A DNA stretch of 51,206 nt, filler included, from Deltaproteobacteria bacterium (GTDB lineage Bacteria; Myxococcota; JACRCW01), in assembly GCA_016218805.1 (NCBI GenBank). It is 2 parts of 2 records of this genome, joined end to end, with 100 filler letters (N's around TTAATTAATTAA, not from the genome) between each part and the next. Parts side by side here need not be neighbours in the genome. Positions count along the whole stretch, not along the records: positions 1 to 19,766 come from JACRCW010000006.1; 1 more part is not named here. One strand, given 5' to 3'. The notes under the pieces were generated by a model, which was not told the origin of the DNA, did no database searches, and was given only the letters and a program-made list of their open reading frames with translations. Shown here piece after piece: positions 1-51,206 of the stretch (positions are counted from its first letter, which is position 1; every line of letters starts with the position of its first letter). Both the position numbers and the translations under genes were made by a program.

Positions 1-53
1 CCCTGGTGCAGGTCCGGGCGCCCGTAGGCAACTGTGGGGTCAATCATGGACAT
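1..53 (-). CDS. 5' fragment of the next gene in the aglRQ operon (probably a second ExbD/TolR-family protein, AglS-like), truncated by the window edge
   Basis: ATG at 53 reads MSMIDPTVAYGRPDLHQ, 12 nt after the upstream stop. Identity is inferred only from the aglR-aglQ-aglS gene order. Confidence 0.4.
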   Translation of the reverse strand, partial: MSMIDPTVAYGRPDLHQ

Positions 54-65
54 GGTGCACCCGGA

Positions 66-536
66 TCACGTGGAGGTGGGGGAGGTCAGCATGACGTTGG
101 TCAGGCGGTTGCCCAGGCACGAGTCAATCACCCGCACCAGCACGTCGTAGGCAACCCCGTCCTCAGCCTGCACGGTGACGTCTTCCAACTCGGGAAGGTT
201 GGCCTTGAGGTCCGCCAGCTTCTTGTTGAGGTCCTCAAAGTTGTAATCGTTACCCGCCTTCTCAATGGTCACCTGGTCCGCGCCGGCCTGCATCATGAAA
301 CCGCGCTCCGTCACGGTGATGGTCAGCTTGACCTTCTCTTCCTGCGGCTGCTGCTGCGGCGCCTGGCTGTTGCCCTGCTGGCCCACCTGCAGCGTGGCAA
401 TCTGCGTCCACACGGCGGTCATCAGCAGGAACGCAATGAGCGAACTCAGCAGATCAATGAAGGGAACGAGGTTGATGACGGCATCCAGGGACTTCTTCTT
501 CCCTTTTCCGCCTTCAACTGGTGCTGCACCACCCAT
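66..536 (-). CDS. aglQ: ExbD/TolR-family motor subunit, AglQ-like
   Basis: INLVPFIDLLSSLIAFLLMTAVWTQI TM segment with the conserved Asp; C-terminal AEDGVAYDVLVRVID ExbD motif; GGAG/AGGA RBS before ATG 536; directly downstream of the aglR-like gene. Confidence 0.8.
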   Translation of the reverse strand: MGGAAPVEGGKGKKKSLDAVINLVPFIDLLSSLIAFLLMTAVWTQIATLQVGQQGNSQAPQQQPQEEKVKLTITVTERGFMMQAGADQVTIEKAGNDYNFEDLNKKLADLKANLPELEDVTVQAEDGVAYDVLVRVIDSCLGNRLTNVMLTSPTST

Positions 537-631
537 GGTCCTGCTCCGTGGTTGCGCGGTTGGCTTGCTGCGGAAAGGCCGGGCCCGACGCCACGCGCCG
601 GGACCGGTCTCCGTCAATCACCGGCCAGGAA

Positions 632-1303
632 TCACTCCTTGCCGGCCAGGTCACCGTCCAGCGCCGTGTTCAGCTTGTCACGGTTCTGCATGACCATGTT
701 GAGCACGCCCACCGCGGTCTCGTGGATCTCCTCCACCAGGTGCTGGCTGCGGCTCTGGAGGAAGCTGTACACCATCAGTGTTGGGATGGCGGTGCCCAGA
801 CCAAACGCCGTGCAGTTCATGGCTTCACTGATGCCCATGGACAGAATGGTGGCCTTGTCCGCGGGGTTCACCTGACCCACGGCCGCAAAGCACTTGATGA
901 GACCCGTCACCGTGCCCAGCAGGCCCCACAGCGTGGCCGCGTTGGACAGCATGGCCAGGTAGCCCGTGCGCTTCTCAATGATGGGGATCTCGCGGAGGCT
1001 GGCCTCATCCATCGCGGCCTGCACTTCCACTTCGCCCTTGGGGACGTTCAGCAGGCCGGCCTTGAGGATGTTGACCAGCGGCGTGGGCTTCTGGTCCGCC
1101 AGGAAGCGGATGGAGCGCGCCAGGTCACCCTTGAACAGGTGGCCGCGGAGCGTTCCCAGGATGGCCTTCTTGTCGGCCGGCACCTTGGTGAACAGCACGA
1201 TGAGGCGCTCGATCATGATGGCCAGGGACAGCATGGCCACGATCGCAATGGGGTACATGCCCCAGCCACCCTCTTCGAAAGCCTTTGCCGCTGAGTGAAG
1301 CAT
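632..1303 (-). CDS. aglR: MotA/TolQ/ExbB proton channel, AglR-like gliding motor subunit
   Basis: GWGMYPI, GLLGTVTGLI and VNPADKATILSMGISEAMNCTAFGL closely resemble myxobacterial AglR; AGGAG RBS before ATG 1303. Confidence 0.85.
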   Translation of the reverse strand: MLHSAAKAFEEGGWGMYPIAIVAMLSLAIMIERLIVLFTKVPADKKAILGTLRGHLFKGDLARSIRFLADQKPTPLVNILKAGLLNVPKGEVEVQAAMDEASLREIPIIEKRTGYLAMLSNAATLWGLLGTVTGLIKCFAAVGQVNPADKATILSMGISEAMNCTAFGLGTAIPTLMVYSFLQSRSQHLVEEIHETAVGVLNMVMQNRDKLNTALDGDLAGKE

Positions 1304-1395
1304 TTCGTTTCTCCTGTTTGCGTCCACTTGGGGGGCGCACACTGTCCACTGTGGACTGCGCCGTTCTAGCTACCGGGCCTGCCGGGAGGGCGCGC

Positions 1396-1425
1396 ACGCT
1401 ACAAAAACCGCTCGTCCGTAGTCAA
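1396..1425 (-). promoter_or_regulatory. Possible sigma70-type promoter for aglRQS
   Basis: Minus strand TTGACT (1425-1420), 18-nt spacer, TAGCGT (1401-1396), about 90 nt upstream of the aglR start. Confidence 0.35.
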
Positions 1426-1510
1426 CACCCTTCCGTCCTTGTCCGTCCTGACACCTCACGACGTCCCAGGTTTCCGCCCCCGCGGGGCATCCTCCCGTTG
1501 ACGTAGGGCG

Positions 1511-2710
1511 TCAGCGCCGCAACACGTCCAGCCCCTTTACCAGGTCCCGTGAGATGTTCTTCTGGTGGGCCTCCAGCGTCCCGCCGCCGATCTCCAGCAG
1601 CTTGGCGTCCCGCCACAGGCGCTCCACCACGTATTCGCCCACGTAGCCGTAGCCGCCCAGGACCTGCATGGCGTTGTCCGCCACGTTCTTGGCCATCGTC
1701 GTCGCCACCAGCTTCACGCCGTCGCTGTCCATGCGGTTGCCGTGGTCGGACAGGCTCAGCTTGCGCGCCACGTCGTACACGTAGGCGCGCGCGGCCCGGT
1801 AGTGCGCGTAGCTCTCACCCAGGTACCGCTGCACCTGCCCAAACTCGGCGATGGGTTTGCCAAACGCTTTGCGCTCCGTGGAGTAGCGCGTCATCACCTC
1901 AATGCAACGCCGTGCGATCCCCAGGCTCATGGCGGCCAGCGTCAGGCGTTCAATCTCCAGGTTGCGCATCATGTGCAGCATGGACTCGCCCTCTTCACCC
2001 AGGCGGTTCTGCACGGGGACCACGCAGTCATCAAACACCAGTTCCGCCGTGGCGGACGCGCGCATGCCGGTCTTGTCCTTGATCTTCTGGCCCAGGCTGA
2101 ACCCCTTGAACCCCTTCTCCACCACAAAGCTGCTGATCCGGTCACCCTTGGGCGTCTGCGTGCGCGCGTAGACCAGGAACAGGTCCCCCAGGTTCTTGTC
2201 ATCCACGGCGCCGTTGGTGATCCACATCTTGCGGCCGGTGAGCAGGTAGTGATCCCCCTTGCGAACCGCGCGGGACTGCATGCCCATCACGTCGGTGCCG
2301 TAGCCCGGTTCACTCATGCACATGCCGGCGATCCATTCGCCATTGATGACCTTCTGCAGGTAGCGCGCGCGCTGATCAGCGTTGCTGTTCTGGTAGAAGT
2401 TGTTCACAAACAGCATGGTGTGCGCCAGGTAGCTGAGCGCAAACGCCGGGTCGGATGCGGACAGCTCCTCGTGCGCAATGCAAGCGGCCACCGCGTCCAT
2501 GCCCGCGCCGCCGTCCTTGTCAGACACGGTGATCCCCAGCAGCCCCAGCGGCCCCAGCTTGCGGAACAGCGGGAGGTTGAAGGTCTCGGTGCGGTTGTTC
2601 TCCAGGGCCTGCGGCTCCACCTCGCGCTCTACAAACTCGCGCACGGTGTTGCGGAGCATCTGGTGCTCCTCGGTGGGGTTGTACAGGTCAAAGTCCTGGT
2701 ACGTCGTCAT
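1511..2710 (-). CDS. Isovaleryl-CoA dehydrogenase-like acyl-CoA dehydrogenase
   Basis: MCMSEPGYGTD, KMWITNG, GMRASAT, QVLGGYGY and RDAKLLEIGGGT motifs; LSYLAHTMLFVN is typical of the IVD clade. Confidence 0.9.
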   Translation of the reverse strand: MTTYQDFDLYNPTEEHQMLRNTVREFVEREVEPQALENNRTETFNLPLFRKLGPLGLLGITVSDKDGGAGMDAVAACIAHEELSASDPAFALSYLAHTMLFVNNFYQNSNADQRARYLQKVINGEWIAGMCMSEPGYGTDVMGMQSRAVRKGDHYLLTGRKMWITNGAVDDKNLGDLFLVYARTQTPKGDRISSFVVEKGFKGFSLGQKIKDKTGMRASATAELVFDDCVVPVQNRLGEEGESMLHMMRNLEIERLTLAAMSLGIARRCIEVMTRYSTERKAFGKPIAEFGQVQRYLGESYAHYRAARAYVYDVARKLSLSDHGNRMDSDGVKLVATTMAKNVADNAMQVLGGYGYVGEYVVERLWRDAKLLEIGGGTLEAHQKNISRDLVKGLDVLRR

Positions 2711-2839
2711 CGTGCCTCCGCACCGGCGGAACGCCCGGGCGGCGCGCTCTTAGCAGCGGGCCCGGCCGGTGGGTAGGTCGAACGTCCGTCCGTCGTTTGT
2801 CCGCCGCGCGCGCGCCGGCCGGCGCGTACGCTCTCCGAC

Positions 2840-4663
2840 GTGGAAACGGACCTTCGACAGTGGGCGGCAGTCCTGGCCGGGCTGTGGGTGGTGGCGGGCT
2901 GCGCGGGCGCAACCGCGGACGGCACCGGGGATGCCGGGAGCGCAGCAACGTCGTCATCCCGGCCGTCCGGGGGCAGCTCCGGGGCGTCCGCGGCATCATC
3001 CAGCGCGGCGGCGCCCGCGCCGTGCGTGGAGTGGATCTTTGACGGGACGGCGGCGCCGTTCACCTTGGACAACGCGCTGGCGCTGGCCGGCACACAGTCC
3101 GCGGGCGAGGTGACCCTGCAGGCCACCGGCGGTGACCCGTTCATGTCCGCGCCGGCCACCGCAGACCTGGGGCGGTGCACCGTGGTGGAGCTCACCTATG
3201 AGGTGCCCGCGGGCACCGCGGGGAGCGGGCAGATCTTCTGGCTGCGCACCACGGACGCGGGCTACTTCACCGAAGCCCAGGGCCAGTTCTTCCCGCTCAC
3301 GCCCGGCGGCATCGCGACCTACCGGGTGGACATGGCCGGCCACGCGCTGTGGAACGGGACCCTGCAGCGCCTCCGGTTCGATCCGTTCAACGCCGCAGCG
3401 TCTTCGTTCCGGCTGCGCTCCATCCGCGTCCTCGACGCCACGCAACCGCCCGCTTCCTCCTCTGCCGCCCCGCGAGTGTCGTCATCATCATCGTCGGCGG
3501 CCCCGCCACCGTCCTGCACCACGCCGCTGGCGCAGCGGCTGCGGGTCACCGCCGTGCCCGTCACCGGGGCCACGGTGGACGTGGGCAGCGACGACGGCTG
3601 GGCCACCAACCGCCCCATTCACGTGGAGCCGCTGCCGGATGGGACCGCGCGCGTGGCGTGGTCGGACACGGCGGGAAGCGTGCACGTGACGCCGTTGACG
3701 GCGTCAGACACCCGTGCCGGCGCGGACGTGACGGTGGCCGGGGAGAGCGTGCGCGGCTTTGTGGCGCATGAGGACGGCACCAACGCGCTGCTGGTGGTGC
3801 GCGGGGATGACCTGTTCTTTGTGAAGCTGTCATCCACGGGGACGCTGGCCGTGGAGACGCAGCTGGTGGGGCAGCTGCCGCAGGACCAGGACGGCGCCAA
3901 GTACGTGCACTTCTGGGGGCACCAGGGGCGGCTGCGCTGGAACGGGACGGCGTACCACGCGTACTTCGGACACAATCAGAACTTTGGCCCGACGACGGGC
4001 ACGCACCAGGGTGACGTGTTCTACCTGCTGGACGCCGCGGGACAGCCGGCGGGTGGCTGGTGGGACTGGGGGTGTTCGCACAGCCTGGACGTGCGGCTCG
4101 CCGTCACCGGCACCACCGTTGGCGCGGTGTGCCTGTCTGACGCGTACCCGGTGAAAGCGGTGCTGTTCAATCACTACACGCAGATCCACGCAGAGCCTTC
4201 GGGCAACATGGCCGGCTCGTCGGACGCGCGGCTCGGCGGACTGGTCGGCGTGGACGGCGGGTTTGCGCTGACCTTTGCCAGTCCCGAGGGCCGGTGCGCC
4301 ACCCCGGAGGCGGACGGCGGTTGCCCGGCGGGCAGGGAGCGGGACGTGGCGTTTGCGCGGTTGGATGTGCAGGGAAGCACGCAACAGCTGGCGTGGATCA
4401 CGCAGACACCCGGCGTGGCGGAGTACGCACCGCGCCTGGGCCGGCTGGGTGGAACACTGCTGGCGACGTGGAAGGAGGGCACCATGGTCAAAGCCGTCAC
4501 GTTGGACCCGGACGGCGCGGTGACGGAGGGCCCGGTCAACCTGGAGGTGGACTACGCGGCCAAGGATGACATCTCCACCGCATCCAACGGCGACGCGGTG
4601 TGGGCCCACGCCGCGGGCTATTCCAGCGAGCTGCGTGTGATGCGCGTGGCCGCCTGCCGCTGA
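2840..4663 (+). CDS. Secreted lipoprotein: beta-sandwich (CBM-like) module, Ser-rich linkers and an uncharacterised C-terminal beta-rich domain
   Basis: Hydrophobic leader with VAGC lipobox; Ser-rich linkers; W-x-G-x4-LRFDP module; HQGD and WGCSHS motifs in the C-terminal domain; GC3-biased frame. Confidence 0.7.
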   Translation: METDLRQWAAVLAGLWVVAGCAGATADGTGDAGSAATSSSRPSGGSSGASAASSSAAAPAPCVEWIFDGTAAPFTLDNALALAGTQSAGEVTLQATGGDPFMSAPATADLGRCTVVELTYEVPAGTAGSGQIFWLRTTDAGYFTEAQGQFFPLTPGGIATYRVDMAGHALWNGTLQRLRFDPFNAAASSFRLRSIRVLDATQPPASSSAAPRVSSSSSSAAPPPSCTTPLAQRLRVTAVPVTGATVDVGSDDGWATNRPIHVEPLPDGTARVAWSDTAGSVHVTPLTASDTRAGADVTVAGESVRGFVAHEDGTNALLVVRGDDLFFVKLSSTGTLAVETQLVGQLPQDQDGAKYVHFWGHQGRLRWNGTAYHAYFGHNQNFGPTTGTHQGDVFYLLDAAGQPAGGWWDWGCSHSLDVRLAVTGTTVGAVCLSDAYPVKAVLFNHYTQIHAEPSGNMAGSSDARLGGLVGVDGGFALTFASPEGRCATPEADGGCPAGRERDVAFARLDVQGSTQQLAWITQTPGVAEYAPRLGRLGGTLLATWKEGTMVKAVTLDPDGAVTEGPVNLEVDYAAKDDISTASNGDAVWAHAAGYSSELRVMRVAACR

Positions 4664-4664
4664 C

Positions 4665-5096
4665 TCAGCGCACGCAGCGCACGCGGTAGGTCTCAAACTT
4701 CTGGATCAGGTTGTGGGAGGTCCCGTCGGAGAAGTCGACGATCCAGCCCTTGATCTTCGGGTCCGCGCCGGGCTCCGGCAGCGCCCAGAAGTTCACCGTC
4801 GGGGTGGATGGGAACGCCACGCGGTCAATGGCGGGCTTGCCCTTGAGCGCCTCCCATACGCGGACTTTCTTGACCAGCGTGCGCAACTCGCCCACCGTTG
4901 GGAGCCGGAAGCCCCGTTCCGTGCAGTACGCCTCCGCCCGCTCCAAGGACATGTTCTCCCCGGCCTGGCGCAACCACGTGAGGTTGGTGGCGCTGTCGCG
5001 CACGGTGTCGTCGGTGAGTTCGTAGCGGGGGTCCGGCTTGGTGGGTTCACACGCCGCAAGCAGGAGGAGGCACAGGGCAAGGAGGCGCAGAGGCAT
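4665..5096 (-). CDS. DUF1566 (Lcl C-terminal, C-type-lectin-like) lipoprotein
   Basis: LLAAC lipobox; TVRDSATNLTW, A-x2-YC, FRLPTVGEL, IDRVAFP and terminal VRCVR signature. Confidence 0.85.
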   Translation of the reverse strand: MPLRLLALCLLLLAACEPTKPDPRYELTDDTVRDSATNLTWLRQAGENMSLERAEAYCTERGFRLPTVGELRTLVKKVRVWEALKGKPAIDRVAFPSTPTVNFWALPEPGADPKIKGWIVDFSDGTSHNLIQKFETYRVRCVR

Positions 5097-5119
5097 GGCC
5101 GCGCATCCTACACGGTCCC

Positions 5120-5842
5120 TCAATGCGCGGGGGGCTCCTGGATGATGCGCAGGAACGCGCGGATGCCGGTGATGACCTCCTGGTTGTCCGTCAGCCGCGC
5201 CACGCTTTCCTCAAACTTGCGCACCAGCGCCGCCATGCGCTGCTCCATCTGCGTGTCGCGCGCGGTGGTGGTCTGCTCCAGTGCGCGCAGCGACGTGAAC
5301 AACTCGCGGTACTCGCGGGCGTGTGTTTCCACCGAGTGCTGCAGCGTGTTCACCTGGCTCACCAGGGACAGGATGTCGTCGCGCGGGTAGCGGACCTCGG
5401 ACAGCAGCGTGGCAAGGCGTTCGCGCACGTGGCGGTGGTACTCCAGCGCGGGGCGCACGGCGGTGGACAGCAGGTAGAAACCACAGAACCACCACGCCAG
5501 CGTCTCCCCCGTCAGCCACGCCACCAGTGCCATGCCACCCGCGGACAACCCGTGCAGGCCCAGGCTCATCACCAGCGTCCGGCGGCGCACGCGCTCCGCC
5601 TCCGCGGCGCGGTCGTCAGGGACCACAATCCCTCGCTCGCGTGAGCGCTTCATCTCCGCCAGCACGTGCCGCGCCTGGAAGTGCAGGTTCCACGGCAGGG
5701 TCACCACCACCACCAGCCACCCCAGCAGCAGCACCCCCATGCCCACGGTGGCCACCAGCGCCACGGGGACGTCCAGGAAGAACACCGCCAGCAGGGCCGC
5801 CACAAACGTCAGCGCCGCACAACCAAGGACCAGCAATCTCAT
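5120..5842 (-). CDS. Hypothetical membrane protein with C-terminal coiled coil
   Basis: About four hydrophobic segments followed by a heptad-rich tail; ATG 5842; correct codon bias. Confidence 0.7.
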   Translation of the reverse strand: MRLLVLGCAALTFVAALLAVFFLDVPVALVATVGMGVLLLGWLVVVVTLPWNLHFQARHVLAEMKRSRERGIVVPDDRAAEAERVRRRTLVMSLGLHGLSAGGMALVAWLTGETLAWWFCGFYLLSTAVRPALEYHRHVRERLATLLSEVRYPRDDILSLVSQVNTLQHSVETHAREYRELFTSLRALEQTTTARDTQMEQRMAALVRKFEESVARLTDNQEVITGIRAFLRIIQEPPAH

Positions 5843-5963
5843 GGGCCGCCTCCCTTTCACCCGGCAGTGTCCTGCCCGGCCGTGGCGACGGCAGGGACGA
5901 TCCGTGAAACGGGCGTGAAACGGGTGCACGCGGGCGGTGGACCGTGGCATGGTTGGCCAAGGC

Positions 5964-7064
5964 ATGCGCACCTGCCCCCGCTGCAAGCTCAAATACCTGG
6001 ACAGTTTTGAGAAGTGCCCGGCAGACGGCGCGGCGCTTTCCTCCGTGGCGGCAACAGACCCCATGTTCGGGCGCGTGCTGGGCGGCCGTTACCGCCTGGA
6101 GTCCCGCATTGGCGAAGGCGGCATGGGCTGGGTCTACCGCGCCACCCGCACCACCGACGACACGCAGGTGGCGGTGAAGCTGCTCATTGCGCGCTCCGAC
6201 GAGCGCGGCCGGGAGCACCGGGAGCGGTTCCGCCGTGAGGTGGGCATGCTGGGCCGGCTGCGCCACCCCAACGTGGTGTCCATGCTGGACGCGGGCGAGG
6301 AGAACGGCCAGGCGTACATGGTCATGGAGTACCTGCAGGGGCGCACGCTGCACGACGTGGTGCCCGCCGGCGGCGTACCGGTGCGGGCGGCGGCGGACAT
6401 CATCCAGGAGGTGTGCGAAGGCCTGGAGGCGGCGCACCGCGCGGGGCTGGTGCACCGCGATCTCAAGCCGGAGAACGTGTTCATTGCGCGGCAGGCCACC
6501 GGCGTGCACGTGGTGAAGATCATTGATTTTGGCCTGGCGCGGGCCACGGACGTGGACGAGGAATCCCGGCTCACGCAGCAGGGAAAGGTCGTGGGCAGCG
6601 CCGGGTACATTGCGCCGGAGCACATCCTGGGCAGCCGGGACTTCACGCCCGCGTCAGACATCTATGCGGTGGGGGCGGTGCTGTTCTTCATGCTGGCGGG
6701 CCGGCGCCCCTATGAGGGTGACTCCGTGGGTGCGGTGATGGAGGCGCAGGTGAAGGAGCGCCTGCCGCCGCTGGGCCTGCCGCAGGGCCACCCGTCACTG
6801 GTGCTGGAGCCGGTGATCCGGCGCGCCATGTCCCGGCAACTGGACCGCCGCTTCCCCTCCACGCGGGACCTGGGCCGGACGGTGGAGGAACTGCTGCGTG
6901 CATCGCGGGGGGACCGGCCCATCACCACGGAGATTGAAGGGCTCACGGTGATCCGGCAGGTGCGGCGGCTCGGACGCTCGTGGGTGCCGCAGGTGGCGGC
7001 GGCCACCGCGGGGGCCGGCATCGGGTTCGGGCTGCTGGGGCTGGCGTGGTGGCTGCTGCGGTGA
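5964..7064 (+). CDS. Hanks-type Ser/Thr protein kinase with N-terminal Cys motif and C-terminal TM helix
   Basis: IGEGGMGWVY, VAVK, HRDLKPEN, DFG, YIAPE, SDIYAVG; N-terminal CPRC...CPADG. Confidence 0.95.
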   Translation: MRTCPRCKLKYLDSFEKCPADGAALSSVAATDPMFGRVLGGRYRLESRIGEGGMGWVYRATRTTDDTQVAVKLLIARSDERGREHRERFRREVGMLGRLRHPNVVSMLDAGEENGQAYMVMEYLQGRTLHDVVPAGGVPVRAAADIIQEVCEGLEAAHRAGLVHRDLKPENVFIARQATGVHVVKIIDFGLARATDVDEESRLTQQGKVVGSAGYIAPEHILGSRDFTPASDIYAVGAVLFFMLAGRRPYEGDSVGAVMEAQVKERLPPLGLPQGHPSLVLEPVIRRAMSRQLDRRFPSTRDLGRTVEELLRASRGDRPITTEIEGLTVIRQVRRLGRSWVPQVAAATAGAGIGFGLLGLAWWLLR

Positions 7065-7076
7065 GGCGGGGGCGGC

Positions 7077-7604
7077 TCAGGGCGCCTTGCGGGCACGGCG
7101 GGGAGTGTCTTCCTCCTCCTCCTCAACTTCTTCGCCGCCTTCCTCTTCAACCTGGTCCTGGGCCCGGTGTCCAACGCCGCCGCGGGTGAACGTGCGCCCC
7201 GCGGCCAACCCGGAGGCCACCTGCGCGCGGAATTCCGCGTTGATGTTGCTGACCGCAAACGCGTCCTCTTCCTGCCACGGCGTCTCCTCAAACGGCTGCT
7301 CGTCCTCGTCAAGGAACTGCCGGCCCCGGCGCCGCTTCTCGTGCTCCTCGTTGTCCACGGCGTACTGGTCGGAACCGCCCAGCAGTTCGCCCACCGCGCC
7401 CAGGTCCTTGCTCTTGGCCTTGCCTTTGGCTCTTACGCCGCCGGCCCCGCCCGCCTGGCCCTTGCCCTCGGCGCCCTTGGCTTCCTTGGACTCCTTGGAT
7501 TCCTTGGTCCCCTTGGTGTCCTTGGTCTCCTGGCGGGGGATGCCCTCCTGGCCCACGCGCGGCCGGATGGGGCCGCCACCACCGATTCCACCCGGGTTCA
7601 CCAT
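7077..7604 (-). CDS. Hypothetical low-complexity Lys/Glu-rich protein
   Basis: ATG 7604 (MVNPGGIGGGGP); K-x-x repeat; acidic tail; codon bias supports this frame. Confidence 0.6.
   Translation of the reverse strand: MVNPGGIGGGGPIRPRVGQEGIPRQETKDTKGTKESKESKEAKGAEGKGQAGGAGGVRAKGKAKSKDLGAVGELLGGSDQYAVDNEEHEKRRRGRQFLDEDEQPFEETPWQEEDAFAVSNINAEFRAQVASGLAAGRTFTRGGVGHRAQDQVEEEGGEEVEEEEEDTPRRARKAP
7476..7525. repeat. 9-bp tandem repeat (about 6 copies of ccttggNNN) encoding KDT-KGT-KES-KES-KEA
   Basis: ccttggcttccttggactccttggattccttggtccccttggtgtccttgg seen directly. Confidence 0.7.
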
Positions 7605-7769
7605 TGCCAGGATCCCTCGCGTCCGCACAGATCCCACGCGTGTCCGGGCGCGGGTGCAGCCGGCAGAGTCTAGCGGCGCGCCTCCCGAAAAGCACCTCCG
7701 TCCTGGCGCCACGGCGGCATGCGCGGGGTGCTCGCTCGGGCGACGCGCGACCGGCTACAACGCGGGCGC

Positions 7770-8843
7770 ATGTCGGACGACCGTCGGCGCTTTTCGCGCT
7801 TCCCGGCTTCCGTCCCGGTGCGCTGCAAGCACCGGGGCGACGTGGAGACGCTCCTCACCGAGGACGTCAGCCGGCACGGGGCGTTCCTGCTGACCGACGC
7901 GCCCAAGCCCGCCGGCACGCTCCTCCAGCTCACGTTTGACCTGCCCGGCGGGCGCGCCGTGGAGTCGCTGTGCGTGGTGAAGCGCGCGCTGGGGAAGGAT
8001 GAACCGGGCGGGCCGGGCATGGGCGTGGACTTCTTCGCGCTGGAGCAGGACGACAAGAGCGCGTGGGAGGTGTTTGTGGCTGAGCGTGACGCCGCGTTCA
8101 CCCCGCCGCCCCCGCCGGAGCACGCCGCGGTGCTCACGCTGCACGCGCCGGTGGAAAGCCCGCCCCCCATGGAGGATCTGCCGCTGCCGGTGCCCGCCGA
8201 ACACGCCCGCGCCGCCCCCACCGCGCGCGCCTCCGCGTGCTTCCTGCTGCGCCTGCGTGACGTGGACGCGCTGCGGCAGTTCCACGCCCGTGACGTGACG
8301 CAGGGCATCACGTTCATCCACACACCCGTGCTGCGGGACCCGGGGGAGCGCGTGGAGGTGGTGCTGATCCACCCGGAGACGGACGAGGAACACCGCCTCC
8401 CGGCCCAGGTGGCCCAGGCGCGCGAGGACCCCGCGGGTGACCACGGGCTGTCCATCCGGTTTGACCCGCTCAGCGAGGACGCGCACGTCACGCTGCTCAC
8501 GTTCATTGAGACGGGTTCGGACATGCTGGCGCCGGCGCCGGACCCGGGCGAAGACCGCCTGCGGGACCTGCGCCGCGCGGTGGCCGACACGCCGGACGAT
8601 GCGCAGGCGCACCTGGCGCTGGGGGTGCACCTGCTGGAGAACCGGCGGGAACCGCGTGCGGCGGTGACCACGCTGCTGCGCGCCCTGGAGCTGGACCCCG
8701 CGCTGCCGGACGCACACCGCCGCCTGCACCGCGCGTACATCCGCCTCAAGGACGGCAAGCGCGCGGCCGCGCACCTGCGGGTGGCGCTGGCGCTGGAGAC
8801 CGTGGGCTGGGACGCCATCACGGAGGAAGGCGTCAAGCTGTGA
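7770..8843 (+). CDS. Tandem PilZ-domain protein with C-terminal TPR
   Basis: First domain has RRFSR (RxxxR) and DVSRHG (DxSxxG); second PilZ-like unit DVTQGITFIHT...GLSIRF; TPR-like AHLALG...ALELDP. Confidence 0.85.
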   Translation: MSDDRRRFSRFPASVPVRCKHRGDVETLLTEDVSRHGAFLLTDAPKPAGTLLQLTFDLPGGRAVESLCVVKRALGKDEPGGPGMGVDFFALEQDDKSAWEVFVAERDAAFTPPPPPEHAAVLTLHAPVESPPPMEDLPLPVPAEHARAAPTARASACFLLRLRDVDALRQFHARDVTQGITFIHTPVLRDPGERVEVVLIHPETDEEHRLPAQVAQAREDPAGDHGLSIRFDPLSEDAHVTLLTFIETGSDMLAPAPDPGEDRLRDLRRAVADTPDDAQAHLALGVHLLENRREPRAAVTTLLRALELDPALPDAHRRLHRAYIRLKDGKRAAAHLRVALALETVGWDAITEEGVKL

Positions 8844-8904
8844 ACGCGGACCTTGCGCGCGCGGCCACCGTCCGCCAGATCTGCCGGCCCCGGGGAGTCC
8901 CACC

Positions 8905-9879
8905 TTGCCGCTGACCATCCTCTACCCCTCAGACGTGGCGCACGCCGTGGACCTGCACGGCGGCGCGGACGGTACCGAATACAAAGCCGGCGGCACGGAC
9001 GTGGTGGACCGGCACCACCAGGGCATCCTTGCGCCCCGCACGCTGGTGGACCTGGGACGCCTGGGCGTTCTGCGCGGCGTGGAGCAGCGCGGGGACGGCT
9101 GGCGCATTGGCGCGCTGACCACGCTGCTGGAGGTGGCCGGGCATGAGGGCCTGGGCCGGGAACACCCCGTGCTGCGCCAGGCGTGTGACCGCACCGCCAC
9201 CCCGCAGGTGCGCGCGATGGCGACGTTGGGTGGGTCGCTGCGCCAGAAGGTGCGCTGCCCGTACTTCCGCCACCCGGACTTCACGTGCTGGCGCAAGGGC
9301 GGCCAGGAGTGCTTTGCGCGCCCCGGGGACAACCACTGGCACGCCATCTGGGACAATGACACGTGCGCGGCGGTCCACCCCTCCACGCCGGCGGCCGCGC
9401 TGCTGGCGCTGGACGCGCAGCTGGACGTGCACTTCCCCGGCGGGGACCAACGCACCGTGGACATGCGCGCGTTCACCACCTTTGACGTGTCCGATGCGAT
9501 GGCGGACGACGCGCTTCCCGACGCGGCCCTGGTGCTGGGCGTGCGCATCCCGCGGCCCGCCCGCCCCACCCGGCAGGCGTATGAGCGCGCCAGCGCGCGG
9601 CACCTGGCGGATTGGGCGGACGTGGAGACCGCCGTGGTGCTGCAGATGGACGGCGACGTCGTAGCGGACGCCCGCGTGGTCCTGGGCGCCGTGGCGCGGC
9701 GGCCCCGGCGCGCCGTGGAGGTGGAGCAGCGCCTCAACGGCCACCGCCTGGACGCGGCGGTGATTGCGGACGCGTCCGCCCACGCGGCGGACGGCGCCAC
9801 GCCGCTGCCGCACAACGGCCACAAGACCCGCCTGGCCTGCAACACCGTCCAGGCCACCTTGGAGAGGCTGACCTCATGA
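8905..9879 (+). CDS. Molybdo-flavoenzyme FAD-binding subunit (PaoB/YagS/XdhB type, with the [4Fe-4S] insert)
   Basis: AGGTD FAD motif; IGALTTL; ATPQVRAMATLGG; RCPYFR..C..KGG..C..C cluster insert; VVLGAVA C-terminal domain. Confidence 0.9.
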   Translation: MPLTILYPSDVAHAVDLHGGADGTEYKAGGTDVVDRHHQGILAPRTLVDLGRLGVLRGVEQRGDGWRIGALTTLLEVAGHEGLGREHPVLRQACDRTATPQVRAMATLGGSLRQKVRCPYFRHPDFTCWRKGGQECFARPGDNHWHAIWDNDTCAAVHPSTPAAALLALDAQLDVHFPGGDQRTVDMRAFTTFDVSDAMADDALPDAALVLGVRIPRPARPTRQAYERASARHLADWADVETAVVLQMDGDVVADARVVLGAVARRPRRAVEVEQRLNGHRLDAAVIADASAHAADGATPLPHNGHKTRLACNTVQATLERLTS

Positions 9880-10103
9880 GCGCACAACCCGCGCACTGGT
9901 GCCGCCGCCTGCGGTGGAAGACCTATTCGGTGGACCAGGAGGACCCGGCGCGCGTGGGCCAGGTCTTTGCGGAGGGCGCTACCCTGTTCACCTGCCTGGC
10001 CACCACGCACCCGGTGGGCCCGGATGACGGCGCCGTGGCCCCCGAATGCTGCGCGCCCGACCGCAGCTGCTACCAGCCACACCCGCGCCTCGCTTGCGTG
10101 TGA
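9876..10103 (+). CDS. 75-aa Cys-rich microprotein, translationally coupled to the FAD subunit
   Basis: ATGA overlap at 9876-9879; MSAQPAHWCRRLRWK...FTCLATTHPVGPDD...ECCAPDRSCY; six Cys. Confidence 0.7.
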   Translation: MSAQPAHWCRRLRWKTYSVDQEDPARVGQVFAEGATLFTCLATTHPVGPDDGAVAPECCAPDRSCYQPHPRLACV

Positions 10104-10116
10104 ACATTTGTTCAGT
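10100..10116 (+). promoter_or_regulatory. LexA (SOS) box
   Basis: GTGAACATTTGTTCAGT contains the palindrome TGAACA-TT-TGTTCA (GAAC-N4-GTTC core). It matches 15/17 positions of the Myxococcus consensus CTRHAMRYBYGTTCAGS as I recall it, and lies 14 nt before the radical SAM ATG. Confidence 0.75.
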
Positions 10117-10130
10117 ATGTTCGGGCGTGC

Positions 10131-11140
10131 ATGCGCCCGGTCAGCAACCCGCCCAATCCGTGGAACAGCACGCACGTGGACTGGCTGGGGGACCCGCCGC
10201 CGGCCCGCCTGACCGTGTTTGAGGAAGACGCCCGCTCCATCCTCTCCGAGAACGACAGTCCCGACGTGGGCTTCCGCTGGTCGGTGAACCCGTACCGCGG
10301 GTGTTTCCACGCGTGCGCGTACTGCTACGCGCGGCCTACGCACCAGTATCTGGGCTTTGGGGCGGGGACGGACTTTGAACGGCGCATTGTGGCCAAGGTG
10401 AACGCGGCGGCGCTGCTGGAGCAGGCGTTCAACCGGCGGTCCTGGCTGGGCGAGCGGATTGCGTTCTCCGGTGTGACGGACTGCTACCAGCCGCTGGAGG
10501 CGCACTACGGGCTCACGCGCAGTTGCCTGGAGGTGTGTGCGCGGTTCCGCAACCCGGTGGGCATCATCACCAAGGGCGCGCTGGTGCGGCGTGACGTGGA
10601 CGTGCTGCAACAGCTCCACCGCACCGCGGCCGTGCGGGTGCACCTGTCCATCCCGGTGGCGGATGACGACACCGCGCGCATCATCGAGCCGGGCGCATCG
10701 CTCCCGTCGCAACGGTTTGCGGCCATGGAGGCGCTGGCGCGCGCGGGGGTTCCGGTGGGATTGCGGTGGCGCCGGTGCTGCCGGGGCTGACGGAGAGCCA
10801 GGTGGTGCCGCTGCTGGAGCGCGCCGCGGCGGCGGGGGCCATCTCCGCGTTCATGATCCTGCTGCGCCTGCCCGCAGAGGTCCTCCCCGTCTTCACCGAG
10901 CGCATCGACGCGGGCCTCAGCCCGGAGCGCGTGCGGCACATCTGGTCGTCGCTGCGGGAGCTGCGGGACGGGCGGGAGAACGTCAGCACGTTTGGCGGGC
11001 GGATGACGGGCCAGGGGCCGCGCTGGGAAGTCCTGGAGCGCACCTTCAACCTGGCGTGCCGGCGCCTGGGACTCAACGCCACCCCGGAGGCGGAGCCCGC
11101 CACCTTCAGCCGCCCCGGTCAGCAACTCAGCCTGCTGTGA
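10131..11140 (+). pseudogene. PA0069/Rv2578c-family (SplB-like) radical SAM protein with a single frameshift (true pseudogene or sequencing error)
   Basis: NPYRGCFHACAYCYAR (CxxxCxxC), GTDFERRI, SGVTDCYQPLE. One extra G in the GGG run at 10757-10759 joins 10131..10790 to 10766..11140 as GVPVGIAVAPVLPGL; ends QLSLL. Confidence 0.85.
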
Positions 11141-11153
11141 TACAACGCCCTGC

Positions 11154-12296
11154 ATGCCCCCTGACGACGACGTCATCTACCTGGACCATAACGCCACCAC
11201 GCCCGTGTTGCCGGAGGTGGTGGACGCGGTGACCGACGCGCTGCGGGAGGCGTGGGGCAACCCCTCCAGCGCGCACGTGTTCGGCCGGCGCGCCCGGGAC
11301 GCGGTGGAGGGCGCGCGCGCCCAGGTGGCCGCGCTGTTGAACGCGTCCCCCTCAGAGATCCTGTTCACGTCCGGCGGCACGGAGGCCAACAACCTGGCCA
11401 TCCGCGGCGTCACGGCTGCGCGCCCGGACCGCCGGCACGTGGTCACCAGCACCATTGAACACCCCGCCACCGCGCGGCCCGCGGCGCTGTTGGAGTCCAC
11501 CGGGTGGCGTGTGACGCGTGTGGGCGTGGATGGCATGGGGCGGTGCCTGGAGGGTGACGCGGAGCAGGCCATCACCGCGTCCACGGCGCTGGTCAGCGTG
11601 ATGCACTCCAACAATGAGACCGGCGTGATCCAGCCCATTGCGGCCCTGGCGGCCATCGCACATCGTCACGGCGCCACCGTCCACACCGACGCGGCGCAGA
11701 GCGTGGGCAAGGTGCCGGTGGACGTGAACGCGTTGGGCGTGGATCTGCTCAGCGTCGCCGGGCACAAGCTGTACGCGCCCAAGGGCGTGGGCGCGCTGTT
11801 CGTGAGGACGGGAACGCCGCTGGCGCCGCTGCTGCTGGGCGCCGGGCACGAAAGGGGCCTGCGCCCCGGGACGGAAAACGTGGCCTCCGTGGTAGGGCTG
11901 GGCCTGGCCTGCCAGCTGGCCGCGCGCGGCCTGGCCGCCGAGGCTACCCGCGTGGCCGCACTGCGGGATCGGCTGGCGTCCGCGCTCCGGGCCGCCGTGC
12001 CCGGCCTGGTCATCAACGGTGAGGGCGCCCCCCGCCTCCCCAACACCCTCAACGCCTGCTTCCCGCGCGTCGGCGGCACAGCGCTGCTGGCCGCCTGCCC
12101 GCAGCTCGCCGCGTCCACCGGGAGTGCCTGCCATGACGGGCAGGAGTCCGCCTCACCGGTGCTGCGCGCCATGGGCGTGGCAGAAGAGATTGCCGTGGGC
12201 GCCGTGCGCCTCACGCTGGGGCGGGGGACCACGGCGGAGCACGTGGACCGGGCCGCGGCCAAGCTTTCCGCGGCTTGGAAGGCCCTCACCGCGTGA
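11154..12296 (+). CDS. Group I cysteine desulfurase (IscS/NifS family)
   Basis: YLDHNATTP, GNPSS, FTSGGTE, NNETG, HTDAAQ, GHKLYAPKG (PLP Lys), STGSAC (catalytic Cys). Confidence 0.95.
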   Translation: MPPDDDVIYLDHNATTPVLPEVVDAVTDALREAWGNPSSAHVFGRRARDAVEGARAQVAALLNASPSEILFTSGGTEANNLAIRGVTAARPDRRHVVTSTIEHPATARPAALLESTGWRVTRVGVDGMGRCLEGDAEQAITASTALVSVMHSNNETGVIQPIAALAAIAHRHGATVHTDAAQSVGKVPVDVNALGVDLLSVAGHKLYAPKGVGALFVRTGTPLAPLLLGAGHERGLRPGTENVASVVGLGLACQLAARGLAAEATRVAALRDRLASALRAAVPGLVINGEGAPRLPNTLNACFPRVGGTALLAACPQLAASTGSACHDGQESASPVLRAMGVAEEIAVGAVRLTLGRGTTAEHVDRAAAKLSAAWKALTA

Positions 12297-12304
12297 TGCC
12301 CACA

Positions 12305-12506
12305 AAGCGAAGGGGAGCACAAAGCTCCCCTTGTCCGGCCGCCAGGTTTGGTTTTGATCGGAGAAGCCCTAGGGCACAATCTCCCTCGTTCCATCAGGCC
12401 GGTTTATCAGCGTGTCACCGCATCAGGACGTCGAACTCGTCGACTTCATAACGATGTCACCTCTGCTTGCAGCCACCTCCTTGTCGATTGAACTGCCGAC
12501 GGAGTT
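12305..12506 (-). ncRNA. Candidate ~200-nt small RNA or micropeptide (MKSTSSTS, 12449-12423) transcript
   Basis: Markedly lower GC than the flanks; bounded by a strong promoter and a terminator; contains AAGGAGGT, GAGGTGA-N7-ATG and several short hairpins; no long ORF. Confidence 0.55.
12310..12332. terminator. Intrinsic terminator-like hairpin, possibly bidirectional
   Basis: AAGGGGAGC-ACAAA-GCTCCCCTT perfect 9-bp stem between convergent units; the U-tracts are weak. Confidence 0.65.
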
Positions 12507-12511
12507 ACTGA

Positions 12512-12539
12512 AATCTACTCTTCGGATCGATCGTGTCAA
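12512..12539 (-). promoter_or_regulatory. Sigma70-type promoter driving the candidate sRNA
   Basis: Minus strand TTGACA (12539-12534), 16-nt spacer, TAGATT (12517-12512). Confidence 0.7.
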
Positions 12540-12579
12540 GCCGGATCTCCGGGCGGTTTCTACGACGTCAGTCCGATGG

Positions 12580-13464
12580 TCACAGCCCGTTGCGGCACCC
12601 CACGAACGACAGGGGCGCGCCGGCACCTTCGGGGGCTTGCCAATAGCCGTGACGAGGCGCGTCGTACGCGACAGCTTCGCCTTGGATTTCCAGTGCAAAC
12701 GGCACGGAGCCGCGCGTGGCTTGCACCAGGTCATCCACGTCACCCGACGGCAGCAGGAACTCCCACGCGCCCAGGTAGGTGCGAACCAGCAGCCGCGTGT
12801 TGTCCGGGAACAGTGATGCATCCGTGACGCTGGCCGGCAGCCCGCGTGAGGGTCCGCGGGACACGTCCAGCGTGCCGCGGGCCTCCATCACCGTGGTGAC
12901 GCCCGCAGACCAACCCGGGGCCGCGTAGAGCCGCGCCATCCCGTCCGTGCGCTTGGTCAGGATGAGCGGCACACCTTCCCGGCTCACCACCAGCGCTTCG
13001 GCGTCCTGGGCACCGTCGGGGTACTGCAGCCGGACCTCCTCCACCGGCAGAGCTGCGCGCGGCGCTGCCGCTTCCGGTTCCGGCAGGACCCACAGCGTGA
13101 CGTGATCACGCGCCGCGGCGTTGTCCCCAATGTCCGCCACGTACACGCAGGTGCCCGCTGGGCACGGCCCCACGCTGACGGCCTCCCAGTCCGTATTGGT
13201 GGCGGCAAGCTCCAGCCGGGCGGTGACATGCGCGCCGAGGTCCACGGCAAACAGCGTGGGCGTGTGGCCACTGTCCTGCACCGCCCACAGGATGCCGGGG
13301 TTGCGGCGGGACAGCGCCAGGCCGCTCAGCTCGGAGAGGGCGTCGTCGTCCAGGCGCCCGTGCCAGGCGGGCGGCTGCCAGAACGCGCAGGGTTCAGCCG
13401 TCCCTCCCCCACAGGCCGCGCCGGCCAGCAGCCGCGCGGCAAGGCCAGGGCGAGCGCCGTTCAT
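12580..13464 (-). CDS. Secreted/lipoprotein beta-propeller-like hypothetical protein
   Basis: LAGAAC lipobox-like leader; ELSGLALS, QDSG, DWEA, VADIGDN, DAEAL and QGEAV acidic blade motifs; ATGA overlap with the GAF gene. Confidence 0.75.
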   Translation of the reverse strand: MNGARPGLAARLLAGAACGGGTAEPCAFWQPPAWHGRLDDDALSELSGLALSRRNPGILWAVQDSGHTPTLFAVDLGAHVTARLELAATNTDWEAVSVGPCPAGTCVYVADIGDNAAARDHVTLWVLPEPEAAAPRAALPVEEVRLQYPDGAQDAEALVVSREGVPLILTKRTDGMARLYAAPGWSAGVTTVMEARGTLDVSRGPSRGLPASVTDASLFPDNTRLLVRTYLGAWEFLLPSGDVDDLVQATRGSVPFALEIQGEAVAYDAPRHGYWQAPEGAGAPLSFVGCRNGL

Positions 13465-14216
13465 TCCGCGCGTGCGGGCAGGCGCTGCTGCGGGGCCAGC
13501 AGGCTCATCAGCTGTTCCAGCGTGCGCAGCTTGCGCTCCATGCGGCTGTACTGGCGCGCGTTCAGCAGCGCGGTGGCGGCGTGCGCGGACAGCAGGTGCA
13601 GCAGTTCCACGTCCGCCTGGCCCAGGCGCGTCTTGTGCTCCAGCAGCTTGAACAGCACCACGGCTCCAACAACACGGCCGGACACCGCCAGCGGCACCGC
13701 AGCCAGGATGCTCTCCCGCGGGACGCCTTCCTCAGCGTGCACAAACGGCTCCCCGCTCACCACCACCGCCCCCAGCACGCCCTGCGCCTCGGCGCGGCCC
13801 GTTGGGTAGTGCTTCTGCGCTTCTTCCCCGGCCACCACCGCCAGGTCATCCGCTTCCTCGTCCCGCAGCAGCACCGCAAACTCCTCCGCGCCCACGAAGT
13901 TGATCACCACCTCCTTGATGATTCCGACGACACGCTCCGGGTCCAGCGTGGCGTGCAGCTGGTAGCTGGAGACGTACATGTTCATCATGGCGGCGTTCAT
14001 CTCCTCCGCCTCGGCCAACCGGTCCGCCAGCTCCAGGTTCTCCTGGCTCAGCCGCAGCACCGTCTCCGCGTCGTCCTGGCCGGCGGTGACCGCGGGGGCC
14101 GGCGCCGCCGCCGCCAGGCGCGTCACCAGCTCCGCCATGGCCCGCGCGTCATCACCCGCGCGGGCGAGCCGCTCCAGCAGTTGCCGCGCCAGCTCCTTGG
14201 GGTCGTCGGATGACAC
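13461..14216 (-). CDS. Coiled-coil plus GAF domain protein
   Basis: N-terminal coiled coil; YVSSYQLHATLD...NFVGAEEF...AVPL...VVG...ELLHLLSAHAATAL GAF pattern; GTG start estimated. Confidence 0.8.
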   Translation of the reverse strand: MSSDDPKELARQLLERLARAGDDARAMAELVTRLAAAAPAPAVTAGQDDAETVLRLSQENLELADRLAEAEEMNAAMMNMYVSSYQLHATLDPERVVGIIKEVVINFVGAEEFAVLLRDEEADDLAVVAGEEAQKHYPTGRAEAQGVLGAVVVSGEPFVHAEEGVPRESILAAVPLAVSGRVVGAVVLFKLLEHKTRLGQADVELLHLLSAHAATALLNARQYSRMERKLRTLEQLMSLLAPQQRLPARAE

Positions 14217-14278
14217 GCGCTTGTTCTCCGCGTTGCGATTCGTGGCGCCCCGGCGGGCGCACGTCAAGGTGGCAGGCG

Positions 14279-16048
14279 TCAGTAGACGCGCCGTACCTCG
14301 GCGCCGTTGTAGTAGTGGCGCAGGATGTCCCGGTAGCTGTGCCCCGCCTCCGCCATGCCCACCGCGCCCGTCTGGCACATCCCCACGCCATGCCCAAACC
14401 CGCCCCCGCGGAACACCCAGGCCGTCACCGGCCCGCCGGGCGCGCCGCGCTCCTGGTCCAGTACAAACAGCCCGCTGGGCAGATTGTTGAACAACCGCCG
14501 CACCGGCAGCTCCCGGTGGACAAACGCGCTGCCCCGGCTCCCTTCCACCTTGAGCGTGCGCACCCGCCCGGACCGCCCGCGCGCCTCCACCGTCAGCGCC
14601 ACCAGCTCGCCCACGTCCAGCTCTTTGATGCGCTCCTGCGCCTCGTCACGCGTGAAGCGGCGCGTCCAGCGGAAGCGGTCCTTGCGTCCCAGCGTGGCTT
14701 TCTGGCACCACGCGGGCGGGGGCTCGTCAATGAAGCGGCGCAGCGCGTCCTCGCGGGAGAGGTCAGCCAGCGCCAGCAGGCCCGGGTGCGCCACCAGGCG
14801 TGAGGGGTCCGGCGTCATGGACGGCGGCGGCAGCATCCGCCCCGCGTGCTCCACCGGTGGCACCGCGGCGGCCAGCAGCTCCGTCGCCCCCTCGTAGTCG
14901 GCCCGTCCGCGCAGCGCCGCGGCGGGGGGGACTTCCCAGACCACGTCGTTGTCCTCGCTGCGCCCGCCGCACATGGCCGAATACACGCTGTCCACCAGCC
15001 GCCCGCCCAGAAACGCCATCTCACCGCGCGTCTGCTCCACCGCCTGCGTGCACGCCGGCTTCTCGCTCCCCAGCCCGCTGTAGACCTGGCAGTGCTGCTC
15101 GTCACACAGCACGTACGGGTCGGTGCCGTGGCGGATGCCCACCTTGGCAAAGACCTCGCCGCGCGCGGTCACCGCCTGCGCCTTGAGCGCCTCCAGCGGT
15201 GAGCTGGGGAAGATTTCCGACGGGACAATGCCCGCCAGCAGCCGGTCCACGTCCAGCGCGTTGACCGCGGCCAGCTTCCCGCGCGCATCCACCGCCACCA
15301 CCACGCGGTCCCCGTAGGACCGGTCCACCACGCCGTGGTTCTTGTACCCCTGGCTGTGCTCCACCTTCTCCACGGTGATGGGGTCGTCGCCCGCGTGCGT
15401 TTCCACCACGTCCACCGCGGTGGCCAGCGTAGCGCCGTTGTCATCCACCAGGGCCAGGCGCCCGCGCGGCAGGTCCATGAGCTCGTCATGCACGCGGGGG
15501 CGCACGCCGGTCTTGCGGTACAGCCGCTGCATCAGCGCATCCAGCTCCGCCTCCCGCGCGGGGGCCGCCGCCACCAGGGACGCGCGGTTGTCCACCACCG
15601 TGCCCTCCACGCCGTAGATGCCCCCCACCTCAAACAGCCTGACCTCCTCAGGGATTTCCGCGCGCCACCGTGTGATGAGCTCGTCCCGGCGCAGGCGCTC
15701 ATCCCGCTCCAGCGTCTCCAGCACCGCCCAGCGGCGCACCCGCGCCGGCGCGCCATCCTTGAGCCGGACCACCAGCCGCCGCCCCGGCGGGAGCTGCAGC
15801 GTCTTGGCGCCCTCCTTGTCCCGGAAGCGCACGCGCAGCGTCCCCGGCGTGCGCAGCGCCACTTCGGCCTGCCCGTCCATGAGCCCCACCAGCACCACCG
15901 GCCGCCCCGCCCCGTCAAACCGGAAGCGGTGATCAAACAGCGCGGGCAGGTCCAGCGGTTCGCTGTCAAACGGGTTGGGCGGCGCGGGCGCGGCGGCCAA
16001 CAAGAGGAACAGCGCGGGATAGAGCGGGGCACGTCGCACGCGGCGCAT
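14279..16048 (-). CDS. SpoIID/LytB-domain peptidoglycan lytic transglycosylase-like protein
   Basis: Signal peptide; GIVPSEIF...EALKAQAVTAR, CQVYSG, GFGHGVGMCQTGA, ILRHYY. Confidence 0.9.
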   Translation of the reverse strand: MRRVRRAPLYPALFLLLAAAPAPPNPFDSEPLDLPALFDHRFRFDGAGRPVVLVGLMDGQAEVALRTPGTLRVRFRDKEGAKTLQLPPGRRLVVRLKDGAPARVRRWAVLETLERDERLRRDELITRWRAEIPEEVRLFEVGGIYGVEGTVVDNRASLVAAAPAREAELDALMQRLYRKTGVRPRVHDELMDLPRGRLALVDDNGATLATAVDVVETHAGDDPITVEKVEHSQGYKNHGVVDRSYGDRVVVAVDARGKLAAVNALDVDRLLAGIVPSEIFPSSPLEALKAQAVTARGEVFAKVGIRHGTDPYVLCDEQHCQVYSGLGSEKPACTQAVEQTRGEMAFLGGRLVDSVYSAMCGGRSEDNDVVWEVPPAAALRGRADYEGATELLAAAVPPVEHAGRMLPPPSMTPDPSRLVAHPGLLALADLSREDALRRFIDEPPPAWCQKATLGRKDRFRWTRRFTRDEAQERIKELDVGELVALTVEARGRSGRVRTLKVEGSRGSAFVHRELPVRRLFNNLPSGLFVLDQERGAPGGPVTAWVFRGGGFGHGVGMCQTGAVGMAEAGHSYRDILRHYYNGAEVRRVY

Positions 16049-16134
16049 TGGTCGCAGACCGGTTCACCCCCAGGCAACCTCAACCATTGCTTCAACGCTT
16101 GCGGCGGCGGCGGCGTGCGTGCCTCAATGGCGTC

Positions 16135-17109
16135 GTGACCCACATCCACAACTCTGCGCGGGGGCGCGCCGCCTTCGCCCCCCTGGCCGCACTTGCGTGC
16201 GGCGCCCTGGCCGTGCCGCTGCAGAAGGGGTGCGCGTCCGTGCCCGTGGTGACGCGCCCCTGGTCACCGCCGCCCGCCAGCGCGGATGACCGCGTGGGCG
16301 TGTGTCCCATCATCAGTGCGCTGTCCACCACGCCGCACCTGGTGCTGGAGGGGGAAGGCGGCCTGGACGACGTGGTGCTGCCGGTGGCGAGCTTCCTGGT
16401 GCGCGCCGGCGGGAACCTGTTCCTGGTGGACGCGGGCGTGGCGGCGGCGGAGCGGCGCGCGCTCCCCGCGGGCGCGGCGGACCTGGTGATGGGGTTTGCG
16501 TACAGCCCGGCTGCGTCCGTGGCCGCCCAGCTGGCCGGCGCCGGCATCCGCTCCGCGCAGCTGGCCGCGGTGCTGCTCACCCACGCGCACCTGGACCACG
16601 CCGGTGAGCTGGAGGACCTCCCGGGCGTCCCCGTGGTCCTCAGCGAACCGGAGGCGCAGTCCCTGGGCGCGCTCCCCGCGCCCGTGCGCGATTTCTCGAC
16701 GGGGCGCGCCGCGGCGGCGTGGCAACTGCTGGCTGCGCGCATGCGCGTGGTGCGCTTCCCGGAGGGACCGCTGGCGGCGGTGGACATCCTGCCGGGCGGC
16801 GCCATGTCGCTGCGTTTCACGCCGGGGCACACGCCGGGTTCCATGAGTGTGGTGGTCTCGTCAGCCGGGGGGACGGAGGTCATGCTGGGGGACGCCGCGC
16901 TGTCCGCGCGACACGTGCGTGACCTGGTGAAGAAGGGCCCGGGCGGGCGCGTGCTGGACGCGGACCCGGAGCTGGCATGGCGGACGGTGAACCGGCTGCA
17001 CGCGTGGATGGACGGGCACCCGGACTGGCGCCTGCGCGCCGCCCATGACGAGCAGGCCGTCCGTGAGCGCTTCCGCTTCCGCGCCTGCGCGCGCGACCTG
17101 CTGCGCTGA
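16135..17109 (+). CDS. Exported metallo-beta-lactamase-fold hydrolase (AHL-lactonase-like subgroup)
   Basis: LVDAG, THAHLDHAG (HxHxDH), TPGHTPG, GDAA, AHD; hydrophobic N-terminus with Cys; start uncertain. Confidence 0.8.
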   Translation: MTHIHNSARGRAAFAPLAALACGALAVPLQKGCASVPVVTRPWSPPPASADDRVGVCPIISALSTTPHLVLEGEGGLDDVVLPVASFLVRAGGNLFLVDAGVAAAERRALPAGAADLVMGFAYSPAASVAAQLAGAGIRSAQLAAVLLTHAHLDHAGELEDLPGVPVVLSEPEAQSLGALPAPVRDFSTGRAAAAWQLLAARMRVVRFPEGPLAAVDILPGGAMSLRFTPGHTPGSMSVVVSSAGGTEVMLGDAALSARHVRDLVKKGPGGRVLDADPELAWRTVNRLHAWMDGHPDWRLRAAHDEQAVRERFRFRACARDLLR

Positions 17110-17110
17110 G

Positions 17111-18883
17111 TCAGAACATCTTGGGCCGGTACTTGTGGGCCTTGATGACCACCTTCTCCTCCTCCTGGCCGCGCGAAAAGAACCCGCCCTTCTTCTTGCC
17201 CCGCTTGGGGTCCTTGTCCCGCGCCGCTTCCGCCCAGGCCAGCACCTTGCCCAGGTTGTTCTTGAAGGTCGGGTTGTCCGGCTCCAGTTCAATGGCGCGC
17301 TGCAGCGCCTCGGTGGCGCGGTCAAAGTCCTTCAGCCGCGTGGCCAGGACCACGCCCAGCCGGTTGTGCAGCGCGCCCACCTCGCCGTTGGCTTCCACCG
17401 CCTGCTCCAGCAACCGCACCGCCTCCTTGAACTCGCCGCGCCCTTCGGCCACCTGCGCGCTCTCAAACAGCTCCACCTCACGCGCCTTGCCCTTGGCCGG
17501 CTCCGCCGCCGCCACCGCCATCTTCTCCCATTCATCCAGCGCCTCTTTGTAGCGCGGCTCACCGGCGTCATAGATGACCGCCAGCTTGGCGTTCATACGC
17601 GCGCTGGCCACGTTCCCGGAGGCCAGGTCCTTGAGCGCCTGCTCAAAGATCTTGGCCGCCTTGTAGCGCTGCTCATGACTGATCCCGTCCGTGCGGCGCG
17701 GCGGCAGCGCGCGCGCCGGCCTGGCGGCCTCCTCCGCGGGCGGCGCCCCGCGCGCGTCCAACGCCAGCAACCCCGGCGGCCCCTCCACCGGCGCCGGCGT
17801 GGGCGGCGGCGCCTCCATGGGGAGAATCGCGTCGTCCGGGAGTTCCTCCACCAGGCTGGGCTCCCGCAGGTGCACGGGCGGCGGCGGCGCGGCTTCCGGC
17901 TCCTCCACCGGTTCACCGCGCGCGGCGGACCGCTCCCGCTCCAGCGCCGCCGTCATGGCCCCCGCGGGCAGTTCCGCCGTGAGCGGCAGGGCGGCAAACC
18001 CGGCCACGTCCGTGGGCGGCGGCGTCGCCAGTTCTTCGTTGCTGGGCGGGGGTGCGGGCGGCGGCCGCCGCGCCTCCAGCTCATCCAGCCGGACAATGTG
18101 CGAACCCTGCCGCGCCCGCGCGTCCTCCTCCCGCGTCAGGGTCTCCGGCGGCGGCGCGGTGCGCGCCCCCGGCTTGTCCACCACCTTCTTGCGCCGCCCG
18201 GACACGGAGGCCGGCGGCGGGGGCGGCGGCGGCGGCGCCACCACGGCGGTTGCCTCCGCGGCGGGCTCCGGGCGCGCTTTGCCCTTCTTGCCGCGCACCG
18301 GTGGCGGCGGCGGCGGCCGGCGCTTCTGGGACACCTCGTCCCAGGTCACCTTGGTGGCGCGCGGCTTGTCCCCCGGCGCCTCCTGGAACAGCCGCCCCGC
18401 CATGCGGATGACGCCCTTGTCCGCCAGCGTGGCCAGCGTGGTCTTCACGTCCAGGTCATCCATCCCGGACTTGCGGCGCAGCCGGTCCACCGGGCTGCGC
18501 CCGTCCACAAACGCCAGCAGGTGCCGCTCAAACGGCGTCAGCCGCAACCCGGAGGGCTCCACGCCCTCCACCAGCGCGGGGATGGCGTCCGGCGCCAGCA
18601 GCGCCTGGCTGGCACCGGAGACGTAGAAGCGCGCGTGCGTGACCTCCTTGTGCACCAGGGCGGTTTCGCCCGCGTCAAACGTTTCCAGGTTGCCGGACCC
18701 GTCCCCCAGCAACAGCGCGTCACCAAAGTCATGCCCCAGCTTCATCCCGCCCTTGCCGGGCCGGTGGTCCTTTTCGTCGTCGGTGATGTCGTCGCCCAGG
18801 AAGCTGGCGTCCAGGATGAACTCACAGTGGCCGCAGATGACGGCGTCCTGGTCCACCGCGCGTCCGCACTTGGGACAGAGCAT
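17111..18883 (-). CDS. Zinc-ribbon + winged-helix-like + Pro-rich linker + TPR protein
   Basis: CPKC...CGHC; LTPFERHLLAFVDG...LADKGVI; long Pro-rich region; C-terminal TPRs (HNRLGVVLA, AIELEPDN). Confidence 0.8.
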   Translation of the reverse strand: MLCPKCGRAVDQDAVICGHCEFILDASFLGDDITDDEKDHRPGKGGMKLGHDFGDALLLGDGSGNLETFDAGETALVHKEVTHARFYVSGASQALLAPDAIPALVEGVEPSGLRLTPFERHLLAFVDGRSPVDRLRRKSGMDDLDVKTTLATLADKGVIRMAGRLFQEAPGDKPRATKVTWDEVSQKRRPPPPPPVRGKKGKARPEPAAEATAVVAPPPPPPPPASVSGRRKKVVDKPGARTAPPPETLTREEDARARQGSHIVRLDELEARRPPPAPPPSNEELATPPPTDVAGFAALPLTAELPAGAMTAALERERSAARGEPVEEPEAAPPPPVHLREPSLVEELPDDAILPMEAPPPTPAPVEGPPGLLALDARGAPPAEEAARPARALPPRRTDGISHEQRYKAAKIFEQALKDLASGNVASARMNAKLAVIYDAGEPRYKEALDEWEKMAVAAAEPAKGKAREVELFESAQVAEGRGEFKEAVRLLEQAVEANGEVGALHNRLGVVLATRLKDFDRATEALQRAIELEPDNPTFKNNLGKVLAWAEAARDKDPKRGKKKGGFFSRGQEEEKVVIKAHKYRPKMF

Positions 18884-18973
18884 CCCGGGCCACCCGCCAA
18901 CTCAGGGCCCGCCGACGGGGCGGGCCGCAACAGGCTGTGCAGTGTGCCGCCCCCGGCCCGGCGGGTCCACCTT

Positions 18974-19531
18974 TCAGGCGGGTTCGCCTTCCTTGACGCC
19001 CACGGGCACCGGCTCCCGCTGCGGTTCCAGCAGCTCTGCCGGCGTCACCCGCCGGTAGGACCGCGGCACCGCGGGCATCCAATAGCGCTGCGTGATGCGC
19101 GGCGGCGCCAGCAGGAAGTCAATCTTCTGCGGCGTGAAGGTCCCCTGCAGCATGGTGCCCTGCTCCACCAGCTCCAACCGCAACTCCGCGAACACGTCCC
19201 CGTCCAGTTCCTTGGCCAGCGGTTCAGGGAAGTTGGCGCGCTTGAGCGCCACCACGCCAAAGTCCCTCCGCGTCAACTTGAGCTGCCGCCCCCACATCAG
19301 CCCGCTGTACTCCTGCCAGCCGCCGGTCACGTCCCGGCGGCCGCGGACAAACGGACCCAGTTGGCCCAGCGTGAGGCGTTCGCGCGGGGCCTTGTCCTCA
19401 GCATTGTCCGGGATGCGCTCCCACGTCCCGCCGACGTTGAAGAGGAACCCCACCAGCAGGCCCAGTGCCACGGCTGCCAGCAGCAGCGCGGGGACGGCCA
19501 GCTTGAGCACCGTGTCGTCCATGGAGACCAT
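18974..19531 (-). CDS. Hypothetical protein with N-terminal TM anchor
   Basis: Single hydrophobic helix followed by a beta-rich domain; GC3 bias in this frame. Confidence 0.65.
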   Translation of the reverse strand: MVSMDDTVLKLAVPALLLAAVALGLLVGFLFNVGGTWERIPDNAEDKAPRERLTLGQLGPFVRGRRDVTGGWQEYSGLMWGRQLKLTRRDFGVVALKRANFPEPLAKELDGDVFAELRLELVEQGTMLQGTFTPQKIDFLLAPPRITQRYWMPAVPRSYRRVTPAELLEPQREPVPVGVKEGEPA

Positions 19532-19766
19532 TACCCGCCGTCGTGGCGGAGCGGTGGACCTACCACGGAGCGCGCCCCGGGGCATATGCCAGTCACCGCG
19601 GCAGGTGGGCAGCGTCCGGGACGTGCGACCTGCCAGCTGACCCGGCGCGACGTGCGGGGGGGAGCAGGTCAGACCTGGGGGGGGGAGGGACGCGGCGGAG
19701 GGGGGATGGGACGCCGCGGAGCGGGGGATGGGACGCCGCGGAGCGGGGGATGGGTCCCGGCGCAGC

Positions 19767-19866
19767 NNNNNNNNNNNNNNNNNNNNNNNNNNNNNNNNNN
19801 NNNNNNNNNNTTAATTAATTAANNNNNNNNNNNNNNNNNNNNNNNNNNNNNNNNNNNNNNNNNNNN
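19767..19866. other. Assembly gap / contig-joining linker
   Basis: 44 N + TTAATTAATTAA (stops in all six frames) + 44 N. Confidence 0.97.
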
Positions 19867-20384
19867 GCGGGGGGCGCGGCGGGGGGCGCGGGCGGCGGCT
19901 CCATGGGCGGCGCGGGGGCCGGCAGCGGCGTGGTGTGTGTGGCTGGCGCGGGCTCCGGCGCGGGAGACGAACGAACGCGCGCCACCCCGGCATCCGCGCC
20001 ATCCGTGACCACGCGCATCTCCTGGGAGGCCCGCTTGCGCACGCGCAGGGAGCCCACCGCGGGGTCGGTCGGCTCCGCCAGAGAGGCAATGGCGTCGTTG
20101 GCGGCGTGCGCCAGGTTGGCCACCAGGGGTTCGCGCGCCACGTCAAACCGCAGGTCCTTGCGGTCCCGCGCCACTTCCTGCAGGCCCTGGGCAATGCGGC
20201 GGATGCCGGATTCATAGCGGGCGGTCAGCCACAGCGTGAGCAGCGTGGCCGCCACCGCCGCAAACAGGTCCACCAGCAGCGTCTGGCTCCCCGCGCCTGG
20301 CGCCGCATGTTCCACGACGACAAAGTTGAGCGCCCCGGCCACGCCGAGCAGCCCGCCCATGCTTAGCGCCACGCGCAGCCTCAT
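19867..20384 (-). CDS. Membrane protein (2 TM + HAMP-like segment + Pro-rich linker), 3' end lost in the gap
   Basis: ATG 20384 overlaps the upstream stop (ATGA); two TM helices; IRRIAQGLQEVARD...LAHAAN HAMP-like pattern. Confidence 0.6.
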
Positions 20385-20995
20385 GGTGCCGCCCGTTCCG
20401 CCGGTGCCGGGGCCGCCGCGCCCTTGAGGTAGTTCTGCCACGCGGTCACGGCGGCGGGGCCGGTCCCCATCCGCTTGCCGGTGCGCCGCTCCAGCGCCGC
20501 CTGCGCCGAACTGCGCACGCTCTCGGAGGGGTCCTCCAGCAGCTCCACCAGGGCGCCCAGGTGGTCTCCTTCAGTGCGGTTGCCGGCCACCTCAGCGGCC
20601 AGCGCGCGCACCCGCGCGTCCGAGTGCCGCATCAACGCAGTCACGGCGTCACCCCCGCGCCGGTGGGAGCGGCCGTCCTGGTAGTCCCGCAGGCCCCCGG
20701 GCAGCAGGAAGGTGATGAGCATGAGCCCAAACCCCACCTGGAAGAACGCCTTCCCCGAGGGGTAGCCGCGGTTGCGCACCAGCAGGACGCGGTCCACCGC
20801 GTACAGCAGCAGCGCAATGAAGAACACGGCCGCCGGCGCCAGCCTCGTCTCCGGCGGCAGCGAGCCATCCATGACGCGCAGCTGGATTTCCTGGTGTCCC
20901 AGCAGCGCCAGGGCGGCGCTCAGCGCCAGCGCCACGTACAGGAGGACCCGCACGCGTGACGCCTGGACGTTGGGGACTTCTGCACTCACGGACAC
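20381..20995 (-). CDS. Membrane protein with C-terminal HEAT repeats
   Basis: Three TM segments; DARVRALAAEV and LLEDPSESVRSSA HEAT-like repeats. Confidence 0.75.
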   Translation of the reverse strand: MSVSAEVPNVQASRVRVLLYVALALSAALALLGHQEIQLRVMDGSLPPETRLAPAAVFFIALLLYAVDRVLLVRNRGYPSGKAFFQVGFGLMLITFLLPGGLRDYQDGRSHRRGGDAVTALMRHSDARVRALAAEVAGNRTEGDHLGALVELLEDPSESVRSSAQAALERRTGKRMGTGPAAVTAWQNYLKGAAAPAPAERAAP

Positions 20996-21103
20996 ACCTT
21001 GCCGCGCGCGAAGCGGGGTCCGCGCGGGAGGGCGTGCTTAGCGGAGAAATCCGTGCGTGTGAAGGGGCGCCACCCGTGGCGACGAGCCCCGGCGGTCAGC
21101 CTT

Positions 21104-22453
21104 TCAGTCGCGCGGGAGCGGTCCCCAGGTGGGCGTGGAGAAGCCGCCCTCCTTGGTGAGCTGCTTCTGCACCGCACCGTCAGGGGTCATGACCCACAGC
21201 TGGTCACTCCCGGTGCGGTTGGACGTGAACGCCAGCAGGCGGCCATTGGGCGCCCAGGAGGGCTCCTCATTGTTGCCCTGGTCCTGCGTGAGGCGGTCAA
21301 TCTTCTGCGTGGTGGCGTCCACGACAAAGATGTCAAACACGTTCTTTTCATCCCGCGCGGTGAACGCGATCTTGTCCCCGCGCGGGCTCCAGTCCGGCGT
21401 CTGGTTGTAGTTGCCCTGGAACGTCATGCGGCGCGCGCTCTTGTCTCCCGCCTCCACGTCCATGACGTACACCTGCGGGGTGCCGCCGCGCGCGCTGACA
21501 AACGCCAGCCGCTTGCTGTCCGGGCTCCAGGACGGGCTGGAATCAATCTGCGGGTCCTTGGTGAGCCGCCGGACGATTTCGCCCTTGCGGTCCAGCAGGT
21601 AGATCTCCGAGTTCCCGTCCTGGGACAGCGTGACGGCAATGAGCTTCCCGTCGGGACTGACCACGCCGCCCATGTTGAGGCCCTGCCGCCCGGACAGGCG
21701 GGTGAGGCCGCCACCGTCGGCGCCCACGCGGTACAGGTCCGGGTTGCCTTTGAGGTAGGTGGTGAACACCAGGCCGGTGCCGTCCGGCTCCCACGCCGGC
21801 AGCAGGTTGAGCCCGTCCGGCAGCCCCAATGGCCGCAGGCCAAACCCGTCCGCGTCCACCATGACCAGGTCCTTGCGCCCCTTGACCTGCCGCACCGCGG
21901 CCACCTTGGAGCGCGCCACGCCAGGCTCCTTGGTGTAGTGGCGGTACACGTCGTCGGCGATGCGGTGCATCATCTTGCGCTCCGCGTCGCGGCTGCCCTG
22001 GTAGCGCGCGGTCAGCGCCTCCTTGGCCTGCCCCACGTCAAACAGGTGCAACTCCAGCGTGGACTGGTCCCCCTCCCGTGAAAACCCCACTTTCACCAGC
22101 CCCGTGGCGCCAATGTTGATCCAGTCCCCCATGTTGAAGGTGCCCAGCACCACGCCTTCCTTCTGCGCGTTGGGCAGGTAACCGGCGGGGTCCATGACGC
22201 GGAACACCCCGGAGAAGCCCAGGTCATCCCGCAGCACCTTGGTCAGGGTGGTGGCGGTGTCCATCACCGGGTCATTGGCCAGGGGGTTGACGTCAGCACC
22301 CGGCGCGGCGCCCTTGAGCACCTTCACGTTGGGCACGGCCAGCGGCAGCGTCTGGAACCCGGCCCCGGAAATGTCGATGATCGGCCCCGCCGCCTGGCCC
22401 GCCTGCGCCGCCAGGCCCCACGCCAACATCCAAGCCGCCGTCGTCAACGTCAT
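21104..22453 (-). CDS. tolB: Tol-Pal beta-propeller protein TolB
   Basis: Signal peptide; TolB N-domain (LRDDLGFSGVF, HRIADDVY); PD40 repeats (PAWEPDG, SPDG, PSWSPDS, PDWSPRG, PSWAPNG). Confidence 0.92.
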   Translation of the reverse strand: MTLTTAAWMLAWGLAAQAGQAAGPIIDISGAGFQTLPLAVPNVKVLKGAAPGADVNPLANDPVMDTATTLTKVLRDDLGFSGVFRVMDPAGYLPNAQKEGVVLGTFNMGDWINIGATGLVKVGFSREGDQSTLELHLFDVGQAKEALTARYQGSRDAERKMMHRIADDVYRHYTKEPGVARSKVAAVRQVKGRKDLVMVDADGFGLRPLGLPDGLNLLPAWEPDGTGLVFTTYLKGNPDLYRVGADGGGLTRLSGRQGLNMGGVVSPDGKLIAVTLSQDGNSEIYLLDRKGEIVRRLTKDPQIDSSPSWSPDSKRLAFVSARGGTPQVYVMDVEAGDKSARRMTFQGNYNQTPDWSPRGDKIAFTARDEKNVFDIFVVDATTQKIDRLTQDQGNNEEPSWAPNGRLLAFTSNRTGSDQLWVMTPDGAVQKQLTKEGGFSTPTWGPLPRD

Positions 22454-22546
22454 TCGTCTGCTCCTGGGGTTCAGCCCGCCCACGGGGAGCGCGTGTTTAC
22501 CCCGGGAGTGGGCCGGATGCGCAAGCCGAGCGCGCGGCGGGATGGG

Positions 22547-23539
22547 TCAGAGCGCCAGCGTGACGGGTGCGTTGGCGGTCTGCCCGGGGGCCACGTTCAC
22601 CGTGCTGGTGCCGTGGTACGCGCCGCCGGTGCCGGTGCCGGAGATCTCCACGCGCCAATCCCCCGGCACAAACGTGTGGCGCACGGTGGGGCTGGCATTG
22701 CACGCGGCGGTGAAGGTGTCCTCCACCGTGGTGCCGGCGCCGCGGTAGATGTTGACGGTGAGCTGGCTGACCCCCGTGCTGGTGCACGTGCCACCCCCGG
22801 AGAATGACCAGCTGACGTTGAGGTTGCCAAAGTTGTCCGTCACCTGCGTCAGCGTTTGCAGCCCCAGGTCCGCGGTCTGCTGCAGCGTCACGTCTACGGG
22901 AATGTCACGCGCCTGGTAGATGATGAACGGCACCATGCTCAGGTAATACAGCGCGTAGAGAGACACGTAGTACCGGCCCGCCTCCAGGTTGCGCGCGCCC
23001 GCGGGCCCAGACTCGCACTCCGGGACGGCGCTGTAGACCTCCGTCCCGCCGCTGTCGGTGACCACCACCTGCACGTGGGACACGCCGGCCAGCGTGCAGT
23101 CCTGCGTGGGCGCGGCGGGGTTCACGCGCTCAAACTGCCAGTCCACGATCAACTCGCCCAGCAGCGCGGTCAGCGTCACCTGGCCCAGGTCCGTCTCATG
23201 GCTGCCGGTGACCAGCACGTTGGCCGTGGCGGAGTACTCAATGACGTTCTCCGGGTTCACCGAGTCCAGCTGCAGGACGTAGTCGCCTTCGCGCACGTGG
23301 TTGATGACAAAGGACCCCGCGTTGCAGGCCACCAGCGTGGGCCCCAGCGAGCTGCCCCCGCTGCTGCGCGCCGACAGGGTCAGCTGCATCTGCGTGGCGT
23401 TCACATCCGCGCAGGTGCGCCCCTCCGGGAACAGCCAGGTCACCCGCACGCTCCCCTGGGAGGTGCCGCCCGTGTTGAGGATGAGGCACCCGCCGGACAA
23501 CCAGGCCACCGCCGCCACCACTCCCAGCCTGCGCAACAT
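22547..23539 (-). CDS. Lipoprotein with three tandem disulfide-containing beta-sandwich repeats
   Basis: LSGGC lipobox; three ~105-aa units each beginning G-x3-V-x-W-x-F and carrying a Cys pair. Confidence 0.75.
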
Positions 23540-23699
23540 GTCTGGCTCCTATGGGAACGCCCGTGCGGTTTTGACGCCGCGGTGGGCGCTTTCTTCACTG
23601 TGTAGCATGGAAGGCCGGCCGCGCTCGCTGGCCACCGTCTTGCACCGCGGGAACTGCGCGTGCCGGCGTGGTAAGCCGCCGCGCGCGGAGGTGCCCGTC

Positions 23700-24884
23700 A
23701 TGGCGGTGGTGGTGCAGAAGTATGGCGGCAGTTCGGTGGCGGACATTCCGCGGGTGAAGCGCGTGGCGCAGCTGGCCACCGGCGCACGCCGCGCCGGGGA
23801 TGACGTGGTGGTGGTGGTCTCCGCCATGGGGAAGACCACGGACGGGCTGCTCAAGCAGGCGCATGAGGTCAGCGCCAACCCGGACCGCCGTGAGCTGGAC
23901 ATGCTGCTCACCGTGGGCGAACGCATCTCCATGGCGCTGCTGGCCATGGCCATCAAGGACCTGGGGTATGACGCCATCAGCTTCACCGGGTCGCAGTCCG
24001 GCATCATCACCAATGACACGCATTCAGACGCGCGCATCATGGAGGTCCGGCCCACGCGCATCCAGGACGCGCTGCGCGCGGGGAAGATTGTCATTGTGGC
24101 CGGCTACCAGGGTGTGAGCACGCGCAAGGAGGTGACCACGCTGGGCCGCGGCGGCAGTGACACCACCGCGGTGGCGCTGGCCGCGGCGCTCAACGCGCAA
24201 CGCTGCGAGATCTACAGCGACGTGGACGGCGTCTACACGGCGGACCCGCGGCTGGCGCAGGCGGCCATCCGCATGGACGTGCTCAGCCACGTGGAGATGC
24301 AGGAGATGGCGGAGGCCGGCGCCAAGGTGCTCAACGCGCAGGCGGTGGAGTGGGCGCGCCGGGCCGGCATTGTCATCCACGCGCTCAAGACGGGTGAGCC
24401 CGGTCCGGGCACGCGCGTGGAACCCGCGCCGCCGCGCGCCTCCGGGGGCGTGCGCGCGGTGGTGCAGCGCGCGCGCGTGCTGTGGCTCTCCGGTGAGGCG
24501 CGCGCGGACGAGCTGCTGGCGTTCCTGGACGGGCACCACGCGCCGGCAGACCTGTGCTGGCTGGGCGGCGGCCGCGTCACCGCGCTGCTGCCGCTGGAGA
24601 ACCTGCACGGGCTGGAGGTGTTCGCGGCGCAGCTGGCGGAGAAGTTTGGCGGGCGGCTGGAGGCGCACACGCGCTTTGGCGCGGTCAGCCTGGTGGGAGA
24701 CGGGCTGGGCGCCAGCCACGCCACGCTGGGGAGCGCGCTGCGCGTGCTGGCTGAAGCGGGTCATCCCGTCCACCACGCGGCACACTCGGCGCTGCGCATC
24801 ACGCTGGTCACGGATGCGGACGCCGTCCCGGCGGCCGTGGCGGTGCTGCACCGCGCGTTTCTGGAGACGCCGGCGGCGCGTTGA
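23700..24884 (+). CDS. lysC: Aspartate kinase
   Basis: [46 protein letters not shown]; degenerate ACT region. Confidence 0.93.
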
Positions 24885-24918
24885 CCGCGTTGTCGGCGCG
24901 CGGATAGTGACGTCACCC

Positions 24919-25686
24919 ATGCACTCCATCTTTGCGTTCCCGGTGGCCGCCCAGCAGAAGGCATCCGCCACCGACATCTCACTGTGGGACACGGTCACGC
25001 ACAGCGGCCCGGTGGTGTTCAGCATCCTGGTGCTGCTGCTGGTGTTCTCCGTGGTGAGCTGGGGGATCATTGCCCACAAGGCGGCGGCGTTGCGGCGGGC
25101 CACGCGGCAGTCCGCGTCATTCCTGGACGCGTTCTGGCAGTCCGGCCGCATGGACGCCATCTACGGGCGCGTGGAGGAGTTTGATGCCAGCCCGGTGGCC
25201 GCGGTGTTCAAGGCCGGTTTCCGGGAGTTGCAGCGCGTGATGCCCAAGGCGGGTGAAAACCGCGAAGCCAAAGCCGACGACATGCTGGGCGGCGTGGAGA
25301 ACGTGGAGCGCGCCATGCGCCGCGCCGCGGGCGCGCAGCTCACCGGGCTGGAGAGCCTCATCCCGTTCCTGGCCACCACGGGGTCCACGGCGCCGTTCAT
25401 TGGCCTGCTGGGCACCGTGCTGGGCATCATGAAGTCATTCCAGCAGATTGGCACCGTGGGCGTGGCCAGCCTGGCCACCGTGGCGCCGGGCATCTCCGAG
25501 GCGCTCATTGCCACCGCGGTGGGCCTGTTTGCGGCCATCCCCGCCGTCATTGCGTTCAACTTCTTCAACGCGCGCATCCGCGTGCTCAGCGCGGAGATGG
25601 AACAGTTTGCGGCGGACTTCATGAACATTGTCCGCCGTCACTTCATGGGCTCCGGCGCCGGGCCGGGCGCGCCCGGAGGCGCCTGA
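24919..25686 (+). CDS. tolQ: TolQ
   Basis: FLATTGSTAPFIGLLGTV and APGISEALIATAVGLFAAIPAV. Confidence 0.93.
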   Translation: MHSIFAFPVAAQQKASATDISLWDTVTHSGPVVFSILVLLLVFSVVSWGIIAHKAAALRRATRQSASFLDAFWQSGRMDAIYGRVEEFDASPVAAVFKAGFRELQRVMPKAGENREAKADDMLGGVENVERAMRRAAGAQLTGLESLIPFLATTGSTAPFIGLLGTVLGIMKSFQQIGTVGVASLATVAPGISEALIATAVGLFAAIPAVIAFNFFNARIRVLSAEMEQFAADFMNIVRRHFMGSGAGPGAPGGA

Positions 25687-25688
25687 CC

Positions 25689-26108
25689 ATGGCGTTCTCT
25701 TCGGGCTCCGGCGGCGGCTCCATGTCAGACATCAACGTCACGCCCCTGGTGGACGTGATGCTGGTGCTGCTGATCATCTTCATGGTGACCACGCCGCTGA
25801 TGGAGCAGGGCATCCAGGTGGACCTGCCGCGCACCAAGGCGCAGGCGCTCACCAGCCAGGAGCAGAAACTGGTCCTCACCGTCACCAAGGAGCGCCGCGT
25901 CTACCTGGGCAAGACGGAGATCCCGGAGAAGGAACTGCTGCAGAAGCTCAAGGCAAATGAACGCGTCAAGAAGGAGCGCGAGGTCTACCTGCACGCGGAC
26001 CAGGCGCTGCCGTATGGCGTTGTTGTCAACGTGATGGGCGTGCTCAAGCAGGCGGGGGTGGAGACCCTGGGCATGGTCACCGACCCCATGGGCGACGCGC
26101 CGCCCTAA
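25689..26108 (+). CDS. tolR: TolR
   Basis: INVTPLVDVMLVLLIIFMVT, VDLP, ADQALPYGVVV. Confidence 0.93.
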   Translation: MAFSSGSGGGSMSDINVTPLVDVMLVLLIIFMVTTPLMEQGIQVDLPRTKAQALTSQEQKLVLTVTKERRVYLGKTEIPEKELLQKLKANERVKKEREVYLHADQALPYGVVVNVMGVLKQAGVETLGMVTDPMGDAPP

Positions 26109-26147
26109 GCTGACCGCCGGGCGCACCCGCCCGTTAGGTACCCCACC

Positions 26148-26912
26148 GTGAGCCACTCCTCCGTCCCCACCAGCAGCCTGCATGCACCGGTAGTCAGCCG
26201 GCCGTTTGCGCTGTGGCTGTCCGCGTCCGTGGGGCTGCACGTGGCCGTGCTGGTGGGGTACACGCTGTGGGACGCCGCGCAGGTCCACGTCATTGATTTC
26301 CCGGACGAGCCCATCAAGGCGCAGCTGGTGAAGCTGGGCAAGCCGCGCGATCCCAAGCTGCTGCCGCGCCTGCAGACCGCGCCCAAGCCCGCCCCGGCCA
26401 AGGACACCGCGGTGCCGGTGCCCAACCTGAACTCCAAGGAGGACAAGAAGCTGGATGACCGGATGAAGGACGCGCTGCAGCGCATCCAGGAAGAGTCTGA
26501 ACGCGACAAGCAGCGTGAGGACGCATTGGCCCGCATTGCTGACCGCGTGGGCAAGGCGCAGCCCGAGGAGGACGAGGGCCAGGAGGACGGCCACGTGGAG
26601 GGCACCGCACCCACCGCCACCCAGGTCAATGCGTACCTTGGGCTGTTGGCCTCCCGCGTGAAGGCCCGCTACCAGGTGCCCTCCGTCATCACGCCGCCGG
26701 AGTGCGCGCGCCTGGTGGCCCAGGTGATGGTCCGCATGGGCCCGGACGGCGCGCTGCTGGACACCCGCATCCACAAGACCAGCGGCAATGACCTGTTTGA
26801 CTCCGCGGTCATCTCCGCCGTGAAGCAGGCCGCGCCGCTGCCGCGCCCGCCGGACAACATGATGCAGATGGTGAAGACGGGCTTTGGGTTCAACTTCCGC
26901 TGCGCGCAGTGA
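26148..26912 (+). CDS. tolA: TolA/TonB-family energy transducer
   Basis: TM helix with the S-x3-H motif (SVGLH); charged linker; C-terminal SGNDLFDSAVISAVKQAAPLP; follows tolQR. Confidence 0.85.
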   Translation: MSHSSVPTSSLHAPVVSRPFALWLSASVGLHVAVLVGYTLWDAAQVHVIDFPDEPIKAQLVKLGKPRDPKLLPRLQTAPKPAPAKDTAVPVPNLNSKEDKKLDDRMKDALQRIQEESERDKQREDALARIADRVGKAQPEEDEGQEDGHVEGTAPTATQVNAYLGLLASRVKARYQVPSVITPPECARLVAQVMVRMGPDGALLDTRIHKTSGNDLFDSAVISAVKQAAPLPRPPDNMMQMVKTGFGFNFRCAQ

Positions 26913-26918
26913 GGCGCC

Positions 26919-27914
26919 TCAGCGGGGGAACTGCACTTGCGCCTTCATTTCGCGCAGCCGCTGCAGGTTGGCCTGGTACACGTGGTTGTTGGGCTGCAGC
27001 TGCATGGCGCGCAGCAGGTGCTGTTCCGCGTCATCATAGGCGCCGCTGGCCAGCACCAGCACCATGGCCAGCTTGTGGTGGATGACCGCGGACGGCTCAA
27101 ACTCGGACAGCGCGCCCCGGTACAGGTTCACGGCGGCGGGGTAGTCCCCCCCGGAGTGGGACCGCGCGCCCAGGTCATGCAGGGTGCGCGCGCGCTGCTT
27201 GGCAAAGCGCGGGCTCTCCAGCTGCTCCATGAGCGCGTGCGTGTCCGGGTGGTCCGGGGACAGCATCCACGCCAACCGGGCGTATTCGCGCGCGCGGGCA
27301 AGGTCCCCGGCATCACGCGCGGTGCGCGCCTTCTCCAGCTCCGCCGTGGGGTCCTCCGCGGCAATGAACTCCTCGCGCGCCACCTTGCGCAGGGACATCT
27401 TGGCCACCTTCACCGGCTCCAGGGGCACCGGCGCCGGGGCGCGTTCCTCCTCCCTGCGGAAATGGATGAGGCCCTTCTCCTTGAGGTTCTGCAGCGCAAT
27501 GGCCGCCTCGTGCAGGGCCAGCCCGCTGGCCGCAATCACGTCATCCACAAACGTGGCCCCGTCAATGAGCGACAGCAGGTAGCCCTCAAACGGCGTCAGG
27601 CTCATGCCCGGGGTCAGCACCACCCCCGGGATCTTCTCCGGGATGCCGTGGTGCCGAAGTGACCCCGCGCCCGTCACGCCGGTGATGGTCGGTGGCTGCC
27701 AGGTCTCGCCCGCCCCGTCACCCGCCAGCGGGGGCGGCACCGCGTCCGCGCGCCCCAGCTCCGCGTTGAGCTCCTCCTCCAGGTCCACGTCCGTCTCAAA
27801 CCCCTCCGCCACGGGGAGCACGTCCTCCGCGCCCAGCTGCAGACCACAGCTCGCGCACGTCCCCTCGGCCGTGTCGATCCAGCTCTTGCGGCAGCGTGAA
27901 CAGCGGAGCTTCAT
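26919..27914 (-). CDS. Zinc-ribbon + winged-helix-like + TPR protein, paralogue of 17111..18883
   Basis: CSRC...CASC; LTPFEGYLLSLIDG...LKEKGLI; TPRs (HHKLAMVL, AMQLQPNN). Confidence 0.8.
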   Translation of the reverse strand: MKLRCSRCRKSWIDTAEGTCASCGLQLGAEDVLPVAEGFETDVDLEEELNAELGRADAVPPPLAGDGAGETWQPPTITGVTGAGSLRHHGIPEKIPGVVLTPGMSLTPFEGYLLSLIDGATFVDDVIAASGLALHEAAIALQNLKEKGLIHFRREEERAPAPVPLEPVKVAKMSLRKVAREEFIAAEDPTAELEKARTARDAGDLARAREYARLAWMLSPDHPDTHALMEQLESPRFAKQRARTLHDLGARSHSGGDYPAAVNLYRGALSEFEPSAVIHHKLAMVLVLASGAYDDAEQHLLRAMQLQPNNHVYQANLQRLREMKAQVQFPR

Positions 27915-28078
27915 GCGCGGGTTCCCCGGCGGGTGCGCCGGCTCCAGCGGAGACTCAATGGAACCGCGCGTTTCGTCAAGGTTGTGCGGGGTCCTCCCCC
28001 GCCCCGCTTGCGCCCGCCGGGGCGACCCACCCAAGATGCGCGTCCCTTCAGCGCCCCGCGCCCACCCGAGGTGAACCC

Positions 28079-28645
28079 ATGCGCGTGCTTGCCACCCTGC
28101 TCCTTGTGCTCCCCCTGCTGGCCGCCTGTGACAAGAAGCCCGCGTCCCTGTCCCTGGAGCCGCGGGAGTTGTTGCCGTTTGAGAAGAAAGGAAAGACGGT
28201 GCAACTCAAGGCGCAGACCAAGGATGACCGGGGCATCTTCCTGGCCACCGTGACCCCCGCCTATGAAAGCAGTGACCCCAGCGTGGCCAGCGTGGACGAC
28301 AAGGGCGTCATCACCGCCGAGGGCACCGGCAAGGCGGACATCAAGGCGACGTTTGAGGGCGTGAGCGCATCCGTGCCGGTGACGGTGAAGATTGTGGGCA
28401 GCGTGGAGATTGAACCCAGCGAGCCGCAGAAGCTCCGGATGGGCAAGACCATGAAGGTGAAGGTCACCGTGAAGGATGACCGCGGCAACGTGCTGCCCGG
28501 TGAGAAGTTTGTGTTCAAGACGTCCGGCTACACCATTGACCCGGACCCGGACGGGACCATTGCCGGGGTGGCGGTGGGCGAAGCGACCCTCATTGCCATC
28601 AGCCAGAACAAGGAAGCCCGGCTGAAGTTTGACGTCACGGAGTGA
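28079..28645 (+). CDS. Lipoprotein with two bacterial Ig-like (Big_2-type) domains
   Basis: LLAAC lipobox; ESSDPSVASVDDKGVITAEGTGKADIKAT Big_2 signature. Confidence 0.85.
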   Translation: MRVLATLLLVLPLLAACDKKPASLSLEPRELLPFEKKGKTVQLKAQTKDDRGIFLATVTPAYESSDPSVASVDDKGVITAEGTGKADIKATFEGVSASVPVTVKIVGSVEIEPSEPQKLRMGKTMKVKVTVKDDRGNVLPGEKFVFKTSGYTIDPDPDGTIAGVAVGEATLIAISQNKEARLKFDVTE

Positions 28646-29444
28646 CGCGGTGGAACTGGCGCGTGACGCGCTGGCCGCGCTGGGTGAGGGTGCGCGCGAC
28701 CTGTGCGCCGGCGCCGCGCGGCTGATGCTGTTTGTGGTGTCCGTGCTGCGGCATGGGGCGCTGCCCCCCGCGGGCCCGCTGGCCGAGCAGTGCTGGGTGC
28801 TCAGCCGCCAGTGCGTCCTGCCGGTGACGCTGGTGGTGTTGCCCATGGGGGCGCTCATCAGCCTGCAGGGCGCGTCCCTCATTGAGTCCTTTGGCGTGGA
28901 ACGCCTGCTGGCCCCGCTGGTGGCGCTGACCGCGGTGCGCGAGCTGGCGCCGGGCTTTGCGGCCATGATGGTGGCCATGCAGGCGGGCACCGCGGTGTCC
29001 GCTGAGGTGGCGGTGATGCGCGTGCGCGAAGAGCTGGACGCGTACGAGTTGATGGCGGTGGACCCGCTGCGCCACGTGGTGGCGCCGCGGCTGTGGGCGG
29101 GGATGCTGGTGGCGCCGCTGCTGAGCGTGCTGGCGCTGCTGTGGGCGGTGATGGGCGCGTGGGCGGTGGCGGTGGGGGCGCGCGGGTTCGCGTCCCGGGC
29201 GTTCCTGGAGGGCTGCCTGGTCACCATCACGCCGTGGGACCTGGCGGCCATGACCATCAAGAGCGCGGTGTTTGGGTTGGTGCTGTGCGCGGTGGCCTGC
29301 TTTGAGGGGTGGTACGCGCGTGGCGGTGCGCTGGGGGTGGGCCGGGCCACCAACCGCGCGGTGGTGGGCGCCATCCTGGGCATCCTGATGTTCAACTACG
29401 TGCTCAACTCGCTGCTGTACGGGGCGCCGGCGGTGTTCACGTGA
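28629..29444 (+). CDS. mlaE: MlaE/YrbE-family ABC permease (copy 1)
   Basis: RELAPG...AGTAVSAEVAVMRVREELDAYELMAVDP...PR; GVGRATNRAVV; start approximate. Confidence 0.9.
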   Translation: MTSRSDAVELARDALAALGEGARDLCAGAARLMLFVVSVLRHGALPPAGPLAEQCWVLSRQCVLPVTLVVLPMGALISLQGASLIESFGVERLLAPLVALTAVRELAPGFAAMMVAMQAGTAVSAEVAVMRVREELDAYELMAVDPLRHVVAPRLWAGMLVAPLLSVLALLWAVMGAWAVAVGARGFASRAFLEGCLVTITPWDLAAMTIKSAVFGLVLCAVACFEGWYARGGALGVGRATNRAVVGAILGILMFNYVLNSLLYGAPAVFT

Positions 29445-30193
29445 GGGCCGTGGTGGACGCGCTGGCGTCCGTGGGCGCGTTCTCCCGCTTCTGCGTCCGC
29501 GGCGTGCGGGTCCTCCCGCGCATGGACCGCCGCGAAACGCTGGACGTCGCCGCGTCCATGGCGTTTGGCACGCTGCTGGTCACCTTGGCGGTCACCGCGT
29601 TTGCCGGGGCCATGCTCACCGTGCAGGGGTTTGCCTCGCTCAAGGCGTTTGGCACGCCGGAGTTGCTGGGGATGTTCATCTCGCTGGCCGGCGTGCGCGA
29701 GGTGTTCCCGCTGATTGCTGCCGGCTGCATTGGGGCCAAGCTGGGGAGTGCGCTGGCCGCGGAGGTGGCCACGCTGCGCACCGGCCAGCAGCTGGACGCG
29801 CTGGAGGTGATGGGCATTGAGCCGCTGGAGCACCTGCTGATGCCGCGCATGACGGCGGCCACGCTGGTCACCCCGCTGCTGGCGGGGCTGGGCGTGCTGT
29901 GCGGGCTGGGGGCGTCCGGCGTCATTGCCACCCTGCAGCTGGGCGTGGACCCGGGGGCGTTCTGGGCGCGCGCGCTGGACTCCATCCACCCACGGGACAT
30001 TGCCGCGGGGCTCACCAAGGCGCTGGCGTTTGGTGCGCTGACGGGCAGCCTGGGTTGCTGGCACGGGTACACCGCGGGCAGCGGGCCGTGGGCGGTGGGC
30101 CGGGCCGCCAACCTCACCGTGGTGCAGCTGATGGTGGTGGGCGCGCTGGTGAACCTGCTGCTGTCCCACCTGTTCTACGGAGGGTTGCTGTGA
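29441..30193 (+). CDS. mlaE: MlaE/YrbE-family ABC permease (copy 2)
   Basis: REVFP...GSALAAEVATLRTGQQLDALEVMGIEP...PR; GTGA overlap. Confidence 0.9.
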   Translation: MRAVVDALASVGAFSRFCVRGVRVLPRMDRRETLDVAASMAFGTLLVTLAVTAFAGAMLTVQGFASLKAFGTPELLGMFISLAGVREVFPLIAAGCIGAKLGSALAAEVATLRTGQQLDALEVMGIEPLEHLLMPRMTAATLVTPLLAGLGVLCGLGASGVIATLQLGVDPGAFWARALDSIHPRDIAAGLTKALAFGALTGSLGCWHGYTAGSGPWAVGRAANLTVVQLMVVGALVNLLLSHLFYGGLL

Positions 30194-30948
30194 GTGACCC
30201 GGTCATTGAGCTGCGCGACGTCACGCGGCGCTTTGGTGCGCTGACGGTGCTGGACGGGGTGAGCATGTCCCTGCTGCGCGGGGAGACCACGGTGATTGTT
30301 GGCCCGTCCGGGACGGGCAAGAGCACGCTCATCAAGCTGCTGGTGGGACTGCTCAAGCCGGACGCGGGCACGGTGCTGGTGGACGGGCAGGACGTGGGCA
30401 AGCTGGGGCGCGCGGAGCTGATGCGGCTGCGGCGGAAATTCGGGATGCTGTTCCAGGACGGCGCGCTGTTTCACGGCATGACGGTGGCGCAGAACGTGGC
30501 GTTCCCGCTGCGGCACCATCTGGCGCTCAAGCGTGAGGAGGAGGAGCGGCGCGTGGAGGTGGCGTTGCAGCAGGTGGGCCTGCCCGGCCTGGGGCGCCGC
30601 CGCCCGGACGAGCTCAGCGGAGGCCAGCGCAAGCGGGTGGGCCTGGCGCGCGCGCTGGTGATGGAGCCGATGATCGTGCTGTTTGACGAGCCCACCAGCG
30701 GGTTGGACCCGGTGACCAGCGCGGCCATTGACGAGCTGATTGTGGACACGCGCAAGCGGCTGGGGCTGACGTTTGTGGTCATCACGCATGACGTGCAGAG
30801 TTGCGTACACATTGCGGACCGCGTGGGGATGCTGTGGGAGGGCCGGCTGCGCGCGTGGGGTCCGCTGGCCGAGGTCACCGCGTCAACGGACCCGGTGGTA
30901 CGCCAGTTCTTTGACCGACGCAGCGACGGGCCCATCAAGGTGGTGTGA
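30190..30948 (+). CDS. mlaF: MlaF/Mkl-type ABC ATPase
   Basis: GPSGTGKS, FQDGALF, LSGGQRKRVGLARA, FDEPTSGLDP, ITHD. Confidence 0.92.
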   Translation: MSDPVIELRDVTRRFGALTVLDGVSMSLLRGETTVIVGPSGTGKSTLIKLLVGLLKPDAGTVLVDGQDVGKLGRAELMRLRRKFGMLFQDGALFHGMTVAQNVAFPLRHHLALKREEEERRVEVALQQVGLPGLGRRRPDELSGGQRKRVGLARALVMEPMIVLFDEPTSGLDPVTSAAIDELIVDTRKRLGLTFVVITHDVQSCVHIADRVGMLWEGRLRAWGPLAEVTASTDPVVRQFFDRRSDGPIKVV

Positions 30949-30997
30949 GGGGCCGCGACCGCGCGGGCGACATCCCATCTGGCGCGCGCGAGGCTGA

Positions 30998-31236
30998 GCC
31001 ACGTCGTAGGGCGGGGGCTTGTCCGGCTTGTCCCCCGCCCGGGTCAGTCCCCGCGAACGTGTCGCCATGGCCCGCCGCGCCATCCTGACGGGCGCTTTCG
31101 GGGAGGTTGGTCAGACGCCGTGGGCAAGGTCGCGCCAAACCCGCTTCCTGCGACGTGGCGGAGGCGTCGTGGGGTCGGGATGACCCTGTTGCTCACTCGG
31201 GCGGTAGGACAAGCCCGGACAAGCCCCCGCCCTTCC
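30998..31236. repeat. GTAG-type REP doublet (REPIN-like inverted pair)
   Basis: GTAG-GGCGGGGG-N14-CCCCCGCC at 31006-31039; inverted near-copy at ~31192-31236; partial inverted copy of the left flank at 31140-31159. Confidence 0.7.
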
Positions 31237-31338
31237 AAGCAATGCGCTCGCCGCTGCGACGTCACTTCCCACTGCGGGTTGCCCGCCCGTGGTTCACAGC
31301 GCGCGACGGGTTTCCTCACCGCGGCGCCGCCCGTGCAG

Positions 31339-32205
31339 TCACGCGCCGCGCGGCAGGCGCAGGAGCCGGGTCAACAGCGCGTCACGCGCCCGGTCGGGGA
31401 CCAGCCACGCCAAGGCCGCCTGGGCACGCGCGTCGTTCCCCACCAGGTAGCGCGTGCGCGGCTCATCGTCAGTGAGCGCGTCTTCCACCACAGCAGTCAC
31501 CGTCTCCACCGGGGCCGCCCGCCGCTGGATGGCCGCCACGGCCTCCCGAACGCGCCGCGTCGTCTCGCCGTACAGCGTGGCCGCCGCGGGGGGGAGCGCC
31601 GCCTCCAGTTCGTCCGCGTGGCGGCCGCTCTTTTCCCAGATGGGCGTGGCAATGGCCCCCGGCTCCACCAGGATCACCTTGATCCCCCACGGCGCCAGCT
31701 CCAGCCGCATGGCATCTGACAACGCCTCCACCGCAAACTTGCTGGCCGCGTACGGCCCCGTGAACGGCGAGGCCATCCGCCCCGATACGCTCCCCATGTG
31801 GACGATCCGGCCCCGCGCCTTGCGGATCAGCGGCAGGAAAGCCTGGGTGACCGCCAACAGGCCCACCACGTTCACTTCCAACTGCCACCGCAGCTTCTCC
31901 ACCGGCAGGAACTCCAGCGGCCCCGCCACCACAATCCCCGCGTTGTTGACCAGCCCGGCCAGCCCCGCGTCACCCACCGCTGCCGTCACGGTGTCCGCCG
32001 CCGCGCGGACGGACTCCGCGCGGGTCACATCCAACATCAGCGGGACCACCTCCCCCGCGGCGGCCTGCCGCAGCGCTTCCCCGTCCTCCGCGCGCCGCAC
32101 GCCGGCAAACACGCGGAACCCCGCGCGCGCCAGCTGCTGCGCGCACGCCCGGCCAATGCCGGTGGATGCCCCTGTGATGACCACTGACCCGCGCCCCATC
32201 GCCAT
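31339..32205 (-). CDS. Short-chain dehydrogenase/reductase
   Basis: TGASTGIG, LVNNAG, GS, YAASK, EPGAIAT. Confidence 0.93.
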   Translation of the reverse strand: MAMGRGSVVITGASTGIGRACAQQLARAGFRVFAGVRRAEDGEALRQAAAGEVVPLMLDVTRAESVRAAADTVTAAVGDAGLAGLVNNAGIVVAGPLEFLPVEKLRWQLEVNVVGLLAVTQAFLPLIRKARGRIVHMGSVSGRMASPFTGPYAASKFAVEALSDAMRLELAPWGIKVILVEPGAIATPIWEKSGRHADELEAALPPAAATLYGETTRRVREAVAAIQRRAAPVETVTAVVEDALTDDEPRTRYLVGNDARAQAALAWLVPDRARDALLTRLLRLPRGA

Positions 32206-32350
32206 GCGAAACTCCTGCGCCCCCGCGGGTGGGCCATCGGGCTCTTCGGCCGGCCGCGTCAAGGGTTGCTCGGTTGTCCGGCGGATGCGGCAGCGGGGTG
32301 GCATCGGTAGCCTTTCCTTCATCCGTTTGTCGTAGGTCATGGAGGCCCTC

Positions 32351-34477
32351 ATGCGCGCCCTGCACTGCTTGTGGATCCCGGTGTTTGCCCTGGCCGCGCT
32401 GCCCGCCTGCGGCGGCTGCACCGCCGTGGTGAGTGACGAGGACGGCGGCGGGACCAGCAGCGGGCAGAGTTCGGGTGACGGCGGCGGGCTGGCGCGCGTG
32501 GACGGCGGCACCAGCGGCGGCACCAGCGGGACGTCCGGCGCGTCGGGGAGTTCCGGCAGCTCGGGGGCCAGCGGCGGCTCGTCGGGCGGGTCCAGCGGGT
32601 TTGTGTCCGGGTGCACGGCCACCGAGCGCTGCGGGGACGGGCTGGACAACAACTGCAACAACACGGTGGATGAGAACTGCGGGTGCGTCCCCGGTGATTC
32701 GCAGCCCTGTTACGTGGGGGATCCGGCGCACGCCGGCGTGGGCATCTGCACCAAGGGCACCATGAACTGCGAACCGGTGGGCGAGGACGGCGAGTGGGGC
32801 GCCTGCACCGGCAGCGTGGCACCGCAGGGTGTCCAGTGCGGCAGCGGCGTGGATTACACGTGCACGGGTGACCCGGACTACGGCTGCGCCTGCCACCTGG
32901 GCGCCATGCGTGACTGCTACACGGGCGCCGCCGGCACCAGTGGCGTGGGGGTGTGCCACGGCGGGTCCCAGACGTGCGTGAACGGCTCCGCCGGCCCGGA
33001 GTGGAGCACCTGCGCGGGCGAAGTCACGCCCTCCGCCGAGACCTGCGACGGGGCGGACCACGACTGCAACGGCACCACCAACGACGGCTGCGCGTGCACG
33101 CTGGGCGCCACCCAGGCCTGCTACACCGGCCCCGCCGGCACCAACGGCGTGGGGCTGTGTCACGGAGGAACGCAGGAATGCCTGCCGGGCGGCAGCGGAC
33201 CCACCTGGTCACCCTGCAACAACGAGGTGATCCCCACCGCGGAGGCATGCGACGGGGCGGACCACAACTGCAACGGCACGCCCAACGACGGGTGCGGCTG
33301 CACGGTGGGCCAGACGCAGCCCTGTTACAGCGGGCCGGCCGGGACCAGCGGCGTGGGCCAGTGTCACGGCGGCACGCAGACCTGCCAGTCCAACGGCGGC
33401 AGCAGCGCGTACGGCACCTGTGACGGGGAAGTGACGCCTGCCGCGGACAGCTGTGACGGCGTGGACCGTGACTGTGACGGCAACCCGCTGACCAACTGCG
33501 CCTGCCAGCTGGGCGCCAGCCAGGCCTGCTACGAGGGACCGGCAGGGACGCAGGGCGTGGGCATCTGCCACGCGGGCACGCAGGCCTGCGTGGCCTCTGG
33601 CGGCGGCGCCACGTGGGGCACGTGCAGCGGACAGCAGACGCCGGGGGCGGTGGAGATCTGCGGCAACGGCCTGGATGACAATTGCGCCAACGGCGTGGAT
33701 GAAAACTGCGAAGGCCTGCAATGCCCCGCGGACATCACCATCCCTGCCGGCACCCCCGCCACGCTCACCGCCAGCGGCACGGGCATCACCAGCTACAGCT
33801 GGGCAATCACCGCGCAGCCGGGCAACGCGGGCAGCAGCGCGGAGTGGACACCCGCCCCGCCCAACCAGGCCTCCGTGCAGTTCCGCCCGTACATCGTGGG
33901 CGTGTACACGCTGACGGTGACGGGGCGGGACGCACAGGGCCGCACGTATTCGTGCGAAGTACACGTGACCGCGCAGGCCCACGGGTTGCGCGTGGAGTTG
34001 TCCTGGAACGGCGCGGGTGACGTGGACCTGCACCTGCACAACGGCACCAACACGTTCTGGTTCAACCCGGATGACTGCTACTACGGCAACTGCATCCCGC
34101 CGCCGACGATTTACGGACAGGCCGGTCCGCGCCCGTGGGGTTCGCGGCTGGATGTGGACAACGTGACGGCGGACGGGCCGGAGAACATCAACATGGACAC
34201 TCCCGCCATTGGCGAGCGGTACACCATTGGCGTGCACAACTACACGCGCGCCGCCGGCCGGACGCCCGTGGTGAAGGTCTACTGCGGGTTGACGGGCAAC
34301 GGATTGGTGCCACAGCAGACGTTCACCGGCCGCGCGCTCAACGGCGCGGACAACGGGCCGTGCACCGCCAATGACTTCTGGCGCGTGGCGGACATCACGT
34401 TCACCGCCGCCGGCGTGTGCACCATCACCAACGTGGACCGCTACACCGAGAGCAACGACGCCTGCGCCAACCGCTGA
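32351..34477 (+). CDS. Cys-rich repeat lipoprotein (MopE-like metal-binding repeats, PKD-like and YfaP/DUF2135-like C-terminal domains)
   Basis: LPAC lipobox; Gly/Ser linker; CDG-x-D-x2-C-x-G motifs in 68-aa repeats; VELSW...DVDLHL...LDVDN...GPENI. Confidence 0.85.
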   Translation: MRALHCLWIPVFALAALPACGGCTAVVSDEDGGGTSSGQSSGDGGGLARVDGGTSGGTSGTSGASGSSGSSGASGGSSGGSSGFVSGCTATERCGDGLDNNCNNTVDENCGCVPGDSQPCYVGDPAHAGVGICTKGTMNCEPVGEDGEWGACTGSVAPQGVQCGSGVDYTCTGDPDYGCACHLGAMRDCYTGAAGTSGVGVCHGGSQTCVNGSAGPEWSTCAGEVTPSAETCDGADHDCNGTTNDGCACTLGATQACYTGPAGTNGVGLCHGGTQECLPGGSGPTWSPCNNEVIPTAEACDGADHNCNGTPNDGCGCTVGQTQPCYSGPAGTSGVGQCHGGTQTCQSNGGSSAYGTCDGEVTPAADSCDGVDRDCDGNPLTNCACQLGASQACYEGPAGTQGVGICHAGTQACVASGGGATWGTCSGQQTPGAVEICGNGLDDNCANGVDENCEGLQCPADITIPAGTPATLTASGTGITSYSWAITAQPGNAGSSAEWTPAPPNQASVQFRPYIVGVYTLTVTGRDAQGRTYSCEVHVTAQAHGLRVELSWNGAGDVDLHLHNGTNTFWFNPDDCYYGNCIPPPTIYGQAGPRPWGSRLDVDNVTADGPENINMDTPAIGERYTIGVHNYTRAAGRTPVVKVYCGLTGNGLVPQQTFTGRALNGADNGPCTANDFWRVADITFTAAGVCTITNVDRYTESNDACANR
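32882..33697 (+). repeat. 204-bp intragenic tandem repeat, about 4 copies
   Basis: Unit starts at 32882, 33086, 33290 and 33494. Confidence 0.85.
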
Positions 34478-34485
34478 GGCCCGGC

Positions 34486-36696
34486 GTGTCCCCAACCTAC
34501 GACCGGCAGGACCGTGGCAGCGCGGCGGGATACGCCGCGTATTTCGCGGGGATGAACAAGTCCATGCAGCAGAAGGTGGCGCTGACCACCGCGCACTTCC
34601 CGCCGTCCGGCACGCTGGCGGACATGGGCAGCGGGTCAGGGCAGGCCACGCTGGACCTGGCAGCGCTGTACCCGGGGCTGTCCGTGGTGGGCGTGGACAT
34701 CTCGCCGGCGGCGGTGGCCATCTCCACGCAGACGCACCGGCGGGACAACCTGCGTTACGTCGTGGGAGACGTGGCGGACCCCATCTTCCCGGACGGGCAC
34801 CTGGACGGGATCCTGGACTCGTCCGTGCTGCACCACGTGACCAGCTTCAACGGGTTTTCCCTGGCGCGGGTGGAGGCGCTGATGGACCACCAGTGCGCGC
34901 AACTGCGCACGGGCGGCGTGCTCATCATCCGTGACTTTGTGGTGCCGGACGGGCCGGAGGAGGCGGTGCTGGCGCTCCCCACCACGGACGGCCAGGACGA
35001 CGGACCGGTGCCCGCGCTGTCCACCGCCGCGCTGTTCCGGCGCTTTGCGCGGGACTTCCGCAGCAGCCGCAACCGGGACGGGCCGGTGCCCTACGAAACG
35101 CTGCCCCCGCGGCGCCCCGGTTGGCGTTCTTACCGGCTGGCATTGCGGGCGGCGGCAGAGTTCGTGCTGCGCAAGGACTACCGGCAGGACTGGGACGTGG
35201 AGCTGCTGGAGGAATACACGTACTGGTCGCAGGCGGACTTTGAGCGCGCGTTTTCGGCGCGCGGCCTGCGCGTGGTGGTGTCCTGCCCGCTGTACAACTG
35301 GTGGGTGGTGGAGAACCGCTACCGCGGGCGGTTCGCGCTGGAGGACGCGGACGGGCGGCCGCTGCCGTTCCCACCCACCAACTTCCTCGTCGTCGGGGAA
35401 AAGGCCCCTCCCGGCGCCGGCGTCGCCCTGCGCGAAGCCTCCTCCGCGACCGTTGAGCGGCCCGCCTTCCTGCGGCTGGAGCGCCACCGCCACGTGGCCA
35501 CCGGGCGTCTGTTTGACCTGGTGCACCGGCCGCAGCGCACGCTGGATGTGCTGCCGTGGTTTGACGTTGACACCCGCCTGTTTGTGCTGGCGCGCCACGG
35601 CTTCCCACGGCCCATTGTGAACGTGCGCGGCGCGGGCCGGGACCTCGTGGGCCACCACGGGGCCGGGTACATCACGGAGCCCATCGCCGCCATTGTTGAC
35701 GGAGAGCAGCCTCCCCGCGCGGCGGTGGAGCGCGTGCTGGCGGAGCGCGCGGGCATCACCCCGGCGGACATCCATGACGTCACCGGGCCGTTTGCGTACT
35801 TCACGTCCCCCGGCGGCCTGAATGAGCGCGTGGACGCGTGCCTGGTCCGCGTGGCGCCGTGGCGGGAGCAGCGCCCCATCACCAACTACGCGCCGTTCTC
35901 CTCCAGCGGTGACGTGCGCTTCCTGGACGCCACCCAGGCGCTGCGCGCGTGTCACGTGGGCGGCATGTTTGACGCGCGGCTGGAACTCAACATCTACCGG
36001 CTGTGCCTCTCATTGGGCCGCGCGGTGGGACCGTGGATTGGCGCTGAACCCGCCGTCCTCCCCGCGGAGCACCCGCGCGCCAGCGTGCCCGCTGCCGACG
36101 TGGTGCGTGTGCCCGACCAGCGCGCGTTCCAGCGCGTGGAGGATGGCCCGCCCGGGTTCTTGGACGTGCGGCAGGGCACGTTTGAGGAGACAGACGCGGC
36201 GGGCGGGGTGCTGCACACAGCGCAGTTTGAATACGTGGTGCCGCGCGCGTTGAGCCACAACACACTCTCCGCGCTGCCGGTGATGCGGGTGGATGCGGGC
36301 TGGCTGGTGGGCCTGGAGCTGCGGGACCTGCCCGCGGTGCAGGCGTTTGAAGGCTCCAGCGCGGTGCTCACCGTGCCCGCGTGCCGCCTGCCGCGCCACG
36401 TCGTGGATCTTGACGGTGCGGAAGCGCACGCGGTGCGGCAGTTCACCGGGGAATTCGGCCTGCGCATCCGGCGGTTGTTCGCGTTGGGTGGGCGGTATCA
36501 CCCGTCCACGGGCGTGACCCCGGAGGTGGTCTACCCGTACCTGGCGGACGTGGCGTCCCAGGAGGACGGCGCGCGGCCGCTTGCGTGGGTGCGCCTGGAC
36601 GACGTCATCGCGCACATAGGTGGGTTGCGCGACGCGCACCTGCTGGTCTCCCTGCTGCGCACCGCGCACGCCACGGGCGTGCTGCGGACGGCGTGA
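34486..36696 (+). CDS. Class I SAM-dependent methyltransferase fused to two Nudix-like domains
   Basis: [24 protein letters not shown]; Nudix-like [19 protein letters not shown] + [10 protein letters not shown] and [11 protein letters not shown] + [10 protein letters not shown]...DAH. Confidence 0.8.
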
Positions 36697-36699
36697 GAT

Positions 36700-38268
36700 T
36701 CAACCCACGCGCTTGCCCATGGCGGCCAGCGCTTCCAGCCACGGGCCAAACGCCTGCACCGCGGTGCGCTGCGTGTACAGCATCATGCCGCGCGTGCCGC
36801 CCAGTTCTTCGCCGCCGCCGGCGCGGCCCGGTCCGCCGTGCACCAGCATGGGCATCACCGTCCCCGGAGGGATGAACTGCCCGGCCACCTTCTCACTGCC
36901 CACGCACACGCGGCCGTGGTGCGGCGCCAGTCCCAGGAACACCTCGGTGCTGAACGCCTTGTCGTCGGAATACACGCTGGCCACCAGGCCGCCTTCACCG
37001 CGCGCAGCCAGCGCGGCGGCGTGCGCCGCATCGCGGTACACCAGCAGCGTGGCCAACGGGCCAAACACCTCGTGCGCATGGACCTCGTCAGCGCGGTCCG
37101 CCTCCGGCGCCTCCAGCAGCGTGGGCATCACAAAGTAACCCTTCGCCGGATCTGCCCCCAGCAGCTCCAGCTTGTCCGGTCCGCCCAGGATGACCTTGGC
37201 GTTCTTCATGAGCTTCTGCATCCCCGCCAGCACGTCCCGCTTCTGCTGCGCGGTGGCCAGCGGCCCCACGGTGACGTCGTCACGCTGCGGGTCGCCCACC
37301 TTCTGCGTGGACAGGCGGTCCAGCAGGTCCTCGCGCACGGACTCCAACCCATCCGCGGACACAAACACGCGCCGGATGGCGGTGCACTTCTGCCCCGCCT
37401 TCTGCGTCATCTCCTTGACCACGTTGTTGATGAACAGGTCGTACGTCGCCGTGCCGCGCTGCAGGTCCGGGCCGGCCACCGCCACGTTGAGGCTGTCCGC
37501 CTCCACGTTGACGTGCACGCCCTTCTCCAGCACGCGCCGGTGCCCGCGCAGCTTCACCGCCGTATCAGACGAACCGGTGAACGCGAGCACGTCCTGCGGA
37601 CCCAGGTGATCCAGCAGGTCCCCCGCGCCGCCGGCAATGAACTGGCCCACGCCTTCCGGAAGCACGCCCTGCTCCACCCACACCTGCATGATGCGCCACG
37701 CCACCAGCGCCGTGGCGGTGGCAGGCTTGGCCAGGAACGGCATGCCCGCGGCCAGCGAACACGCCGCCTTTTCCGCCATGCCCCACGCGGGGAAGTTGAA
37801 CGCGTTGACCTGCACGGCCACGCCGTGGCGCGGCACGGCCACGTGCTGGCCGGACAGGCGGCTGGAGCGGCCCAGGGACACCGGCTCACCGTCCACCAGG
37901 AAACGCCCGTCCCCCAGCGTCTTGCAGTGGTCCGCGTAGGCGGCCAGCGTGCCGGATGCGCCGTCCACGTCAAACTTCGCGTCTGACCGCGTGTTCCCCC
38001 CGTTCTGCATCGCCAGGCCCAGCAGCTCGTCGCGGTGGGTGACAATCGCGTCGGACATTTTGCGGAGCAGCTCGCCGCGCTGGGCAAACGTCATGGCCCG
38101 CAGCGCCGGCCCGCCGCGCTCCCGCGCAAACCGCACGGCGGCGCCCAGGTCCACGCCGTGTGACGACGCGGTGGCCATGGCTTCCCCGGTGGTGGCGTTG
38201 TGCAGGGAAGCGGGGTTGGATGTGCCGGCCGTCCAACGGCCGCAGGTGTAGCTCTCAAGCGTGCGCAC
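36700..38268 (-). CDS. PaaZ/BoxD-type aldehyde dehydrogenase (3,4-dehydroadipyl-CoA semialdehyde dehydrogenase-like, no MaoC domain)
   Basis: [57 protein letters not shown]. Confidence 0.88.
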
Positions 38269-38341
38269 GCGTATCTCCACGGTGGTCAAAGGGACGCGGC
38301 GATTTGACAGGTGGGGGGCGTCCCCGCAACCGCGCGGCGCG

Positions 38342-39499
38342 TCACACGCCCAGGCGGGACTTCAGCTGCTCCACCAGGCGGCGGCTGTCGTCGTCCAGCT
38401 CGCGCGGGGTGTCCAGCTGCACCACCACAAACAGGTCCCCCGGCTCCTCGCCCTCTTTCTGGGGCGGCACGCCCTTGCCGCGCAGGCGGAACTTCTGCCC
38501 GCCCTGCGTGCCCGGGGGGACCTTCATGGTGGCGTGGCCATCCAGCGTGATGACGTCCACGGAGGTGCCCAGCATGGCGTTCAGCACGTGCACGTGCGCC
38601 ACCGTCTCCAGGTTCTTTCCCTCGCGGCGGAACGCGGGGTCCGGCTCAATCTTGATGGTCAGGTACAGGTCCCCGGCCGGTGCGCCGTTCTCCCCCGCGT
38701 TGCCCTTGCCGCGCACGCGGATGCGGTTGCCCTCGTCCACACCGGCGGGCACGGTCACGCGCAGCTTTTCGCTCACCTGCCGGCTGCCCTTGCCGTCACA
38801 CGCGCTGCACGGGAGCAGCACCGCCTTGCCCGTTCCGTTGCACCGGTCACACGTGCGCTGGAACGGCACCGGTCCCTTGGCCGCGCGCCGGCCCGTACCG
38901 CCGCAGTCCGGGCAGGTCCCCTTGGGCCGCCCCATGGCGCTGCCGGTGCCCCTGCAGTCCGGGCACTCCCGGGCCACGCGCACCTCAATGGTGGGCTTGG
39001 CGCCGTGAATGGCATCACGCAGCGGGAGGCTGATGGTGGTCTCCACGTCTGCGCCCTTGGGTGGCGGGCGTGGTGGCGGTTGCGCGGCCGGGCCACCGGT
39101 GGAGGCGCCGCCGCGGCGGCGCGGGTCCTTGAAGAACTCATTGAAGATGTCTGAGAAGTTCTCAAACCCCTCCGCACCGCCGGCCCCGGGGAACCCGCCA
39201 GGAAACCCGCCGCCAAAGCCGCCTCCGGGTGACGCGGACGCGCCCGTGCCGCGGCGGCGCGCGCTGAACCCGCCGTCAAACGCCCCCAGGTTGAGCTGCA
39301 TGTCGTACTTGGCGCGCTTTTCCTTGTCGGAAAGCACGTCATACGCGGAGGCCACTTCCTTGAACCGGTCGGCGGATCGCGGGTCGTTCTTGGCAACGTC
39401 CGGATGGTACTTCTTGGCCAGCTTGCGGAACGCCCGCTTGATGTCCTGGTCGGACGCGTTGCGGGGGACACCAAGCGTCTCGTAGTGGGTGCGCGCCAA
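38342..39499 (-). CDS. dnaJ: Class A J-domain chaperone (DnaJ-like)
   Basis: HPD J-domain, G/F region, four CxxCxGxG repeats, C-terminal GDL...PPGTQ domains; start uncertain (39499 or 39511). Confidence 0.88.
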   Translation of the reverse strand: MARTHYETLGVPRNASDQDIKRAFRKLAKKYHPDVAKNDPRSADRFKEVASAYDVLSDKEKRAKYDMQLNLGAFDGGFSARRRGTGASASPGGGFGGGFPGGFPGAGGAEGFENFSDIFNEFFKDPRRRGGASTGGPAAQPPPRPPPKGADVETTISLPLRDAIHGAKPTIEVRVARECPDCRGTGSAMGRPKGTCPDCGGTGRRAAKGPVPFQRTCDRCNGTGKAVLLPCSACDGKGSRQVSEKLRVTVPAGVDEGNRIRVRGKGNAGENGAPAGDLYLTIKIEPDPAFRREGKNLETVAHVHVLNAMLGTSVDVITLDGHATMKVPPGTQGGQKFRLRGKGVPPQKEGEEPGDLFVVVQLDTPRELDDDSRRLVEQLKSRLGV

Positions 39500-39563
39500 G
39501 GGGACCCTCAACCCGCGGGTTCAACGGAAGATGGGGGTCTGCGGCGCGCGGTGCAAGGGCCGG

Positions 39564-40817
39564 TCAGCCGGCCTTCTGCTCTTCCTCAAACACCAGCACC
39601 GGCTCTTCCTTCTTCTCGACGGTCTCGCGCGTGATGCGGCATTCGCGAATCCCGGGCAGGTAACAGGCGTGGTACATGATATCCAGCATCACGTCTTCCA
39701 TGATGGCCCGCAGCCCGCGCGCACCCGTCTTGCGCTTGATGGCCTGCGCGGCAATCGCCTGCAGCGCCGGCTTGGTGAACGTGAGCTTCACGCCCTCCAT
39801 GTCCATCAGCTTCTTGTACTGCTTGACCAGCGCGTTGCGCGGCTGGGTGAGGATGGTGACCAGGTCCTCCTCGGTCATGTCCTCCAAGGTGGCCACCACC
39901 GGCAGGCGCCCCACAAACTCCGGGATCATCCCGAACTTCATGAGGTCCTCGCTGGTGACATGGCGCAGCGTCTCGCCCAGGCGTTTCTCCTCCTTGGGCT
40001 TGGGATCACTGCCAAACCCCATGGTCTTGGTGCCCACGCGCCGGTTGATGACCTGGTCCAGCCCCACAAACGCGCCGCCGCAGATGAACAGGATGTTGGT
40101 GGTGTCAACCTGGACGGTCTCCTGCTGGCTGTACTTCTTGGTGCCGCGCGGAACCACGGAGGCGTGCTTGCCCTCCAGGATCTTGAGCAGGCCCTGCTGC
40201 ACGCCCTCGCCGGAGACGTCACGCTGCTGCGTGGGGCCATCCCCGCGCCGGGCAATTTTGTCTATCTCGTCAATGTAGACGATGCCGCGGCTGGCTTTCT
40301 CCACGTCGTTGTCGGAGGCGGCCAGCAGGTTCTGGATGATGGACTCCACGTCCTCGCCCACGTAGCCGCTTTCCGTGAGGCAGGTGGCATCCGCCACGGT
40401 GAAGGGCACCTTGAGCATCCGCGCCAGGGACTGCGCCAGCAGCGTCTTGCCCGTGCCGGTGGGGCCAATGAGCAGCACGTTGCTCTTGGACAGCTCCACG
40501 TTCTTGCTGTCACCCCGCCACTCAATGCGCTTGTAGTGGTTGTACACCGCCACGGCGAGGACCTTCTTGGCGTGGTCCTGGCCAATCACGTACTCGTCCA
40601 GGAAGTGCTTGATCTCCAGCGGCGTGGGGATGCGCATGCCCAGGCCGGCGGACTTCTGCGCGGTGCCCTTGCCCTCCTCGGCAATGATGTCGTTGCACAG
40701 GCGGATGCACTCGTCACAGATGTACACCGTCGGCCCGGCGATGAGCTTCTTCACCTCGCGCTGGCTCTTGCCGCAGAACGAACACACCAGGTGCGGCGGC
40801 AGGTCTCTCTTGTGCAT
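39564..40817 (-). CDS. clpX: ATP-dependent Clp protease ATPase subunit ClpX
   Basis: CSFCGK...ICDEC zinc domain, [28 protein letters not shown] loop, GARGLR. Confidence 0.95.
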
Positions 40818-41025
40818 CGGCACGACGGGTCAACCTCGCTGGGGTTGCTGCCAGTGTAGAACAGGCCACGGGCAGGGATTCAAGCTTCTTGCCATTGGAA
40901 GCCACTTCGCGCCAGTGCGCGCGTCCACCCGCGTCATCACCCTTGTGGAGTGACGTGCCGATCGCTAGGGGCGCCCGCGGCGGCACGCTTGTCGCATCCC
41001 ACGGCACGGGCTACGGCCTGCGCCC

Positions 41026-42303
41026 ATGCGTGCCGCCCCGCTGTTGGCCTTCCTCCTAGCCGCCGCCACGTCTCACGCCCAGACCACCGCCACCACGTTG
41101 ACCGTCACGGACGTGACGGCCAGCTACAGCCACGCGGCGGACGTGACCCTGACCCTGCGAACCGCCCCCGGCGGCACCGCCGTGCCCGGCGCCCAGGTGA
41201 CGGTGCTGGTGCGCGCCCCGGATGATGTGTTCAGCGTAGACGTGGGCCAGGTGCCCACCGGGGCGGACGGCACCGCCACGCTGCGCATCCCGCTGGTCAA
41301 CGGCTGCCCGCTGTGGGCGTCCCACGCATTGCAGGCTGGACCCACCGCCACGCCGGTGGCCTACGCGCTTATGGCCACGTTCACGGGGGACACGCTGGGG
41401 GGCACGCAGTACCTGGGCAGCGCGGGCCAGGGGACGCTCAGCCTGGTCAAGGAAAGCGCGCAGGTGAAGATTGTCTCCGGCACCTCCGGCGAGCTGGGCG
41501 AAACGTTGACCCTCACCGCCAAGATTGAGGACTCCGACGGCAATGCCCCGTGCGACCGCAGCGCCACCACCGGGCCGGGGCCGGTCACCGTGGACGGGCA
41601 CCGCCTGGCGTTCTTCTGGGACGTGAACCTGGACCACGACTACAGCGATGCGCGGGAGAGCCTGGGGTCCGCCAACACCGGCCGCCCCAACCCTGACGCC
41701 GACGCCACCGCTGCCGTGGAGGTGGACACCACGCCCGTGAACAACGAGCCGCGCGCGGGCACCTGGGACGGCGCCCTGCAGGTGCAGCTCCCCTCCGACG
41801 ACACGCTCTACCTCCCGGCCACCGCGGTGGGCCGCCTGGTCCTGCTGCCGGCGCCCGTGCTGGCCGACCGCACCACCATGACGGCGGACCCGCCGGACCC
41901 GCAGGCCGGCGCCAGTGACACGGTGGTCATCACCGTCACGCTGCGGGACCGGTTTGACAACCCGCTGGACGCGGAATCACCCGAGCACGCCGTGAAGGTG
42001 GAGATTGACGGGCCCGCCCTGGGCGCCGCCATGGACGGCGAACAGGCGACGCGGGACGTGATCACCGGCAAATACACGCAGTCCATGTACGTGGCCCGGC
42101 GCAAGGGCACCGTGCGCGTGCGGGCCTTTGTCGACGGGCAACCGGGCAGCACGCTGGACATCCCGCACACGGGTCTGTTCCCGGTGGGCCCGTGCGCCTG
42201 CGCGCTCCCGGGCGGGCGCACCCCCTTGCCGGCCGCCATGGCCGTGTCCATTGTGGCGGCCCTCTTTCTGCGCCGCCGCGCGCGCCGGGTGGACACGCCG
42301 TGA
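41026..42303 (+). CDS. Secreted multi-Ig-like protein with a MYXO-CTERM-like sorting signal
   Basis: Signal peptide; Thr/Val-rich beta domains; C-terminal GPCAC - TM helix - RRRARR. Confidence 0.75.
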   Translation: MRAAPLLAFLLAAATSHAQTTATTLTVTDVTASYSHAADVTLTLRTAPGGTAVPGAQVTVLVRAPDDVFSVDVGQVPTGADGTATLRIPLVNGCPLWASHALQAGPTATPVAYALMATFTGDTLGGTQYLGSAGQGTLSLVKESAQVKIVSGTSGELGETLTLTAKIEDSDGNAPCDRSATTGPGPVTVDGHRLAFFWDVNLDHDYSDARESLGSANTGRPNPDADATAAVEVDTTPVNNEPRAGTWDGALQVQLPSDDTLYLPATAVGRLVLLPAPVLADRTTMTADPPDPQAGASDTVVITVTLRDRFDNPLDAESPEHAVKVEIDGPALGAAMDGEQATRDVITGKYTQSMYVARRKGTVRVRAFVDGQPGSTLDIPHTGLFPVGPCACALPGGRTPLPAAMAVSIVAALFLRRRARRVDTP

Positions 42304-44099
42304 CCGACGAGAAGAACCCCGCCGTTGCCGTTCCTCCGCTCAACCGCCAGCGCCTGGCCGCGCTGGTTGATCAGCTGCGCACGCTGTCGCCCCGTCGTCG
42401 GCTGAACCTGCTGTTGGACCAGCCGGACCTGACCGCGGTGCTGGCCCGGCTGCCCATCCAGGACGTGCACGCGTTGATCCGCGAGGTGGGCGCGGCCGAC
42501 ACGATGGAGCTCATTGAGGCCTGTCCTCCGGCGGTGCTGCAGGGGCTGGTGGACCTGGGGTGCTGGACAGCGGACCGCGTGGACCCGCGCGCGCTGGCCA
42601 ACTTCTATGCCGCGCTGTTCCAGGCGGAACCGGACGTGGCCATCCAGAAGGTCCTGCGAATGGACCCGGAGCTGCGCACGCTGTTCCTCAAGCTGCACGT
42701 GCGCGTGGAGGACATCACGGAGGACGGCGTGCCGGACGCGGGCGGCGCGGACCACCTCATCACACCGGACCACAAGCAGATCCTGATCTTTGGTGATGCG
42801 CCCGGGCTCCCGGAAGCGCAGGAGGATCCGTTTGGCCTGGGCGAGCGCGGGCGTTCGCTGGCCCGCCACGCAGCCAAGGAAATGCTGGAGGGGTTCCTCA
42901 AGCTGGACCCGGCGGGCGTGACGCAGATGATGGACGCGGTGCGGTGGGAGCTGCCCAGCCAGCTTGAGGACGATGCGCTGCGGTGGCGCAGTGCGCGCAT
43001 GATGGACCTGGGCTTCCCCCCGCGTGAAGAGGCGCTGCGGGTGCTGGCGTTCCTGGACCCGGACAAGGCCGCGCTGCGCCCCCCGGCGCCTCCGCTGCCG
43101 CCGGTTGACGACGAGGACGACGAGATCGCCGACCAGGCGCTGGCGCTGTACGCCGAACCGGATGACGGGCCGCGTGAGCCGTTTCTCGCCGCGGGGATTG
43201 CGGCGCTGTCACCGCCGGAGCGGGACCGCGTGAAGCGCGAACTGGCGTCCGTGGCCAACATGGTTGCCGTGGCGCGGTCCGCGTCACCGGGCGACCCCGA
43301 CGCGATCCGCGGTGCCGTCCGCGAGACGCGCATCACGCTGGACCTGGGGCTGGCCTACCGCGGCGGCGGCAAGGCGGAGACCGCGGTGGACCTGCTGCGC
43401 ACCACGTCGCTGGTGGACCTGTTCCGCGTAGGACACAGCCTGGGGTTGCGGCTGCAGCGGCAGGCCCAGCGCATCGCGTCGGCGGAGCGCGGGACCCCGC
43501 GCGAAATCGCCGCCATGCTGGACCCGCCGTGGGGGTTGGCGGTGGCCGCGCTGTTGGGGCGCCAGCCGCTGTTCTTCACGGGGCTGGCCCGTCATGGCGA
43601 GGTGGACACGCACCCGTTTGCCTCACTGGATGACCTGGCGGTGGCGGCGCGTGCCGTGGCCGAGGCGGGCTTCCGCCTGGCGGTGGGCCTGGATGTGCTG
43701 GGCGTGACGCCGGAGCGCCTGCGCCGGGCGGCGCTGGAGGGCACCAACCTGGGCGACGCCGCGGAGGTCACCCTGGAGGTGCTGCTGACCACGGCGTTGG
43801 CGCGCGCGGCCACGGGGGGCCGGCTGGATCCCTCACCGCTGGACGCGCGGGAGTTGCAAGCGGTGCGGGCCGCGCTGTCTGACGCGGGGCCGGTAGAGCG
43901 CGCCGGACACCAGCTGGGGGATCTCGTTGCGGCAAAGGCGCCGCTGCCCGGCGCGCGCAAGCCCGAGGACGCACACCGGCGCGCGGCCATGCTGGCTGGC
44001 GTGCTCCTGACGCGGCTGGATGACGAGCTGCACGGGATCCCCAAGGACCAGGCGGTGGACGCCCGCTTCGTGACGCGCGTGCTCACGCGCGTGGGTTGA
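42300..44099 (+). CDS. Conserved helical hypothetical protein (DUF6178-like)
   Basis: GTGA overlap; IREVGAAD, DLGCW, WRSARMMDLGFP and LFRVG motifs recalled from this deltaproteobacterial family. Confidence 0.7.
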   Translation: MTDEKNPAVAVPPLNRQRLAALVDQLRTLSPRRRLNLLLDQPDLTAVLARLPIQDVHALIREVGAADTMELIEACPPAVLQGLVDLGCWTADRVDPRALANFYAALFQAEPDVAIQKVLRMDPELRTLFLKLHVRVEDITEDGVPDAGGADHLITPDHKQILIFGDAPGLPEAQEDPFGLGERGRSLARHAAKEMLEGFLKLDPAGVTQMMDAVRWELPSQLEDDALRWRSARMMDLGFPPREEALRVLAFLDPDKAALRPPAPPLPPVDDEDDEIADQALALYAEPDDGPREPFLAAGIAALSPPERDRVKRELASVANMVAVARSASPGDPDAIRGAVRETRITLDLGLAYRGGGKAETAVDLLRTTSLVDLFRVGHSLGLRLQRQAQRIASAERGTPREIAAMLDPPWGLAVAALLGRQPLFFTGLARHGEVDTHPFASLDDLAVAARAVAEAGFRLAVGLDVLGVTPERLRRAALEGTNLGDAAEVTLEVLLTTALARAATGGRLDPSPLDARELQAVRAALSDAGPVERAGHQLGDLVAAKAPLPGARKPEDAHRRAAMLAGVLLTRLDDELHGIPKDQAVDARFVTRVLTRVG

Positions 44100-44172
44100 T
44101 GCCCCCGCGGTTCACGTCGACAATCGTCCCATTCTGCTGTAGGTCGCGCCCCACCTTCACGGGGAGCCACCC

Positions 44173-45714
44173 ATGCATGATCCCGCGCTCGCGCAGGAAG
44201 CGCTGGCGGAGTTGCCGGCGGACATTGCCCACAGCCCGCTGTTCAACCCAGACCTGGCGCCGGTCCCACGCGGCCGCCGCAATTGGAGCACCTACAACTT
44301 TGCGGCGCTGTGGATCTCCATGGCGCACTGCATTCCCACGTACATGCTGGCGGGCGGGCTCATCGCCGTCGGGATGAACTGGTGGCAGGCGCTGCTCACC
44401 ATTGGCATAGGCAACATCATTGTGCTGGTGCCCATCCTGCTCAACGCGCATCCGGGCACGCGCTACGGCATCCCGTTCCCCGTGCTCGCGCGCTCGTCGT
44501 TCGGCACGCTGGGCGCCAACGTGCCCGCGGTGCTGCGCGCCATCGTCGCGTGCGGGTGGTTCGGTATCCAGACGTTCATTGGCGGCGAAGCGGTCAAGAC
44601 GTTCCTGGTGTCCGTGTGGCCGTCCTTTGACACGCTGGGTGGCGGCACCCGGATCATGGGCCTGGGCATCCCCAGCGCGCTCACGTTCCTGGTCTTCTGG
44701 GGGCTCAACATCCTCATCATCTACCGCGGCATGAACGCGGTGCGCGTGTTTGAGAACTGGGCGGCACCCATTGTGCTCGTCATGGCGGCGGTGCTGCTGT
44801 TCTGGACGGTGGATCGCGCGGACGGACTGGGACCCATGCTGTCGCAGCCGGACAGGTTCCAGACGTTTGGTGAATTCTGGAAGGTGTTCGTTCCGTCGCT
44901 GACGGGCATGATCGGCTTCTGGGCCACGCTGTCGTTGAACATCCCGGACTTCACGCGGTTCGGGAAGGGCCAGCGCGAACAGGCACTGGGCCAGGCGCTG
45001 GGCCTTCCCACGACGATGATCGCGTTCTCCGCCATGGGCGTCATCATCACGTCAGCCGCGCAGGCCATCCTCAAGGGCGTGGACGTCTCCAAGTTGTGGG
45101 ACCCGGTGTTCATCCTGGCCCAGCTCACCAGCGCAACGCCGCCTGCCGGCATCACCGAACCGCTCATCGCATCGGCAGGCGTGCGCGGCCTGGTCGCCGT
45201 CATCGCGCTGTTTGGCGTGGGCATTGCCACGGTGAGCGTGAACATCGCGGCCAACGTGGTGAGTCCCGCCAATGATTTTGCCAACCTGGCGCCGCGCTAC
45301 ATTTCGTTCAAGACGGGCGGCCTCATCACGGGGATCTTTGGCATTGTGATGATGCCGTGGCAGTTCCTGGAGAGCGCGGACGCGTACATCTTCAACTGGC
45401 TCGTCGGGTACTCCGCGCTGCTCGGGCCCATCGCGGGCGTGATGATCGCGGACTACTGGCTCATCCGGAAGCAGGAGCTGGATGTGCCGGACCTGTACCG
45501 CGTTGACGGGCGGTACGGCCGGTTCAATCCCATCGCGCTGGTGGCCCTGGTGGTCGGCGTGCTTCCCAACATCCCGGGCTTCCTGAAGACCGCCAAGTTC
45601 ATCGGCGGGGACCCCAACATCTTCGACGCCATCTACCCGTACGCCTGGTTTATCGGCTTCGGGCTGGCGCTGGGCGTGTACTGGGCGGGCATGCGGAACC
45701 GCGCGCGCACCTGA
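44173..45714 (+). CDS. NCS1-family nucleobase:cation symporter (uracil/allantoin permease)
   Basis: NPDLAP, YGIPFPV, CGWFGIQ, WATLSLNIPDFTRF, NIAANVVSPA; about 12 TM helices. Confidence 0.95.
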   Translation: MHDPALAQEALAELPADIAHSPLFNPDLAPVPRGRRNWSTYNFAALWISMAHCIPTYMLAGGLIAVGMNWWQALLTIGIGNIIVLVPILLNAHPGTRYGIPFPVLARSSFGTLGANVPAVLRAIVACGWFGIQTFIGGEAVKTFLVSVWPSFDTLGGGTRIMGLGIPSALTFLVFWGLNILIIYRGMNAVRVFENWAAPIVLVMAAVLLFWTVDRADGLGPMLSQPDRFQTFGEFWKVFVPSLTGMIGFWATLSLNIPDFTRFGKGQREQALGQALGLPTTMIAFSAMGVIITSAAQAILKGVDVSKLWDPVFILAQLTSATPPAGITEPLIASAGVRGLVAVIALFGVGIATVSVNIAANVVSPANDFANLAPRYISFKTGGLITGIFGIVMMPWQFLESADAYIFNWLVGYSALLGPIAGVMIADYWLIRKQELDVPDLYRVDGRYGRFNPIALVALVVGVLPNIPGFLKTAKFIGGDPNIFDAIYPYAWFIGFGLALGVYWAGMRNRART

Positions 45715-46758
45715 TCACGGCATGGGATGCGCCAGGAAGAACTCCAGGACTTCCTCAGAGGCGGACAGGTCGTATGACACGCGGCCGATCATGAAGCGCG
45801 GAAAGTAGGGTTCACCGCCCGGCCAGGTGTGACCGGCACCGTCAACGCGCAGCAACACCACGTCCGCACCCTCCCGGCAGCCCGTCCAGGAACGGCGCGT
45901 GATCCGCGTGTGGTCGTCAGGGTCGCGGTCTTCCAGTTCCTCGTCGACGGGCGGCGCCGTGCAACCGTTGATGCTGGCCCAGCCATGCCGGTCGTCGTGC
46001 GGCGCCAGGCTGTCCTCCACGCCGGTCTTCCTGCCGCCGTCACCGGGGAGGCATGAACGGGACCCACCTCCATACTCCCAGCACGGGTCATCCACGCCGT
46101 GGATGTGCAGGACGGGCACCGGCCTGGACGGAGAACAACCCTCCGCCGCCATGAACTGGTTGGCACCGCCCGCCGGCGCAATGGACGCAATTCGGCCGGC
46201 GAGCTCACACCCCAGCCGGTGCGCCATGGCGCCACCGTTGGAGAAACCGGTGGCGTGCACCCGGCGCGTGTCGACGAACAGGATGGCCTGGAGGTGATCG
46301 AGCAGGTCGCGGAAGTAGCGCACGTCATCCACGCCGTCCTTGCACGCGCGGCCGGAGGCGCAGTTCAACCCGTCTTTCCCACCGCCCGCGTTCCAGGTCC
46401 GCTGGTTGCGCACCAGCGGAGCGGCCGTGCCGTCAGGAAACACCACGGCATAACCGTGGCGGTCCGCCGTGCGGCTCAGGCACGACGGGTCATCCTCATT
46501 GCCGTTCTTACACGTGGTCTTGTTGAATCCGGCGGCCTTGCCTCCGCCGCCGTGCAACCCCAGCACCACCGGCACGGGGCGGGTGGCGTCGTAGTTCGGG
46601 GGGAGACGCAGGATGAAATCACGGTCATCCCACCCGGGCGGGGACTGGCAGAGGTACTCGCCGGCGGAGCGCGGCGGATCCGCGCGGCAGTCACGCGCCA
46701 CCGTCCCGCACGACGACACGCACGCGACGACGACAACAATGGGCACGAGGCGTCCCAT
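45715..46758 (-). CDS. PHB-depolymerase/LpqC-like alpha/beta-hydrolase lipoprotein
   Basis: LHGGG, DDVRYF, GFSNGG nucleophile elbow, HGVDD, GHTWPG; Cys-containing leader. Confidence 0.88.
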   Translation of the reverse strand: MGRLVPIVVVVACVSSCGTVARDCRADPPRSAGEYLCQSPPGWDDRDFILRLPPNYDATRPVPVVLGLHGGGGKAAGFNKTTCKNGNEDDPSCLSRTADRHGYAVVFPDGTAAPLVRNQRTWNAGGGKDGLNCASGRACKDGVDDVRYFRDLLDHLQAILFVDTRRVHATGFSNGGAMAHRLGCELAGRIASIAPAGGANQFMAAEGCSPSRPVPVLHIHGVDDPCWEYGGGSRSCLPGDGGRKTGVEDSLAPHDDRHGWASINGCTAPPVDEELEDRDPDDHTRITRRSWTGCREGADVVLLRVDGAGHTWPGGEPYFPRFMIGRVSYDLSASEEVLEFFLAHPMP

Positions 46759-46774
46759 GGGCGCCGATGCTAGC

Positions 46775-47689
46775 TCATTCCGGTTCGTCCGGGACGTGCG
46801 CGGGTGCGGGCGGCCGGTGGGATGACACCAGCCAGATGCCCGTCATCACCACAGCCGCGCCGGCGAACACGACGGGCGTGACCGGTTCATCCAGGAACAG
46901 CCACGCCAGCCCGTAGGACGCCACCACGGTCAGTTGCGTGGTCATGCCGCCCTGCCCCGCGGGCACGTACCCCAGCGCCCACGTGAACATCAGCTGCGCG
47001 CACAGCGAAAGCAGCCCAATGAGCATGAGCCGCGGCCACACCTCCACGGGGATGGGGCGCCACGTGGCCAGCGCCAGCGGGGTGGAGACCACCAGGCCCA
47101 TGGCGCAGAACGCGGTGAAGATGGACGGGGCGCTGTCGGTCCGCCGCAACAGCCGCACAATCGTGGTGGCGGCGCCCCCGCTCACCGACGAGCCAATGCC
47201 CAACGCCAACCCCAGCCACAGGCTGCCGCCCGACGCCGCGGCAAACCCGGCGGGCCCCACCACGATGACCAATCCCGTCAGGCTCAGCACCATGCCCACG
47301 GTCATGCGCGCGGTGATGCGCTCGCCCAGGAACTGCGCTGAGAACACCGCCGCCCACAGGGGAAACGTGTAGTTCATCAGCGTGGCCATGCCCGTGTTCA
47401 CGTGCTGGATGGCAAAGAAGTACGCCAGCACGGACAGCGCGCCAAACAACCCGCGCGCGCCAAGCAACACCGGCCGCGTGGCGCGCCACCACGCGGGGCG
47501 CAGCGCAATGAGCGCGCCCATCCCCACCAGGCCAATGGCAAACCGGATGGCGGCAACCTGTGCGGCGGAGATGTGGGCCGTGACCGTACGTGTCACCACC
47601 GCCATGGCACCAAACAGCATGGCGCTCGCGGCCAACACGGCCAGCGCGCGCGGCCGTTTGTCGACGAGGTACCGGGGGGAGTCCGCCAT
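46775..47689 (-). CDS. DMT/EamA-family transporter
   Basis: Ten hydrophobic helices in two EamA repeats (FLGERI, FLDEPV). Confidence 0.9.
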   Translation of the reverse strand: MADSPRYLVDKRPRALAVLAASAMLFGAMAVVTRTVTAHISAAQVAAIRFAIGLVGMGALIALRPAWWRATRPVLLGARGLFGALSVLAYFFAIQHVNTGMATLMNYTFPLWAAVFSAQFLGERITARMTVGMVLSLTGLVIVVGPAGFAAASGGSLWLGLALGIGSSVSGGAATTIVRLLRRTDSAPSIFTAFCAMGLVVSTPLALATWRPIPVEVWPRLMLIGLLSLCAQLMFTWALGYVPAGQGGMTTQLTVVASYGLAWLFLDEPVTPVVFAGAAVVMTGIWLVSSHRPPAPAHVPDEPE

Positions 47690-47811
47690 GCGCGCGGGCA
47701 GTACCGGCCTTGTGGACCCCGTGCCAAGCGGACCGCCGAGGTTTTCTGGAGATCCCGTGGCCGCTCACTACACTCGGTGGGCTGGACCTTGCTCGGGAGC
47801 GGAACTTGGCC

Positions 47812-50800
47812 ATGGGTCGCGTTTCACCTGCGCATGTCTTTGCGCTGCTTGTGGCGGCCGGGTGCCTGGACGGCGGCGTGGCCCGCGTGGAGTTGGCGGA
47901 GGAACCGGGGGGCGCCGCGCTGGTGCCCGCGGGTCTGTGGCCGTCCTGGCTGGGCGGCGCGTCCCACGCGGGCGCGGGCACAGTGCTGGGCGCGGTGGAT
48001 GGGCAGGTGCGCTGGTCCGCCACGCTGGGGAGCACGTTTGGCGGGTCTCCGGCCGTCGCGGCCGACGGCACGGTGTACGTGCAGGACAACGCGCGCGTGC
48101 AATCGTTCACCGCAAACGGGTCGCTGCGCTGGCGGTTTGCGCTCGCGGGGGCACCCGCGGTGGCCGTGCCCGTCGTGGGTGATGACGGTGCGGTGTACGC
48201 GGCGGGCGCGGAGATCGTGCGGCTCACGTCGTCAGGCACCGCCAGCTGGCGGGTCACACCGTCCTGCACGGTGAATCAGCCCCCGGCCGCCGCGGGCCGT
48301 TTCCTCGTCGTGCCGCAGCAATGCGGGCTTGCCGCGTACAACCCCGCGGATGGCAGCGTGGCGTGGACCTACTCGGACGGCCCCTCCATGGACCCGACGT
48401 CGGCCGCCGTGGGCGCGGATGGGACCGCCTACTTTGTCACTGGCGCCCTGGCGGCGCGGCCGGGAATCCTGCACGCGGTGTCGTCCACGGGTACCGGACG
48501 CTGGCGTGCGGACCTCGGGCCCGAGGGAAGTCCGGCCCCATTGGTCACCGCGGACGGGCGCATTGCCGTCGTAGGCGGAGACGGCAGTTTCCAGCTGTTT
48601 GAGTCCACCGGGACGCTGGCCATGCAGGTTCCGCTGGGCAGCACGGCGTGCGCGGGGCGAGGTTCCGTCGCGGGCGGTCTTGCGCAGGCACTGGACGGGA
48701 CCTTCCGCGTCCCTGTGTGTGATGCGGCGGGCGGCGGCGTGCTTGTTGCGCTGGATGCCAACGGGAGTGAGCTGTGGCGCGTCTCCATTGGGAACGTGGA
48801 GGCCCCGGCTCCGGCGGTGGCGGCGGACGGGACCACGTATCTGGCCAACCTGGCGGGCACGGTGGCCGCGCTGGCGGTGGATGGCAGCCGCAGTTGGCAG
48901 GTGTCGCTCGGCGCGGTCCGGGGCGGCGTGGCGCTTGGGCTGGGCGGGACCGTCCTGGTGGTGGACACGGCCGGCCGGCTCAACGCGCTGGGGTCCGCGT
49001 GCGTGCCGCAGTGTTGGGGACGTGACTGCGGACCCAACGGTTGCGGCGGCAGCTGCGGCGCGTGTTCCCTTCCGCCCCAGTGCGCCACGGGGCCTGGCCT
49101 GTGTGACACCGCCATGGGGACGTGCGCCTATCCATCCGCCGTGGAGGGTTCCTCCTGCTCGGACGGGGACGGGTGCACCGCCGGTGACGCGTGCCGTGGC
49201 GGACAGTGCACCGGGGCCGCGCTGTTGTGTGACGACTGGATACCGTGCACGTCCGACGCGTGCACGCCAGACCTGTCCCGCATGGTTTCGTCAACGAACG
49301 TGCCGTTCCTGGACATCAGCACCTCCGGCACGCCCTCCGTCAGCGGCGACGACGTCCTCAGCACGCCGGTTCCGCTGGGATTCACGCTGGACCTGTTCGG
49401 CACGCCGGTGACCGCGGTTGCCCTGTCCACCAACGGGTTTGTGACGACGGGCATCTCCGATGCGTTTGACAACGCCGCCCTGCCCAGTGCGGCGGCGCCC
49501 AACGGCCTGCTGGCGCCGTTCTGGGATGACCTGAACGTGCCGCCGGGGGCGCTGCGGTATCAACGCGTGGGACGGGCACCCAACCGTCGCTTCATTGTGC
49601 AATGGACGGCGGTGCAATGGATGACGCGGTTCGGCCCCAACTTCCTCTCCAGTCTGACCTTCCAGCTCATCGTTTCTGAGGGGAACAACGTTGAGTTCCG
49701 CTACCTGCGCCTGGCCCCGCAGACGCGGCCGCGCGCCCGCGGCAACAGCGCCACGGTGGGAATAGAGAGCCCCAGCGGAACCCAGGCGGCGCAGTTTTCC
49801 TTCAACACGGCCGCGCTGCGGGACGGAATGGGCGTGGCGTGGGACCGGACCGCGGGCGCGTGCACCAACCTGCCGGTTCCGGATGGCGCCGGGTGTGACG
49901 ACGGCGACCCGTGCACCACACCGGACCGCTGCCTGGGCGGCAACTGTTCCGGCGCGCCCATGTTGTGCACGGCCACGGGCGCCTGCGTGCAGGGCGCGTT
50001 CTGCGACCCGGCCACCGGCGCCTGCGCGACCCTCCCCGCCCCCGACGGAACGTCCTGCTCCACGGGCAACCGCTGCGAAACGGATGTCTGCCGCGCCGGG
50101 TCCTGCGTCCCCGTGTCCACCCTGACGTGCACGCCGCCAGACGCCTGCAACAACGCGCAATGTGACCCCACCACGGGGTCCTGCGTCACCACGCCCGAGC
50201 GCGTCGGCACGGTCTGCGACGACGGAAACCGCTGCACCACGCGCGACACCTGCGACGGGCTTGGCCGTTGCCTGGCGGGAGCGCCGCTGACGTGCCCGCC
50301 CGCTCCCGTGTGCAACGCGTCCGCGTGTGATCCGTCCACGGGTGGCTGCGTGACCACTCCGCAGACCGCGGGCACCGCGTGCGACGACGGGAACCGCTGC
50401 ACCACGCGCGACGCGTGTGATGGTCTGGGCCGGTGCGCAGCGGGCGCGCCGCTGGTGTGCCCACCTGCTCCCGTCTGCAACGCGTCCGCGTGTGATCCGG
50501 CCACGGGTGGCTGCGTGGCCTCTCCGCAGACCGCAGGCACCGCCTGCGACGACGGGAACCGCTGCACGATGCGCGACGTGTGTGATGGCCTGGGCCGCTG
50601 CGCAGCGGGCGCGCCGCTGGTGTGCCCGCCCGCTCCCGTCTGCAACACCTCCGCGTGCAACTCGACGACCGGCGCCTGCCTCATCGCCCCGATGGCGGAT
50701 GGCACGCCCTGCCCCGGCGGAACCTGCCGATTCGGCGCGTGCATGATTCCGCCCGACGCCGGCGTTCCCCCCGTCGACGCAGGCCCACGCTTTGACGCCG

Positions 50801-51206
50801 GCTCCCGCGACGCTGCCATCCCCTTCGACGCTGGCCCACGCTTTGACGCCGGCTCCCGTGACGCCGCCATTCCGTTCGACGCTGGCCCACGCTTTGACGC
50901 CGGCTCCCGTGACGCCGCCATTCCGTTCGACGCTGGCCCACGCTTTGACGCCGGCTCCCGCGACGCAGCCGTCCCCTTCGACGCCGGCCCACGCTTTGAC
51001 GCCGGCTCGCGCGACGCAGCCATCCCCTTCGACGCTGGCCCACGCTTTGACGCCGGCTCACGTGACGCCGCCGTCCCCTTCGACGCTGGACCACGCTTTG
51101 ACGCCGGCTCACGTGACGCCGCCGTCCCCTTCGACGCTGGACCACGCTTTGACGCCGGCTCACGTGACGCCGCCGTCCCCTTCGACGCTGGACCACGCTT
51201 TGACGC
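47812..51206 (+). CDS. Giant mosaic lipoprotein (PQQ-like propeller, Cys-rich linker, nidogen-like domain, CTDC-type Cys repeats, 17-aa repeats), 3' end beyond the window
   Basis: ATG 47812 MGRVSPAHVFALLVAAGC; the same frame was checked at 48181, 49021, 49501, 50221 and 50776; missing from the ORF track because it has no stop. Confidence 0.88.
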   Translation, partial: MGRVSPAHVFALLVAAGCLDGGVARVELAEEPGGAALVPAGLWPSWLGGASHAGAGTVLGAVDGQVRWSATLGSTFGGSPAVAADGTVYVQDNARVQSFTANGSLRWRFALAGAPAVAVPVVGDDGAVYAAGAEIVRLTSSGTASWRVTPSCTVNQPPAAAGRFLVVPQQCGLAAYNPADGSVAWTYSDGPSMDPTSAAVGADGTAYFVTGALAARPGILHAVSSTGTGRWRADLGPEGSPAPLVTADGRIAVVGGDGSFQLFESTGTLAMQVPLGSTACAGRGSVAGGLAQALDGTFRVPVCDAAGGGVLVALDANGSELWRVSIGNVEAPAPAVAADGTTYLANLAGTVAALAVDGSRSWQVSLGAVRGGVALGLGGTVLVVDTAGRLNALGSACVPQCWGRDCGPNGCGGSCGACSLPPQCATGPGLCDTAMGTCAYPSAVEGSSCSDGDGCTAGDACRGGQCTGAALLCDDWIPCTSDACTPDLSRMVSSTNVPFLDISTSGTPSVSGDDVLSTPVPLGFTLDLFGTPVTAVALSTNGFVTTGISDAFDNAALPSAAAPNGLLAPFWDDLNVPPGALRYQRVGRAPNRRFIVQWTAVQWMTRFGPNFLSSLTFQLIVSEGNNVEFRYLRLAPQTRPRARGNSATVGIESPSGTQAAQFSFNTAALRDGMGVAWDRTAGACTNLPVPDGAGCDDGDPCTTPDRCLGGNCSGAPMLCTATGACVQGAFCDPATGACATLPAPDGTSCSTGNRCETDVCRAGSCVPVSTLTCTPPDACNNAQCDPTTGSCVTTPERVGTVCDDGNRCTTRDTCDGLGRCLAGAPLTCPPAPVCNASACDPSTGGCVTTPQTAGTACDDGNRCTTRDACDGLGRCAAGAPLVCPPAPVCNASACDPATGGCVASPQTAGTACDDGNRCTMRDVCDGLGRCAAGAPLVCPPAPVCNTSACNSTTGACLIAPMADGTPCPGGTCRFGACMIPPDAGVPPVDAGPRFDAGSRDAAIPFDAGPRFDAGSRDAAIPFDAGPRFDAGSRDAAIPFDAGPRFDAGSRDAAVPFDAGPRFDAGSRDAAIPFDAGPRFDAGSRDAAVPFDAGPRFDAGSRDAAVPFDAGPRFDAGSRDAAVPFDAGPRFD
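50146..50660 (+). repeat. 165-bp (55-aa) Cys-rich intragenic repeat, at least 3 copies
   Basis: TGCAAC unit starts at 50146, 50311, 50476 and 50641. Confidence 0.85.
50776..51206 (+). repeat. 51-bp coding tandem repeat (DAGPRFDAGSRDAA[I/V]PF), 8 full copies plus a partial copy, truncated by the window end
   Basis: Units start at 50776, 50827, 50878 ... 51184; differences are mainly synonymous, plus I/V. Confidence 0.95.

Follow-up and report, generated by a model that had tools for sequence, protein, structure and literature searches.

What, if anything, is transcribed from the 283 nt between two convergent genes at positions 12297-12579 of the window, the whole 51,206-nucleotide stretch of DNA from a Deltaproteobacteria bacterium (Myxococcota) that was analysed here? 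An earlier note on this DNA had read the minus strand of the gap as a stand-alone transcription unit, encoding either a novel small RNA or a micropeptide. Every motif listed in that note is indeed in place, and in the following we describe how each of them compares with chance and with the rest of the genome.

The source genome has a size of 6.43 Mb in 170 contigs, is 92% complete and has a GC content of 70.2%. DNA of this genome is present in groundwater metagenome runs; the 4 runs found all consist of DNA contigs, with no RNA run among them. Positions 1-19766 of the window are one entire contig (C166), which is divided from the next contigs by runs of N at 19767-19810 and 19823-19866, so the window is a composite of separate contigs rather than continuous DNA. 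Sampling of the lineage is poor, with one other genome of the same family and two more of the class in the genome set searched. The remainder of the phylum includes a large family, f11, which we take to be Myxococcaceae-like and whose genomes are 9-13 Mb in size. The gene map used throughout is a rough one of our own, with 5133 genes that cover 90% of the genome.

To the left of the gap, on the plus strand, lies a NifS/IscS-like cysteine desulfurase gene (11154-12296; Aminotran_5, 2.3e-76), which scores 438 bits with the NifS model, below its equivalog cut-off of 530.75. To the right, on the minus strand, a propeller-like gene of 294 amino acids (12580-13464) ends with its stop codon at 12580. 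This protein has no Pfam or NCBIfam family, and beta-propeller clusters are indicated for it by atlas leads. It is the last gene in a minus-strand run of three, consisting of a SpoIID-like, a GAF-domain and the propeller-like gene. Compared with their relatives, both the desulfurase and the 294-residue protein are full length. Further along the plus strand, a radical SAM gene of the PA0069 family (10131-11140) is split into two overlapping ORFs, 10131-10790 and 10766-11140, which correspond to profile positions 29-220 and 222-347 of 348; the split reflects either a frameshift or an error of assembly near 10766-10790.

The gap itself, to which no strand is assigned, has a GC content of 0.562. 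As the earlier note had observed, it is less GC-rich than its surroundings, with values of 0.53-0.57 against 0.65-0.79 in the flanks. Among the 143 convergent gaps of at least 150 nt in this genome it has the lowest GC content, and among 1111 gaps of any kind the third lowest. Two of the other convergent gaps at the bottom of that ranking, in second and fourth place, have tRNA genes inside; the one in third place is 1,942 nt long and has no Rfam match.

On the minus strand a sigma-70-type promoter-like site, TTGACA-N16-TAGATT, was confirmed at 12539-12512. It matches the consensus at 10 of 12 positions, and its occurrence is above chance, with a match of at least 10/12 arising in 0.86% of 20,000 dinucleotide shuffles of the gap (P 0.0086). 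The predicted transcription start, 6-7 nt past the -10 hexamer, would be at 12505-12506, where there is no start codon. The site is unique within positions 10000-15000, for which the shuffle mean is 0.3. In the whole genome, counting both strands, there are six sites of at least 10/12, none of them better than 10/12, and out of 838 convergent gaps this is the single one with a site of at least 9/12.

How much such a match is worth can be judged from all 1837 intergenic gaps of the genome. Five intergenic sites reach at least 10/12, compared to 2.25 +/- 1.2 in dinucleotide shuffles, and 33 reach at least 9/12, compared to 21.6 +/- 4.9. Thus about 45% of the intergenic matches of at least 10/12 are expected by chance. 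Because the GC content of the gap is low, the local chance of 0.0086 is about seven times the per-gap average of 2.25/1837. Three of the five intergenic sites of at least 10/12, the one at 12539-12512 included, face a gene end. Of 56 intergenic sites genome-wide, 42 point toward a gene start, 10 toward a gene end and 4 toward a contig end, and the sigma-70 consensus has predictive value in this genome. In 6 of the 42 start-facing sites the -10 hexamer ends exactly 7 nt ahead of the predicted start codon, a distance that points to leaderless mRNAs as a common type in this organism. Another 10/12 site was seen outside the window, at C85:18814-19000, followed first by what appears to be the 3' half of a tRNA of the initiator type and next by a strong hairpin with a T run; in our reading either an integration scar or an unannotated RNA may lie here.

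At the other end of the gap, the perfect 9-bp terminator-like stem described earlier was confirmed at 12332-12310. The hairpin, which as a DNA feature belongs to neither strand, is GC-rich and has arms at 12310-12318 and 12324-12332 with a 5-nt loop. It also exceeds chance: a perfect hairpin of at least 9 bp was found in 0.5% of 5,000 shuffles of the gap (P = 0.005), and its fold has a z-score of -3.25. Genome-wide, such hairpins occur at a density of 636 per Mb in intergenic DNA versus 67 per Mb in genic DNA, a roughly tenfold difference. The hairpin begins 13 nt past the stop codon of the desulfurase, and at this distance the desulfurase gene alone explains its presence. In the 10 nt beyond the stem there are four T on the minus side and one on the plus side; gene-end hairpins of this genome have a mean of 1.85 T in 10 nt, and 19 out of 120 have at least four. 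The terminator scan left the hairpin out because its T-run rule (5 T in 8) failed, and the GC-rich stem-loop of an intrinsic terminator is present at 12310-12332. The hairpin is probably the terminator for both converging units. On the minus strand transcription would then end here, and the mRNA of the 294-residue protein would have this hairpin as its terminator. The 249 nt of the gap beyond the hairpin are needed by neither flanking gene.

Promoter-like site and hairpin have the same orientation, and together with their spacing they fit the stand-alone minus-strand unit of about 200 nt that the earlier note had proposed. With a probability of roughly 0.4, we read the gap as an operon tail that would give rise, from a promoter of its own, to a lineage-specific non-coding RNA some 200 nt long. 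The motifs stand in this order and are rare, and from them we infer that the promoter fires and that its product may have some function. The gap would be the untranslated tail of the minus-strand run of SpoIID-like, GAF-domain and propeller-like genes, a tail with a sigma-70-type promoter of its own. Started at about position 12505, transcription would yield a non-coding RNA of about 200 nt, which would begin with a short 5' stem-loop and end at the 9-bp hairpin, and the same hairpin would close the converging desulfurase gene. In its layout the unit would correspond to a 3'-end small RNA that is transcribed from a separate promoter and has a terminator in common with the mRNA.

Nearly as likely as a small RNA is an inert, weakly constrained AT-rich spacer or long 3' tail, perhaps with lost or foreign remnants, in which the promoter-like site arose by chance and gives rise to spurious transcription at most, while the hairpin simply terminates two converging genes. 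AT-biased mutation lowers the GC content of unconstrained DNA, and AT-rich DNA readily yields promoters. The chance share of the 10/12 matches given above fits this reading, as does the raised local chance that comes with the low GC content. A desulfurase gene ending 13 nt away accounts fully for the hairpin, and the length of the gap is not exceptional for its class, with 82 of the 838 convergent gaps at least this long. Against an inert spacer stands the combination of a promoter-like site of at least 9/12, found in no other convergent gap, with the lowest GC content of the class, and the fact that promoter, 5' stem and hairpin share one orientation. Nor was any trace of a decayed gene found: a 38-residue frame described below has two matches only, both to repeat proteins, and both flanking genes are complete.

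The fold of the candidate RNA bears on the choice between these two readings. The claim of a structured RNA in the earlier note is not supported, the fold being at the level of shuffled sequences except for the two end hairpins. The whole RNA of 207 nt has a z-score of -0.86, with 39 of 200 shuffles folding equally well, and a repeat of the test gave -0.53. The plus strand has a z-score of -0.65 and the middle of the candidate RNA, 45-175 nt, one of -0.4 to -0.6. The power of this test is limited, because the fragment of the genome's own tmRNA reaches a z-score of only -0.94. An interior that folds like shuffles favours the inert spacer. Two of the inverted repeats noted earlier, CUGC-AA-GCAG and GCCC-UA-GGGC, cannot form as written because their loops would be 2 nt long.

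The folds that stand out are the 5' stem-loop and the terminator, and no others. In the 5' stem-loop (12477-12504, minus strand), ACUCC and GUCG are paired with CGAC and GGAG in both the MFE and the centroid structure. It contains part of the SD-like AAGGAGGU and has a z-score of -2.26 when folded alone. The 5' stem-loop and the terminator are positioned where a stable small RNA would carry them. The composition of the candidate RNA points in the other direction: its GC content is 0.565, versus 0.645-0.685 in the known RNAs of this genome, so the candidate is more AT-rich than, and in composition unlike, a typical RNA gene of this genome, which again suits a spacer.

Searches for relatives also count for the inert spacer, as no conservation, paralogue or family was found in them. 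In a BLAST search of 41 genomes (40 relatives and the source genome) the stretch was found in its own genome only, in a single copy, and a BLAST search of 400 other genomes of the phylum, 172 of them in family f11, gave no homologue. Eight of these 400 genomes have short matches of 23-37 nt, to differing parts of the query and with per-genome E-values of 3e-4 to 0.01. The collection of homologues envisaged in the earlier note thus came back empty, with BLAST in the phylum genomes and with nhmmer in the downstream regions described below. Neither phages nor plasmids nor the 1836 other gaps of the source genome contain a similar sequence, and a scan of the GTDB genomes with the pattern of the 5' stem returned 92 matches with no similarity outside the pattern.

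We additionally followed the 294-residue gene, whose relatives were found in 79 of the 201 phylum genomes, its own genome counted. The nearest relative, from the same family (genome G001), shares 47% identity with it, and the gene that converges on this relative is histidine-kinase-like. In family f11 the gene next to the relative is co-oriented and, in our reading of its translated start, appears FtsH-like. None of 103 regions downstream of relatives of this gene resembles the gap by blastn or nhmmer. The G001 gap could not be aligned with the one studied here; its 9/12 promoter-like site lies on the opposite strand, and there is none in the like orientation. A MAFFT block common to the two gaps was rejected, as its local alignment scores equal those of shuffles (P 0.57-0.78). 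At L003:1343-1400, in a patch that is locally rich in AT, the G001 gap has an imperfect, roughly 11-bp hairpin.

A metagenome scan for the 294-residue protein gave nothing above about 52% identity over a segment. Among metagenome contigs there are relatives of the stretch with 87% identity (run X1) and about 96% identity (run X4). In the 87%-identical relative, the end of a contig falls on the 30-mer 12497-12526, a segment that includes both the -10 hexamer and the predicted start. Contigs of the main strain also break there, suggesting that this 30-mer is exactly common to both, and the sharing is a weak hint in support of the promoter and start. Run X4 contains two contigs of 151 nt, one covering 12304-12448 with 4 differences and the other 12455-12578 with 5 differences and 1 gap; the flanks are barely covered.

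It is unlikely, in our estimate, that the promoter serves to produce antisense RNA. The promoter would then be real and the hairpin leaky on the minus strand, and transcription would read on into the 3' portion of the desulfurase gene, whose expression it would lower by collision or RNA pairing. The promoter does face the end of the desulfurase gene from a distance of 216 nt, and U tails are rare on the hairpins of this genome, with the mean of 1.85 T in 10 nt mentioned above and 4 here. The stem, however, is perfect, GC-rich and 9 bp long, with its z-score of -3.25, and its T tail is better on the minus than on the plus side.

The coding potential of the unit was considered as well, since the earlier note had described an 8-codon ORF, MKSTSSTS (12423-12449, minus strand), 7 nt downstream of the SD-like GAGGTGA (12463-12457). 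Both are present, at chance level, and a gene for a small protein or leader peptide is improbable. Such a gene would consist either of MKSTSSTS behind GAGGTGA or of a 38-residue frame from TTG at 12539. The spacing between GAGGTGA and the ATG is good, and the frame stays open down to 12423 from a point upstream of 12539. The TTG at 12539 is that of TTGACA itself and has a GGAG 7 nt upstream. The micropeptide is weakened by the codon score of the 38-residue frame, -0.20 per codon, which is below the 1st percentile of 0.10 in the 5133 predicted genes. Nor is the GC content at codon positions 1, 2 and 3 gene-like, with 0.37, 0.55 and 0.61 in the frame versus 0.76, 0.56 and 0.83 in the neighbouring gene. 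An exhaustive search of 1.84 billion proteins with the frame gave two matches, each with an E-value of 2.5e-4, to long proteins that contain RLDFSNETVS-type repeats and align in several stretches; we regard these matches as probably due to chance.

A leader peptide does not fit either, because there is no co-oriented gene downstream that it could control, and a leader-peptide attenuator was rejected as the minus-strand DNA downstream is antisense to the desulfurase gene. Reading the UGA after codon 8 as selenocysteine was also rejected: the sole nearby hairpin has 3 bp and begins 1 nt past the UGA, a position that does not have the spacing of a SECIS element. ARAGORN detected one tRNA-SeC among 71 tRNAs in the genome.

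Upstream of this ORF, the 'perfect SD' of the earlier note, AAGGAGGT, is present on the minus strand at 12482-12475, where no start codon follows at 4-10 nt. It carries no special signal. There are 200 copies of AAGGAGGT in the genome and 2 of them precede predicted starts; AAG-GAG-GTG can be interpreted as a frequent Lys-Glu-Val codon run in GC-rich coding DNA. The SD-mimic reading is not supported. A strongly expressed, lineage-specific RNA of about 200 nt whose AAGGAGGUG and GAGGUGA, presumably perfect complements of the 3' end of 16S rRNA, make it a ribosome decoy, or a dual-function RNA that also directs the 8-residue peptide, is a very improbable reading.

Coming back to a small RNA with its own promoter, possible partners and targets were searched for in the genome. 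Neither Hfq nor CsrA was found in the 92%-complete genome, so the RNA, if real, would act without them. The idea of a protein sponge thereby has neither of these two proteins as a partner, and a sponge of the CsrB/RsmY type in particular was rejected, as the CsrA it would bind was not found in the 92%-complete genome. An informal count of ours gave five GGA motifs in the 207 nt, roughly as many as chance would produce. Exact complementarity of 9-14 nt to the 5085 start regions is at or below that of shuffles, and duplex folding with targets produced unrealistic hybrids with long loops.

The statement that the candidate is unlike known RNA families held up in a cmscan-type check against Rfam, in which nothing reached a gathering score. 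With the 4227 models of Rfam 15, the whole window has 0 matches at the gathering threshold. In E-value mode, sroE (Rfam: RF00371) is the sole match with E <= 0.01 in the region 12200-12700, all others having E >= 1.6. The sroE match is on the plus strand at 12302-12358 and has 23.2 bits against a gathering score of 51, with the hairpin and T run as the only aligned parts and 51 model positions skipped. We therefore do not count the stretch as a member of sroE. No match to 6S RNA (Rfam: RF00013) was found genome-wide at E <= 1 with a model that was positive in only 5 of 14 control genomes. A 6S-like rod was rejected, as the MFE structure has several branches and the pairing of the 5' end is local rather than with the 3' end. 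The candidate is not the tmRNA, RNase P RNA or SRP RNA of this genome, whose genes were detected with the family models on other contigs, at C101:40989-41327, C160:21051-21180 and C68:3794-3886, respectively. The tmRNA and RNase P genes, which are outside the window, are cut by contig ends, and this is probably why ARAGORN made no tmRNA call. A retron msr-msd was rejected as well, with no RT domain in the 17 ORFs between 5120 and 19531 that were scanned with Pfam.

If the transcript is real, it would be a first small-RNA candidate for a deep and almost unsampled branch of the phylum, and another small RNA built into the tail of an operon. For a candidate with no conservation or target found, the value lies mainly in marking a site worth examining when RNA data or close relatives are at hand. 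The more useful result is the genome-wide calibration, according to which chance is expected to account for about half of the promoter matches of this quality, and neither the internal hairpins nor the SD motifs rise above chance level.

Besides sroE, three known systems can be compared with this locus. Hairpin terminators that two convergent genes have in common are bidirectional terminators. The hairpin at 12310-12332 resembles them in its perfect 9-bp GC-rich stem, 13 nt past one stop codon and facing the other transcript, and differs from them in its weak U tract, the T count per 10 nt being 4 for the minus and 1 for the plus side.

The second system is Pxr, the developmental sRNA of Myxococcus, for which PMC5684412 and PMC10217877 describe three stem-loops, SL1 and SL2 being conserved across myxobacteria. 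The candidate differs from Pxr in that its matches, in 8 of 400 phylum genomes, are chance-level stretches of 23-37 nt and in that it has no Rfam match. It is comparable to Pxr as a candidate small RNA in the phylum that contains family f11, and as one that would act without Hfq.

The third system is that of the 3'-UTR small RNAs. Those of 'type I', such as DapZ and MicL, have their own promoter. The class is treated in PMC7821165, 10.1101/2024.10.25.620293 and PMC7038943. The locus described here differs from the type I RNAs in that the comparison is built on sequence features, with no Hfq, no target or seed and no conservation found. It shares with them a position behind a same-strand mRNA gene, at its 3' end: past the stop codon at 12580 follow the promoter-like site at 12539-12512 and the hairpin at 12332-12310, so that the unit is downstream of a same-strand CDS and ends at what would be the terminator of its mRNA. 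Likewise, the terminator hairpin would be common to the mRNA and the small RNA, and a product of about 200 nt would be expected.
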